This document shows positions 1 to 64,000 of a stretch of 64,000 nucleotides of DNA, in pieces (the first letter of the stretch is position 1; every line of letters begins with the position of its first letter). The DNA is from Nemertoderma westbladi (lineage: Eukaryota; Animalia; Xenacoelomorpha), in NCBI GenBank assembly GCA_032718475.1, contig JAUCBJ010000256.1, positions 1,785 through 65,784 of the forward strand, read 5' to 3'. The notes under the pieces were generated by a model. It ran no database searches and had not been told where the DNA came from. It was given only the letters and a program-made list of their open reading frames with translations. A program made the position numbers and the translations under genes.

Positions 1-2567
1 CAATGTTTGGATATCCCAGTGAAACATGGTGGTTGTGTAGTTGGTAAACTTTGCCTTGCTGTAAATTTTGACAACTCAGTCGCAATCGCATTTACTGGTG
101 CTGGATTTTCCACATCCACCCTAGGCGCTACAAAAGTGTGAGCAGTCTTGGACTTGGGTGTGATAGTTGGCGTTTTGCTGGGAGTGATTACCCTTGTTCG
201 AATGCGCGGACTCTCCCCCACATAAACACCCTTATGGTTAATCGTTGGTTGACAATCCAATTCTTCTTCGGAATCGGTCCTGCAGTCTACAACTGGAGGT
301 TTCAGTTTAGTCTCAGGGTGAACAGTCAGTTTCATGCCAGATAACTTGTTCTTTTCCATCTCTAGCTTGGCCCTCTCCATCTGCTCATGAACCTCCTTCA
401 CTGACCATCTCACCTGCTCGAATTCCTGGCTAACTTGACCTTGAACGCGTTGCACTCGCTCCTGCACTCCGTCGACTCGCTCATGAACCCCCACGACACG
501 TTCCTGGACCCCATCCACCTGCTGTTGTACATCCAAGATCTGGTCCTGAACATGCCTGACCTCGTTGATCACCCCACGGTTGCTCTCTTGGATAGCATCC
601 TTCAATTGTTCTAATGAGATCTGAGGCTGGTTATTCGTTTCATTTGGAATATATTTCCCTTCACCTGGAGATTCATTCCATCTGCGAGGTTGCTCAACTT
701 CCTTAGTCCTGAATTTTTCTTTGGACTCAACGTTCGATAATGGATTAGACGGCTCCGCTCCAATTGGTGATATAGGCTGGCAGGTCAAACATTTGCATCC
801 CTGTGCGTGGTACGGAGACAGGTGGTCAATATGTCGGTGATCATTCGGAACACCTAAATCTGTTTGCCATTTGTCATTTGGTGAATTCAGAACATTTTCT
901 GTTAGGTTGTACATACCTGAACTCGCAAAAGGTGGAGCATTTCGCCGCCGATCTGACTCACCTCGAGGACGCCGCTCCACGATCACGCTAGGTGGGGAGT
1001 CATCCTCTGGCGGTACCCAACCTTTACCAGCAAATTGTCGATGGAAGGAATCTATGAAGTGAACCTTGGACTCCATTCCATGCTTGTCATGAGTTCGGTT
1101 GAAGCGTTCTACTGATGAAGCTACATGGTCAACCCCACTTAGTAGCGACTCCATTCGATTGCAGCGCCAAGTAGTTTGTGCTTCCTCAAGTTGGAGCGCT
1201 ATACTCCGGCGGTTATCCTCTAGCTCTTCTGCTTTCCGTCGACGCTCATCATCCCTAAATCGCTGTTGCTGTTGGAGCATAAGTTCCTCCTGTTTCTCAC
1301 GCAGTTCAGCCTTCTTTCGTGCAAGTTCGCGCTCCCTTGTGATGCGCTGATTCTCCTCTGCTATACGCTGCATGCGAAGGCTTGACTCACTTTCAAGTTG
1401 TTTACGTTCAATGGCTGCCAGTTTATCCTTCTTAATCCGCTCCGTTTCCGCTAAAAGCTGGAGTCGTTCAGCTGTTACCTGTTCAGCTTCCAAGCGTGCA
1501 GTCTCGCGCTGTGCTTCACGCTCAGCTTCCTCGCGTTCGATCGTTAGAATACGTGCATATGCTTCCCGCTCTCCTTTATTAGCCTCCTCTAATGCTGATA
1601 CATCTGGCACCTCCTCGGTGATACTGAGGCGAGAAATATCTGTAGTTAGTCGCTTTAGCTCTACTTCAGCTAACTCAGTGCTCTTTCTAATCTCCTCTTC
1701 CTGTTGAAACTGGATTTGGATTTGCTTCGCTCGGCGGCCATCTTCGCTCAGCCGCTTCAGCGTCACCAGCTGCGATGCTGTAACAGACTGCGAACTTACC
1801 GAGCTCGTTTGCCGATATCTACTCCGACCTACCTGTGAAGGGTTGCTATCTGCATCTGCAATATTCTCTCTAGTGGGTAAAGGCAGCCCAGCAACTACAA
1901 CTCCCTTTTTCCTAAAGTATTGTTCTAACTCCTTCTGGAAATTCTGACACCATTTTACTAACTCAAACTCCTCAGAGTCAAAGGTGTCGGTGTCTACACC
2001 TTCTGTCAAACTACCTCGGTATTCCTGTCTAAGAGCGTTTACACGCTTATTTAATCGCAAAAAGTTGTCCCTAATCACTTGTAACTTGTCATATAGGGAT
2101 GTTAGTAACTTACCTTGTCTCCGCCTTTCAGCGACTGTGACCAGTTCCTGCAGGTTAATGACCTGCTGTCTCAATGTCATGTTATATTTGTCAATTATTT
2201 CCCCTAGGTCAGCTGGATCGTAAGCTGATTGGTCTAGTAAAGTTGTCAGCCAGTTCGTCACTTTGGTTACCTTACCCATGTAACCACCGGCACTCTTAGT
2301 AATAGCTGGACGCCTTAAGGAAGTGTCTGAATAGTCGCTACTGTCGGCGTCAGGAATTTCAGAGTCAGGGTGCTGTGTGTCGATTAGTGTGTGAGCACCA
2401 CCCTCTGCTATTAATCCTTCAGTGGCAACGACACCTGCTGGTTGTGTGGCAGGCTCACTAATAGTCTCAGTGTCTGGTGTAACTGACACGTCAAGTTGCT
2501 GACTGAGTCCATCAGCTGTCTCGAAATCATCCGTTACCGGAACGTCTGTCTGGGATGTCTGACTCAT
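1..2567 (-). CDS. Gag-like N-terminal part of a BEL/Pao LTR retrotransposon polyprotein (partial, continues beyond window start)
   Basis: Manual translation from ATG at 2567 (MSQTSQTDVPVTDDFET...) stays open for about 855 codons to the window edge. It has long E/R/Q coiled-coil segments and ends in LPTTQPPCFTG, resembling the 'LPxxxxPxFxG' start of the BEL/Pao Gag domain (DUF1759). It is missing from the ORF track because it has no stop in the window. LTR/PBS not identified. Confidence 0.65.
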   Translation of the reverse strand, partial: MSQTSQTDVPVTDDFETADGLSQQLDVSVTPDTETISEPATQPAGVVATEGLIAEGGAHTLIDTQHPDSEIPDADSSDYSDTSLRRPAITKSAGGYMGKVTKVTNWLTTLLDQSAYDPADLGEIIDKYNMTLRQQVINLQELVTVAERRRQGKLLTSLYDKLQVIRDNFLRLNKRVNALRQEYRGSLTEGVDTDTFDSEEFELVKWCQNFQKELEQYFRKKGVVVAGLPLPTRENIADADSNPSQVGRSRYRQTSSVSSQSVTASQLVTLKRLSEDGRRAKQIQIQFQQEEEIRKSTELAEVELKRLTTDISRLSITEEVPDVSALEEANKGEREAYARILTIEREEAEREAQRETARLEAEQVTAERLQLLAETERIKKDKLAAIERKQLESESSLRMQRIAEENQRITRERELARKKAELREKQEELMLQQQQRFRDDERRRKAEELEDNRRSIALQLEEAQTTWRCNRMESLLSGVDHVASSVERFNRTHDKHGMESKVHFIDSFHRQFAGKGWVPPEDDSPPSVIVERRPRGESDRRRNAPPFASSGMYNLTENVLNSPNDKWQTDLGVPNDHRHIDHLSPYHAQGCKCLTCQPISPIGAEPSNPLSNVESKEKFRTKEVEQPRRWNESPGEGKYIPNETNNQPQISLEQLKDAIQESNRGVINEVRHVQDQILDVQQQVDGVQERVVGVHERVDGVQERVQRVQGQVSQEFEQVRWSVKEVHEQMERAKLEMEKNKLSGMKLTVHPETKLKPPVVDCRTDSEEELDCQPTINHKGVYVGESPRIRTRVITPSKTPTITPKSKTAHTFVAPRVDVENPAPVNAIATELSKFTARQSLPTTQPPCFTGISKH

Positions 2568-5178
2568 TGTCAGGATAGGTTTGATTACTTAATTTATTTA
2601 AACAGTAGTCAAATTGACTAAATGATGTGCGGTATATAATAAAATAGGTCAGCTTATAAAATAGGTAAGCTATTTATTACCGCGATGGGAAATATTATAA
2701 CAATATCGCGGGTTATATATATATTCTATATATTTATAACTCAAAAAATATTCGAAATTTACCAACTTTCGAATTTCAAATTTACCGCGAAATATTGACT
2801 ATCATAATAGATTTTATGCTGTAATGTTTTTAAAATATTATATAATATATTTTATTTTAAATTTAAAGGGCCCCGCAAGGCATCAATGGAACTTTTCTGG
2901 GGAAATTGATGGTTTACAAAAACGCGTGCTTACAAACACAAATTGTTGACACATTTGTGTTCAAAAAAAATCGGGAAAGTATAATAACATCAAAGTCTGA
3001 TATATACCGGTACACCACTATATACCTAGTATATATGTATATACAAACCAGCAGACTACCACAAAATTGATCTATAGATCTCACAAACATAGCTACTGAC
3101 ACTACGACCAACCTCGGACCCCTGAAGTCGCGTTTCTTCGAATGCCAAAGTAATCGTGGGTTGCGCGGACCACGAATGCACCGACGGATTTGGCGTCTCC
3201 GGGCTCCCGAACTCATTTGCAGTGACTTTACCCGTACCTGTAAGTTGTATAGAGAAATCAGCGGTGGCCTGGCAGATTTACCCTACTGTAAATTACAAAT
3301 TTTGTCCAAAATTGAAAGGCAAAATTAAATTCAAATTCGCCACAACCTGAATACAAAACAGAAAATCGAACTCACGATTCCAAAGATCACTTTGTTCTAG
3401 AATTTTATCAGTCAAACTTTATCCAATTTTTTAACTTTCTAAAACTTTTATTTCAAAATTTTCTGAAAAATAAATTATTAAATAATTTTGCATTTACTAC
3501 TGATAAATCCAACAGCAGCTAATCCAATACTGTTGAAAATCCATCCAAATGCAGCTACAGTTATTTGTGCTCAAATAGCACATATAACCCTGCTAAAATC
3601 CATACCGGTAATGATTGCAGAAAACACCCGCTACAAAGGGAAATCTAAATATTTTAATTTGATAATTTTCTACAACTTTCTGGCAATAATGCGAGATACC
3701 CACTCGCTTAAATAATTTATTTTACAACAACCCAGTAATCCAGTTGGAATCCCGACTCGATCCGATCTGCAGTGTAATTCAAATAGTGGCGAGGTCCAAA
3801 ACAATATTACATAATTTTATCCGAAAATATTCTAGAATGAAACCGTTTTATAGTTTTGCAATGTAAAAATGTATGTTTCTAGTAAGGGGGTTTTGGCATA
3901 GATAGATCAAAATAATGTTTATCACCCTTTGGCTTTTGTTTGACGCAAGTATCGTTGTTCATCAAGCAGCAGGTAAGGGAAAAAGGGTAAACCTTGGCTT
4001 CGCTATACAAATGTACCTGTAGGAATTGTGAAATGGGTTAAAATGAGATGAGAAAATAAAATACGGTTCCGTGATGATAAAAACTTATTTTTGTTCACCT
4101 CCCAAGACCGTAGGTAACGATAGTAAGCCGAAACTTGGTATATATATTAATTTCTCAACGCCAAGCTAATCCCACAACAAACCATCAGGGCATGAATGAA
4201 TAAAGCAAAATAAAACCCAATGAACCCTCACAAAGAAGCTCACAAACTAGGGCGCTAATCCTGTAGTAACAATCAGGACGCACCTCCCGAACCTCCCTTA
4301 TTTGGCTTAGCCTAATCACACCGCACAATTTTTAGCTAGGCGCCTACACTTCACCACTTACCCCTGCTGCCCTGTTATCAGTCACAATTGACCTCATAAC
4401 TTGACACCTGGTAGTAAATGCAAAGGGTAACAAAGTCAACTGTGCCCCTTTTTTGGGCCCCAAAATAAACGCCAAGCAACTAAATTACTATAATGCGGTT
4501 AATCTCCCCTATTTTAAAACAAATACAACGCTTACTGCAGTGGCTGGCCTGGTACAATAGTTCAACTTCAAACTTCCCTGATTTTGTTAGCTAACGCATC
4601 TCAGACTTTCCCCCTTTCACATTCCATAGGCCTGCGTCGGGCCTAGATGATCCCTACTCCATATCACAGGGATTCACCGCCTTCAAGGTTACAAGGTACG
4701 ACAGCTGGACAGCACGGTCTGACGGTAGGCTCTGCACAGCACTGACCGCGGACTAGGTTTGAAAAGTCTGTATTGTTGATCAGCACATTGCAGAATATTA
4801 ATAGGTATTACAAATTAATTAAATTTAAATTGTATAAGCAGTCAGGCAGCACCGGACCGGTACATATTCCAGTACAGCAGTACACAGGTACAGCAGCTGG
4901 CCTAATGCAAGACTGGCGTCCAATAGAAATGTAGCAAATGGCACCTTTTTTAATATATTTTTGGTGGGTTGTTTAAATAATACTTACCTAATGTTATTTG
5001 TAGGTATCGTTGCACACATTTAGGTAATTTATACAGTAGATTTTAGATTTCTTACGACAATATGACTGACCATAATATATTATAAAATATCAAAAATTTT
5101 CTTGGTGCGTACCTAAAGATAACTAAGCTAATCTAATATCTTTCGATAAGAATATTACAATGGCGTGTACTCTCGCCA

Positions 5179-8100
5179 ACAGTGTGCATTCGGGAGAAGT
5201 TTGTTGAACTGCATTTATGTGACAGTGTGCAATCGGGAGAAGTTTGGCGAACTGCATTTATGTGACAGTGTGCATCCGAGAGAAGTTTGGTGAACTGCAT
5301 TTATGTGACAGTGTGCATCCGGGAGAAGTTTGGTGAACTGTATTTATGTGACAGTGTGCATTCGGGAGAAGTTTGTTGAACTGCATTTATGTGACAGTGT
5401 GCATTCGGGGGAAGTTTGTTGAACTGCATTTATGTGACAGTGTGCATTCGGGGGAAGTTTGGTGAACTGCATTTATGTGACAGTGTGCATTCGGGGGAAG
5501 TTTGTTGAACTGCATTTATGTGACAGTGTGCATTCGGGGGAAGTTTGTTGAACTGCATTTATGTGACAGTGTGCATTCGGGAGAAGTTTGGTGAACTGCA
5601 TTTATGTGATAGTGTGCATTCGGAGTAAGTTTGTTGAACTGCATTTATGTGACAGTGTGCATTCGGGGTAAGTTTGTTGAACTGCATTTATGTGACAGTG
5701 TGCATTCGGGAAAAGTTTGGCGAACTGCATTTATGTGACAGTGTGCATTCGGGGGAAGTTTGTTGAACTGCATTTATGTGACAGTGTGCATTCGGGAGAA
5801 GTTTTGTGAACTGCATTTATGTGATAGTGTGCAATCGGGGTAAGTTTGTTGAACTGCATTTATGTGACAGTGTGCATTCGGGAGAAGTTTGTTGAACTGC
5901 ATTTATGTGACAGTGTGCATCCGGGAGAAGTTTGTTGAACTGCATTTATGTGACAGTGTGCAATCGGGAGAAGTTTGTTGAACTGCATTTATGTGACAGT
6001 GTGTATTCGGGAGAAGTTTGTTGAACTGCATTTATGTGACAGTGTGCATTCGGGAAAAGTTTGGCGAACTGCATTTATGTGACAGTGTGCATTCGGGGGA
6101 AGTTTGTTGAACTGCATTTATGTGACAGTGTGCATTCGGGAGAAGTTTTGTGAACTGCATTTATGTGATAGTGTGCAATCGGGGTAAGTTTGTTGAACTG
6201 CATTTATGTGACAGTGTGTATTCGGGGTAAGTTTGTTGAACTGCATTTATGTGACAGTGTGCATTCGGGAGAAGTTTGGTGAACTGCATTTATGTGACAG
6301 TGTGCATTCGGGGGAAGTTTGTTGAACTGCATTTATGTGACAGTGTGCATTCGGGGGAAGTTTGATGAACTGCATTTATGTGACAGTGTGCAATCGGGGT
6401 AAGTTTGTTGAACTGCATTTATGTGACAGTGTGCATTCGGGAGAAGTTTGGTGAACTGCATTTATGTGACAGTGTGCATTCGGGGGAAGTTTGTTGAACT
6501 GCATTTATGTGACAGTGTGCATTCGGGGGAAGTTTGTTGAACTGCATTTATGTGACAGTGTGCATTCGGGGGAAGTTTGTTGAACTGCATTTATGTGACA
6601 GTGTGCATTCGGGAGAAGTTTGTTGAACTGCATTTATGTGACAGTGTGCATTCGGGGGAGGTTTGTTGAACTGCATTTATGTGACAGTGTGCATTCGGGG
6701 GAAGTTTGGTGAACTGCATTTATGTGACAGTGTGCATTCGGGGGAAGTTTGTTGAACTGCATTTATGTGACAGTGTGCATTCGGGGGAAGTTTGTTGAAC
6801 TGCATTTATGTGACAGTGTGCATCCGGGAGAAGTTTGGTGAACTGTATTTATGTGACAGTGTGCATTCGGGAGAAATTTGTTGAACTGCATTTATGTGAC
6901 AGTGTGCATTCGGGGGAAGTTTGTTGAACTGCATTTATGTGACAGTGTGCATTCGGGGGAAGTTTGGTGAACTGCATTTATGTGACAGTGTGCATTCGGG
7001 GGAAGTTTGTTGAACTGCATTTATGTGACAGTGTGCATTCGGGGGAAGTTTGTTGAACTGCATTTATGTGACAGTGTGCATTCGGGAGAAGTTTGGTGAA
7101 CTGCATTTATGTGATAGTGTGCATTCGGAGTAAGTTTGTTGAACTGCATTTATGTGACAGTGTGCATTCGGGAAAAGTTTGGCGAACTGCATTTATGTGA
7201 CAGTGTGCATCCGGGAGAAGTTTGGTGAACTGCATTTATGTGACAGTGTGCATCCGGGAGAAGTTTGGTGAACTGTATTTATGTGACAGTGTGCATTCGG
7301 GAGAAGTTTGTTGAACTGCATTTATGTGACAGTGTGCATTCGGGGGAAGTTTGTTGAACTGCATTTATGTGACAGTGTGCATTCGGGGGAAGTTTGGTGA
7401 ACTGCATTTATGTGACAGTGTGCATTCGGGGGAAGTTTGTTGAACTGCATTTATGTGACAGTGTGCATTCGGGGGAAGTTTGTTGAACTGCATTTATGTG
7501 ACAGTGTGCATTCGGGGGAAGTTTGTTGAACTGCATTTATGTGACAGTGTGCATTCGGGGGAAGTTTGTTGAACTGCATTTATGTGACAGTGTGCATCCG
7601 GGAGAAGTTTGGTGAACTGCATTTATGTGACAGTGTGCATCCGGGAGAAGTTTGTTGAACTGCATTTATGTGACAGTGTGCATTCGGGGGAAGTTTGTTG
7701 AACTGCATTTATGTGACAGTGTGCATTCGGGGGAAGTTTGTTGAACTGCATTTATGTGACAGTGTGCATCCGGGAGAAGTTTGGTGAACTGCATTTATGT
7801 GACAGTGTGCATCCGGGAGAAGTTTGGTGAACTGTATTTATGTGACAGTGTGCATTCGGGAGAAATTTGTTGAACTGCATTTATGTGACAGTGTGCATTC
7901 GGGGGAAGTTTGTTGAACTGCATTTATGTGACAGTGTGCATTCGGGGGAAGTTTGGTGAACTGCATTTATGTGACAGTGTGCATTCGGGGGAAGTTTGTT
8001 GAACTGCATTTATGTGACAGTGTGCATTCGGGGGAAGTTTGTTGAACTGCATTTATGTGACAGTGTGCATTCGGGAGAAGTTTGGTGAACTGCATTTATG

Positions 8101-11100
8101 TGATAGTGTGCATTCGGAGTAAGTTTGTTGAACTGCATTTATGTGACAGTGTGCATTCGGGGTAAGTTTGTTGAACTGCATTTATGTGACAGTGTGCATT
8201 CGGGAAAAGTTTGGCGAACTGCATTTATGTGACAGTGTGCATCCGGGAGAAGTTTGGTGAACTGCATTTATGTGACAGTGTGCATCCGGGAGAAGTTTGG
8301 TGAACTGTATTTATGTGACAGTGTGCATTCGGGAGAAGTTTGTTGAACTGCATTTATGTGACAGTGTGCATTCGGGGGAAGTTTGTTGAACTGCATTTAT
8401 GTGACAGTGTGCATTCGGGGGAAGTTTGGTGAACTGCATTTATGTGACAGTGTGCATTCGGGGGAAGTTTGTTGAACTGCATTTATGTGACAGTGTGCAT
8501 TCGGGGGAAGTTTGTTGAACTGCATTTATGTGACAGTGTGCATTCGGGAGAAGTTTGGTGAACTGCATTTATGTGACAGTGTGCATTAGGGAGAAGTTTG
8601 GTGAACTGCATTTATGTGACAGTGTGCATTCGGGGGAAGTTTGTTGAACTGCAATTATGTGACAGTGTGCATTCGGGGGAAGTTTGTTGAACTGCATTTA
8701 TGTGACATTGTGCATTCGGGAGAAGTTTGTTGAACTGAATTTATGTGACAGTGTGCATTCGGGGGAAGTTTGTTGAACTGCATTTATGTGACAGTGTGCA
8801 TTCGGGGGAAGTTTGTTGAACTGCATTTATGTGACAGTGTGCATTCGGGAGAAGTTTGGTAAACTGCATTTATGTGACAGTGTGCAATCGGGAGAAGTTT
8901 GTTGAACTGCATTATGTGACAGTGTGCATTCGGGAGAAGTTTGTTGAACTGCATTTATGTGACAGTGTGCCTTCGGGGGAAGTTTGTTGAACTGCATTTA
9001 TGTGACAGTGTGCATTCGGGGGAAGTTTGGTGAACTGCATTTATGTGACAGTGTGCATTCGGGAGAAGTTTGGTGAACTGCATTTATGTGACAGTGTGCA
9101 TTCGGGGGAAGTTTGTTGAACTGCATTTATGTGACAGTGTGCATTCGGGGGAAGTTTGCTGAACTGCATTTATGTGATAGTGTGCATTCGGGAGAAGTTT
9201 GGTGAACTGCATTTATGTGATAGTGTGCATTCGGGGTAAGTTTGTTGAACTGCATTTATGTGACAGTGTGCATTCGGGAGAAGTTTGGTGAACTGCATTT
9301 ATGTGACAGTGTGCATTCGGGGGAAGTTTGTTGAACTGCATTTATGTGACAGTGTGCATTCGGGGGAAGTTTGTTGAACTGCATTTATGTGACAGTGTGC
9401 ATTCGGGAGAAGTTTGCTGAACTGCATTTATGTGATAGTGTGCATTCGGGAGAAGTTTGGTGAACTGCATTTATGTGATAGTGTGCATTCGGGGTAAGTT
9501 TGTTGAACTGCATTTATGTGACAGTGTGCATTCGGGAGAAGTTTGGTGAACTGCATTTATGTGACAGTGTGCATTCGGGGGAAGTTTGTTGAACTGCATT
9601 TATGTGACAGTGTGCATTCGGGGGAAGTTTGTTGAACTGCATTTATGTGACAGTGTGCATTCGGGGGAAGTTTGTTGAACTGCATTTATGTGACATTGTG
9701 CATTCGGGAGAAGTTTGTTGAACTGCATTTATGTGACAGTGTGCATTCGGGGGAAGTTTGTTGAACTGCATTTATGTGACAGTGTGCATTCGGGGGAAGT
9801 TTGTTGAACTGCATTTATGTGACAGTGTGCATTCGGGGGAAGTTTGTTGAACTGCATTTATGTGACATTGTGCATTCGGGAGAAGTTTGTTGAACTGCAT
9901 TTATGTGACAGTGTGCATTCGGGGGAAGTTTGTTGAACTGCATTTATGTGACAGTGTGCATTCGGGGGAAGTTTGTTGAACTGCATTTATGTGACAGTGT
10001 GCATTCGGGGGAAGTTTGTTGAACTGCATTTATGTGACAGTGTGCATTCGGGGGAAGTTTGTTGAACTGCATTTATGTGACAGTGTGCATTCGGGGGAAG
10101 TTTGTTGAACTGCATTTATGTGACAGTGTGCATTCGGGGGAAGTTTGTTGAACTGCATTTATGTGACAGTGTGCATTCGGGAGAAGTTTGCTGAACTGCA
10201 TTTATGTGATAGTGTGCATTCGGGAGAAGTTTGGTGAACTGCATTTATGTGATAGTGTGCATTCGGGGTAAGTTTGTTGAACTGCATTTATGTGACAGTG
10301 TGCATTCGGGAGAAGTTTGGTGAACTGCATTTATGTGACAGTGTGCATTCGGGGGAAGTTTGTTGAACTGCATTTATGTGACAGTGTGCATTCGGGGGAA
10401 GTTTGTTGAACTGCATTTATGTGACAGTGTGCATTCGGGGGAAGTTTGTTGAACTGCATTTATGTGACAGTGTGCATTCGGGGGAAGTTTGGTGAACTGC
10501 ATTTATGTGACAGTGTGCATTCGGGGGAAGTTTGGTGAACTGCATTTATGTGACAGTGTGCATTCGGGAGAAGTTTGTTGAACTGCATTTATGTGACAGT
10601 GTGCAATCGGGAAAAGTTTGGCGAACTGCATTTATGTGACAGTGTGCATCCGGGAGAAGTTTGGTGAACTGCATTTATGTGACAGTGTGCATCCGGGAGA
10701 AGTTTGGTGAACTGTATTTATGTGACAGTGTGCATTCGGGAGAAGTTTGTTGAACTGCATTTATGTGATAGTGTGCATTCGGGGTAAGTTTGTTGAACTG
10801 CATTTATGTGACAGTGTGCATTCGGGAGAAGTTTGGTGAACTGCATTTATGTGACAGTGTGCATTCGGGGGAAGTTTGTTGAACTGCATTTATGTGACAG
10901 TGTGCATTCGGGGGAAGTTTGTTGAACTGCATTTATGTGACAGTGTGCATTCGGGGGAAGTTTGTTGAACTGCATTTATGTGACAGTGTGCATTCGGGGG
11001 AAGTTTGTTGAACTGCATTTATGTGACAGTGTGCATTCGGGGGAAGTTTGTTGAACTGCATTTATGTGACAGTGTGCATTCGGGAGAAGTTTGGTAAACT

Positions 11101-14100
11101 GCATTTATGTGACAGTGTGCAATCGGGAGAAGTTTGTTGAACTGCATTATGTGACAGTGTGCATTCGGGAGAAGTTTGTTGAACTGCATTTATGTGACAG
11201 TGTGCCTTCGGGGGAAGTTTGTTGAACTGCATTTATGTGACAGTGTGCAATCGGCGGAAGTTTGGTGAACTGCATTTATGTGACAGTGTGCATTCGGGAG
11301 AAGTTTGGTGAACTGCATTTATGTGACAGTGTGCAATCGGGAGAAGTTTGGCGAACTGCATTTATGTGACAGTGTGCATCCGGGAGAAGTTTGGTGAACT
11401 GCATTTATGTGACAGTGTGCATCCGGGAGAAGTTTGGTGAACTGCATTTATGTGACAGTGTGCATTCGGGGGAAGTTTGGTGAACTGCATTTATGTGACA
11501 GTGTGCATTCGGGGGAAGTTTGGTGAACTGCATTTATGTGACAGTGTGCATTCGGGAGAAGTTTGTTGAACTGCATTTATGTGACAGTGTGCAATCGGGA
11601 AAAGTTTGGCGAACTGCATTTATGTGACAGTGTGCATCCGGGAGAAGTTTGGTGAACTGCATTTATGTGACAGTGTGCATCCGGGAGAAGTTTGGTGAAC
11701 TGTATTTATGTGACAGTGTGCATTCGGGAGAAGTTTGTTGAACTGCATTTATGTGACAGTGTGCATTCGGGGGAAGTTTGTTGAACTGCATTTATGTGAC
11801 AGTGTGCATTCGGGGGAAGTTTGGTGAACTGCATTTATGTGACAGTGTGCATTCGGGGGAAGTTTGTTGAACTGCATTTATGTGACAGTGTGCATTCGGG
11901 GGAAGTTTGTTGAACTGCATTTATGTGACAGTGTGCATTCGGGAGAAGTTTGGTGAACTGCATTTATGTGACAGTGTGCATTAGGGAGAAGTTTGGTGAA
12001 CTGCATTTATGTGACAGTGTGCATTCGGGGGAAGTTTGTTGAACTGCAATTATGTGACAGTGTGCATTCGGGGGAAGTTTGTTGAACTGCATTTATGTGA
12101 CATTGTGCATTCGGGAGAAGTTTGTTGAACTGAATTTATGTGACAGTGTGCATTCGGGGGAAGTTTGTTGAACTGCATTTATGTGACAGTGTGCATTCGG
12201 GGGAAGTTTGTTGAACTGCATTTATGTGACAGTGTGCATTCGGGAGAAGTTTGGTAAACTGCATTTATGTGACAGTGTGCAATCGGGAGAAGTTTGTTGA
12301 ACTGCATTATGTGACAGTGTGCATTCGGGAGAAGTTTGTTGAACTGCATTTATGTGACAGTGTGCCTTCGGGGGAAGTTTGTTGAACTGCATTTATGTGA
12401 CAGTGTGCATTCGGGGGAAGTTTGGTGAACTGCATTTATGTGACAGTGTGCAATCGGGAGAAGTTTGTTGAACTGCATTTATGTGACAGTGTGCATTCGG
12501 GAGAAGTTTGGTGAACTGCATTTATGTGACAGTGTGCATTCGGGAGAAGTTTGTTGAACTGCATTTATGTGACAGTGTGCATTCGGGAGAAGTTTGGTGA
12601 ACTGCATTTATGTGACAGTGTGCAATCGGGAGAAGTTTGGCGAACTGCATTTATGTGACAGTGTGCATCCGGGAGAAGTTTGGTGAACTGCATTTATGTG
12701 ACAGTGTGCATCCGGGAGAAGTTTGGTGAACTGCATTTATGTGACAGTGTGCATTCGGGGGAAGTTTGGTGAACTGCATTTATGTGACAGTGTGCATTCG
12801 GGGGAAGTTTGGTGAACTGCATTTATGTGACAGTGTGCATTCGGGAGAAGTTTGTTGAACTGCATTTATGTGACAGTGTGCAATCGGGAGAAGTTTGGCG
12901 AACTGCATTTATGTGACAGTGTGCATCCGGGAGAAGTTTGGTGAACTGCATTTATGTGACAGTGTGCATCCGGGAGAAGTTTGGTGAACTGTATTTATGT
13001 GACAGTGTGCATTCGGGAGAAGTTTTTTGAACTGCATTTATGTGACAGTGTGCATTCGGGGGAAGTTTGTTGAACTGCATTTATGTGACAGTGTGCATTC
13101 GGGGGAAGTTTGGTGAAATGCATTTATGTGACAGTGTGCATTCGGGGGAAGTTTGTTGAACTGCATTTATGTGACAGTGTGCATTCGGGGGAAGTTTGTT
13201 GAACTGCATTTATGTGACAGTGTGCATTCGGGAGAAGTTTGGTGAACTGCATTTATGTGACAGTGTGTATTAGGGAGAAGTTTTGTGAACTGCATTTATG
13301 TGACAGTGTGCATTAGGGTGAAGTTTGTTGAACTGCATTTATGTGACAGTGTGCATTCGGGGGAAGTTTGTTGAACTGCATTTATGTGACAGTGTGCATT
13401 CGGGGGAAGTTTGGTGAACTGCATTTATGTGACAGTGTGCATTCGGGGGAAGTTTATTGAACTGCATTTATGTGACAGTGTGCATTCGGGGGAAGTTTGG
13501 TGAACTGCATTTATGTGACAGTGTGCATTCGGGGGAAGTTTGTTGAACTGCATTTATGTGACAGTGTGCATTCGGGGGAAGTTTGTTGAACTGCATTTAT
13601 GTGACAGTGTGCATTCGGGGGAAGTTTGGTGAACTGCATTTATGTGACAGTGTGCATTCGGGAGAAGTTTGGTGAACTGCATTTATGTGACAGTGTGCAT
13701 TAGGGTGAAGTTTGTTGAACTGCATTTATGTGACAGTGTGCATTCGGGGGAGGTTTGGTGAACTGCATTTATGTGACAGTGTGCATTCGGGGGAAGTTTG
13801 TTGAACTGCATTTATGTGACAGTGTGCATTCGGGAGAGGTTTGGTGAACTGCATTTATGTGACAGTTTGCATTAGGGAGAAGTTTGGTGAACTGCATTTA
13901 TGTGACAGTGTGCATTAGGGTGAAGTTTGTTGAACTGCATTTATGTGACAGTGTGCATTCGGGGGAAGTTTGTTGAACTGCATTTATGTGACAATGTGCA
14001 TTCGGGGGAAGTTTGGTGAACTGCATTTATGTGACAGTGTGCATTCGGGGGAAGTTTGTTGAACTGCATTTATGTGACAGTGTGCATTCGGGGGAAGTTT

Positions 14101-16016
14101 GGTGAACTGCATTTATGTGACAGTGTGCATTCGGGGGAAGTTTGTTGAACTGCATTTATGTGACAGTGTGCATTCGGGGGAAGTTTGTTGAACTGCATTT
14201 ATGTGACAGTGTGCATTCGGGGGAAGTTTGGTGAACTGCATTTATGTGACAGTGTGCATTCGGGAGAAGTTTGGTGAACTGCATTTATGTAACAGTGTGC
14301 ATTAGGGTGAAGTTTGTTGAACTGCATTTATGTGACAGTGTGCATTCGGGGGAAGTTTGTTGAACTGCATTTATGTGACAGTGTGCATTCGGGGGAAGTT
14401 TGTTGAACTGCATTTATGTGACAGTGTGCATTCGGGGGAAGTTTGGTGAACTGCATTTATGTGACAGTGTGCATTCGGGGGAAGTTTGTTGAACTGCATT
14501 TATGTGACAGTGTGCATTCGGGGGAAGTTTGTTGAACTGCATTTATGTGACAGTGTGCATTCGGGGGAAGTTTGGTGAACTGCATTTATGTGACAGTGTG
14601 CATTCGGGAGAAGTTTGGTGAACTGTATTTATGTGACAGTGTGCACTAGGGTGAAGTTTGTTGAACTGCATTTATGTGACAGTGTGCATTCGGGGGAAGT
14701 TTGTTGAACTGCATCTATGTGACAGTGTGCATTCGGGGGAAGTTTGGTGAACTGCATTTATGTGACAGTGTGCATTCGGGGGAAGTTTGTTGAACTGCAT
14801 TTATGTGACAGTGTGCATTCGGGGGAAGTTTGGTGAACTGCATTTATGTGACAGTGTGCATTCGGGGGAAGTTTGGTGATCTGCATTTATGTGACAGTGT
14901 GCATTCGGGGGAAGTTTGGTGAACTGCATTTATGTGACAGTGTGCATTCGGGAGAAGTTTGGTGAACTGCATTTATGTGACAGTGTGCATTAGGGGGAAG
15001 TTTGTTGAACTGCATTTATGTGACAGTGTGCATTCGGGAGAAGTTTGGTGAACTGCATTTATGTGACAGTGTGCATTAGGGGGAAGTTTGTTGAACTGCA
15101 TTTATGTGACAGTGTGCATTCGGGGAAAGTTTGTTGAACTGCATTTATGTGACAGTGTGCCTTCGGGGGAAGTTTGTTGAACTGCATTTATGTGACAGTG
15201 TGCATTCGGGAGAAGTTTGTTGAACTGCATTTATGTGACAGTGTGCATTCGGGGGAAGTTTGTTGAACTGCATTTATGTGACAGTGTGCATTAGGGGGAA
15301 GTTTGGTGAACTGCATTTATGTGACAGTGTGCATTAGGGGGAAGTTTGTTGAACTGCATTTATGTGACAGTGTGCATTAGGGGGAAGTTTGTTGAACTGC
15401 ATTTATGTGACAGTGTGCATTCGGGGAAAGTTTGTTGAACTGCATTTATGTGACAGTGTGCCTTCGGGGGAAGTTTGTTGAACTGCATTTATGTGACAGT
15501 GTGCATTCGGGAGAAGTTTGTTGAACTGCATTTATGTGACAGTGTGCATTCGGGGGAAGTTTGTTGAACTGCATTTATGTGACAGTGTGCATTAGGGGGA
15601 AGTTTGGTGAACTGCATTTATGTGACAGTGTGTATTCGGGGGAAGTTTGTTGAACTGCATTTATGTGACAGTGTGCATTCGGGGGAAGTTTGTTGAACTG
15701 CATTTATGTGACAGTGTGCATTCGGGGGAAGTTTGTTGAACTGCATTTATGTGACAGTGTGCATTAGGGGGAAGTTTGGTGAACTGCATTTATGTGACAG
15801 TGTGTATTCGGGGGAAGTTTGTTGAACTGCATTTATGTGACAGTATGCATTCGGGGGAAGTTTGTTGAACTGCATTTATGTGACAGTGTGCATTCGGGGG
15901 AAGTTTAGTGAAATACATTTATGTGACAGTGTGTATTCGGGGGAAGTTTGGTGAACTGCATTTATGTGACAGTGTGCATTCGAGGGAAGTTTGGTGAACG
16001 TGAACTGCATTTATGC
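5179..16016. repeat. 43-bp tandem satellite, about 250 copies
   Basis: Unit GACAGTGTGCATTCGGGGGAAGTTTGTTGAACTGCATTTATGT; successive units start at 5221 and 5264 (period 43). Variation is confined to a few positions. Confidence 0.98.
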
Positions 16017-17860
16017 AGTGAATCCAAACTTCCCCCTTTGAGATATCATATACCTAAGACATGCTAGGGTGACGGGGAAATATTTGTTACTGTCACACTT
16101 TGCTTCCATTTATCCTATCCTATATTATTACTCCATCGTCAGATAAGAGATAATAATCGGTGATTTAGAACTCTAAACTGTCTTTCATGCAAACAAAATT
16201 CTAACTAAAGATGTATGAATGACCATGACTATGACTATGGAAAAAAAATTTTTAAATATAATAAAATATCAAATATTTGGGGAGGATTCCAAGTTAAACC
16301 ACAAAACAATTATTTCGTTACATATACATTAATTAACGTTCTATGTTTTTCTTCCTCTCATAATAAAATATAATAATGAAATATATCTGATTGCAGTAAC
16401 ATTTCACAACCAAAATGTTTCAGTGTGAAAAGGGTACCACACTCCGCCCAAACAGCCGCAAACGCATAGCAACAAATTTAATATAAGGTTACATACATGT
16501 TGGGTTCATGACGAGTGAAAATTGATCGTGTGTAATAACGAACCTGTCTTTAGACTGGGTAGTTTTTGTCTAAAGCTGAGGCCGGCAAAAACACGATGGA
16601 TATATTTACCTATATATGTCACTATATCACTCACTATGTATGTTCACCAAATGGCTTGAAACCACTTGCATGCATTGTAAAATTGTAAACGCAAGTATTT
16701 ATCAATTGTTGTCTAGTTGTTGAATAAAAAAGTTGGAAACGATTCGAAGTGCGATATTCGAAATATTTGCATATTTTCAACATTATTGAACGCGAAATTA
16801 AATACCCACAACTCCCTTGCTTGAAATGTTTTTCAGGTGATTGATATTTAGCAATTATTATGAGGTTACTTACTACTGAAATCTGACAGAATGCCAAACG
16901 TATTATTATAGTTCTATCTCTATTCAGCCAGTTAGTGTAATGTCAAGCAGTACATCATTTATATATCGTATGTATCTATAGGGCCTAATTGTCATCGTTA
17001 TAATACTGTCATCAACTTAGGCTAAGCTCAATTGTAATGCAAAGGCTTAGTAGGTTTTGTATATCTGGGACGTTTACAACAGCTGTCGATTAAACTAACA
17101 AAACCATAAAACTGAACCAGGGTGGCTGCCAGCCGGGTACCAACGGCTGTTGGGTAGACTTAAGGGAACATTTCACAAACTTTCATAGGATGCTTGTACA
17201 TGTACATTATATTGGTTGCTCCGATGTTTTTATTAGGCTAACTGAGAATGTATCAGGTATAAATACTGTAATTATAGTGTTCTTTATTTTATTTATCTAA
17301 TACAGAAAAGACCCCTCCGCAGAATAAACTGCTCTTTTGGGCCGTTTCTCAGGTTGCGGATATGGATACCATTTCACACATCATCGTAGTAATTGTGATT
17401 ATGATTTGTTTGCCTAGGCGAATGTGTATTACATTAGATGGGAGGCAGTTTTTTGGTTGATGCAAGTCATTCTTGGTTTGCATCTTCCAATCCCATCTGT
17501 TTCTTGGAGTCCGTGTAAGACAGGTTCGTTTAAAGCCATCTTGATGGCGTTCTAGTATAAACTAAATTGTAAGTCCGGCTATCCTCCACATCCTTACCCT
17601 ATGCAATTGTTATTGTTAATCGAATATTGGAGCGGCTTTCTCTTGTTATATATTCCGATCTTATGGCTTCCGACACACACACACATAGACTTTTGGAAAA
17701 CGGCCATAGTATAATTATAACAGTTCTCTGATAGCTCGCAGTTCTGATTCGCCCCACAATGAGTTATACTTATTTTATCTTTCTTCATTAGTTCTGGTTT
17801 GGTTGACTACATACAACAGCTGCTCGCAGTTTGTAGAATAAGTAACCATCATCCGAAACT

Positions 17861-20665
17861 TCAGCAAGCAGAGCTGGATGGCACACTTAGTTCTATTTTG
17901 TCATCACACACATGACGTTTGTATCCAGTGACAATGATAATATCATCTGCGGCATGTTGTTGTGTTGAGAGTGAGTACGAACCATTTGTGCAAGAACACA
18001 TAATATCCATAGCATTCCATGAACGATATATAATATTGTTGAATCTTTGTGAAATTCTCAGAAAATCTTGAATCTTCTTACTTATGATACAATGAAAAAC
18101 AAAGATGAGAAAACCTTGGGCGCTGTTCAAAATAATAAATGTATAAGTAAATATTGACGATGTAATGCTGTCGTCTGCAACGAGAACATAGAATCCTGAA
18201 ATCCATGTTAAACCCAATAGTAGAAAGCCAGTAATCGAGGTAGTGACTAAACTGCGGACCGTTTTGGTTTTGTTTTTCTTCTTATAAATGTCTCGAATAG
18301 CCAAACTATAACTAACTATGTTGACGATAATAGCGATACCAATGGGAGCAATGAACGACCAATATATTGTCGGCCTCGTTATCCAGCATAGGTTTCCTCC
18401 AGCATCTATTCTGTAGTTGTCTGGAGAAATAGAGATTACTGATGAGCAAATTATTGCTGGAATTATCAAAACTGGAATGTGAGCTTTCCGCAAAAATCGA
18501 TGTGGTGTGGCACTGAGTGCTCGAATTACCCTCAACAGCAACTTATCTGTACAAACAATCTCACCTGGGACCAACACAATATTTAATAGAAGAAAGTAAG
18601 AATATACGCACATCCAACCCCAAACAACTAACAGCGAGTAATGAGTAAGAATTCCCATAGCTCTGCATAAATTCTCATCGTTATACTCATTGAAATATTT
18701 AACAATAATCCCATTAACCATAAATATTATGGTAAAGATTAGCAAATATATGCAAAAGAGCAAATACAGTTTTTGAGACATTTCTTTTAACCATTTCTTA
18801 TGAAAGGCGAATATAGCGATGTAGAGAATCAATCCTATGATTGATAATGTCGATCCAATGATGCTTAATATTTCTTGAGCGTTCGTAGTCTCTTTTCCAC
18901 CCATTAAAACGGCAAAATTTGTTAAATGATTACATTCACATACTGAATAATCATTGGTTGATTCGCTGGCTAAACGTGTGCATCCATATTGTGACCAGTC
19001 CTCTGCTGTATCATTCCAAAACACACACTTTGGGTCATTGCAATTTGTTTTACTGTGAGGCAAAGTAAATTGTACTGGATATTTTTTAAAAGTATCTGAA
19101 ATACGAAAGTTCTTAAATTTTATCGACAATACTGGGGAATTTATTATTTGTTTTATTGAATTAGGATCTTTTTTTGGGGCTTTGAAAAATATAGAATTGT
19201 AGTAGAGAAGTAAACCAATAAGAGAATCATTTCTTTTCATGTCCTCTTCAAGACCTTTCCATGAAAATTTTAATTCCATTTGCATTGCATCATTTGTTTC
19301 AAAGTTATTCATAAAACCAATAGAGTAATCTAAAGTGAATTCGTCATCAACAATATATTTGTTTACTTTGTTCGTAGATATTATAATATTATCTGTAATT
19401 ATAGGATTATTCGTGCCATTAATAATGTGTGTCACAGAAAGCTTTTCTAATGATTTAACTAGGCCAACACCTTGGAATAAGGTTTCATCAATTATGTTGT
19501 TATTTTCTTGGGCTACCAATATGCTTGCTATCTCAACAAAACGTTTAAATGACTTTTCATCTACCCTCCCATTATCTATTAGATAATCTATATAATTCAC
19601 AGCATCTTTAATACTTGTTTCATTAAATTCATTATTTACATTAATATCAAAAATGGATTTAATGGATTTGTCTGTATTGCATTTATCATCACCAGTGAAC
19701 ACTTCCTCCCAATTGGTCTTTTCATTACATTCTCTTGTAACCAAAATGGAAGTATTCGATAAACAAGGAATAATTTCAGTTTCTCTTGTAATATTCCCGT
19801 ATCCGCCCCTTATTTTTGATAAACAGTAGCAAGTATTATTTATATCAATAGAAACAAGGTCAAATTCGTTTAACCTTACAGTATATTGTCTTTTACAATT
19901 AGGATGTATAGAATTTAAACTGCCTGTTATTTCAGTGGAGTTGAAGAAAGGAGAAGGTTCTCGGATTCCTAGAAGCTCAAAAAAACTGAGATTTGGAAAT
20001 GCATTAATAATATCTTCAATAATATATTGGGTGATTACTGCGATATGACTGTCAACCTCCATATAAAGTTTGTTTAATTTATGTTCAGTTACTGTCGAAT
20101 TCGGAATATCTATGTACTCCAAATAATTTCCAGTTATATCTAGGATTTCCAAATTAGGAAAGCTTAATAAAAGATTTAAGTCAATAGAGGTAATTTTGTT
20201 ATCATTCAGTTGCATAATTTTCAATGACGGTAACATGGGACTGAGGTATGGTATATTGTATAGTTCAATAGATTGGACTTGTAGACTTTCTAGTAATCTA
20301 TTAGCTTCAAATGTGTCCGGGAGTATATTCATGAATTGATTTGAATTGGAGAAATTCAATTGATGTACAACCAATGATATAAGATTTGGGAATTCGTTGC
20401 AAACATGTTTTAAATCTTCTGGATCATTATTGATGTCGTAAAGCACGAGGTCCGTTGTAGTTGTTGTTAATACCGTTGTGTCATTGATTGAAATCAAAGC
20501 AATAAGTAATGGCCCGTCACTGTATGAACAAATTATAGTCGAGTTGCTTTGGCAGCATTCATTGCTCATCTGTATAGTGCTATAATTGCACTCTTGCCTA
20601 CCAGGTATTGAACATAGAGAACATAATATTAAACATAGGCAACTTAACCAGAAAATCATATTCAT
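17861..20665 (-). CDS. Intronless adhesion GPCR (signal peptide, LRRs, HRM-like Cys motif, GAIN/GPS, secretin-family 7TM), 934 aa
   Basis: Hydrophobic N-terminus; LRRs (LPSLKIMQLNDNKITSID, FPNLEILDITGNYLEYID); C..R.C....W......C HRM-like motif; GPS CVFWNDTAEDWSQYGC...VCECNHL|TNFAVLM; seven TM segments with LLGLTW and LNSAQGFLIFVFHC motifs. Confidence 0.95.
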   Translation of the reverse strand: MNMIFWLSCLCLILCSLCSIPGRQECNYSTIQMSNECCQSNSTIICSYSDGPLLIALISINDTTVLTTTTTDLVLYDINNDPEDLKHVCNEFPNLISLVVHQLNFSNSNQFMNILPDTFEANRLLESLQVQSIELYNIPYLSPMLPSLKIMQLNDNKITSIDLNLLLSFPNLEILDITGNYLEYIDIPNSTVTEHKLNKLYMEVDSHIAVITQYIIEDIINAFPNLSFFELLGIREPSPFFNSTEITGSLNSIHPNCKRQYTVRLNEFDLVSIDINNTCYCLSKIRGGYGNITRETEIIPCLSNTSILVTRECNEKTNWEEVFTGDDKCNTDKSIKSIFDINVNNEFNETSIKDAVNYIDYLIDNGRVDEKSFKRFVEIASILVAQENNNIIDETLFQGVGLVKSLEKLSVTHIINGTNNPIITDNIIISTNKVNKYIVDDEFTLDYSIGFMNNFETNDAMQMELKFSWKGLEEDMKRNDSLIGLLLYYNSIFFKAPKKDPNSIKQIINSPVLSIKFKNFRISDTFKKYPVQFTLPHSKTNCNDPKCVFWNDTAEDWSQYGCTRLASESTNDYSVCECNHLTNFAVLMGGKETTNAQEILSIIGSTLSIIGLILYIAIFAFHKKWLKEMSQKLYLLFCIYLLIFTIIFMVNGIIVKYFNEYNDENLCRAMGILTHYSLLVVWGWMCVYSYFLLLNIVLVPGEIVCTDKLLLRVIRALSATPHRFLRKAHIPVLIIPAIICSSVISISPDNYRIDAGGNLCWITRPTIYWSFIAPIGIAIIVNIVSYSLAIRDIYKKKNKTKTVRSLVTTSITGFLLLGLTWISGFYVLVADDSITSSIFTYTFIILNSAQGFLIFVFHCIISKKIQDFLRISQRFNNIIYRSWNAMDIMCSCTNGSYSLSTQQHAADDIIIVTGYKRHVCDDKIELSVPSSSAC

Positions 20666-21685
20666 ATTAATAATATTCTTGTCATTTACGTGAAATTCAG
20701 TTGGGTGCCTTTGAAACTTAATTACTAATTGAATGTATAATCAGGTAACTATAGTAACTATAGGATATCATATAATTATTGCTTATAACTACAATTATTT
20801 ACACTATATTAATAAATATACAGTATAATAAGGATAGATTTATTAGCATCAACCATGCCATGGTTATATATATTGTGTATTACAGTATATTATTATTATC
20901 CCAATCGTCCCATCGTCCCATCATCAACTAAATAAGTCATTGAGGGCTATAGCGCCTAGGGCACCATTGAAGGCAAAGGCTTGATACGCATCTGCATTAG
21001 AGATGATACACACCCCGTATCTATACTGGATGCTCCTCTACCAGTGTTAGGTAACCTAACCCAGGAGGCACACTTGGTTCAGGGTGTAACAAATGGACCC
21101 CAACAGTCGGCAACAGGGCTGTAGGCCATGGATAGGCGGAAGGTAATCAACTAACGGCTAGACATGCTGACAAGGTCGGCGGAAGGTAATCAACCAACGG
21201 AGAACTACTGCGAAGACGCTTGTAGGAGTTGCGACCACAAGCGGTTTACTCCCGCAACTGAAAGATATGAGTATGAGAACCCTCCAGGAGAAATGGTAAA
21301 TTTACATTACTCACTGCTATACAGTAGGCCTACTGGTCCGGTACTGTAGTGAACAAACTAGTAATCCATAGTTCATAATCACTAATTCATCTTGATACCT
21401 GTACTGACCTTGATATATCTGTATAGGATACACCTGATTTTGGATCCAGAGGATGGTTACACCTCAAACAAGCGATTCTTCCGGCGAAGAATCAGATTCT
21501 ATAGCATTAATATCGGATCGCGGTACCGGTACGGGTACGGCAGATACAACGGCCTCAGCGACGAACACATCCGATATCGAATTACTGCGCGCAGTGCCGA
21601 GAGGCAAGCAGAAAACTAAATCCCCAAAGAAACGACCTACAACCAAGGCGATTCAGAACGACACCAAAGCCGCAACTGGCACCGG

Positions 21686-22846
21686 ATGGGGGCCTATACA
21701 CTGGCACCGACGGATAAACGGAAATCATCCCGAGTTATCAAGAAACCAAATGAATCCCCAACAATCCGCAACAGTTCCCAGAGGCCTACTACTACCGGGA
21801 CCGGATGCATGCCGTTGGCTTCACCTAAAACTCACACTCCGACCTCGGAGTTTGAGCAGTCTGGAGCAACGGCCAACGATACAGGGAACGATTCGAGTAG
21901 TATTTGCCCTCACTGTAATAAGAAAGTTGGGTCAACAAACCCATTACGCTGTGATATTTGCGTTAAACTGATTCATTGTTCTTGTTTGAATATAACCGAG
22001 ATTGAAGCTACTCTGATATCAAAGTGCAAAAACTGCAAAATAATGTGCAACCTGTGCGACTCCGACGGGAAATCGTTCAGTCGTCACTCAACAAGTTTGG
22101 TGGAAGAGGTTAAACAGGTGGTCGTTTCACAGATGACAGGGTTTAGCGACAGTCTGGATACATTGCGAAAGGAGGTCCGCGAGCTAAAAACTGGTGGACG
22201 GGCCGACAATCCCGAGTTCGAGGAGGTCTCGGACTTGGACATGGACGAGGAGGATGCAGTCGAGTGGATTATCCCGAAGGATATATGGCGCTCGAAAACA
22301 AAAAGGAAGAAAGCCCCAGCACCATTCGCACAATTAGTGCAGGATTCGGTACGAGAGGCTTTAGAAATACAGACGAAACATGATCAAGTTAAGAGAGAAG
22401 TTATAGTCTCCCGATTGGAGGAATCTAAATCCCCGAAGGATGAAAGGAAGACTATCTCCGATATCTGCACCGTGGCAGGTGTAAGCCCAAATACAGTTAC
22501 AGACATAGTTTGCCTTGGTCGACCGGTGGATAAAAGGAACAGGTTGTTAAAAGTGACCTTCACTACAGAACAAGATGCCAGAGACTTTCGGGTAGGTTTC
22601 GATGATTCGAAAAGCTCGGAGACTCCATCCATATACGATAAACTTACGGTACGCCCGAGCCGGACAGAGGAAACCGAACGCCATATCCGTTCTCAACGGA
22701 AGATAGTGAGTCGAATGAACAAAGAGATAAAAGATAACGATGAGGACAATACTACTTCCAGCTACAGCATCCGCCCCGATGGTGCGATATGGAAGTTCGT
22801 AAAGCAGGACGATGGTTACTGGAGACGTGATCGCTCTTGGAAATAG
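21686..22846 (+). CDS. CR1 ORF1 protein with PHD finger and coiled coil
   Basis: CPHC...CDIC...HCSC...CNLC PHD pattern followed by an ORF1 C-terminal motif (IVCLGR...RLLKVTF). The true start may lie in overlapping ORF 21453 (possible frameshift). Confidence 0.85.
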   Translation: MGAYTLAPTDKRKSSRVIKKPNESPTIRNSSQRPTTTGTGCMPLASPKTHTPTSEFEQSGATANDTGNDSSSICPHCNKKVGSTNPLRCDICVKLIHCSCLNITEIEATLISKCKNCKIMCNLCDSDGKSFSRHSTSLVEEVKQVVVSQMTGFSDSLDTLRKEVRELKTGGRADNPEFEEVSDLDMDEEDAVEWIIPKDIWRSKTKRKKAPAPFAQLVQDSVREALEIQTKHDQVKREVIVSRLEESKSPKDERKTISDICTVAGVSPNTVTDIVCLGRPVDKRNRLLKVTFTTEQDARDFRVGFDDSKSSETPSIYDKLTVRPSRTEETERHIRSQRKIVSRMNKEIKDNDEDNTTSSYSIRPDGAIWKFVKQDDGYWRRDRSWK

Positions 22847-25799
22847 GAGTGGGAAAACGAGTAAGGGGAGAAACGCGCCAGATTTATCAGCGCAAACAGT
22901 CGAACGCAACCAAATCCGACTCACAGCGAAATGAACAACCCAAATCTGGTAATCGCTACCACAAGCGAAATAATCAATCTGCCCCTAAGGCGCTACTTAA
23001 CTGCTGCTTGATAAATGCGCGTTCAGTTTGTAACAAACTGAGCGATCTAGAATCGCTGCTATGTCCACCAAATTATGATATAGTAGGAGTGACAGAATCA
23101 TGGCTACGTGATTCTGTGACGGACCAAATGATAAACGGTGAAAATAAATATGATGTTTTTAGAAATGACAGAATTGGTAAAATTGGTGGCGGTGCAGCGC
23201 TGCTAATTCGAAACAGCATTAAATGTCGCAAAGTGGAAAGTTTCGATACTGAATGTCTGGCTACAGAGGCCGATGTAGTGGCTGTTGATCTTTTAGGTAA
23301 AAACCCGTCTCGTATAATCAGTGTCTATCGTCCCCGACCTAACTTACCTTCTGATTCTATATTGTGCAATTTGTTAGCGAAATTATGCGACATTGAAACG
23401 CCGTGTACTATTATTGGCGATTTTAATTTACCTTTAGTTAAATGGGAAGAATCTGAATTTCCCGACACAGATATATATAATGTGTTTTCAACGTTTGTTT
23501 TGGAAGCTGGTTTATCTCAGCTCCAGTTCAGCCCTACACGTGGCAATAACGTGTTAGATTTAGTGTTTACCACAGATCAATTCTATATTTCTAACATTGC
23601 AGTTACGGTACCATTCGCAACTAGCGACCATAGTACAGTTACTTTTAATCTTTTAGGACCTAATCCAGTTTCCACCGAGAACCGGGAATGCCACGGATTT
23701 TACGATTTTAAACATGCTGATTACGCAGATTTTACTAACTACATCGACAGTTGCGATTGGTCTAATTTATATCTAATGTGTAATACAGTAGATGATTTTT
23801 GGAATGCTTTTTCTTGTAAACTAAAAACGGGTATTGATCAGTTTGTGCCTTTTAAACAATTTAAATCAATCATCAAACCCCACCCCGAACATATTCGTGT
23901 TTTACAGTTCAAAAAGAAACAGCTGTGGCGTCGCCGGCACACAACCGGGGGCAAAATAGCATATGATCAATGTGCTAAAGAAGTTTCTAAGGAAATCTTC
24001 CGTGCGGCTTGCATAAAGGAGAATAAAATTTTATCTTCCGAAAATAAGAGTACCCTTTTCAATTACGTTAATTCCAAGCGTAAAGGAAAGTCGGGAATTG
24101 CCCCTCTGAAACATAAGGGGGATATAGTGGTAGATGATTTGATAAAAGCCCGTATTTTCGCTGAAGTATTAAGCGAAAATTTTAATTTAGATAATGATAA
24201 TATACCTAGTTTTAAACGTAGGATTGATTCTAGAACCAATTTATCAAAAGTTGATTTCTGTCCCGTTACAGTATATGCTATGCTTAGGAAACTTAAAAAA
24301 AAGACCAGCCGTACACCTGACGGATTACCGAACATTCTCTTCGCAAATTTGTCTCGCTGCATTGCGGCACCATTATCGGCACTTTTCAAAATTTCTTTTG
24401 AATATCACGCGTTACCGACGATATGGCTTACAGCCAATGTCATTCCGATATACAAAAAGGGAAATCCGTCAGACCCGTACAATTACAGGCCAGTCTCATT
24501 AACATGTGTAGCGTGCAAATTAATGGAATCGTGTATAAAGATTGAAATAGTAAATTATTTGTTTAAACATGGTTTAATATGTAAGGCACAACACGGCTTT
24601 TTAAAAAAACGCTCTACTTGTTCTCAACTTATTGAATGTGTAAAAGATTGGTGCAATTTTCTAGACCGTAAGAAATCCTTTGATGTGATATACATAGACT
24701 ATGCCAAGGCTTTTGATTCTATTATACATTCAAAGCTATTGATTAAATTGTCTAGTTATGGGATTTCGGGTGACCTATTATCTTGGCTATCGGCATTTCT
24801 CAGTAACAGAACCCAAAGAATATTTGTTGGAGATAAATATTCCGACTACTGTCGGGTCGTATCCGGAACAATACAGGGCAGTGTCCTCGGACCGGTTTTG
24901 TTCCTGATATACATAAACGACTTACCACCGCTTTTGGACAGGGATAACGTGTCCTCCCGTTTATTTGCCGATGATGTCAAGCTATATGGTCCGTCCAATG
25001 AAAGTCATAGTCTGAACGCTAGCCTCTCTAGGTTAGAGACCTGGGCCAACCTTTGGCAGCTAAATATAGCCCCGGATAAATGTATGGTTCTACATATAGG
25101 TGCAAATAATAATAATTACAATTATGTGCTAGGCAATAAAGTGATAAAGAAGGTGACTAAATGTAAAGATTTAGGTATTATTATATCTGCGGATTTGAAG
25201 TTTGATAAATACTGTAAACAACAGTGTACAAAGGCTTTTAACATAACTAATATGATATTTCGTTGCTTTAAGACTAGCAATAAAGGTGCAATATTAACAG
25301 CCTATAAATCATACGTTAGACCGATTTTAGAATACTGTACACCAGTATGGTCGCCTTTTTCATTAGGCAGTATTGATCTTGTGGAGAGTGTCCAGCGATA
25401 TTTTACACGTAGATTGTATAGCCATTGCAATATTAGTTACAAACCGTACATACATAGAATACAACACCTTAATTTACAACCGCTGGAAGTCCGACGATAT
25501 ATTTTTGATCTAAAGTTACTTTTCAGTATAGAGAGAAATTTAGTTGATTTAGATTTTGGTGCGCTTTTAGCTATACTAACCATCCGGGTCTGCGTGGCCA
25601 CTCTCACAAGTTAAATGTACCTAGATGTAGATTAATTATATCTAAAAACTCATTTACCAGTCGTGTTGTGCCAGTCTGGAATGATTTGCCAGAAGATACA
25701 GTAGATTCCAGAACACTTGTCAGTTTTGCGACCAAGCTCAAGAACCACGATTTCCTACCAATTTGCAAATTTAATCAACCACTAATCGGTCGCTCGTAA
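22837..25799 (+). CDS. CR1 ORF2: apurinic endonuclease + reverse transcriptase, one frameshift near the C-terminus
   Basis: INARS, VTESWL, GDFN, SDH (APE); NYRPVSLT, DYAKAFD, QGSVLGP, FADD (RT). After about 25570 the CR1 tail LRGHSHKL...FTSRVVPVWNDLP continues in another frame to TAA at 25797-25799. Confidence 0.93.
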
Positions 25800-26023
25800 T
25801 AAACGTTTCTGGGTTCTACGGTATGTACAGTTCATTTTATTCGTATTTCTTTTTAATTTTTTTTTTTAAGCTGATGTAAATTTTAATGTTTAGTGATTTT
25901 AAATTTTGTTTTTTATTAACCCCCGTAAGCGCTGATACGCCTGGGTGGTTTTTCTCCCTCCACTAATTATGTTTTATCTTACTTCACGTGCAACAAATAG
26001 TTATAATATGATGTAATAAAGGA

Positions 26024-29000
26024 GTGTTGACTAATAATAAAAAATACCGGCTCGGTCGTTGCCTGGGTCAACAAGGACCGCGTCCCTCAGTGGTACACCA
26101 GGCTGGGGTCGATAAATTGGCTACTGGAACAGAAGACAGAGAAGAAAGAAGAACCAACCTGTTGAAATGTAAAAAGACACTAAAGATTGCTACAATGAAC
26201 GCACGCACGCTGAAAGCACAGAGCAAACAGGGTGACATGGTCGCTCTGGCAATGGAATATAACATCGACATCATCTGCATCCAAGAACATCGGATTTGTC
26301 ATGAAGACACTGCCATGAAGTACAATGACATTGGAAATGGATGGACGCTAGTAACAAGCTCAGCAGTAAGAAACTCGGCCAATGCATCAATTGGTGGAGT
26401 AGGAATTCTGCTAAGCCCATTTGCACTTAAGACCCTAAACAACATCGAATCTATAAATTCCAGGGTTATGATCGCAACATTTGATGGGAATCCCAAGACA
26501 ACAGTTATATGTTGCTACAGTCCAACCAATGCATCAGAGCCAGAACAAGCAGTCAAGTTTTATGAAGAACTGACTGGACTTATTAAGGACATCCCGAAAC
26601 ACAATGTTAAAGTCATTGCTGGTGACCTGAATGCGCAAATTGGCCCAGAAGAGATCATGGGTTACACCTATAACACCAGTTCTAACAGAAATGGGTACTT
26701 ACTTTTAGACCTAATGGAAGAATGTGAATTGATATCAACAAACAACACATTCGAAAAGAGTAAGGGGAAGCTATGGACCTTTCAATACCCTAATGGAACC
26801 AAAGCACAACTGGATTACATCCTTATAAACAAAAAGTGGAGAAATAGCATGATCAACTGCGAGGCATACAGCTCGTTCAACCTAATTGGTTCGGACCACA
26901 GTATTGTGACTGCAGAGATCAGACTCAGTTTGAGAGCCAGCAAACCCAGGACAAGCAAGCAAATCAACTATGACTGGGAGAAACTCAGAACTGACAATGC
27001 TGTAAAGGATGCTTATAGAGTAGAAGTTCAAAACCGCTTTGAAGCACTTCAGTCAATGGATGAAGACCAATCCACCGATTCAATATACCAGAATATAATA
27101 ACAGCCCACAAGGAATCAGCTAAGAGGCATATCCCCAGAAACCTAAACGAAAACAGTATGTGTCATGGCAAAACTCTGAGGTTACTTGTAAGAGAGAAGA
27201 TCTTAAGATAGCCTACAAAGTTAAAACCGAACAACCAACAACCGAAAACATTAACAAGGTTGAGAAAGCTAAGGACGATCTTAAATTGGCCTACAACATC
27301 AGCCAGGAAAAGTACATACAGGATAAAACTGAAGCAATTACAACTGCTCACATACAGCAACAATCAAGACTTACCTGGCAAACTGTAAATGAGGTATCTG
27401 GTCGGAAAAGTTGTGCAAAGGGGCGCCTCAAAGCCGATAGTCCTGAAGAACGTGTTTGGAAGTGGAAAAATCACTTCAGCAACTTGCTTGGGCAGCCACC
27501 AAACATCGAGGTCAGCCCTACAAGGAAAATATATGACAAGACACTACCTATAGAAACAGGGGACTTCACACCTGCCGAACTCCAAAGAAGCATTAAAAGC
27601 ATGTCCAATAATAAAGCGAGTGGATTAGATGAAATCCCAGCATAGGTATGGAAAACCGGAGTGCTAAATAGACCATTATTGAATGTTTGCAACCGGATGT
27701 TAAAAGGGGAAAAGCCACCACCAATTTGGACTAAAGGTCAACTAAAGCCTCTCCCCAAGAAAGGAGACCTCGGCATACCAACAAACTATCGTGGGATCTG
27801 TCTGCTTGTGGTAGCTGCCAAAATATACAATAAAATGATTCTATATAGGATTAGGCCTCACATAGAGAAACTACTGCGTAAGAGCCAAAACGGATTTTGA
27901 CCAAGTAGATCAACAATAGCTCAGATACTTGCACTATGGAGACTGATTGAAGGAATTAAGTCAAAGAATCTCCCCGCATTCATGACTTTTGTGGACTTCA
28001 AGAAGGCATTCGACTCCATCCATAGAGATAAAATCCTTGAAATCCTAAGAGCTTATGGAATACCAGAAGTAATTGTTGCTGGCATTGGATTGTTATATTG
28101 TGACACAAGCGCAGGTATTCTCACCAGATGGTGAAACTGAGTTTTTCTCAATCCTGGCTGGCGTACTGCAAGGCGACACATTAGCACCATTACTATTTGT
28201 AATTGTGCTGGATTACGCAATGAGGACGGCCACAAAGGGTGAAGATCTGGGATTCACACTTCAAGAACGCAGAAGTAGTAGATATCCGGCAACTACAGTC
28301 ACAGACACTGACTTTGCGGATGACATCGCCCTGCTCTCTAATACGCTAGCAGATGCACAGCTTCTACTAAATAAAGTGGAGAGGGCTGCTAAGGAGGTTG
28401 GATTGCATATAAATGCTACCAAGACCGAATTCATGACCTTTAATGTTGATGGAAACTTGACAACCATTGATAATAATCAACTAAGGAAGGTAGATGACTT
28501 CCAGTACCTTGGATAATGGATAGAGAGTAGCAAAAAGGACATAGAAGTTAGGAAAGCAAAGGCTTGGGTAGCTCTATCAAAAATGGATACCATCTGGAAA
28601 TCAGTTCTCTCCAGGCACCTGAAGACTAAGTTCTTTCGAGCCACAGTGGAAAGTGTATTTTTATACGGGGGTGAGACCTGGACACTGACTAAATCACTTG
28701 AACAACGAATTGATGGTTGCTACACAAGACTACTAAGGGCAGCCCTAAACATCAGCTGGAGACAACACATGACAAACGCCGAGCTTTATGGTACAATACC
28801 ACCTGTATCAACCACCCTCTGTGAACGCAGATTAAGATTCAGTGGGCACTGCTGGCGAAGTAAAGACGAGGTCATACCAGATCTACTTCTCTGGCAACCA
28901 ACTCATGGAAAGCGTAGTCGTGGACGACCTGCCATAACAAATATAGATCAACTTGAAAGGGATACTGAACTTGGGAGAAACGAAATTGCGACAACTATGG

Positions 29001-29056
29001 AGAATCGGGAAGCCTGGAAGGATCTCATTTCCACTGTCCGAGTTCGCTCGACCTGA
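26024..29056 (+). pseudogene. RTE/RTEX APE-RT polyprotein with frameshifts and in-frame stops
   Basis: MNARTL, CIQEHR, YSPT, GDLNA, SDH; NYRGICLL, GVLQGDTLAP, FADD; C-terminal RRLRFSGHCWR and HGKRSRGRP. Split over ORFs 26024, 27160, 27661, 28073 and 28583. Confidence 0.92.
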
Positions 29057-29339
29057 AACTGAATAAACTTTAATTTTAACAAAAAGACCCGCTCGATCGG
29101 GGTTTTAAAACAGAACATTCACATCGCATGACTCATAAATGTGGTTAGTTACCCTGTCCTGTAACCTGCTCCTTTACCTCCATTGTTAACAACATCGTTT
29201 ATTGTTTTGCTTAGAAATAGCCATCTCTGTAACCTGCTTCTGTTCTTTATGCGAACAATTGCCACTAGCAATGGACCTTCAGTAATCAATGAACCTTGTC
29301 ATGTCCGATGAGTTTAAGAAATACTACAAACGAGTCGCT

Positions 29340-32198
29340 ACATGGTCACCAGGTATACCCACCACGAGGTCACCAGGTATACCCACCACGAGGTCACCAG
29401 GTATGCCCACCACGAGGTCCCCAGGTATACCCACCACTTGGTTAGTCACCAGGTATACCCGCCACGTGGTCACCAGGTATACCCACCACGAGGTCAGCAG
29501 GCATACCCGCCACATGGTCACCAGGTATACCCACCACGAGGTCACCAGGTATACCCACCACGAGGTCACCAGGTATACCCACCACGATGTCACCAGGTAT
29601 ACCCGCCACGTGGTCACCAGGTATACCCACCACGAGGTCACCAGGTATACCCACCACGAGGTCACCAGGTATACCCGCCACGTGGTCACCAGGTATACCC
29701 ACCACTTGGTTGGTCACCAGGTATACCCGCCACGTGGTCACCAGGTATACCCACCATGAGGTCACCAGGTATACCCGCCACGTAGTCACCAGGTATACCC
29801 GCCACTAGGTCACCAGGTATACCCGCTACGAGGTCACCAGGTATACCCACCACGAGGTCACCAGGTATACTCACCACGATGTCACCAGGTATACCCGCCA
29901 CGTGGTCACCAGGTATATCCGCCACGAGGTCACCAGGTATACCCACCACGAGGTCACCAGGTATACATGCCACGAGGTCACCAGGTATACCCGCCACGAT
30001 GTCACCAGGTATACCCGCCACGAGGTCACCAGGTATACCCGCCATGTGGTCACCAGGTATACCCGTCACGAGTTCACCAGGTATACCCGCCATGTGGTCA
30101 CCAGGTATACCCGCCACGTGGTCACCAGGTATACCCGCCACGAGGTCACCAGGTATACCTGCCACGAGGTCACCAGGTATACCCGCCACGTGGTCACCAG
30201 GTATACCCGACACATGGTCACCAGTTATACCCACCACGTTCTCACCAGGTATACCCGCCACGAGGTCACCAGGTATACCCACCACGTGGTCACCAGGTAT
30301 ACCCGCCACGAGGTCACCAGGTATACCCCCCACGAGGTCACCAGGTATACCTGCCACGTGGTCACCAGGTATATCCGCCACGAGGTCACCAGGTATACCC
30401 GCCACGTGGTCACCAGGTATACCCGCCACGAGGTCACCAGGTATACCCGCCAAGTGGTCAACAGGTACACCCACCACGTGGTCACCAGGTATACCCACCA
30501 CGTGGTCACCAGGTATACCCACCAAGTGGTCACCAGGTATACCTGCCACGAGGTCACCAGGTATACCCGCCAAGTGGTCAACAGGTACACCCGCCACGTG
30601 GTCACCAGGTATACCCACCACGTGGTCACCAGGTATACCCGCCAAGTGGTCACCAGGTATACCTGCATGTGGTCACCAGGCATACCCGCCACGTGGTCTG
30701 GTCACCAGGTATACCCGCCACGAGGTCACCAGGTATACCCGCCACGAGGTCACCAGGTATACCCGCCACGTGGTCACCAGGTATACCCACCACTAGGTCA
30801 CCAGGTATATCCGCCACGAGGTCACCAGGTATACCCACCACGAGGTCACCAGGTATACATGCCACGAGGTCACCAGGTATACCCGCCACGATGTCACCAG
30901 GTATACCCGCCACGAGGTCACCAGGTATACCCGCCATGTGGTCACCAGGTATACCCGCCACGAGTTCACCAGGTATACCCGCCACGTGGTCACCAGGTAT
31001 ACCCGCCACGTGGTCACCAGGTATACCCGCCACGAGGTCACCAGGTATACCTGCCACGAGGTCACCAGGTATACCCGCCACGTGGTCACCAGGTATACCC
31101 GACACATGGTCACCAGTTATACCCACCACGTTGTCACCAGGTATACCCGCCACGAGGTCACCAGGTATACCCACCACGTGGTCACCAGGTATACCCGCCA
31201 CGAGGTCACCAGGTATACCCCCCACGAGGTCACCAGGTATACCTGCCACGTGGTCACCAGGTATATCCGCCACGAGGTCACCAGGTATACCCGCCACGTG
31301 GTCACCAGGTATACCCGCCACGAGGTCACCAGGTATACCCGCCAAGTGGTCAACAGGTACACCCGCCACGTGGTCACCAGGTATACCCACCACGTGGTCA
31401 CCAGGTATACCCACCAAGTGGTCACCAGGTATACCTGCCACGAGGTCACCAGGTATACCCGCCAAGTGGTCAACAGGTACACCCGCCACGTGGTCACCAG
31501 GTATACCCACCACGTGGTCACCAGGTATACCCGCCAAGTGGTCACCAGGTATACCTGCCATGTGGTCACCAGGCATACCCGCCACGTGGTCTGGTCACCA
31601 GGTATACCCGCCACGAGGTCACCAGGTATACCCGCCACGAGGTCACCAGGTATACCCGCCACGTGGTCACCAGGTATACCCACCACTAGGTCACCAGGTA
31701 TATCCGCCACGAGGTCACCAGGTATACCCCCCCGAGGTCACCAGGTATACCCACCACGAGGTCACCAGGTATATCCGCCATGTGGTCACCAGGTATACCC
31801 GCCACAAGTTCACCAGGTATACCCGCCACGTGGTCACCAGGTATACCCGCCACGAGGTCACCAGCTATACCCACCACGAGGTCACCAGGTATACCTGCCA
31901 CGAGGTCATCAGGTATACCCGCCACAAGGTCACCAGGTATACCCACCACGAGGTTGGTCACCAGGTATACCCGCCACAAGGTCACCAGGTATACCCGCCA
32001 TGAGGTGACCAGGTATACCCGCCACGAGGTCACCAGGTATACCCGCCACGAGGTCACCAGGTATACCCACCACGAGGTCACCAGGTATACCCGCCACGAG
32101 GTGACCATGTATACCCGCCACGTGGTCACCAGGTATACCCGCCACGTGGTCACCAGGTATACCCACCACTTGGTTGGTCACCAGGTATACCCGCCATG
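29340..32198. repeat. 24-bp GC-rich minisatellite, about 118 copies
   Basis: Unit GGTCACCAGGTATACCCGCCACG(A/T). The many ORFs here (SPGIPATR, GHQVYPPR, VTRYTRHE) are translations of the unit. An internal duplication of about 893 bp is visible (GGTCTGGTCACC variant near 30694 and 31588). Confidence 0.97.
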
Positions 32199-32820
32199 GG
32201 TTTAACTTCCACATTTGCCTTTACTCGGGGTACCACCATCCTAATGAGAACAACTGATGTTGCCGCTTATGTAGAGCAAAGGCTGGTATTTACCAACTCA
32301 CTAGCTGTCCGGGGAACTCAAAATCCCTCACCTATGGATGTCCGATAACAATAAACCGGACTTTTTATATTATATAAATATTATTAATTTACTGATTTTA
32401 ATATACCGTACCTGTACCGCATATTTAAATTTTATTAATTATTGCAAATTAGGGTTTAAAAAACAAGATTTTCAAAATTTGGTTAAAGCGTTTTTTTTAT
32501 GTTTTTTATTGTTTTTTATGTTTTTTATAAGCCTTTGCTTCAATGTCACTATCTGGTAATTTTAAGGCCCACAGGAAGTCTATGAAATAAAATGTTATAC
32601 AATATTTATATTATGACTGTTATGATATTTAATATTTTCTATTACAATTTATTGTACAATGACCTACCCTGACACCAACAGCAACACTCACACTACCGTA
32701 CTGACAGTAATATCAACCTGCACAGAAACATAATCACAATCAGCCCAGTCACTGTCACTCCCATCCTCGTCAATCTTATCACAGTCCTCGGACTGTACAG
32801 GAACCACCGCGACATCAATG

Positions 32821-32923
32821 CCAGACTGGAATTGCTCCGAATTTACGCGGAAGATACGCCGCGTATTTTTGCAATTACGCGGATTTTCAAATTTCAGAAT
32901 TTAATGTAGCAATTCCAGTCTTG
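32821..32923. mobile_element. 103-bp hAT-like MITE
   Basis: Terminal inverted repeats CCAGACTGGAATTGCT / AGCAATTCCAGTCTTG; 8-bp flanks CATCAATG / CATCACTG (TSD with 1 mismatch). Confidence 0.65.
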
Positions 32924-33244
32924 CATCACTGCTCTTAGCCACTCGGAAGCAGTGCTACAGTAGGCCACAACCACCCTTTCCATCGTCTTAGCAGCTACAG
33001 TTGACTCCAGGCAGCGATTGAATGAAATCAACATCAACTACTGGTTTACACAATGAGCGACGACCCGGTTCCATGCCTTGTGGTGCATGAAGAGCTGGCG
33101 GCTGTTCAGATCACCTGCTCAACTGAAAGCTTAGGCCTACAGTATTACTGTATTACTACATATAGTATGTGGGAGTGGTGGTGTGAATTATAGGTCAATA
33201 TGTGTGTGTGTGAGTTATAGGTAATTATAGGTGAATTACAGGTC

Positions 33245-35764
33245 TATGAAAAATTACAGCAAGGAACGCTTTTTAAGTTTGTTAGTTAATTCTGACTGGG
33301 AACCCTGTTTTAAGGCCGCTGACATTAACCTTGCGTACACTGTTTTTAAAGATATATTTTTAAAGGCACTTAATACTGTAGCACCAATTAAATAAATTAG
33401 TCTTAAACAACGCACTGAGCCCTGGATGACCTCGGGTATTCTTAGTAATATCAGAGAAAGAGATAACTATTTGTATAAATTTAGGAAATACCGTGTTTTA
33501 GCTGATTATAATAATTACTGCAAATATAGAAACCTTGTCCAACGGGAAATAAAAAAAGCTAAATCTGAATATTTGTACAACAAAATAAGTGAGAATAAAG
33601 ATAATCCAAAAAGTCTATGGTCTACCCTAAAATCTTTAGGTTATAAAAACCTTACATCTAAATCGAATATTGTTCTGCAAGATAACGGTGAGCTGATTCA
33701 TGATCATACTCTAGTTAGTAATTTATTTAATAATTATTTTACTAATGTTGCCTCTAATTTAGTTAAGAAATTACCGTTATCAAGTAATAAATATAGTATA
33801 GGGTCCGAAACTCTAAATAATTTTTATTTAGAAAAGTTACAAAATTCAGAAAAGTTATTTTTAAAACCCGTTTCTGAGGATTTCGTTTTTAAAAATCTAC
33901 TTAGCCTATCAGCCTCAAAAAGTACCGGTCTAGATCTAATACCTGCCCGTTTTCTAAAGGATGGTGCTGAAGTACTTAAAGTGCCTATTACTTTTATTAT
34001 TAATTACTCTATCGTAGATAATGTAGTACCAGACGAACTGAAATTAGCTAAGGTTCTTCCTCTGTATAAAAAGAATAGTAAAGTAGAACCCTGTAATTAC
34101 AGACCTGTTAGTATCTTAAGTATTGTATCTAAAATTCTAGAACGTTCTGTTTTTCTGCAGCTGGAGGCACATCTTAGTAGGCTAAATCTGATCTATGAAC
34201 TTCAGTCCGGTTTTCGTAAATCATATTCTACAGACACCTGCCTTATTAACTTAACTGATACAATTAGATGTAATAACGCAAAGGGTTTATATACTGGTAT
34301 GGTAATGTTGGACCTACAAAAGGCTTTCGATACTGTAGATCACGAAATTCTGCTTGGTAAGTTAGGCCTGATGGGTGTAGGTTCTATAGACTGGTTCAAG
34401 TCCTACCTGTCAGACAGAGGTCAAACTGTAGTCATTAGCAAATCGCAGTATACTGTACAAGAGATTACCTGTGGTGTACCGCAAGGTAGTATATTAGGTC
34501 CTCTGCTTTTTGTATGCTATGTAAATGATATGATAAGTAGTATAGATCCCGATTTTAAACTCATTTTATATGCCGACGACAGTACTCTTATTTTCTCTCA
34601 TAAAGATCCTATCCATATTTCCCAAAAGTTAAGTGCAGTTCTAGAATCCTGTAATGAGTGGTTGGTTGATAATAAGCTATCCATTCACTACGTAAAACTG
34701 AAAGTATTTTGTTTGGTTCCAAAAGAAAGTTAAAGAAGGTAACTAAGTTTGAAGTCACTAGTAATGGACATAAGATTGAAAATAAAAAGGAAGTTAAATA
34801 TTTAGGCGCCACATTGGATAACTGCTTATCAGGAGAAAGTACAGTGAAAAATATTTTCTCGAAAGTTAACAGTAGGCTTAGGTTTCTATACAGAAATAAA
34901 AATAGTTTGAACACCGACTCCCGCAAGTTACTTTGCTCTTCTTTAATACAGTGTCACATGGACTATGCGTGCTCTTCTTGGTATGAAGGCTTAACCAAAC
35001 AGCTTAAATGTAAATTACAAGTAGCTCAGAATAAAGTAGTACGATTTATTAAAGACTACAAACCTAGGCACCACCTAACTCCAGATGACTTTTCTGAATC
35101 TGGACTACTTAACTTAGATAGTAGAGTTAAGCAGCTACGCCTTAACCATGTGCATAAAGTGTATAATGGTAAATGTCCCAATTACCTAAAACAAAAATTC
35201 AACAGAGTACGCGATACACACTCTTACAGTACCAGAGCTAGTGCTTCAAACTTCTACCTCCCGAATTGTAAATCCTTCGAATCTGATACTTTCTTTTTTA
35301 ACGGTATTAAAAATTGGAACGCTCTGCCTAATGAAATTAAAAACCTAAATAATCAACATTCTTTTAAATCTGCAGTTAAATCTCACCTCCGTGTGCAATG
35401 TATAAATAGATACAATAGTCCTACAGTAAGTTATTAGTTTATTAATTATTTACTATTTATACTGTAATTACGTTTTATAATAAATTGTTCTGTACATTAC
35501 ATCTTTATCGTTGAGTCGGACATTGTCACGCTCTCGGTAAAGTTGTATATGTACATAGTGTAATTACGTTTTATATTGGTTTTAGGTTAGCGTAGTGTAA
35601 TATTGTATTTGTAACCAAGTAACATAAAGGACCCCCTTGGAAATAAGCTGCAAAGCTTTAGGGGTAATCCTATATGTTATGTTGGACAATACCTTTATAC
35701 CGGTACATTGTTTGGTGTATTTGTTATTGTTTTTACATAATGTATAAATAAATCTATCTATCTA
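33245..35764 (+). mobile_element. 5'-truncated L2/Crack-like (CR1 group) LINE, RT with one frameshift
   Basis: ORFs 33426-34733 and 34709-35437 (NYRPVSIL, DLQKAFDTVDH, GVPQGSILGP, YADD, WNALP). 3' UTR has a GGACCCCCTTGGAAATAAG...TAATCC motif and an AATAAATAAA(TCTA)n tail. Confidence 0.9.
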
Positions 35765-35986
35765 TAGGTATACCATGCATTTATAGCTCATATTATTTAT
35801 GCAGTCTTTGTTTAAAAAAACAGTTTTTTTATCTGTAAAAAAAACAGTGTTTCGAAACATGTGTTTAAAACAACCCATTGTGTTTTTTTAAACCTTATTG
35901 CAAATTATGCATTGTTTTCTATTCTTGGCTTAATTCAAATTAAAACAAAAAAGTAAGTCCATTCATCACACTAAACTAACAGACTA

Positions 35987-36836
35987 GGGTCAGGCGACAA
36001 GAAGCTCCGTTAGTGCTAACGGCACTGTTAACTACAATTATGAGCGACACGAATCCTCCGTTAAATTAACGGCGGCTTTAACTAACGGAAGCCAGCGTCT
36101 CGAATCTCCGTTACACTAATGGAGGACTCTCCGTTAAGGTATTTTACACCATCCACCAGTAGGCAGTAGGCACCTTTAAGGTTCCGTTAAGAAATATCTT
36201 GTATTCTACTCTACATAACTACAGTAAATGCATTCTGAAAAACTATATTTATAGCTTTCATAGTAAATTCACGTTCTGGTGGTGTGTGACATTCAATGTG
36301 CAATTACGGTTATAAACACAGTTCAAATTAGTTTTCCGTCATCAGTTAGACCCTTTCAGCAATCTTCGAGATACCTAATTTTACGAACGATTCCTCAATT
36401 ACCAGGTGGAAGTCGTTGGTCATTGAGAGATAGAATAGCTTTATACCCAATACTCGGGCACTCCATATGCTCTATTAGTTGTTTTGAGGATGTTACATTC
36501 CCGATCTTAACATTAATTGTGTGTGCTATTGCCTAAACATGAAACTGTAGCGGTAGTATGTACTGCTTTGGTCTATAATATTTTTTAGATGTGGAAGGGT
36601 TTCAATTTGAAACAGCACTCCAACAATAACATTATCGAGTTGCCTAAGCAACCACAACAACATTCACCTGTACACAATTTTATCATCATTTGGAAAGTAT
36701 CACGTTTAGTACTAACGGAGCCTTAACGGAGGCCTAAATACTCGTTCGTGTCGCCCATTTTGAGTTCTCCGTTAAGTGCACTTCCGTTAAACCTCCGTTA
36801 ACTTTAAAATTAATGGAGCTTCGTGTCGCCCGCCCC
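35987..36836. mobile_element. Non-autonomous DNA transposon (MITE) with GGG-starting TIRs
   Basis: Left GGGTCAGGCGACAAGAAGCTCCGTTA versus reverse complement of right end GGGGCGGGCGACACGAAGCTCCATTA (22/26). Subterminal CTCCGTTA/TAACGGAG motifs recur at both ends. Confidence 0.7.
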
Positions 36837-38489
36837 AGAAAGTGAGTGAAATCAGAAAAAACTAAAATACGCATTAACATAAAACGTCAATTAATTTAAA
36901 TGAGAGACCTGTAAGGACTATCACAACCAAAAGTGCAGCTATATGATAGATCCTCTATCAACAGTGATAGACACTCACTCAATCACGACTCAATGGGCAC
37001 TCTTGGAAAGAACTCCAGTGTTATCCGAGGGAATCATTCACAGGTTGTTCGCTGAACCAGTGAAGAATCAGTGACCAGCAACTTGGCAGATGCAAGGATG
37101 AACTCTCTGAATCATATGGATAATTTAATTAATGCGTGTGAATACCGTGCGTGTGAATGCGTGTTGAATACCTCTATCACCGTGGTTCCATCTATCACCG
37201 TGGAACAACTCGTTGGGGACATTCCAACTCGCAGCTCGCCTCTGCAGTTTCACACACCGACACCGAGTCATACAGGATCAGGATTTAGGTACAACAACAA
37301 ACTGGCCTGCAGTAGGCCTAATCCATGGAACAGGGTCGGATGTTCACTTCGCGTGCTACAGTCTCCCCATAACTCGAAGGCTTGTATCCCTACATTGCTA
37401 AAATCTACATAGTAGAAACACGAATGAAACGAAACAATGTCGAGCAAATTCCATTCGACTCGGTTGTAAAGATCTCAATGTTTTCTTGTGACGTGAAATA
37501 AACAGCAGCGTACAGAATTATGGACCCATTATGGGGAGAGGGATTAGTAATCCGCAATTAAAAGATGAAAATGATTGTTTCCACACCAATCTCGAATCAA
37601 TCACCCCACATCCGAACCAGACAGAAACGTCATCCTTCCTCACTGACACTTTTTACACAGTAAGTAGCAAAGTAGGGCCTACACTATCAACTACATCTCA
37701 TTACCCAATTATTAAACCTGCACTTTTGGCTCTCTGTAGGGCCTAGTGATGCCGAGAGTACTCCGAAAGTCTAAATCTGTTGGCAGCAAATTCTATATCA
37801 GCAAAAAGGTGCATTTATTTAGATTTTTCCTGAAAATAATACTTCTAATCAATTACCTCACCTATTCCTATAATTATTGGCTCAAATGATCCGCAATGGT
37901 CGACTTTTATTGGTGTTAGTTGGTGGTGTTTAGACACCTCCAAAACAACATAAAAGTGATTGGTTCATAAGATAGTGAGCAATATTGAAATGTTGTGATG
38001 CTTGAGCATATTGAGCATGTAAATGATATCTCTTACATGGGTTTATGGATCAGGAAGTCATTTGGAGACATTTGGCATATGTTAGGGGAAGGAAGGAAGT
38101 GTTGAATGGGCTGTCCACGTCCAGGATACACATTATCGTACAGAGTATTGATGATCGGATTGGACTAAGGAGTGTTGTTGTGCCAGTGGACACACCTGCA
38201 ACATAGCGCCCCAGATCTCATGTTTAATTGTACACTTTCTATTTCATCCTGTTCAGAAGTTCAGTATCCTTGAGCAGGCTTGAGTAAAGTGATTAGTTGT
38301 CCACCATTAGTTGTCCGTTCCCATTCTTACCAGCAGGCTGCCACAATACACGGTTGTGTACGGGTTGATACTGCCAGTGGAAACTGTGTCCAGCAAGCTT
38401 CAGTCAATGTCTCTGCGGGGTGATGTTGTATTTTGGCATTGCAATATTACCATAGTTGTATTACATCCCATTAACATGAACTACCCTGA

Positions 38490-38635
38490 CCTATTAATAG
38501 GCAGGTTTGTTATTACATCCCATTGCTTAAAAGGGATACTGGACTTGGGAGAAACGAAAATGTGCCAACTATAGGGAATTAGGAAGCCCGGAAAGATCTC
38601 ATTGCCATACTGTCCGAGCTCGTTCGACCTAAGTA
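38490..38635 (+). mobile_element. Short 3'-end fragment of the same RTE family as 26024-29056
   Basis: GATACTGGACTTGGGAGAAACGAAA...GATCTCATT...CTGTCCGAGCTCGTTCGACCT aligns by eye with 28961-29054. Confidence 0.8.
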
Positions 38636-38661
38636 GGCCAACTACCACATTAATCATTCAC

Positions 38662-39539
38662 TATGACATAGATTTAGTATCAATATTCCATAATTTAATA
38701 CGAGTGATAGATATTATTGATCGTTTTAAATAATGTTTCAAAACTGCATTATTTTGCTTAATATTATAAGTTGATTTGAAACATGTTGTCTGTTGAATTA
38801 TTTTGCTTGATATCATTGCTCGATTTAAATAACAGTTGAATTATTTCAACCGATAATTATAGGTCGTATTAAATGTAGTTATTATTTCAGCTGATCTCTT
38901 GATGATTTACTTCTCTGCTTCTATACATGCTTCACTTACCATACCGGTACCACTGTGCGCTGTACAGCTGTACCAGTAAGTACTGCAGTACCCTAAGATA
39001 AGGCTACACCAACTATACAGCCAGGAATAACGGTTAGATAGTTAATCGGTAGTTCCCTGAAGCTGACAGCTGCATCTGGACAGAAAGCCACATACTGACA
39101 TACAGCTAGTCCTGCTGTCCTGTACTCAGATACTGCAGTACTGGTACAGTGCATAGTGGTACCGGTACGGCGGTAAGTGAAGCATGTGTAGAATCAGGGA
39201 AGTGAATCCTCACGAGATCAGCTGAAATAATAACTACATTTAATACGACCTATAATTATTATAAGTCGAAATAATTCACTGTCTCATTTAAAACTACCTA
39301 TAATTATCGGTTGAAATAATTCAACTGTTATTTAAATCGAGCAATAATATCAAGCAAAATAATTCAACAGACAACATGTTTTAAATCAACCTATAATATT
39401 AAGCAAAATAATTCAGTTTTGAAACATTATCGAACAATAATATCAAGCGAAATAATTCAGCATGGCAAAAATCATTTAAAACGATCAATAAAATCACTCG
39501 TATTAAATTATTGAATATTGATACTAAATGTATGCCATA
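38662..39539. mobile_element. Foldback-type element with long (about 330 bp) terminal inverted repeats
   Basis: Left arm TATGACATAGATTTAGTATCAATATT...TACCGGTACCAC is the reverse complement of the right arm GTGGTACCGGTA...AATATTGATACTAAATGTATGCCATA. The arms contain internal AATAATTCA sub-repeats. Confidence 0.85.
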
Positions 39540-41757
39540 ACCATTACAAAGAATTCGGCACCGCAGACATAGGCCTACATGAATTACTGGAACAATAATT
39601 TATATAAGTGAATAATTGTTGTAATTTCTGAACATAATAATGAAATTTCTACCAACACGTTCTTCCTACTAAAAAGGCGTGATATATACCAGCCGTTATA
39701 TAGAAGGCTGATAGGGATTTCGGCACAGTACAAAGAGAAAACGATATCAGTAAATAAATAATTGCCTTACTGTCTCTGAATAAATGCTCAGCATAACAGA
39801 GTGCAAATTACTGATACTCTGCAATGAGGTTTTTATGGATTAGTCTAGACATGTTTAATGACTATGTCTAACTAGTTACGTTAAGTTGAAGGTACAGATA
39901 ATACAAATTTTACATATAATTTAAAAAAAAAATAAAAATTGAGGGGTTAGAATCCCAAACACATTTAAAGGGGAGTAGCACACCCAAATGTAGCCTCACA
40001 TTTCCTAAAATTGGGTGGAAATTATTTTTGGGTCACTAAACATCGTCTGGTTGTTTAAGAATAGCCAAACGTAAAATTGGCCACAAAATGGCCCTGTAAT
40101 GGCCAAGCATGCCTTTTTGCGCCAAAGGCTATTATTTCTCCACCAATATTTGTTGGAATTTGTCGACATTCAGAATATAAGTTCAGAAGACCCTTGCATC
40201 CAATTATTCTTTATTTTTTTTATATGAAAATGGTTTGGGGCCATTTTAGACCAAAAAGGGTCTTTTTGGTTTAAAAATGAATTTGGCATTTCAAGCCAAA
40301 TTTATTCAAGAATTATGGACAAAAGATATTCTGAACAAGTGTTCCAAATTTCAACTCATTTCAGTTAAAATTAGCAGAGAAATTGCCTTTTTTATGAAGA
40401 AAACTTCATTCTGAGATATCGGTGTTTAAATTTTTAGGAACAATTCAAAATAATATCATTTTTTTGTTCCACAATAACTTTGTCAAAAATGAATGAAATT
40501 CAACGAAATTTCTTTTTAGCAATTTTATTGGCCCATGTGAGGGCATGTCATTGGCCCAGACTTTCTGCCGTTATATTTCACTTTGCAGTTACCCCATGTG
40601 AAGAATACCAGGTTTTCACCAAAAATACAGGTTACAGAAGGGCTAAATCTAACCAAAACAATAAACGAATTAGTATACAGGCTGTATGTACAAGTTATAC
40701 AATAAGACAGAAATAAGCACTATAAAACACTTAATAAAGATAAATAAAAATAAATAAAAAATCTTCTTATATAAAATTCCAATAAAATGTCGACCGAAAG
40801 AAAAGTGAAATCCTGATATTCTTCACATGGGCGATTTTATTCATATCTGTTCCATATTTTTTTCGAATTACGGAGGTAATCTCCACAAAAGTTATCGGTT
40901 AAAATTTTATTTAAAATAGCCTTTTTATGAAAATTAATTAAATATAAAAATTCCAACCGATAACTTTTAAAAAACTGCCGAAACCCTTTCGCATCCTTTC
41001 GAGATATAAATAAAATTGGTTAAAAATGGCGGAGGAGAAGTAATTTGAAAAATATAATATTATTATTATTATCATTCCGAGATAATTGCCTTCAAATTTT
41101 AAACCTTCCCGGCAGAACTGAACTTAATCATTTCTGGCATGATAGAAGCACATCACCGGGCTAAAACTTTCATTATAGGGGTTTTCGGGGTCGCTGATAT
41201 CAATTCCAATGTCAATTTTAAGGTTTACTGGAATCTAGTCTGTTTGTCTGTCTGTAGTTGTCTGCCTGTCTTACAATTTGACTGACAGACCATCATATAG
41301 AAAAACGATAACTAACGATAAAGCGATAACTCGAGAACTAAAAGAGGTTTCGCTAAGCGGTTTTCAGAATTGAAATCCTTAAATTAAATTAAATTAAATT
41401 AAATAAAAAACATATTGAATCTTCAATATTTTCATGCATTCTAATATTTTCATTATTTCGACGGTGGGATTCCATTTTTACTCACCGTTATAACCAAACC
41501 GAATACCATATTGGCCAATTAATTGACAAATAACTATCATTTATTAATAACCGTACTAATTAAAACCGAATTACAATGAACCAATAAACAAAATACGGCA
41601 CCGGTAGGCAAGAAAAATATAATTAAATCCATTATAAAATATTTCGTTGGTGTCACTAATAAACAATATATAGGAATATTTTCTAGGTAATGATTAAACG
41701 CACTTCAGTACCATATTCGCATAAAGAAGGAATGAATTTATCCATTGTTCTAGAACA

Positions 41758-42004
41758 TCAACATTCCTCGCTGAAGTGTCTTTCTTTAACCAACGCTCTA
41801 CCAACAGACCCATGTCTGGCTCTATACCGGACGTATAAAGTAGACTTAGGAACTTTAAACTTCCTAGCCGCCGGCATTATTCCCATGTGACCATCCACAA
41901 CAGCTCTTAGTGCCGCCTCTAGCGTCTCCTCTGAATATTGGCGAAAGGGACGTTTTGTACCTTCGATACGCCAGGGAACTCTGTCATGATTAGAACGCTC
42001 GCCT
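41758..42004 (-). CDS. Alternative terminal exon V3 encoding an HTH_psq domain (81 aa + stop)
   Basis: Acceptor TGTTTTATTTGTCTAG|A, phase 2. Encodes RQYSEETLEAALRAVVDGHMGIMPAARKFKVPKSTLYVRYR. AATAAA on the minus strand at 41540-41545. Confidence 0.8.
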
Positions 42005-42944
42005 CTAGACAAATAAAACAGGGAGTCTGTATGACTGTAGAGAGTAGGATATACCAGGAGTCAGACGTAGGACTGAAACCACACATAAATTAGTCTAAAA
42101 GAATTACTAATTACATACTATTTATATTCCCAAAAGTAGAACTGTAACCTGTTATATTGACGGAAAAAGATGTCACTGAACCCTGTTGCTTTCTCTTAAT
42201 TTATAATTACTTAAAATTGAGACGAGATATTAAATAGCTGACACTTGGATTTGGGTGCCCCCCCCCCCCCCCCCCCCCCAAGGTTTCTATACATTCATAT
42301 TACCTCATTGGTTTGTTTAAAACAAATATATAATTAATCATGGAATTTAATTAAATAAACTATTATTACTGTATATATAATAGGCCTAAGATACACCTAA
42401 AAATACTTAAAACAGCAATATAAAACGGACTTTGACATGAATTCCACAATGGTAAAATAAACTATTACTGGCCTGTAAAAAGTTGTAGTTTATAGGACCT
42501 GCCAAATAAATAGGTAAATTATATTGGTGGTCAAATTTATTGGAAAAACCAAATTAACGGTAACTGTGGGTAAGCATATCTTAAATGTGATGTTATTATA
42601 ATTACAAAATTAATATTAAAAGAAAGGGGCGTTCACAAACTGTCACGCAAGCCCAGTCGGAAAGTAATAAGTAAATTACAGGAGAAAATATTTATTAAAT
42701 AATAATATTATTAATAAAGATTTCATAAATTTACGGCAAATACAGCGGAATCATATTTTATTTTATTTAGCAAAATATTAAAAATCAGTAATTAATGTAG
42801 AGTTAATAAGGATAGGTAGGAATATAACCCCCCCCCCACCCCCCCCCCCCCTCCACCCCAAATTGTTCTAAAAATATTAATGAGATTGCATGAAATTTGA
42901 AACAACGATAGTTTCACCTACCTCCTCCTCCTCATCCTCCGTTA

Positions 42945-43535
42945 ATGAATGAGCCAGAATTTATATTTTTGCTTTCAATTTTTAGCTATAAGCGTTTTAA
43001 AAGGTGTCCCCAGTGATATTTCACTAGTTACAGTGAAGTTATTATTCAACCTTATATAGTTATATAGTTATTTGTTGGTACCAATGGAAAGCTGGCCATG
43101 CAAGGATTCCAAAAATGTTAAGACATTTTAATTTGGTTGGGAAATAGCAAAGATATGGGGGCATGCTTCCGCTGCAGGCCTTTTATTCTATTTAATAAAT
43201 ACACAATATTCTGGTGTTTGTCGCATACTGTAAGTAGCTGGGCAACAAAGCAATAGCTCTATAATCAATCATAGTTTTACCTACCTATTAATACATAAAC
43301 AAAATGTTCTAGAATATTGTTCTAGCCTTGCGCAGTATCAAACCAGGCAACTTTCTAACACTTATCTCAGCTACTTTTAAACGACCATCCAGCTTTTTAA
43401 CATAACAGCACCAACAAATCACTTTAAGGTTGAAGAATAACTGCGGTGTAACTGGTGCAATATCGTAGGAGACACCTTTTTTTAAACGCATGTAGCTAAA
43501 AATTGAAAGCCAAAAAATTCTGACTCACCCACCCA
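42945..43535. mobile_element. MITE with about 65-bp imperfect TIRs
   Basis: GCTTTCAATTTTTAGCTATAAGCGTTTTAAAAGGTGTC (42971) is the near reverse complement of GACACCTTTTTTTAAACGCATGTAGCTAAAAATTGAAAGC (43471). The match extends outward through GAGCCAGAAT/ATTCTGACTC; exact ends are approximate. Confidence 0.7.
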
Positions 43536-43883
43536 GGAGTTGCATAAAGCTATCTCTATTTAAATATCATACAATTCCAGTTAGATTTGTAAACATTTCT
43601 TTTGGGTGGGGGGCAGGTCCCAGCACTATATTCCAACACACGGTGTAGTAGGATACAACACAACTACAGGAAAGGATGATTGATGTATTATAATAATAAC
43701 AACTCAATAATCAGTATAAGTTACTTTACTCAATAATTTGATACCAATGTTGAACTTTATGTAAAGTCAACTAGTTTTATAAATAGGAAAAAATTAAAAA
43801 AAGCACATCACATATCAATAAACGAAACACTGAAAACAATTAAAAGTTACGACTGTATGTGAGCAAAACGGCGTAAAAGTTAA

Positions 43884-44205
43884 TTAACTATCTGGATATA
43901 TATCCACACTTTTAGACTCCGGTATTAAATCGTACGTAGTCTCGAGTGATTGGTTGACAGTGACGTCATTAATTTGGTTTTCAGCCGCGGTTCTAATCTC
44001 ACCAGAGACAGCGACGCTTTTAATGTTATCATATAGCGTCGACTTGGGTATATTATACAAAGCCGCGACCTTCCTGACTGGTATACGTTTCCATAGAACA
44101 GCAGTAATGGCCTCCTCCAATGCCTCCTTGGAGTACTGGCGTTGAGAGAAAGTCTTGGTGGAGCGAGTAGACCACCTCCAGTCCGGAAGACTAACATTGG
44201 GTTTC
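43884..44205 (-). CDS. Alternative terminal exon V2 encoding an HTH_psq domain (106 aa + stop)
   Basis: Acceptor ATTATATTTATGTAG|G, phase 2. Encodes RQYSKEALEEAITAVLWKRIPVRKVAALYNIPKSTLYDNIK. Confidence 0.8.
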
Positions 44206-44404
44206 CTACATAAATATAATATCAACCGCTATTGCAATATATATCTATATACATCAATAAATCCATTTTATTCGAAAATATAAATATTATGTAACTCCAT
44301 AGGTAGAAGAGGATGTAGATACTGTAGTAGATAACTTTATATGACGGGTGACTTTATAAGGCGGGTGAGAAATGTTTTTACGACGGGTGAGAATCCAATA
44401 GAGT

Positions 44405-47400
44405 ACAGGTACACCCGGTAAGGTAACCCACACAGGTACACCCGGTAAGGTAACCCACAAAGGTACACACGGTAAGGTAACCCACACAGGTACACCCGAT
44501 AAGGTAACCCACACAGGTACACCCGGTAAGGTAACCCACACAGGTACACCCGGTAAGGTAACCCACACAGGTACACCCGGTAAGGTAACCCACACAGGTA
44601 CACCCGATAAGGTAACTCACACAGATACACCCGGTAAAGGTAACCCACACAGGTACACCCGGTAAAGGTAACACACACAGGTACACCCGGTAAATTAACC
44701 CACATAGGTACACCCGATAAGGTAACCCACACAGGTACACCCGGTAAGGTAACCCACACAGGTACACCCGATAAGGTAACCCACACAGATACACCCGGTA
44801 AAGGTAACCCACACAGGTACACCCGCTAAGGTAACCCACACAGGTACACCCGGTAAAGGCAACCCACACAGTACACCCGGTAAAGTAACCCACACAGGTA
44901 CACCCGGTAAGGTAACCCACACAGGTAAACCCGGTAAGGTAACCCACACATGTACACCCGGTAAGGTAACCCACCCAGGTACACCCGGTAAGGTAACCCA
45001 CACAGGTACACCCGGTAAAGGTAACCCACACAGGTACACCCGTTAAAGTAACCCACACAGGTACATCCGGTAAGGTAACCCACACAGGTACACCCGGTAA
45101 GGTAACCCACACAGGTACACCCGATAAGGTAACCCACACAGGTACACCCGGTAAGGTAACCCACACAGGTACACCCGGTAAGGTAACCCACACAGGTACA
45201 CCCGATAAGGTAACCCACACAGATACACCCGGTAAAGGTAACCCACACAGGTACACCCGCTAAGGTAACCCACACAGGTACACCCGGTAAAGGCAACCCA
45301 CACAGGTACACCCGGTAAAGTAACCCACACAGGTACACCCGGTAAAGGTAACCCACACAGGTACACCCGGTAAGGTAACCCACACAGGTACACCCGGTAA
45401 GGTAACCCACACAGGTACACCCGGTAAGGTAACCCACACAGGTACACCCGGTAAGGTAACCCACACAGGTACACCCGGTAAGGTAACCCACACAGGTACA
45501 CCCGATAAGGTAACTCACACAGATACACCCGGTAAAGGTAACCCACACAGGTACACCCGGTAAGGTAACCCACACAGGTACACCCGATAAGGTAACCCAC
45601 ACAGGTACACCCGGTAAGGTAACCCACACAGGTACACCCGGTAAGGTAACCCACACAGGTACACCCGATAAGGTAACCCACACAGATACACCCGGTAAAG
45701 GTAACCCACACAGGTACACCCGGTAAGGTAAGCCACACAGGTACACCCGGTAAGGTAACCCACACAGGTACACCCGATAAGGTAACCCACACAGGTACAC
45801 CCGGTAAGGTAACCCACACAGGTACACCCGGTAAGGTAACCCACACAGGTACACCCGGTAAGGTAACCCACACAGGTACACCCGATAAGGTAACTCACAC
45901 AGATACACCCGGTAAGGTAACCCACACAGGTACACCCGGTAAGGTAACCCACACAGGTACACCCGGTAAGGTAACCCACACAGGTACACCCGATAAGGTA
46001 ACTCACACAGATACACCCGGTAAAGGTAACCCACACAGGTACACCCGGTAAAGGTAACACACACAGGTACACCCGGTAAATTAACCCACATAGGTACACC
46101 CGATAAGGTAACCCACACAGGTACACCCGGTAAGGTAACCCACACAGGTACACCCGATAAGGTAACCCACACAGATACACCCGGTAAAGGTAACCCACAC
46201 AGGTACACCCGCTAAGGTAACCCACACAGGTACACCCGGTAAAGGCAACCCACACAGTACACCCGGTAAAGTAACCCACACAGGTACACCCGGTAAGGTA
46301 ACCCACACAGGTAAACCCGGTAAGGTAACCCACACATGTACACCCGGTAAGGTAACCCACCCAGGTACACCCGGTAAGGTAACCCACACAGGTACACCCG
46401 GTAAAGGTAACCCACACAGGTACACCCGTTAAAGTAACCCACACAGGTACATCCGGTAAGGTAACCCACACAGGTACACCCGGTAAGGTAACCCACACAG
46501 GTACACCCGATAAGGTAACCCACACAGGTACACCCGGTAAGGTAACCCACACAGGTACACCCGGTAAGGTAACCCACACAGGTACACCCGATAAGGTAAC
46601 CCACACAGATACACCCGGTAAAGGTAACCCACACAGGTACACCCGCTAAGGTAACCCACACAGGTACACCCGGTAAAGGCAACCCACACAGGTACACCCG
46701 GTAAAGTAACCCACACAGGTACACCCGGTAAAGGTAACCCACACAGGTACACCCGGTAAGGTAACCCACACAGGTACACCCGGTAAGGTAACCCACACAG
46801 GTACACCCGGTAAGGTAACCCACACAGGTACACCCGGTAAGGTAACCCACACAGGTACACCCGGTAAGGTAACCCACACAGGTACACCCGATAAGGTAAC
46901 TCACACAGATACACCCGGTAAAGGTAACCCACACAGGTACACCCGGTAAGGTAACCCACACAGGTACACCCGATAAGGTAACCCACACAGGTACACCCGG
47001 TAAGGTAACCCACACAGGTACACCCGGTAAGGTAACCCACACAGGTACACCCGATAAGGTAACCCACACAGATACACCCGGTAAAGGTAACCCACACAGG
47101 TACACCCGGTAAGGTAAGCCACAAAGGTACACACGGTAAGGTAACCCACACAGGTACACCCGATAAGGTAACCCACACAGGTACACCCGGTAAGGTAACC
47201 CACACAGGTACACCCGGTAAGGTAACCCACACAGGTACACCCGGTAAGGTAACCCACACAGGTACACCCGATAAGGTAACTCACACAGATACACCCGGTA
47301 AAGGTAACCCACACAGGTACACCCGGTAAAGGTAACACACACAGGTACACCCGGTAAATTAACCCACATAGGTACACCCGGTAAGGTAACCCACACAGGT

Positions 47401-47544
47401 ACACCCGGTAAGGTGACCCACACAGGTACACCCGATAAGGTAACCCACACAGATACACCCGGTAAAGGTAACCCACACAGGTACACCCGCTAAGGTAACC
47501 CACACAGGTACACCCGGTAAAGGCAACCCACACAGGTACACCCG
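44405..47544. repeat. 27-bp minisatellite array 1
   Basis: Unit GGTAAGGTAACCCACACAGGTACACCC. A higher-order repeat of 1386 bp is visible (identical ORFs at 44695/46081 and 45260/46646). Confidence 0.97.
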
Positions 47545-48798
47545 TGTAAAAGCCTTTGCTGAATTGCCCCGTTATTTTTATTATCTTTTACATTAAAATA
47601 CTCTGTAGTTGATTTAATAAGTGTAAGAGACCGTATTATTGCTGTATCGGTGTTTTTAGAGGATCTAAGATCTATTTCCTCCGTATGTGTACTGTGAAAG
47701 GCATATTTTATGATTCTATGGCAATTCGTGACGCAAAGGGGTGATAGCTACTCTTGAACAGTAGTTACTATGACTACGGTTAACAGCTGACATTCATACG
47801 TGTTGATTTCCTTTGTTCTACGGCGTCTCTCAGTTCAGTCAGCCAATGAGAGCGTTTTTGTGGCTCCTTGTACAGAAAATTTCCGAGAAATGACGCAATG
47901 CCTATGTGCAGTGTTTACATTCAGTCTTGAGCCAAAGAAAGAACGGCTTAGAAGTATTTTGTGCTGTACTGCTTTTTAGTCGTACACTAGTAGGTTTAAT
48001 TATAAAGGGCATATATCCTTTAACAAACTGACTACTGCAATTTAACATACCTGATGACTGCTGACTGATCATACATGCTGACTGCTGAAACATTGCAAAC
48101 TCATAACAATCAGTGTTCAGTTGTTGTTTTATACTGCTATTTGCGGTCAGTTCTTCATAATATGGTTGATGAATTATTATATTTGGAATAACGATAAACA
48201 ACCCCGAAACCCAATGTTCTTGATATACCGAAGGTAAGAGAGAAGGGTTACAGATAAACGATTGTGACTTATGTTAAAGTGGTTTGAAGTGAATCTAATG
48301 TTATTTGATAGACCCTACATGAGTCAGCCTGTGTTCCTTTTATACGTGACTAAAATCAGTGAAGATTGGCAGATTAGTGTGCAGTATTGTGCAGCATTGT
48401 GTATGAGTGAGTCTGTTAAAGAAGCAATTCCTAAAGAATGCGCCATATATGTGGATTATAATTAAGCCATATCGTTGTGAATAGTTTAAGTCATAACTCT
48501 GTTTATGTAGATAAAGCGCCACGTCCTAAAGGAACTGTTAATATTACCGAAGGTGAATAATATTGTCAGAGATTATATAATACTGTCAGTCGAATAATAC
48601 ATTAGGCTTACATAGCAATAAAAATTAAACCGTCGAACCCAATCTCCCGGGAATATCCAGCGGGTGAATGGTCGCGCACGGATTGGTTTCGACTAGTGTA
48701 GTGAATCAAATACTTGTCATAGACTAAAAGCAGATTTATTATCTAGAAGACATTCTAATTTGGCGGGTTAAACTGCCAAAGGTCTGAAAGCGCGAACA

Positions 48799-51208
48799 AC
48801 CCGGTAAAGTAACCCACACAGGTACACCCGGTAAGGTAACCCACACAGGTAAACCCGGTAAGGTAACCCACACATGTACACCCGGTAAGGTAACCCACAC
48901 AGGTACACCCGGTAAGGTAACCCACACAGGTACACCCGGTAAAGGTAACCCACACAGGTACAGCCGTTAAAGTAACCCACACAGGTACATCCGGTAAGGT
49001 AACCCACACAGGTACACCCGGTAAGGTAACCCACACAGGTACACCCGATAAGGTAACCCACACAGGTACTGGTACACCCGGTAAGGTAACCCACACAGGT
49101 ACACCCGGTAAGGTAACCCACACAGGTACACCCGGTAAAGGTAACCCACACAGGTACACCCGGTAAGGTAACCCACACAGGTACACCCGGTAAGGTAACC
49201 CACACAGGTACACCCGGTAAAGGTAACCCACACAGGTACACCCGGTAAGGTAACCCACACAGGTACACCCGGTAAGGTAACCCACACAGGTACACCCGGT
49301 AAGGTAACCCACACAGGTACACCCGATAAGGTAACCCACACAGGTACACCCGGTAAAGGTAACCCACACAGGTACACCCGGTAAGGTAACCCACACAGGT
49401 ACACCCGGTAAGGTAACCCACACGGGTACACCCGGTAAAGGTAACCCACACAGGTACACCCGGTAAGGTAACCCACACAGGTACACCCGGTAAGGTAACC
49501 CACACAGGTACACCCGGTAAAGGTAACCCACACAGGTACACCCGGTAAGGTAACCCACACAGGTACACCCGGTAAGGTAACCCACACAGGTACACCCGGT
49601 AAGGTAACCCACACAGGTACACGCGGTACGGTAACCCACACAGGTACACCCGGTAAGGTAACCCACACAGGTACACCCGATAAGGTAACCCACACAGGTA
49701 CACCCGGTAAGGTAACCCACACAGGTACACCCGGTAAGGTAACCCACACAGGTACACCCGGTAAAGGTAACCCACACAGGTACACCCGGTAAGGTAACCC
49801 ACACAGGTACACCCGGTAAGGTAACCCACACAGGTACACCCGGTAAAGGTAACCCACACAGGTACACCCGATAAGGTAACCCACACAGGTACACCCGGTA
49901 AGGTAACCCACACAGGTACACCCGGTAAGGTAACCCACACAGGTACACCCGATAAGGTAACCCACACAGGTACATCCGGTAAAGGTAACCCACACAGGTA
50001 CACCCGGTAAGGTAACCCACACAGGTACACCCGGTAAGGTAACCCACACAGGTACACCCGGTAAGGTAACCCACACAGGTACACCCGGTAAGGTAACCCA
50101 CACAGGTACACCCGGTAAGGTAACCCACACAGGTACACCCGGTAAAGGTAACCCACACAGGTACACCCGGTAAGGTAACCCACACAGGTACACCCGGTAA
50201 GGTAACCCACACAGGTACACCCGGTAAGGTAACCCACACAGGTACACCCGGTAAGGTAACCCACACAGGTACACCCGGTAACGTAACCCACACTGGTACA
50301 CCCGGTAAGGTAACCCACACAGGTACACCCGGTAAGGTAACCCACACAGGTACACCCGGTAAAGGTAGCCCACAGGTACACCCGGTAAAGGTAACCCACA
50401 CAGGTACACCCGATAAGGTAACCCACACAGGTACACCCGATAAGGTAACCCACACAGGTACACCCGGTAAAGTAACCCACACAGGTACACCCGCTAAAGG
50501 TAACCCACACAGGTACACCCGGTAAGGTAATCCACACAGGTACACCCGATAAGGTAACCCACACAGGTACACCCGGTAAAGGTAACCCACACAGGTACAT
50601 CCGGTAAGGTAACCCACACAGATACACCCGGTAAGGTAACCCACACAGGTACACCCGGTAACCCACACAGGTACACCCGATAAGGTAACCCACACAGGTA
50701 CACCCGGTAAGGTAACCCACACAGGTACACCCGGTAAGGTAACCCACACAGGTACACCCGGTAAGGTAACCCACACAGGTACACCCGGTAAGGTAACCCA
50801 CACAGGTACACCCGGTAAAGTAACCCACACAGGTACACCTGGTAAGGTAACCCACACAGATACACCCGGTAAGGTAACCCACACAGGTACACCCGGTAAC
50901 CCACACAGGTACACCCGGTAAGGTAACCCACACAGGTACACCCGGTAAGGTAACCCACACAGGTACACCCGATAAGGTAACCCACACAGGTACACCTGGT
51001 AAGGTAACCCACACAGGTACACCCGGTAACCCACACAGGTACACCCGGTAACCCACACAGGTACACCCGGTAACCCACACAGGTACACCCGGTAACCCAC
51101 ACAGGTACACCCGGTAAGGTAACCCACACAGGTACACCGGGTAAAGTAACCCACACAGGTACACCCGGTAAGGTAACCCACACAGATACACCCGGTAAAG
51201 GTAACCCA
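48799..51208. repeat. 27-bp minisatellite array 2 (same family and orientation as array 1)
   Basis: Same unit, with 22-bp deletion variants near 50650-51110. Confidence 0.97.
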
Positions 51209-51519
51209 ACACGAGACCGACTGGGGACCTCCGGACAAATGTTTAGCTCCTCCTGCTAAACAAGTCTAATCAAAATAATCACAAACTATTTTTATCAGAT
51301 AAAATAAAAACCTCATAGCAAATCGATTATTTAACTAATGTGAAAACATTCAAAAATAGTTTAAAATTGAATATAATAGCCGATTAAAGTAAAGGAACGT
51401 CAGTATTCGGTAAATTGCAGAAGTCAGTAATCCTAATCAAAACAGTAAACTATAGTAAATAAAGCAAATAGTTTAATAAGCGATCATTATGTGGTTTCGT
51501 ACAGTTTTTATTACCAATT

Positions 51520-51740
51520 ACCCCGGACGCGGCTTGCGGCTTATCAAAAAAAATTGCGCCGCCACAACTCCCTATCACCCATGACATTTGCTAGATCATC
51601 CGCATCTTCAAGGCCAGTGTCATTTAAAAGGCGTCTCATGAAAGTCATCGAATGTCCACCATGCTTATTCACTCCGTGAGGCTGAATAAGCATACGATCG
51701 TGTATGGTTAAAGCAATGTCCTGCTCCCGCAATGCGGCGG
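51520..51740 (-). mobile_element. Degenerate 3'-end fragment of an RTE/RTEX-type LINE
   Basis: IQPHGVNKHGGHSMTFMRRLLNDTGLEDADDLANVMGDRELWR matches the RTEX C-terminal pattern seen at 28890-29030 (WQPTHGKRSRGRP...DTELGRNEIATTMENREAWK). Confidence 0.6.
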
Positions 51741-52694
51741 CTAGTAATTTAATGTTTAATATTTAATTTCGTAAGAAATTTAGCCTTTTAAAGAGAATAC
51801 AGTGCGAAGCGTTTAAAAATTTAAAAGATAAAATTTTTTTAATATTTTTTTGATGTAATATCAAAGAAGTATCCAAAAATACAGTAATTTAAAATTTATT
51901 CAGTATTATATTATATATATATATATTATATATTATATTCAGTATATAGAGTATTATACCTTATCATGTGATTGTTTTGGTCTGTGAAATTAGAATTTCA
52001 GTTATTTCTCTTCACGGTAAATTCTTTATCATAGAGTGTTACACATATCGTTTCAATTGTATACAGTACATACACTTAACTAATTATTTACGCGATACCG
52101 TTTTTCACCATTTTTGTAGTGGGAAGAGCTTTTACACCGCCGTGTATATAAAGTATAAGGGTAATAGGAATACAACAAAATAACAATATTATTAATAATA
52201 TTATGATTTTATAGGGCACCTTCTTCAAGTTACTTTATCAAAAAGCAATACAGAATTAAAAATAAAACGACGAAAGTGAAACATTAAGAAGGCCGCGCCC
52301 AGGTCACCTGGGTAATCATAATGGAGTGCGGAAGATGGTTTTTTTCAGGTGAATCAGCTTACAGGCCTCTTTATCAATGAATTTTTAGTGTAAACACGTA
52401 AAACCAACGAACCCACAATAACAGATCAGTACCGGTAAGGCCTGACATATGATTTTTATAGTATATTAACATTTTTGTTATTTTACGTGTTTAACCTAAT
52501 ACCTATCATCCATTGATAAAGGCATGTAAACTGAATTATTTCGTAATAACCTTCCTTAACTTTGTTTCACCTGAAAAAATCTCATCCCCCCCACCCCGTT
52601 ATAAAAGTTAAACAATTAAATATCTGTTATATTAAACAGAACCAGTTTCATTACTACAAGTTCAGGGGGGTCTCTCTCTCCAGGTATTTAACTG

Positions 52695-52926
52695 TCAGTT
52701 AATTGGTTCGCTATTAATGACGTCAGTAGTAAGTTTAAAATAAGCACTGTAAGCATGCCGTCTAAGTGTTGTCCTCGGAATGTTGTAGGCTATAGCAGCT
52801 CGTCTCTCTGGCATACGTTTCATAAGAACAACACTAACAGCTTCCTCTAAGGCCTCTTTGGAATATAAAGAATTCCGACGTCTCGTCTTTATAAACCCAA
52901 CATTATCAACAACATCAGCAGCATTC
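52695..52926 (-). CDS. Alternative terminal exon V1 encoding an HTH_psq domain (76 aa + stop)
   Basis: Not in the ORF track. Acceptor GTTGTATTTGTTAG|G, phase 2. Manual translation: NAADVVDNVGFIKTRRRNSLYSKEALEEAVSVVLMKRMPERRAAIAYNIPRTTLRRHAYSAYFKLTTDVINSEPIN*. Confidence 0.78.
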
Positions 52927-55499
52927 CTAACAAATACAACGTTTACTGGAGGTTTCAGACAGTTGTTGTTTATTGTTAAACTACTGTCCCATTAGTATAA
53001 GTTACACTGTGAGGTATAACGAACTAACAACACAAGTAGTAGGACAACCACATGCTACTCTAGTTGATTCAAAAATAATTAGAAAATTTATAAAAAAAAC
53101 GGCATTTGGAATGCTGTGTAAACATACTGTAGAAGGAGCTCGTGCAATTTGTTATACAGTATATATTTAATTAACAAATTATATTTTATTATTAAACTTT
53201 TAAAGATCGCCTTGAATTAATACAGCTAATTAATCCCATTTGTAGTTTAACATATTTGTACCTGTTTGTAGTTTAGCAACACGTCTGTAGCCAGACAAGT
53301 CAAAACCCACCAATTAATATTTAGTATAGAGACCATAACTGTAGTACAATTAGTAGAGGCAGTAAAGGATTATATATAAATATATTTTTACTTTAAATGT
53401 ACAGTAATAAAAAATAAATTATTCCTACAATAAAAATAATAGTCTTATTCCCTTTGCCCTATTAATTAACAAAAATATTTTCATATAACATTCATTGAGT
53501 TAAATTATCATAATTTAGACCTAAACAAACTTAAGTAGTTCAAAGGATTACCGGTACTCCAATACACAACTGTTACCACGCAACCATGGAATCGGGACAC
53601 CTACCTCGGTACCTATGGAGTGAGTGGTCATCGATTTTGTACTGTATAGGGTGCACCGCGGTGCAGTGAAACTGAACAGAATCGTATCAGAACGGGAAGA
53701 AGTTCTCGACAAAAACAGCGGGTAGGTGCGTTGAGTCGGCGTATAAGCCGGTAACACAGCTACCGGAATTCTCCCTACCTACAGGTAACTCTCAGACTAT
53801 GTTGGGTTTCTGGTTGTTTACATTCCACAGCACTCGTGTACCTGGACTTCACAAAGTTCCTGACCTTTCACGGCTAAATGGCGTATTGACTAAATACTAT
53901 CCGTTAAAGTGGCTGAATAAGAGATATATAGTAAATCATATTATATTTCACACTTTATATCCCATCGCGATATAAATATCACACTTTATATAACGCAGGG
54001 ATATAAAGAACAATCTTATACCAGGCTTTTCCGTTATAATTCTAGAATTAAAGCAAATTTTAGGGATAAATTAGTTACACATAAAAAATATTCTGAAGCA
54101 TTGGCACTGAATTATATCAATTGGCACTGAAATATAATCATTGGCACTAATTTTTGGTACTAAAAAATGTTAATTGGTACAGAAATTGTATTATACGACA
54201 TGTTGCTATAAATAATTACTATCGAACCACAAAAATCGTCAAGTTCCATCAGTATTATTATCAAAATAGAATCAAACCTACTAATGAAATAATTAAACAA
54301 TGAAGCTCAACATATGGGATATATTCTAGAGTATATTTATGTTAGATGGGGTCGAACTCGTTCGTTCACTACAGTTTCTATGCAGTCTATATGCCTGGGA
54401 GGCCAACACCGTTGGTACTGAAATCGAAACATTTATTTTTGTGTCACTAAAACATGACCGTTATCTTTTGAACGGCATAAAAATCATTGGCTGTTAAATA
54501 AAATCCGTAATTTTTAACTATCGTTTCCATATTACTTATACTAAAACGGCACTTAAATGTTAAAAAGGAATCACCACTTTTGCAATTCCTAAATTAAATT
54601 TACTCAAGAAATTTACAATTTTGATAAATTTTTCGTAATACCTCTGTTTATTGTCCGTGTTAGTTGAAAACTGGCACCAACTTTATTAACGCCTCCTGGA
54701 TGTTCACTTTTTTAGCTGTTTAGTACGTTGCGGGGTAAAAAACACACATAAATTGGTAACCGGGTGCACTAATAATATGTAACTGAGTACTCAAATTAGT
54801 GATAATAGAAAAAATATTAGGGAATTTATATAGTCAGGGGGTCACATTGTACAAAAACAGTGAAAGTAGAGCCCCCCCCCCCCCCCCCTCCCCTCCCACC
54901 ATCCAAACATTATTGGAAAATATTGTTTCAGAGTGTTTTTCGTAAATAACAAGGACAATTAATAAAATTATCGGTTACAATATTTATCTGGAATAAACTG
55001 GCTGTCCGTCAAACATGCGTGGGGTAAATGCACCTCACACAGTCCATGAACCGTTAAAATACTATTCCATATGTTCTTAAAGAATTTATTAAATTTTTAT
55101 AATTATTAATTATTAAATTTTTAAAATTATTAATTATTAAATTTTTATAATTATTAATTATTAAATTAATATAATTATATATTGTATCAATTAAAATATA
55201 TTAAATACGTTAATACAGACAAATATTTATAACATAATAAATAATCAATTACACCATATCCTTGAATATAGTGTCGTGATTCAGTCACACTTCCGATATT
55301 CCTCAACCTTATAGCGAATACTTAGTACAGTAGCGCTTTACAGTGTCCTGATCTTTGCGAAGACAAATACCGTACGAAAATAACAAAACAAACATATTGC
55401 ATCGTAAGAGTTGCTACCACGCCTGTCCAGTCCATGACAGTTATTATTATTATTAAGTTGGGCTTTTAGCTAAGAAATGAATGATTTCAGCTTTGTCAC

Positions 55500-56150
55500 T
55501 ACACCTTTTCAACATGTATTTCAGAAAACATCACATTGATTTCATAAAATACATTTGAATTATATATTCTTTCATTTGGATTTCAATAATTGCATTTTGA
55601 TTTCAGAATATTGTAATTGGGGTTCATAAATTCCATTTAAATTTCAGAAAGTTATAATTGAATTTAACTTTTGCTATTTTCATTTCAGAATGTTTCAATT
55701 TGATTTTAGTAAACTCATTTCGATTTCAAAATGTACCATTTGAATTTCAAGATTAAGATTTGAATTTCAGAAGGAACCAATTGGTTTTCAAAAATTCCAA
55801 TTGCAATCCAGAAATTCCTAAATGTATTCAGGAAGATATATTTATAATATCAGAAAATTTAATTTGCACTTTAGAAAATTATAATTTAATTTCAGAAAAT
55901 ATTATATTTGAGTACTTGAGTTTCAGAAACAGTCTAATTGAGTTTCCGAATTTCCATTTCTGTTTCAGAATTTCCAACTCGATTTCAAAATTTTCATTTC
56001 TATTTCAAAATTTCCAACTCGATTTCAAAATTTCCATTTCTACTGTATTTCCAAATTTACACTTCTATTTCAGAATTTCCAATTTGATTTCAGAATTTCC
56101 AATTTGATTTCAGAATTTCCAATTCGATTTCCAAATGTTCACTTCTATTT
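55500..56150. repeat. Degenerate AT-rich tandem sub-repeats (about 20-bp ATTTCAGAATTTCCAATTTG), probably a transposon subterminal region
   Basis: Recurrent ATTTCAGAA/TTTCCAA motifs, most regular at 55960-56135. Confidence 0.55.
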
Positions 56151-56814
56151 TATATGATGGGGTGGGGTCGGAGGGTCGGGTCGTCGGATTTTGCTATTTT
56201 ATAAGCGCTGACCGGCCAAACCGCAAAGTTTTAGATAGGTGGTGTGGTGTGATTTATAGTATTGGGACGGACAACTGGCGGACGAACTGACAGACAAACA
56301 GCCTAGATGCCGTCAATAAAAAAAAATAGACATAGAAAGTTAAATCACCGACCAAGAAAAACCCCTTACAGAAAAACTAAGTTATGTGGTGGTAATCCTT
56401 ATTGACGGATATTATTTGAAAACTCAACAGTTGTAAATATTGGTTCTGTCTACTGAGTGCTGATTTATTGACGGCCCTAAACTGACATTCTTACATATTG
56501 ACAGACAATTTGAGCGGGAAGGTTTAAAAGTCCTTATTTGTTTTACCCGTTTTAATCCGATTTCAATTTCGGACTTCGCGCAGCACGTGACATAAACTTA
56601 TGTTAAGTGTCTACGCGAAATAATTTCAAGCAAATCATACATAGACGTCCCATAATCAATTATGAAAGCCAAACCCGTCTACGGCACGGCCTGTCTACTA
56701 TGAATGAATATATTCATTTATTGGTTTATCGCCAAATTGAAATGTCTACTATGAATGAATATATACTGGTATTAGGCCTAGGCCTACAAGACCGCAATAC
56801 GACCGAGTAATTCG

Positions 56815-58420
56815 AGTAATAGAATTCTATTGTATAGCTTTGCAGCAATCGAGATCAATGAGATTCCTCGAAAAGAACCATAGAGTGTTAGGTTGCCCTT
56901 CTTGGGAACTGGCACCAACTTATTTGTTTTCATTTCTTGTGGGACTCTTGTTGTACGGTACATGTCTACTATGATGGGATAGATGAGCTTTAAACACTCA
57001 GGTATTTTAAAGACCTCAGGGGGAACACCAGCTACTCCACTGGCACGATTGGTCTTAATGCTCTTTGCAGCAGCCTTCACTTCTGCAAAGGAGATATCAC
57101 CAATGGGAATATCTGGGAGTACAGACTCAGACACTTTTACTTCTATAAAGTTATCAGGCAATACCCTGTCATTATTGAGGAGCTTTTCAAAGTGGGCCTT
57201 CCAACCATTGAGGCGATCGGCTGGTGATTCAGCCTTAACCTTGGTGGTTGGTTGGCTTTTACGACCAGCAAGCAAGTTGATCGATCTCCATGCCTGGGAT
57301 GATTGCCTGCTGTCGTCAGCATCATTGATGGTATCAACCTGTTGGTTTATTAGCTCCTGTAAATTAACAGAGTACTGCCTGTTCAGGGACCTAGATGCAG
57401 CCTTAACTGCATTCTTGGCCGCTGTAGTCTGTTTGAGTCGGGACTCTTTCTGCGCCTTGTAGAGGTCATTTCGGCATTTCTGAATTTTGTTGTCAGTCCA
57501 GGGGGCCCGTTTCCTGTTTCGAGAGTATACAGGAACTGTTTCTGCAGCTGCTAACTTAACTGCCTCTGTGAAGGCAGTATAGCCCTCACAGTGATCTGCC
57601 GCCTCAGAGGCAAGAGCCTCATACCTGTTGCTCAGCTGTAGTGTGAAGCTGGATCTCACACTTGGCTGTTGCAACAGAGAGGACCAGTCATGCCGCGGCA
57701 AGGCAGATTTCGTTGTTCTGCTAGCACGCAGACTAAGTCTTACCTTGGCCACAATAAGGCGGTGATCACTGGAGAAGGGTCGTAGTGTAAATGCATTACA
57801 TTCTTGTATAGAGCTCCTGTATTTCCTACGAAACAGGATATGGTCTATCTGGGACTTGTGACCACTGGGTCCACTATGAGTCCATAGCTTTCCAGTTCGC
57901 TTCTTGAACTGGGTTCCAGCCGAAAACAATCCATTTCCAGAGATAAAATCCTGAAGATGGACGGAATTTCGGTTAACACTGTTGCTATAGACTCAGGGCG
58001 ATGTAGGTGATTGATGCAGACTTGCATTAAAGTTTCCCAGGAATGTTAAGAATGCATGCTGATCCACTCCATCAGTAGCTGCTTGTAGATTCTGGTAGAA
58101 TTTTTCCACCTCCTCTACAGGGGCAACACTAGTTGGAGAGTAGCACACAATCAGAACCACCTTAGGAAACTTCTTAGCCAGTCTTACAGAACATGAGAAG
58201 TGGCAACGGATGATCGGTTAGAGATTTGGTCTATTTTGTCCAATGCTGCATGTGCAGTTGGATTCATCAATAGCCCAATCCACCATTGCCACTATCATCT
58301 GCTGAAGCGAGGGCGAGTCGCCAACCGCCCCCCATGCCCAACCTGCCCCCTTAATCAGAACCTCATCAGTATGTCCAGTCTGCATTCGGTGCTCTTGAAC
58401 ACCCACTGCGCTAAGAGAAA
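56815..58420 (-). mobile_element. Degenerate RTE/RTEX-type LINE: 5' leader, APE and start of RT, 3' part missing
   Basis: ORF 56784-57929: GKLWTH...SQIDHIL...SSDHRLIVAKVRLSLR...VPKKGNL...FRGISLISIAAKLYNRILL. Degenerate APE (CYSPT) lies further upstream at about 57930-58300. Confidence 0.85.
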
Positions 58421-58423
58421 GGT

Positions 58424-61400
58424 TTGTAAATACAACTTATATAACTTACCTTTGGTTGTAAATACAACTTATATAACTTACCTTTGGTTGTTAATATAAC
58501 TTATATAACTTACCTTTGGTTGTAAATATAACTTATATAACTTACCTTTGGTTGTAAATACAACTTATATTACTTACCTTTGGTTGTAAATACAACTTAT
58601 ATAACTTACCTTTGGCTGTAAATACAACTTATATAACTTACCTTTGGTTGTAAATACAACTTATATAACTTACCTTTGGTTGTAAATACAACTTATATAA
58701 CTTACCTTTGGTTGTAAATACAACTTATATAACTTACCTTTGGTTATAAATATAACTTATATAACTTACCTTTGGTTGTAAATACAACTTATATAACTTA
58801 CCTTTGGTTGTAAATACAACTTATATAACTTACCTTTGGATGTAAATACAACTTATATAACTTACCTTTGGTTGTAAATATAACTTATATTACTTACCTT
58901 TGGCTGTAAATACAACTTATATAACTTACCTTTGGTTGTAAATATAACTTATATTACTTACCTTTGGTTGTAAATACAACTTATATAACTTACCTTTGGT
59001 TGTAAATACAACTTATATAACTTACCTTTGGTTGTTAATATAACTTATATAACTTACCTTTGGTTGTAAATATAACTTATATAACTTACCTTTGGTTGTA
59101 AATACAACTTATATTACTTACCTTTGGTTGTAAATACAACTTATATAAATTACCTTTGGTTGTAAATACAACTTATATAACTTACCTTTGGTTGTAAATA
59201 CAACTTATATAACTTACCTTTGGTTGTAAATATAACTTATATAACTTACCTTTGGTTGTAAATACAACTTATATAACTTACCTTTGGTTGTAAATACAAC
59301 TTATATAACTTACCTTTGGTTGTAAATATAACTTATATTACTTACCTTTGGCTGTAAATACAACTTATATAACTTACCTTTGGTTGTAAATATAACTTAT
59401 ATAACTTACCTTTGGTTGTAAATACAACTTATATAACTTACCTTTGGTTGTAAATACAACTTATATAACTTACCTTTGGTTGTAAATATAACTTATATAA
59501 CTTACCTTTGGTTGTAAATACAACTTATATAACTTACCTTTGGTTGTAAATACAACTTATATAACTTACCTTTGGTTGTAAATATAACTTATATAACTTA
59601 CCTTTGGTTGTAAATATAACTTATATAACTTACCTTTGGTTGTAAATACAACTTATATAACTTACCTTTGGTTGTAAATATAACTTATATAACTTACCTT
59701 TGGTTGTAAATACAACTTATATAACTTACCTTTGGTTGTAAATACAACTTATATAACTTACCTTTGGTTGTAAATATAACTTATATTACTTACCTTTGGC
59801 TGTAAATACAACTTATATAACTTACCTTTGGTTGTAAATATAACTTATATAACTTACCTTTGGTTGTAAATACAACTTATATAACTTACCTTTGGTTGTA
59901 AATACAACTTATATAACTTACCTTTGGTTGTAAATATAACTTATATAACTTACCTTTGGTTGTAAATACAACTTATATAACTTACCTTTGGTTGTAAATA
60001 CAACTTATATAACTTACCTTTGGTTGTAAATATAACTTATATAACTTACCTTTGGTTGTAAATACAACTTATATAACTTACCTTTGGTTGTAAATATAAC
60101 TTATATAACTTACCTTTGGTTGTAAATACAACTTATATAACTTACCTTTGGTTGTAAATACAACTTATATAACTTACCTTTGGTTGTAAATATAACTTAT
60201 ATAACTTACCTTTGGTTGTAAATATAACTTATATAACTTACCTTTGGTTGTAAATACAACTTATATAACTTACCTTTGGTTGTAAATACAACTTATATAA
60301 CTTACCTTTGGTTGTAAATACAACTTATATAACTTACCTTTGGTTGTAAATACAACTTATATAACTTACCTTTGGTTGTAAATATAACTTATATAACTTA
60401 CCTTTGGTTGTAAATACAACTTATATAACTTACCTTTGGTTGTAAATACAACTTATATAACTTACCTTTGGTTGTAAATACAACTTATATAACTTACCTT
60501 TGGTTGTAAATATAACTTATATTACTTACCTTTGGTTGTAAATACAACTTATATAACTTACCTTTGGTTGTAAATATAACTTATATAACTTACCTTTGGT
60601 TGTAAATACAACTTATATAACTTACCTTTGGTTGTAAATACAACTTATATAACTTACCTTTGGTTGTAAATACAACTTATATAACTTACCTTTGGTTGTA
60701 AATATAACTTATATAACTTACCTTTGGTTGTAAATATAACTTATATAACTTACCTTTGGTTGTAAATACAACTTATATAACTTACCTTTGGCTGTAAATA
60801 CAACTTATATAACTTACCTTTGGTTGTAAATACAACTTATATAACTCACCTTTGGTTGTAAATATAACTTATATAACTTACCTTTGGTTGTAAATACAAC
60901 TTATATAACTTACCTTTGGTTGTAAATACAACTTATATAACTTACCTTTGCTAGTAAATACAACTTATATAACTTACCTTTGGTTGTAAATATAACTTAT
61001 ATAACTTACCTTTGGTTGTAAATATAACTTATATAACTTACCTTTGGTTGTAAATATAACTTATATAACTTACCTTTGGCTGTAAATACAACTTATATAA
61101 CTTACCTTTGGTTGTAAATACAACTTATATAACTCACCTTTGGTTGTAAATATAACTTATATAACTTACCTTTGGTTGTAAATATAACTTATATAACTTA
61201 CCTTTGGTTGTAAATATAACTTATATAACTTACCTTTGGTTGTAAATACAACTTATATAACTTACCTTTGGTTGTAAATATAACTTACCTTTGGTTGTAA
61301 ATACAACTTATATAACTTACCTTTGGTTGTAAATACAACTTATATAACTTACCTTTGGTTGTAAATACAACTTATATAACTTACCTTTGGTTGTAAATAT

Positions 61401-62404
61401 AACTTATATAACTTACCTTTGGTTGTAAATATAACTTATATAACTTACCTTTGGTTGTAAATACAACTTATATAACTTACCTTTGGTTGTAAATATAACT
61501 TATATAACTTACCTTTGGTAGTAAATACAACTTATATAACTTACCTTTGGTTGTAAATATAACTTATATAACTTACCTTTGGTTGTAAATATAACTTATA
61601 TAACTTACCTTTGGTTGTAAATACAACTTATATAACTTACCTTTGGTTGTAAATACAACTTATATAACTTACCTTTGGTTGTAAATATAACTTATATAAC
61701 TTACCTTTGGTAGTAAATACAACTTATATAACTTACCTTTGGTTGTAAATACAACTTATATAACTTACCTTTGGTTGTAAATACAACTTATATAACTTAC
61801 CTTTGGTTGTAAATATAACTTATATAACTTACCTTTGGTTGTAAATACAACTTATATAACTTACCTTTGGTTGTAAATACAACTTATATTACTTACCTTT
61901 GGTTGTAAATACAACTTATATAACTTACCTTTGGTTGTAAATATAACTTATATAACTTACCTTTGGTTGTAAATATAACTTATATAACTTACCTTTGGTT
62001 GTAAATACAACTTATATAACTTACCTTTGGTTGTAAATACAACTTATATAACTTACCTTTGGTTGTAAATATAACTTACCTTTGGTTGTAAATACAACTT
62101 ATATAACTTACCTTTGGTTGTAAATACAACTTATATAACTTACCTTTGGTTGTAAATACAACTTATATAACTTACCTTTGGTTGTAAATATAACTTACCT
62201 TTGGTTGTAAATACAACTTATATAACTTACCTTTGGTTGTAAATACAACTTATATAACTTACCTTTGGTTGTAAATATAACTTACCTTTGGTTGTAAATA
62301 CAACTTATATAACTTACCTTTGGTTGTAAATATAACTTACCTTTGGTTGTAAATACAACTTATATAACTTACCTTTGGTTGTAAATATAACTTATATAAC
62401 TTAC
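58424..62404. repeat. 32-bp AT-rich tandem array, about 124 copies; each unit contains AAG|GTAAGT on the minus strand
   Basis: Unit TTACCTTTGGTTGTAAATACAACTTATATAAC (starts at 58446 and 58478), with 22-bp deletion variants near the 62404 end. Confidence 0.98.
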
Positions 62405-62498
62405 CCTTGGGACGCGGTTGGCTCTATAGACTGGTCTGTAGAACTTATATTTAGCATCGAACTCGAGTTAAGTAGCGAAGGAACCACGGTTGGAGAAT
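62405..62498 (-). CDS. Constant coding exon 3 (94 nt) of the putative variable-HTH_psq transcription factor gene
   Basis: Acceptor TATTTGTTACAG|AT (phase 1); encodes (D)SPTVVPSLLNSSSMLNISSTDQSIEPTASQ(G); donor CAAGG|GTAAGT (phase 2). Confidence 0.78.
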
Positions 62499-62685
62499 CT
62501 GTAACAAATACACCGAGAGCGGTGGATAATAATAGGCTGAGAAGCGAAATATACAACGATACCGGTTGAATTTCTACTTAAGTTAGAAAATAATATAAAG
62601 AAAAAGTAAAAAGAGAACAAATAGTTTCCCTAAAATCCAAATAATTTAATACGGTATACCGAAAATTTCCGTCAATTACAATTAC

Positions 62686-63098
62686 CTTGAGTAGACGAGG
62701 TGGATTGATCCAGGAGCGGGTTGGCTTGGTAATTATGCGACAGATCGAACATAGAGGTACCGGTAGAAGCGACGTCTTCTAAATCCCGCAACATAAACTG
62801 CACAGAATCACCGGCTGGCGGTTCAGTAATAGAGGCCTCGGTAAAACGATCAGCTGATACCGGACAGGCCGACTGTTCCAACTCCAGTTCCATTTCGGAA
62901 TCCTCCTTTTCGAGTTTAATTTCGGGAAGCGCGTCGGTTGGAGTGACGGATTGGGTGGTTAAATTGTCGGAGTTTGGGAGTTGGAAGGACGTGGTTGACG
63001 GTTGAGTCGATGGCATTGTGGCTCCGGGAGGAATCGGGGGCCTCCGACCTCGACATGCTAATCGACTCAATGATTGGGCCATTCCTCTACGGTGGAAT
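62686..63098 (-). CDS. Constant coding exon 2 (413 nt)
   Basis: Acceptor ATTCTCCTATAG|A (phase 2), donor TCAAG|GTAATT (phase 1). Open frame equals ORF 62672-63082; S/P/T-rich with IKLE SUMO consensus. Confidence 0.78.
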
Positions 63099-63252
63099 CT
63101 ATAGGAGAATAAATGGATTGATTTTATGTGAAATTATGTGAGAAATATAGGACACTGACTACTGGGGTACGGTCTGTACGGTACATGATACTACTACCAA
63201 AGGCAGTTACAGGTAGGCGGTAGCTGATTATGAATGGTTTAGTTAGGTCTAC

Positions 63253-63740
63253 CTCGCTCTGCCTCTGTTGTTCGATCCAGTAACAGGAATATAATTCCCT
63301 TGTCTCGCATTCGATAAATCATTCCTTTGGGATTGGTTTGCAGAGGACAGTCTAGTATTGGCTAGACGTGACGTCATAGGGGAATCAGCGATTGGTTCAC
63401 TCGCTACCGGTATACTATCTGATGGCGGGGATATAAACGAGAGATTAGGCAGCCCACTGCCGTCATACAGCCGTTCCCCGCTGTAATCCGTTCCATCGCG
63501 GGAACCAACAGCTGTTGAATCCGGGTTCCCAATGAGTTTCTCCAGCCACGAGGTGATCTCCACCGCGGTGCAGTTGGTCGTCACATAGTCCTCGAGAAAA
63601 GTCCCGTCGTTACGTAAATACTCGCCGAGAAACGAACGCATAAACGTGCTATTGGCCAGACAGATGTTAATGAAAGAAGATTTGTCGATGACGAACGCTG
63701 AAGATATATCGATCGGAATAACGGGACCTTGTTCCGACAT
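63253..63740 (-). CDS. Constant coding exon 1 (488 nt from first ATG)
   Basis: AAAATGT start at 63740 (MSEQGPVIPIDISS...); open frame equals ORF 63249-63746; donor GCGAG|GTAGAC (phase 2), compatible with exon 2. Confidence 0.75.
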
Positions 63741-64000
63741 TTTCAAGAAAATCTTGAACCGACCGCAACAGGCAGACAGGTCTGCAGGTAGGCTTTTGCT
63801 GTTATCTAGTGCTGCAGGGATAGAGCCAGAGCCTATAGCTGTAGAGATACTTTACCCCTATCTGTTATCCGCCTGTCCGCAGATCGGTTCAGTTCAGTTG
63901 ATTTTTATTCCTAGCCTATTTCAGTATTTAACCTAGTAACCTGTAAACAGTAGGCTAGGCCTACAGCAGTACGCAACAAGCAGACTACTGGACTAGGCAC

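What the first reader, a model, noticed from the sequence alone, without database searches (positions are those of the whole stretch)
41758..63740. Cassette transcription-factor gene: constant N-terminus spliced to alternative HTH_psq DNA-binding terminal exons (mod(mdg4)/lola-like, no BTB)
Seen: three minus-strand exons join in frame (488+413+94 nt = 331 codons + 2 nt) and end in a phase-2 donor. Three exons 9.5, 18 and 20 kb downstream (52926, 44205, 42004) each have a T-rich AG acceptor, need exactly 1 nt to complete the Gly codon (GG+G/G/A), encode one pipsqueak-type HTH (Y-S.E.LE.A...V......AA..Y/F.(I/V)P..TL) and carry their own stop, so they can only be used mutually exclusively. Known: Drosophila mod(mdg4), lola, broad and tramtrack diversify DNA binding this way using BTB + FLYWCH/C2H2 exons, and vertebrate LCOR/LCORL swap an HTH_psq end for the PALI exon. 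Inference: this is an independent, BTB-less version built on psq exons, giving isoforms with different recognition helices (PRTTLRR, PKSTLYD, PKSTLYV). I do not recognise a described gene with this layout.
Basis: partly seen in the sequence, partly recalled or inferred. Interest (0 to 1): 0.92.

Follow-up and report, generated by a model that had tools for sequence, protein, structure and literature searches.

The report
Gene with three swappable DNA-binding ends
In an unidentified animal, three separate segments that each encode a pipsqueak-type DNA-binding helix-turn-helix lie downstream of one shared coding region in matching splice frame, so one gene likely makes three regulator proteins with different predicted DNA-reading ends, a design known from fly genes such as lola, but here with no recognisable BTB front domain in the visible sequence.

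Summary
Three minus-strand exons (63740-63253, 63098-62686, 62498-62405) join into 331 open codons plus 2 nt. Acceptors at 52926, 44205 and 42004 continue that frame into three HTH_psq domains, all above Pfam's cut-off, each ending in its own stop (408, 438 and 413 aa). The three segments are old duplicates or captures under protein-level constraint (pS 0.70-0.77 against pN 0.25-0.42). None has a Met upstream of the HTH, so each needs an upstream exon. No Tc5/DDE remnant and no second copy of the constant exons was detected in the window. Best reading: one transcription-factor gene with three alternative last exons, ultimately of pogo-transposase type. The splicing itself is inferred; I had no RNA reads and no relatives. 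'BTB-less and independent' is only partly supported. No BTB or other family was detected and the constant part has no homologue. But the window ends 260 nt above the ATG, and the frame is open 37 codons upstream with acceptor-like sites, so an upstream BTB/ZAD exon is not excluded. The layout is known from lola/mod(mdg4), and unchecked notes of this scan report it in other animals. Verdict: new variant of a known kind.

The parts
63253..63740 (-). Constant exon 1 (488 nt, ATG at 63740, phase-2 donor GAG|GTAGAC, the weakest donor). Residues ~20-70 are hydrophobic and predicted helical at low confidence; PIDIS at residues 9-13 is a near-match to the CtBP motif PxDLS (motif recalled).
   Evidence: no homologue
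63741..63851 (-). 37 open codons upstream of the ATG with acceptor-like AGs (63811, 63752): either 5' UTR or the joint to a coding exon beyond the window end
62686..63098 (-). Constant exon 2 (413 nt), S/T/P/E-rich linker with IKLE, a SUMO-consensus-like site (motif recalled)
   Evidence: GC 0.52 against 0.39/0.28 in flanks
62405..62498 (-). Constant exon 3 (94 nt), ends in a strong phase-2 donor AGG|GTAAGT; running past it gives Gly-stop
58424..62410 (-). 32-nt minisatellite (126 copies) that starts exactly at the exon-3 donor; 122 units carry AG|GTAAGT on the gene strand
52695..52926 (-). Terminal exon A, coding part: HTH_psq, helix PRTTLRR, own stop
43884..44205 (-). Terminal exon B, coding part: HTH_psq, helix PKSTLYD, own stop; sister of A (22 of 35 core residues identical)
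41758..42004 (-). Terminal exon C, coding part: HTH_psq, helix PKSTLYV, own stop; closest solved structure is the LCoR HTH (2cob, E 6e-5); as similar to pogo-type transposase psq domains as to A or B

Best explanation
This is likely one animal transcription-factor gene whose three shared 5' exons would be spliced to one of three alternative last exons, each encoding a pipsqueak-type helix-turn-helix and its own stop, predicted to give three proteins of 408, 438 and 413 aa with one shared front and different DNA-binding ends. Shown: exon frames, common phase, the domains, constraint on the protein, and no start codon, catalytic transposase part or second constant region detected in the window. 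Inferred: that the junctions are made; that the choice works by competing polyadenylation and acceptor use, as for lola last exons; that the shared part (a small predicted helical domain plus a disordered linker with CtBP-like and SUMO-like motifs) recruits partners; that the ends differ in specificity. Likely origin: a pogo-family transposase DNA-binding domain was captured by splicing, then duplicated (A and B are sisters; C is an older duplicate or a second capture).
For: Phase agreement of the donor with 3 of 3 acceptors. For B and C the named acceptor is the top-scoring AG within 200 nt (1 of 9, 1 of 12); for A it is third of 11, and the two better ones lie above an in-frame stop. Only 406 of 3313 open-frame intronic control points (12%) have an equally good in-phase acceptor 30-100 nt upstream, about 0.002 for three; the threshold was set afterwards at A's score. 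No Met between the upstream stop and the HTH in 3 of 3 segments, whereas the two pogo-type controls L003 and L004 have a Met 47 and 49 aa before the end of the P..TL motif, and L003 continues 391 aa into Tc5 and DDE_1. Over 35 core codons: A-B pS 0.77 / pN 0.25 (Fisher p 1.5e-6), B-C 0.73/0.36 (p 7e-4), A-C 0.70/0.42 (p 0.015), and all three frames are intact despite near-saturated silent sites. The L003 transposase matches the window only by its psq part. 3 of 176 scanned frames reach a Pfam cut-off, namely these three. No second copy of the constant exons (tblastn). Exon GC 0.40-0.49 against 0.26-0.36 in flanks.
Against: No junction read and no related species were available, so every splice is inferred. 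The constant protein has no homologue that would vouch for it as coding. Exon 1's donor is weak (7, against 11 and 12 for exons 2 and 3). The shared acceptor motif looked unique in strict form (4 of 4 minus-strand hits), but it was drawn from these sites; relaxed, it hits 9 minus and 8 plus sites. Purifying selection between copies also arises between active transposon families. B and C have nearly the same recognition helix. The true 5' end may lie outside the window.
Confidence: 0.55

Rival explanations
1. Same alternative-last-exon gene, but an ordinary member of a known class: the dimerisation domain (BTB or ZAD) is encoded upstream of the window end and spliced into the open frame above 63740, or residues ~15-70 are a BTB decayed beyond detection.
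For: Window ends 260 nt above the ATG; frame open 37 codons upstream; acceptor-like sites at 63811 and 63752. TTK-BTB genes commonly have isoforms differing in the DNA-binding domain, and arthropod BTB-HTH proteins are of this type (PMC11426971, passages). By eye, residues 24-70 loosely recall BTB helices (recalled pattern, no call supports it).
Against: ATG 63740 is the first ATG in the 260 nt visible and has A at -3. CpG o/e changes from 0.43 upstream to 1.29 in exon 1. No Pfam BTB hit at E up to 10 (HMMER filters drop weak matches). No FxLRWN in any frame.
Confidence: 0.22
2. The psq segments are functional but do not all belong to this gene: only the nearest (A) is its last exon, and B and C are ends of separate small genes with undetected 5' exons, or are joined in trans to another gene.
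For: 9.5-20 kb introns full of repeats could hide short, diverged 5' exons. Frames under 45 aa and frames centred in the tandem arrays or retroelements were not scanned against Pfam. mod(mdg4) and lola use trans-splicing (PMC11426971, passages).
Against: Only 1.9 kb of AT-rich DNA, partly a small inverted-repeat element, separates B's stop from C's acceptor. No copy of the constant exons is found between the segments. All three share the donor's phase.
Confidence: 0.12
3. The segments are inert remnants of the N-termini of pogo/Tigger transposases, and the phase match is chance.
For: C is as close to the transposase-type psq of L003 (18 of 44) and L004 (20 of 39) as to A (13 of 34) or B (17 of 37). 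The window is rich in mobile-element debris.
Against: No Met, no Tc5 or DDE part. Among the 25 longest inverted pairs shown per region, no convincing terminal repeat brackets an exon, only AT-rich 24-mers. Three remnants on the same strand, cut to the same domain, with intact frames and same-phase acceptors are unlikely.
Confidence: 0.06
4. The segments are chained in one transcript through internal donors to give a multi-psq protein like Drosophila Pipsqueak.
For: B has a weak phase-2 GT at 43935 that could join C.
Against: A has no phase-2 GT between its HTH and its stop; B's best internal donor (44002) is in phase 1, out of frame with C's acceptor.
Confidence: 0.05

Closest known systems
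Drosophila lola and mod(mdg4) (TTK-type BTB genes with alternative last exons; broad, tramtrack and fruitless recalled)
   Same: Constant N-terminus and linker joined to one of several last exons, each with its own DNA-binding domain and stop. lola has 20 last exons, 17 with zinc fingers (PMC10551640, passages); mod(mdg4) has at least 30 isoforms, mostly FLYWCH (PMC11426971, passages).
   Different: No BTB or FxLRWN detected here; the ends are HTH_psq; only three ends in the window, all on one strand, with no sign of a need for trans-splicing.
Mblk-1/E93/LCOR family; vertebrate LCOR/LCORL-PALI loci
   Same: The closest solved structure of exon C is the LCoR HTH. LCOR makes PALI1 by alternative splicing (PMC7603765, passages). 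A CtBP-like motif lies near the N-terminus.
   Different: No LxxLL NR box in the constant part, no homologue of the constant part, three interchangeable psq ends instead of an HTH end versus PALI, and no PALI-like long exon seen. The LCoR match is modest (E 6e-5), so orthology is not shown.
Host-transposase fusion genes (KRABINER, SETMAR, PGBD3-CSB) and pogo-derived HTH-Psq factors
   Same: A transposase-type DNA-binding domain taken in by alternative splicing through an acceptor just upstream of the transposase frame (8 of 9 cases in bioRxiv 10.1101/2020.05.07.082677, passages). HTH-Psq factors derive from pogo and expanded independently in several animal lineages (PMC10027918, passages).
   Different: Here three such domains form an array of alternatives behind one host part and the catalytic domain is gone. 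The parent transposon was not identified.

Membership tests
HTH_psq (PF05225) domain proteins | Match to the Pfam model above the gathering score | tested here: met
   31.9, 30.8 and 44.1 bits against 20.4; Atlas top three hits for C are HTH_psq clusters at 0.86-0.89, a lead only
TTK-type BTB genes (lola/mod(mdg4) class) | Constant 5' exons with phase-matched alternative last exons, each carrying a DNA-binding domain | tested here: met
   Met as genomic anatomy; not as transcripts
TTK-type BTB genes (lola/mod(mdg4) class) | N-terminal BTB domain | tested here: inconclusive
   No Pfam hit in exon 1; models of pLDDT 37 and 48.5 are too poor for a fold verdict; sequence above 64000 not visible
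TTK-type BTB genes (lola/mod(mdg4) class) | FxLRWN motif of TTK-type BTB (PMC11426971) | tested here: not met
   Absent from all three minus frames of 64000-63253; holds for the visible sequence only
TTK-type BTB genes (lola/mod(mdg4) class) | Isoforms shown by cDNA; cis- or trans-splicing | not testable with these tools
   No reads could be laid on the locus
TTK-type BTB genes (lola/mod(mdg4) class) | Arthropod host | tested here: inconclusive
   The neighbouring adhesion GPCR is at most 32% identical to all 120 listed of 188 hits, spread over chordates, molluscs, echinoderms, hemichordates, arthropods and a sponge
pogo/Tigger transposase | Start Met shortly before the psq domain | tested here: not met
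   0 of 3 segments have one; 2 of 2 pogo-type controls do
pogo/Tigger transposase | HTH_Tnp_Tc5 and DDE_1 following the psq domain | tested here: not met
   Stops 22, 49 and 25 aa after P..TL; no tblastn match to the Tc5/DDE part of L003 near the exons; no such Pfam hit in 176 frames
pogo/Tigger transposase | Terminal inverted repeats around the element | tested here: inconclusive
   Only AT-rich short pairs bracket the exons among the 25 longest shown of 31 and 64 pairs; old repeats would have decayed
Mblk-1/E93/LCOR family | RHF2-like psq HTH | tested here: inconclusive
   C matches the LCoR HTH at E 6e-5 but is as similar to transposase psq domains; no tree was built
Mblk-1/E93/LCOR family | NR box (LxxLL), present in LCoR and Mlr1 but not in all members (PMC5343783) | tested here: not met
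   No LxxLL in the 331-aa constant part

The most novel reading that the evidence does not exclude
An independently evolved, BTB-free cassette transcription factor in an animal lineage outside the arthropods. A new small helical N-terminal domain takes the place of BTB, its three interchangeable ends were built from captured pogo-transposase DNA-binding domains, and a 4-kb array of 122 perfect 5' splice-site copies directly behind the shared donor may tune the choice of end.
Probability: 0.35. Interest if true: 0.75.

Novelty: new variant of a known kind. Interest (0 to 1): 0.55.

Why it matters
If the junctions are real and no BTB lies upstream, the lola/mod(mdg4) way of getting several DNA-binding proteins from one gene has arisen again on an unrelated scaffold, from transposase-type domains. 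That would make it a recurrent solution rather than a peculiarity of arthropod BTB genes. With only three ends, it would be a compact model for how last exons are chosen, a question a recent review calls open for lola (PMC10551640). It also points to a class of isoforms that gene annotation would miss or split into tiny psq-only genes.

Full report
Setting. The window is animal DNA rich in LINE fragments and long minisatellites. An intronless LRR-GPS-7tm_2 adhesion GPCR frame at 20740-17864 is at most 32% identical to the 120 listed of 188 hits, which span many phyla, so the group could not be named. No genome is held for the window.

Observation. The constant exons are 63740-63253, 63098-62686 and 62498-62405 on the minus strand: 995 nt, 331 open codons plus GG. 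Acceptors at 52926 (A), 44205 (B) and 42004 (C) complete the Gly codon and run to stops ending at 52695, 43884 and 41758, giving 408, 438 and 413 aa. All three segments pass the Pfam cut-off for HTH_psq. A profile built from them finds no fourth in six frames of the window. Of 176 stop-free frames of at least 45 aa (84 minus, 92 plus; frames centred in the four tandem arrays or in six long retroelement/GPCR blocks were left out), only these 3 reach a Pfam cut-off.

Are the segments exons? None has a Met between the upstream in-frame stop and the HTH, so none can be translated alone. Under an ad hoc acceptor score of my own, the named sites rank 168, 44 and 21 of 1476 minus-strand AGs; for B and C they are the best AG within 200 nt, and for A the best inside the open frame. 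Among intronic control points whose frame is open for 66 nt, 406 of 3313 have an equally good in-phase acceptor, about 0.002 for three at once, with the caveat that the threshold was set at A's score. The acceptors of exon 3, A, B and C look alike (TATTTRT..YAG, 4 of 4 minus-strand hits in strict form), but the relaxed pattern hits 9 minus and 8 plus sites, so I put little weight on it. Over the 35-codon core, silent sites are near saturation (pS 0.70-0.77) while replacement sites are held (pN 0.25-0.42; Fisher p 1.5e-6, 7e-4, 0.015). A and B share 22 residues, 15 of them with different codons. Old copies with intact frames point to selection on the protein.

Transposon remnants? As controls, 2 of the 12 metagenome loci found with the psq alignment are pogo-type. 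L003 is a full psq-Tc5-DDE_1 transposase. Both controls have a Met 47-49 aa before the end of the P..TL motif, where the window segments have none, and L003 matches the three exons only by its psq part. No convincing terminal repeats bracket the exons. C is, however, as similar to these transposase domains (18 of 44, 20 of 39) as to A or B, while A and B are sisters. This fits an origin by transposase capture. A preprint reports that such captures go mainly through alternative splicing, using an acceptor just upstream of the transposase frame in 8 of 9 cases (10.1101/2020.05.07.082677, passages), and HTH-Psq factors are described as pogo-derived and repeatedly domesticated (PMC10027918, passages). 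The capture is inferred; the parent element was not found.

Separate genes or a chain? tblastn finds no second copy of the constant protein in the window, and 1.9 kb separates B's stop from C's acceptor. A has no phase-2 donor after its HTH; B has a weak one at 43935, so B-to-C chaining is unlikely but not excluded.

The constant part. Residues 1-75 are more hydrophobic (0.40) than the rest (0.23) and are predicted, at low confidence, as four helices. The rest looks like a disordered linker. PIDIS (residues 9-13) and IKLE (223-226) resemble CtBP-binding and SUMO motifs (motifs recalled, and short enough to arise by chance). No family or homologue was detected, and the TTK hallmark FxLRWN (PMC11426971, passages) is absent. 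This does not prove 'BTB-less'. Only 260 nt are visible above the ATG, the frame is open 37 codons upstream, and acceptor-like sites lie at 63811 and 63752. In favour of the ATG as the start: it is the first ATG in view, has A at -3, and CpG content changes there.

A 32-nt minisatellite of 126 copies starts exactly at the exon-3 donor, and 122 units carry AG|GTAAGT on the gene strand; outside the arrays GTAAGT occurs 11 times on that strand. Use of any later donor would bring in the in-frame stop right behind the first one, giving a 332-aa protein without HTH or a decay target. The plainest reading is a repeat expansion seeded at the donor in a minisatellite-rich genome; an effect on last-exon choice is speculation.

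Mechanism. Most likely the pre-mRNA is cleaved and polyadenylated after A, B or C, and the exon-3 donor is joined to the matching acceptor, as for lola's alternative last exons (PMC10551640, passages). AATAAA/ATTAAA hexamers follow each stop, at 795, 688 and 213 nt, but are uninformative in such AT-rich DNA. Each isoform would carry one psq HTH on the same regulatory front. Whether specificity differs is untested: A's helix (PRTTLRR) differs from B's and C's, which differ only after PKSTLY.

Comparison. It works like lola and mod(mdg4) in layout, but cannot be filed in that family: the BTB is not detected and the host is unknown. It is not a pogo transposase. It is not shown to be an E93/LCOR orthologue, although the LCoR HTH is C's nearest solved structure and LCOR makes PALI1 by alternative splicing (PMC7603765, passages; PMC9122586, passages; PMC5343783, passages). 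[quoted passage not shown] Ten library searches listed no paper describing a BTB-free gene with alternative psq last exons. The library lacks most subscription papers, I judged most hits from listings only, and I read no supplements. Unchecked notes of this scan report BTB genes with alternative psq ends in arthropods (one says the layout is already in insect gene models), a ZAD gene and a non-BTB annelid-like family with swappable ends. I could not test these, and no look-alike of exon 1 was found among them. They suggest the design is recurrent, which lowers the surprise of this single locus.

Verdict. Observation confirmed. An alternative-last-exon gene is likely (about 0.77, counting both the BTB-free and the upstream-BTB versions); BTB-free as modelled, 0.55. 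New variant of a known kind, interest 0.55.

Noticed in passing
window 58424-62410 (-): 32-nt minisatellite of 126 copies beginning exactly at the exon-3 splice donor; 122 units carry a consensus donor AG|GTAAGT on the gene strand.
   Followed up: partly
window 17864-20740 (-): Intronless 959-codon frame with LRR, GPS and 7tm_2 domains: an adhesion GPCR with no close relative (at most 32% identity).
   Followed up: partly
window 44405-51208, 5179-15999, 29344-32196: Very long minisatellites (27-mer x251, 43-mer x252, 24-mer x118); the 27-mer lies between exons A and B and carries GGTAAG 108 times on the strand opposite to the gene.
   Followed up: no
window 38662-39539: About 880-nt near-perfect palindrome (arms up to 146 nt at 96%), probably a foldback or MITE element.
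   Followed up: no
window 42950-43527: About 580-nt element with ~100-nt inverted ends between exons B and C, MITE-like.
   Followed up: no
window 56787-58420 (-): Decayed LINE-like fragment (judged by eye; no Pfam hit) inside the long intron, with a strong in-phase acceptor at 58410 that could give a cryptic 64-aa end.
   Followed up: no
window 21620-29053 (+), 33396-35434 (+): LINE retroelement frames (endonuclease and RVT_1 domains), one preceded by a 408-aa ORF1-like frame.
   Followed up: no
window 3-2588 (-): 862-codon open frame running off the window start, no Pfam hit; looks by eye like a retrotransposon gag (recalled, untested).
   Followed up: no
L003 4426-5814 (+): Intact-looking pogo-type transposase (psq, Tc5, DDE_1) in a metagenome contig; used as control.
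   Followed up: partly
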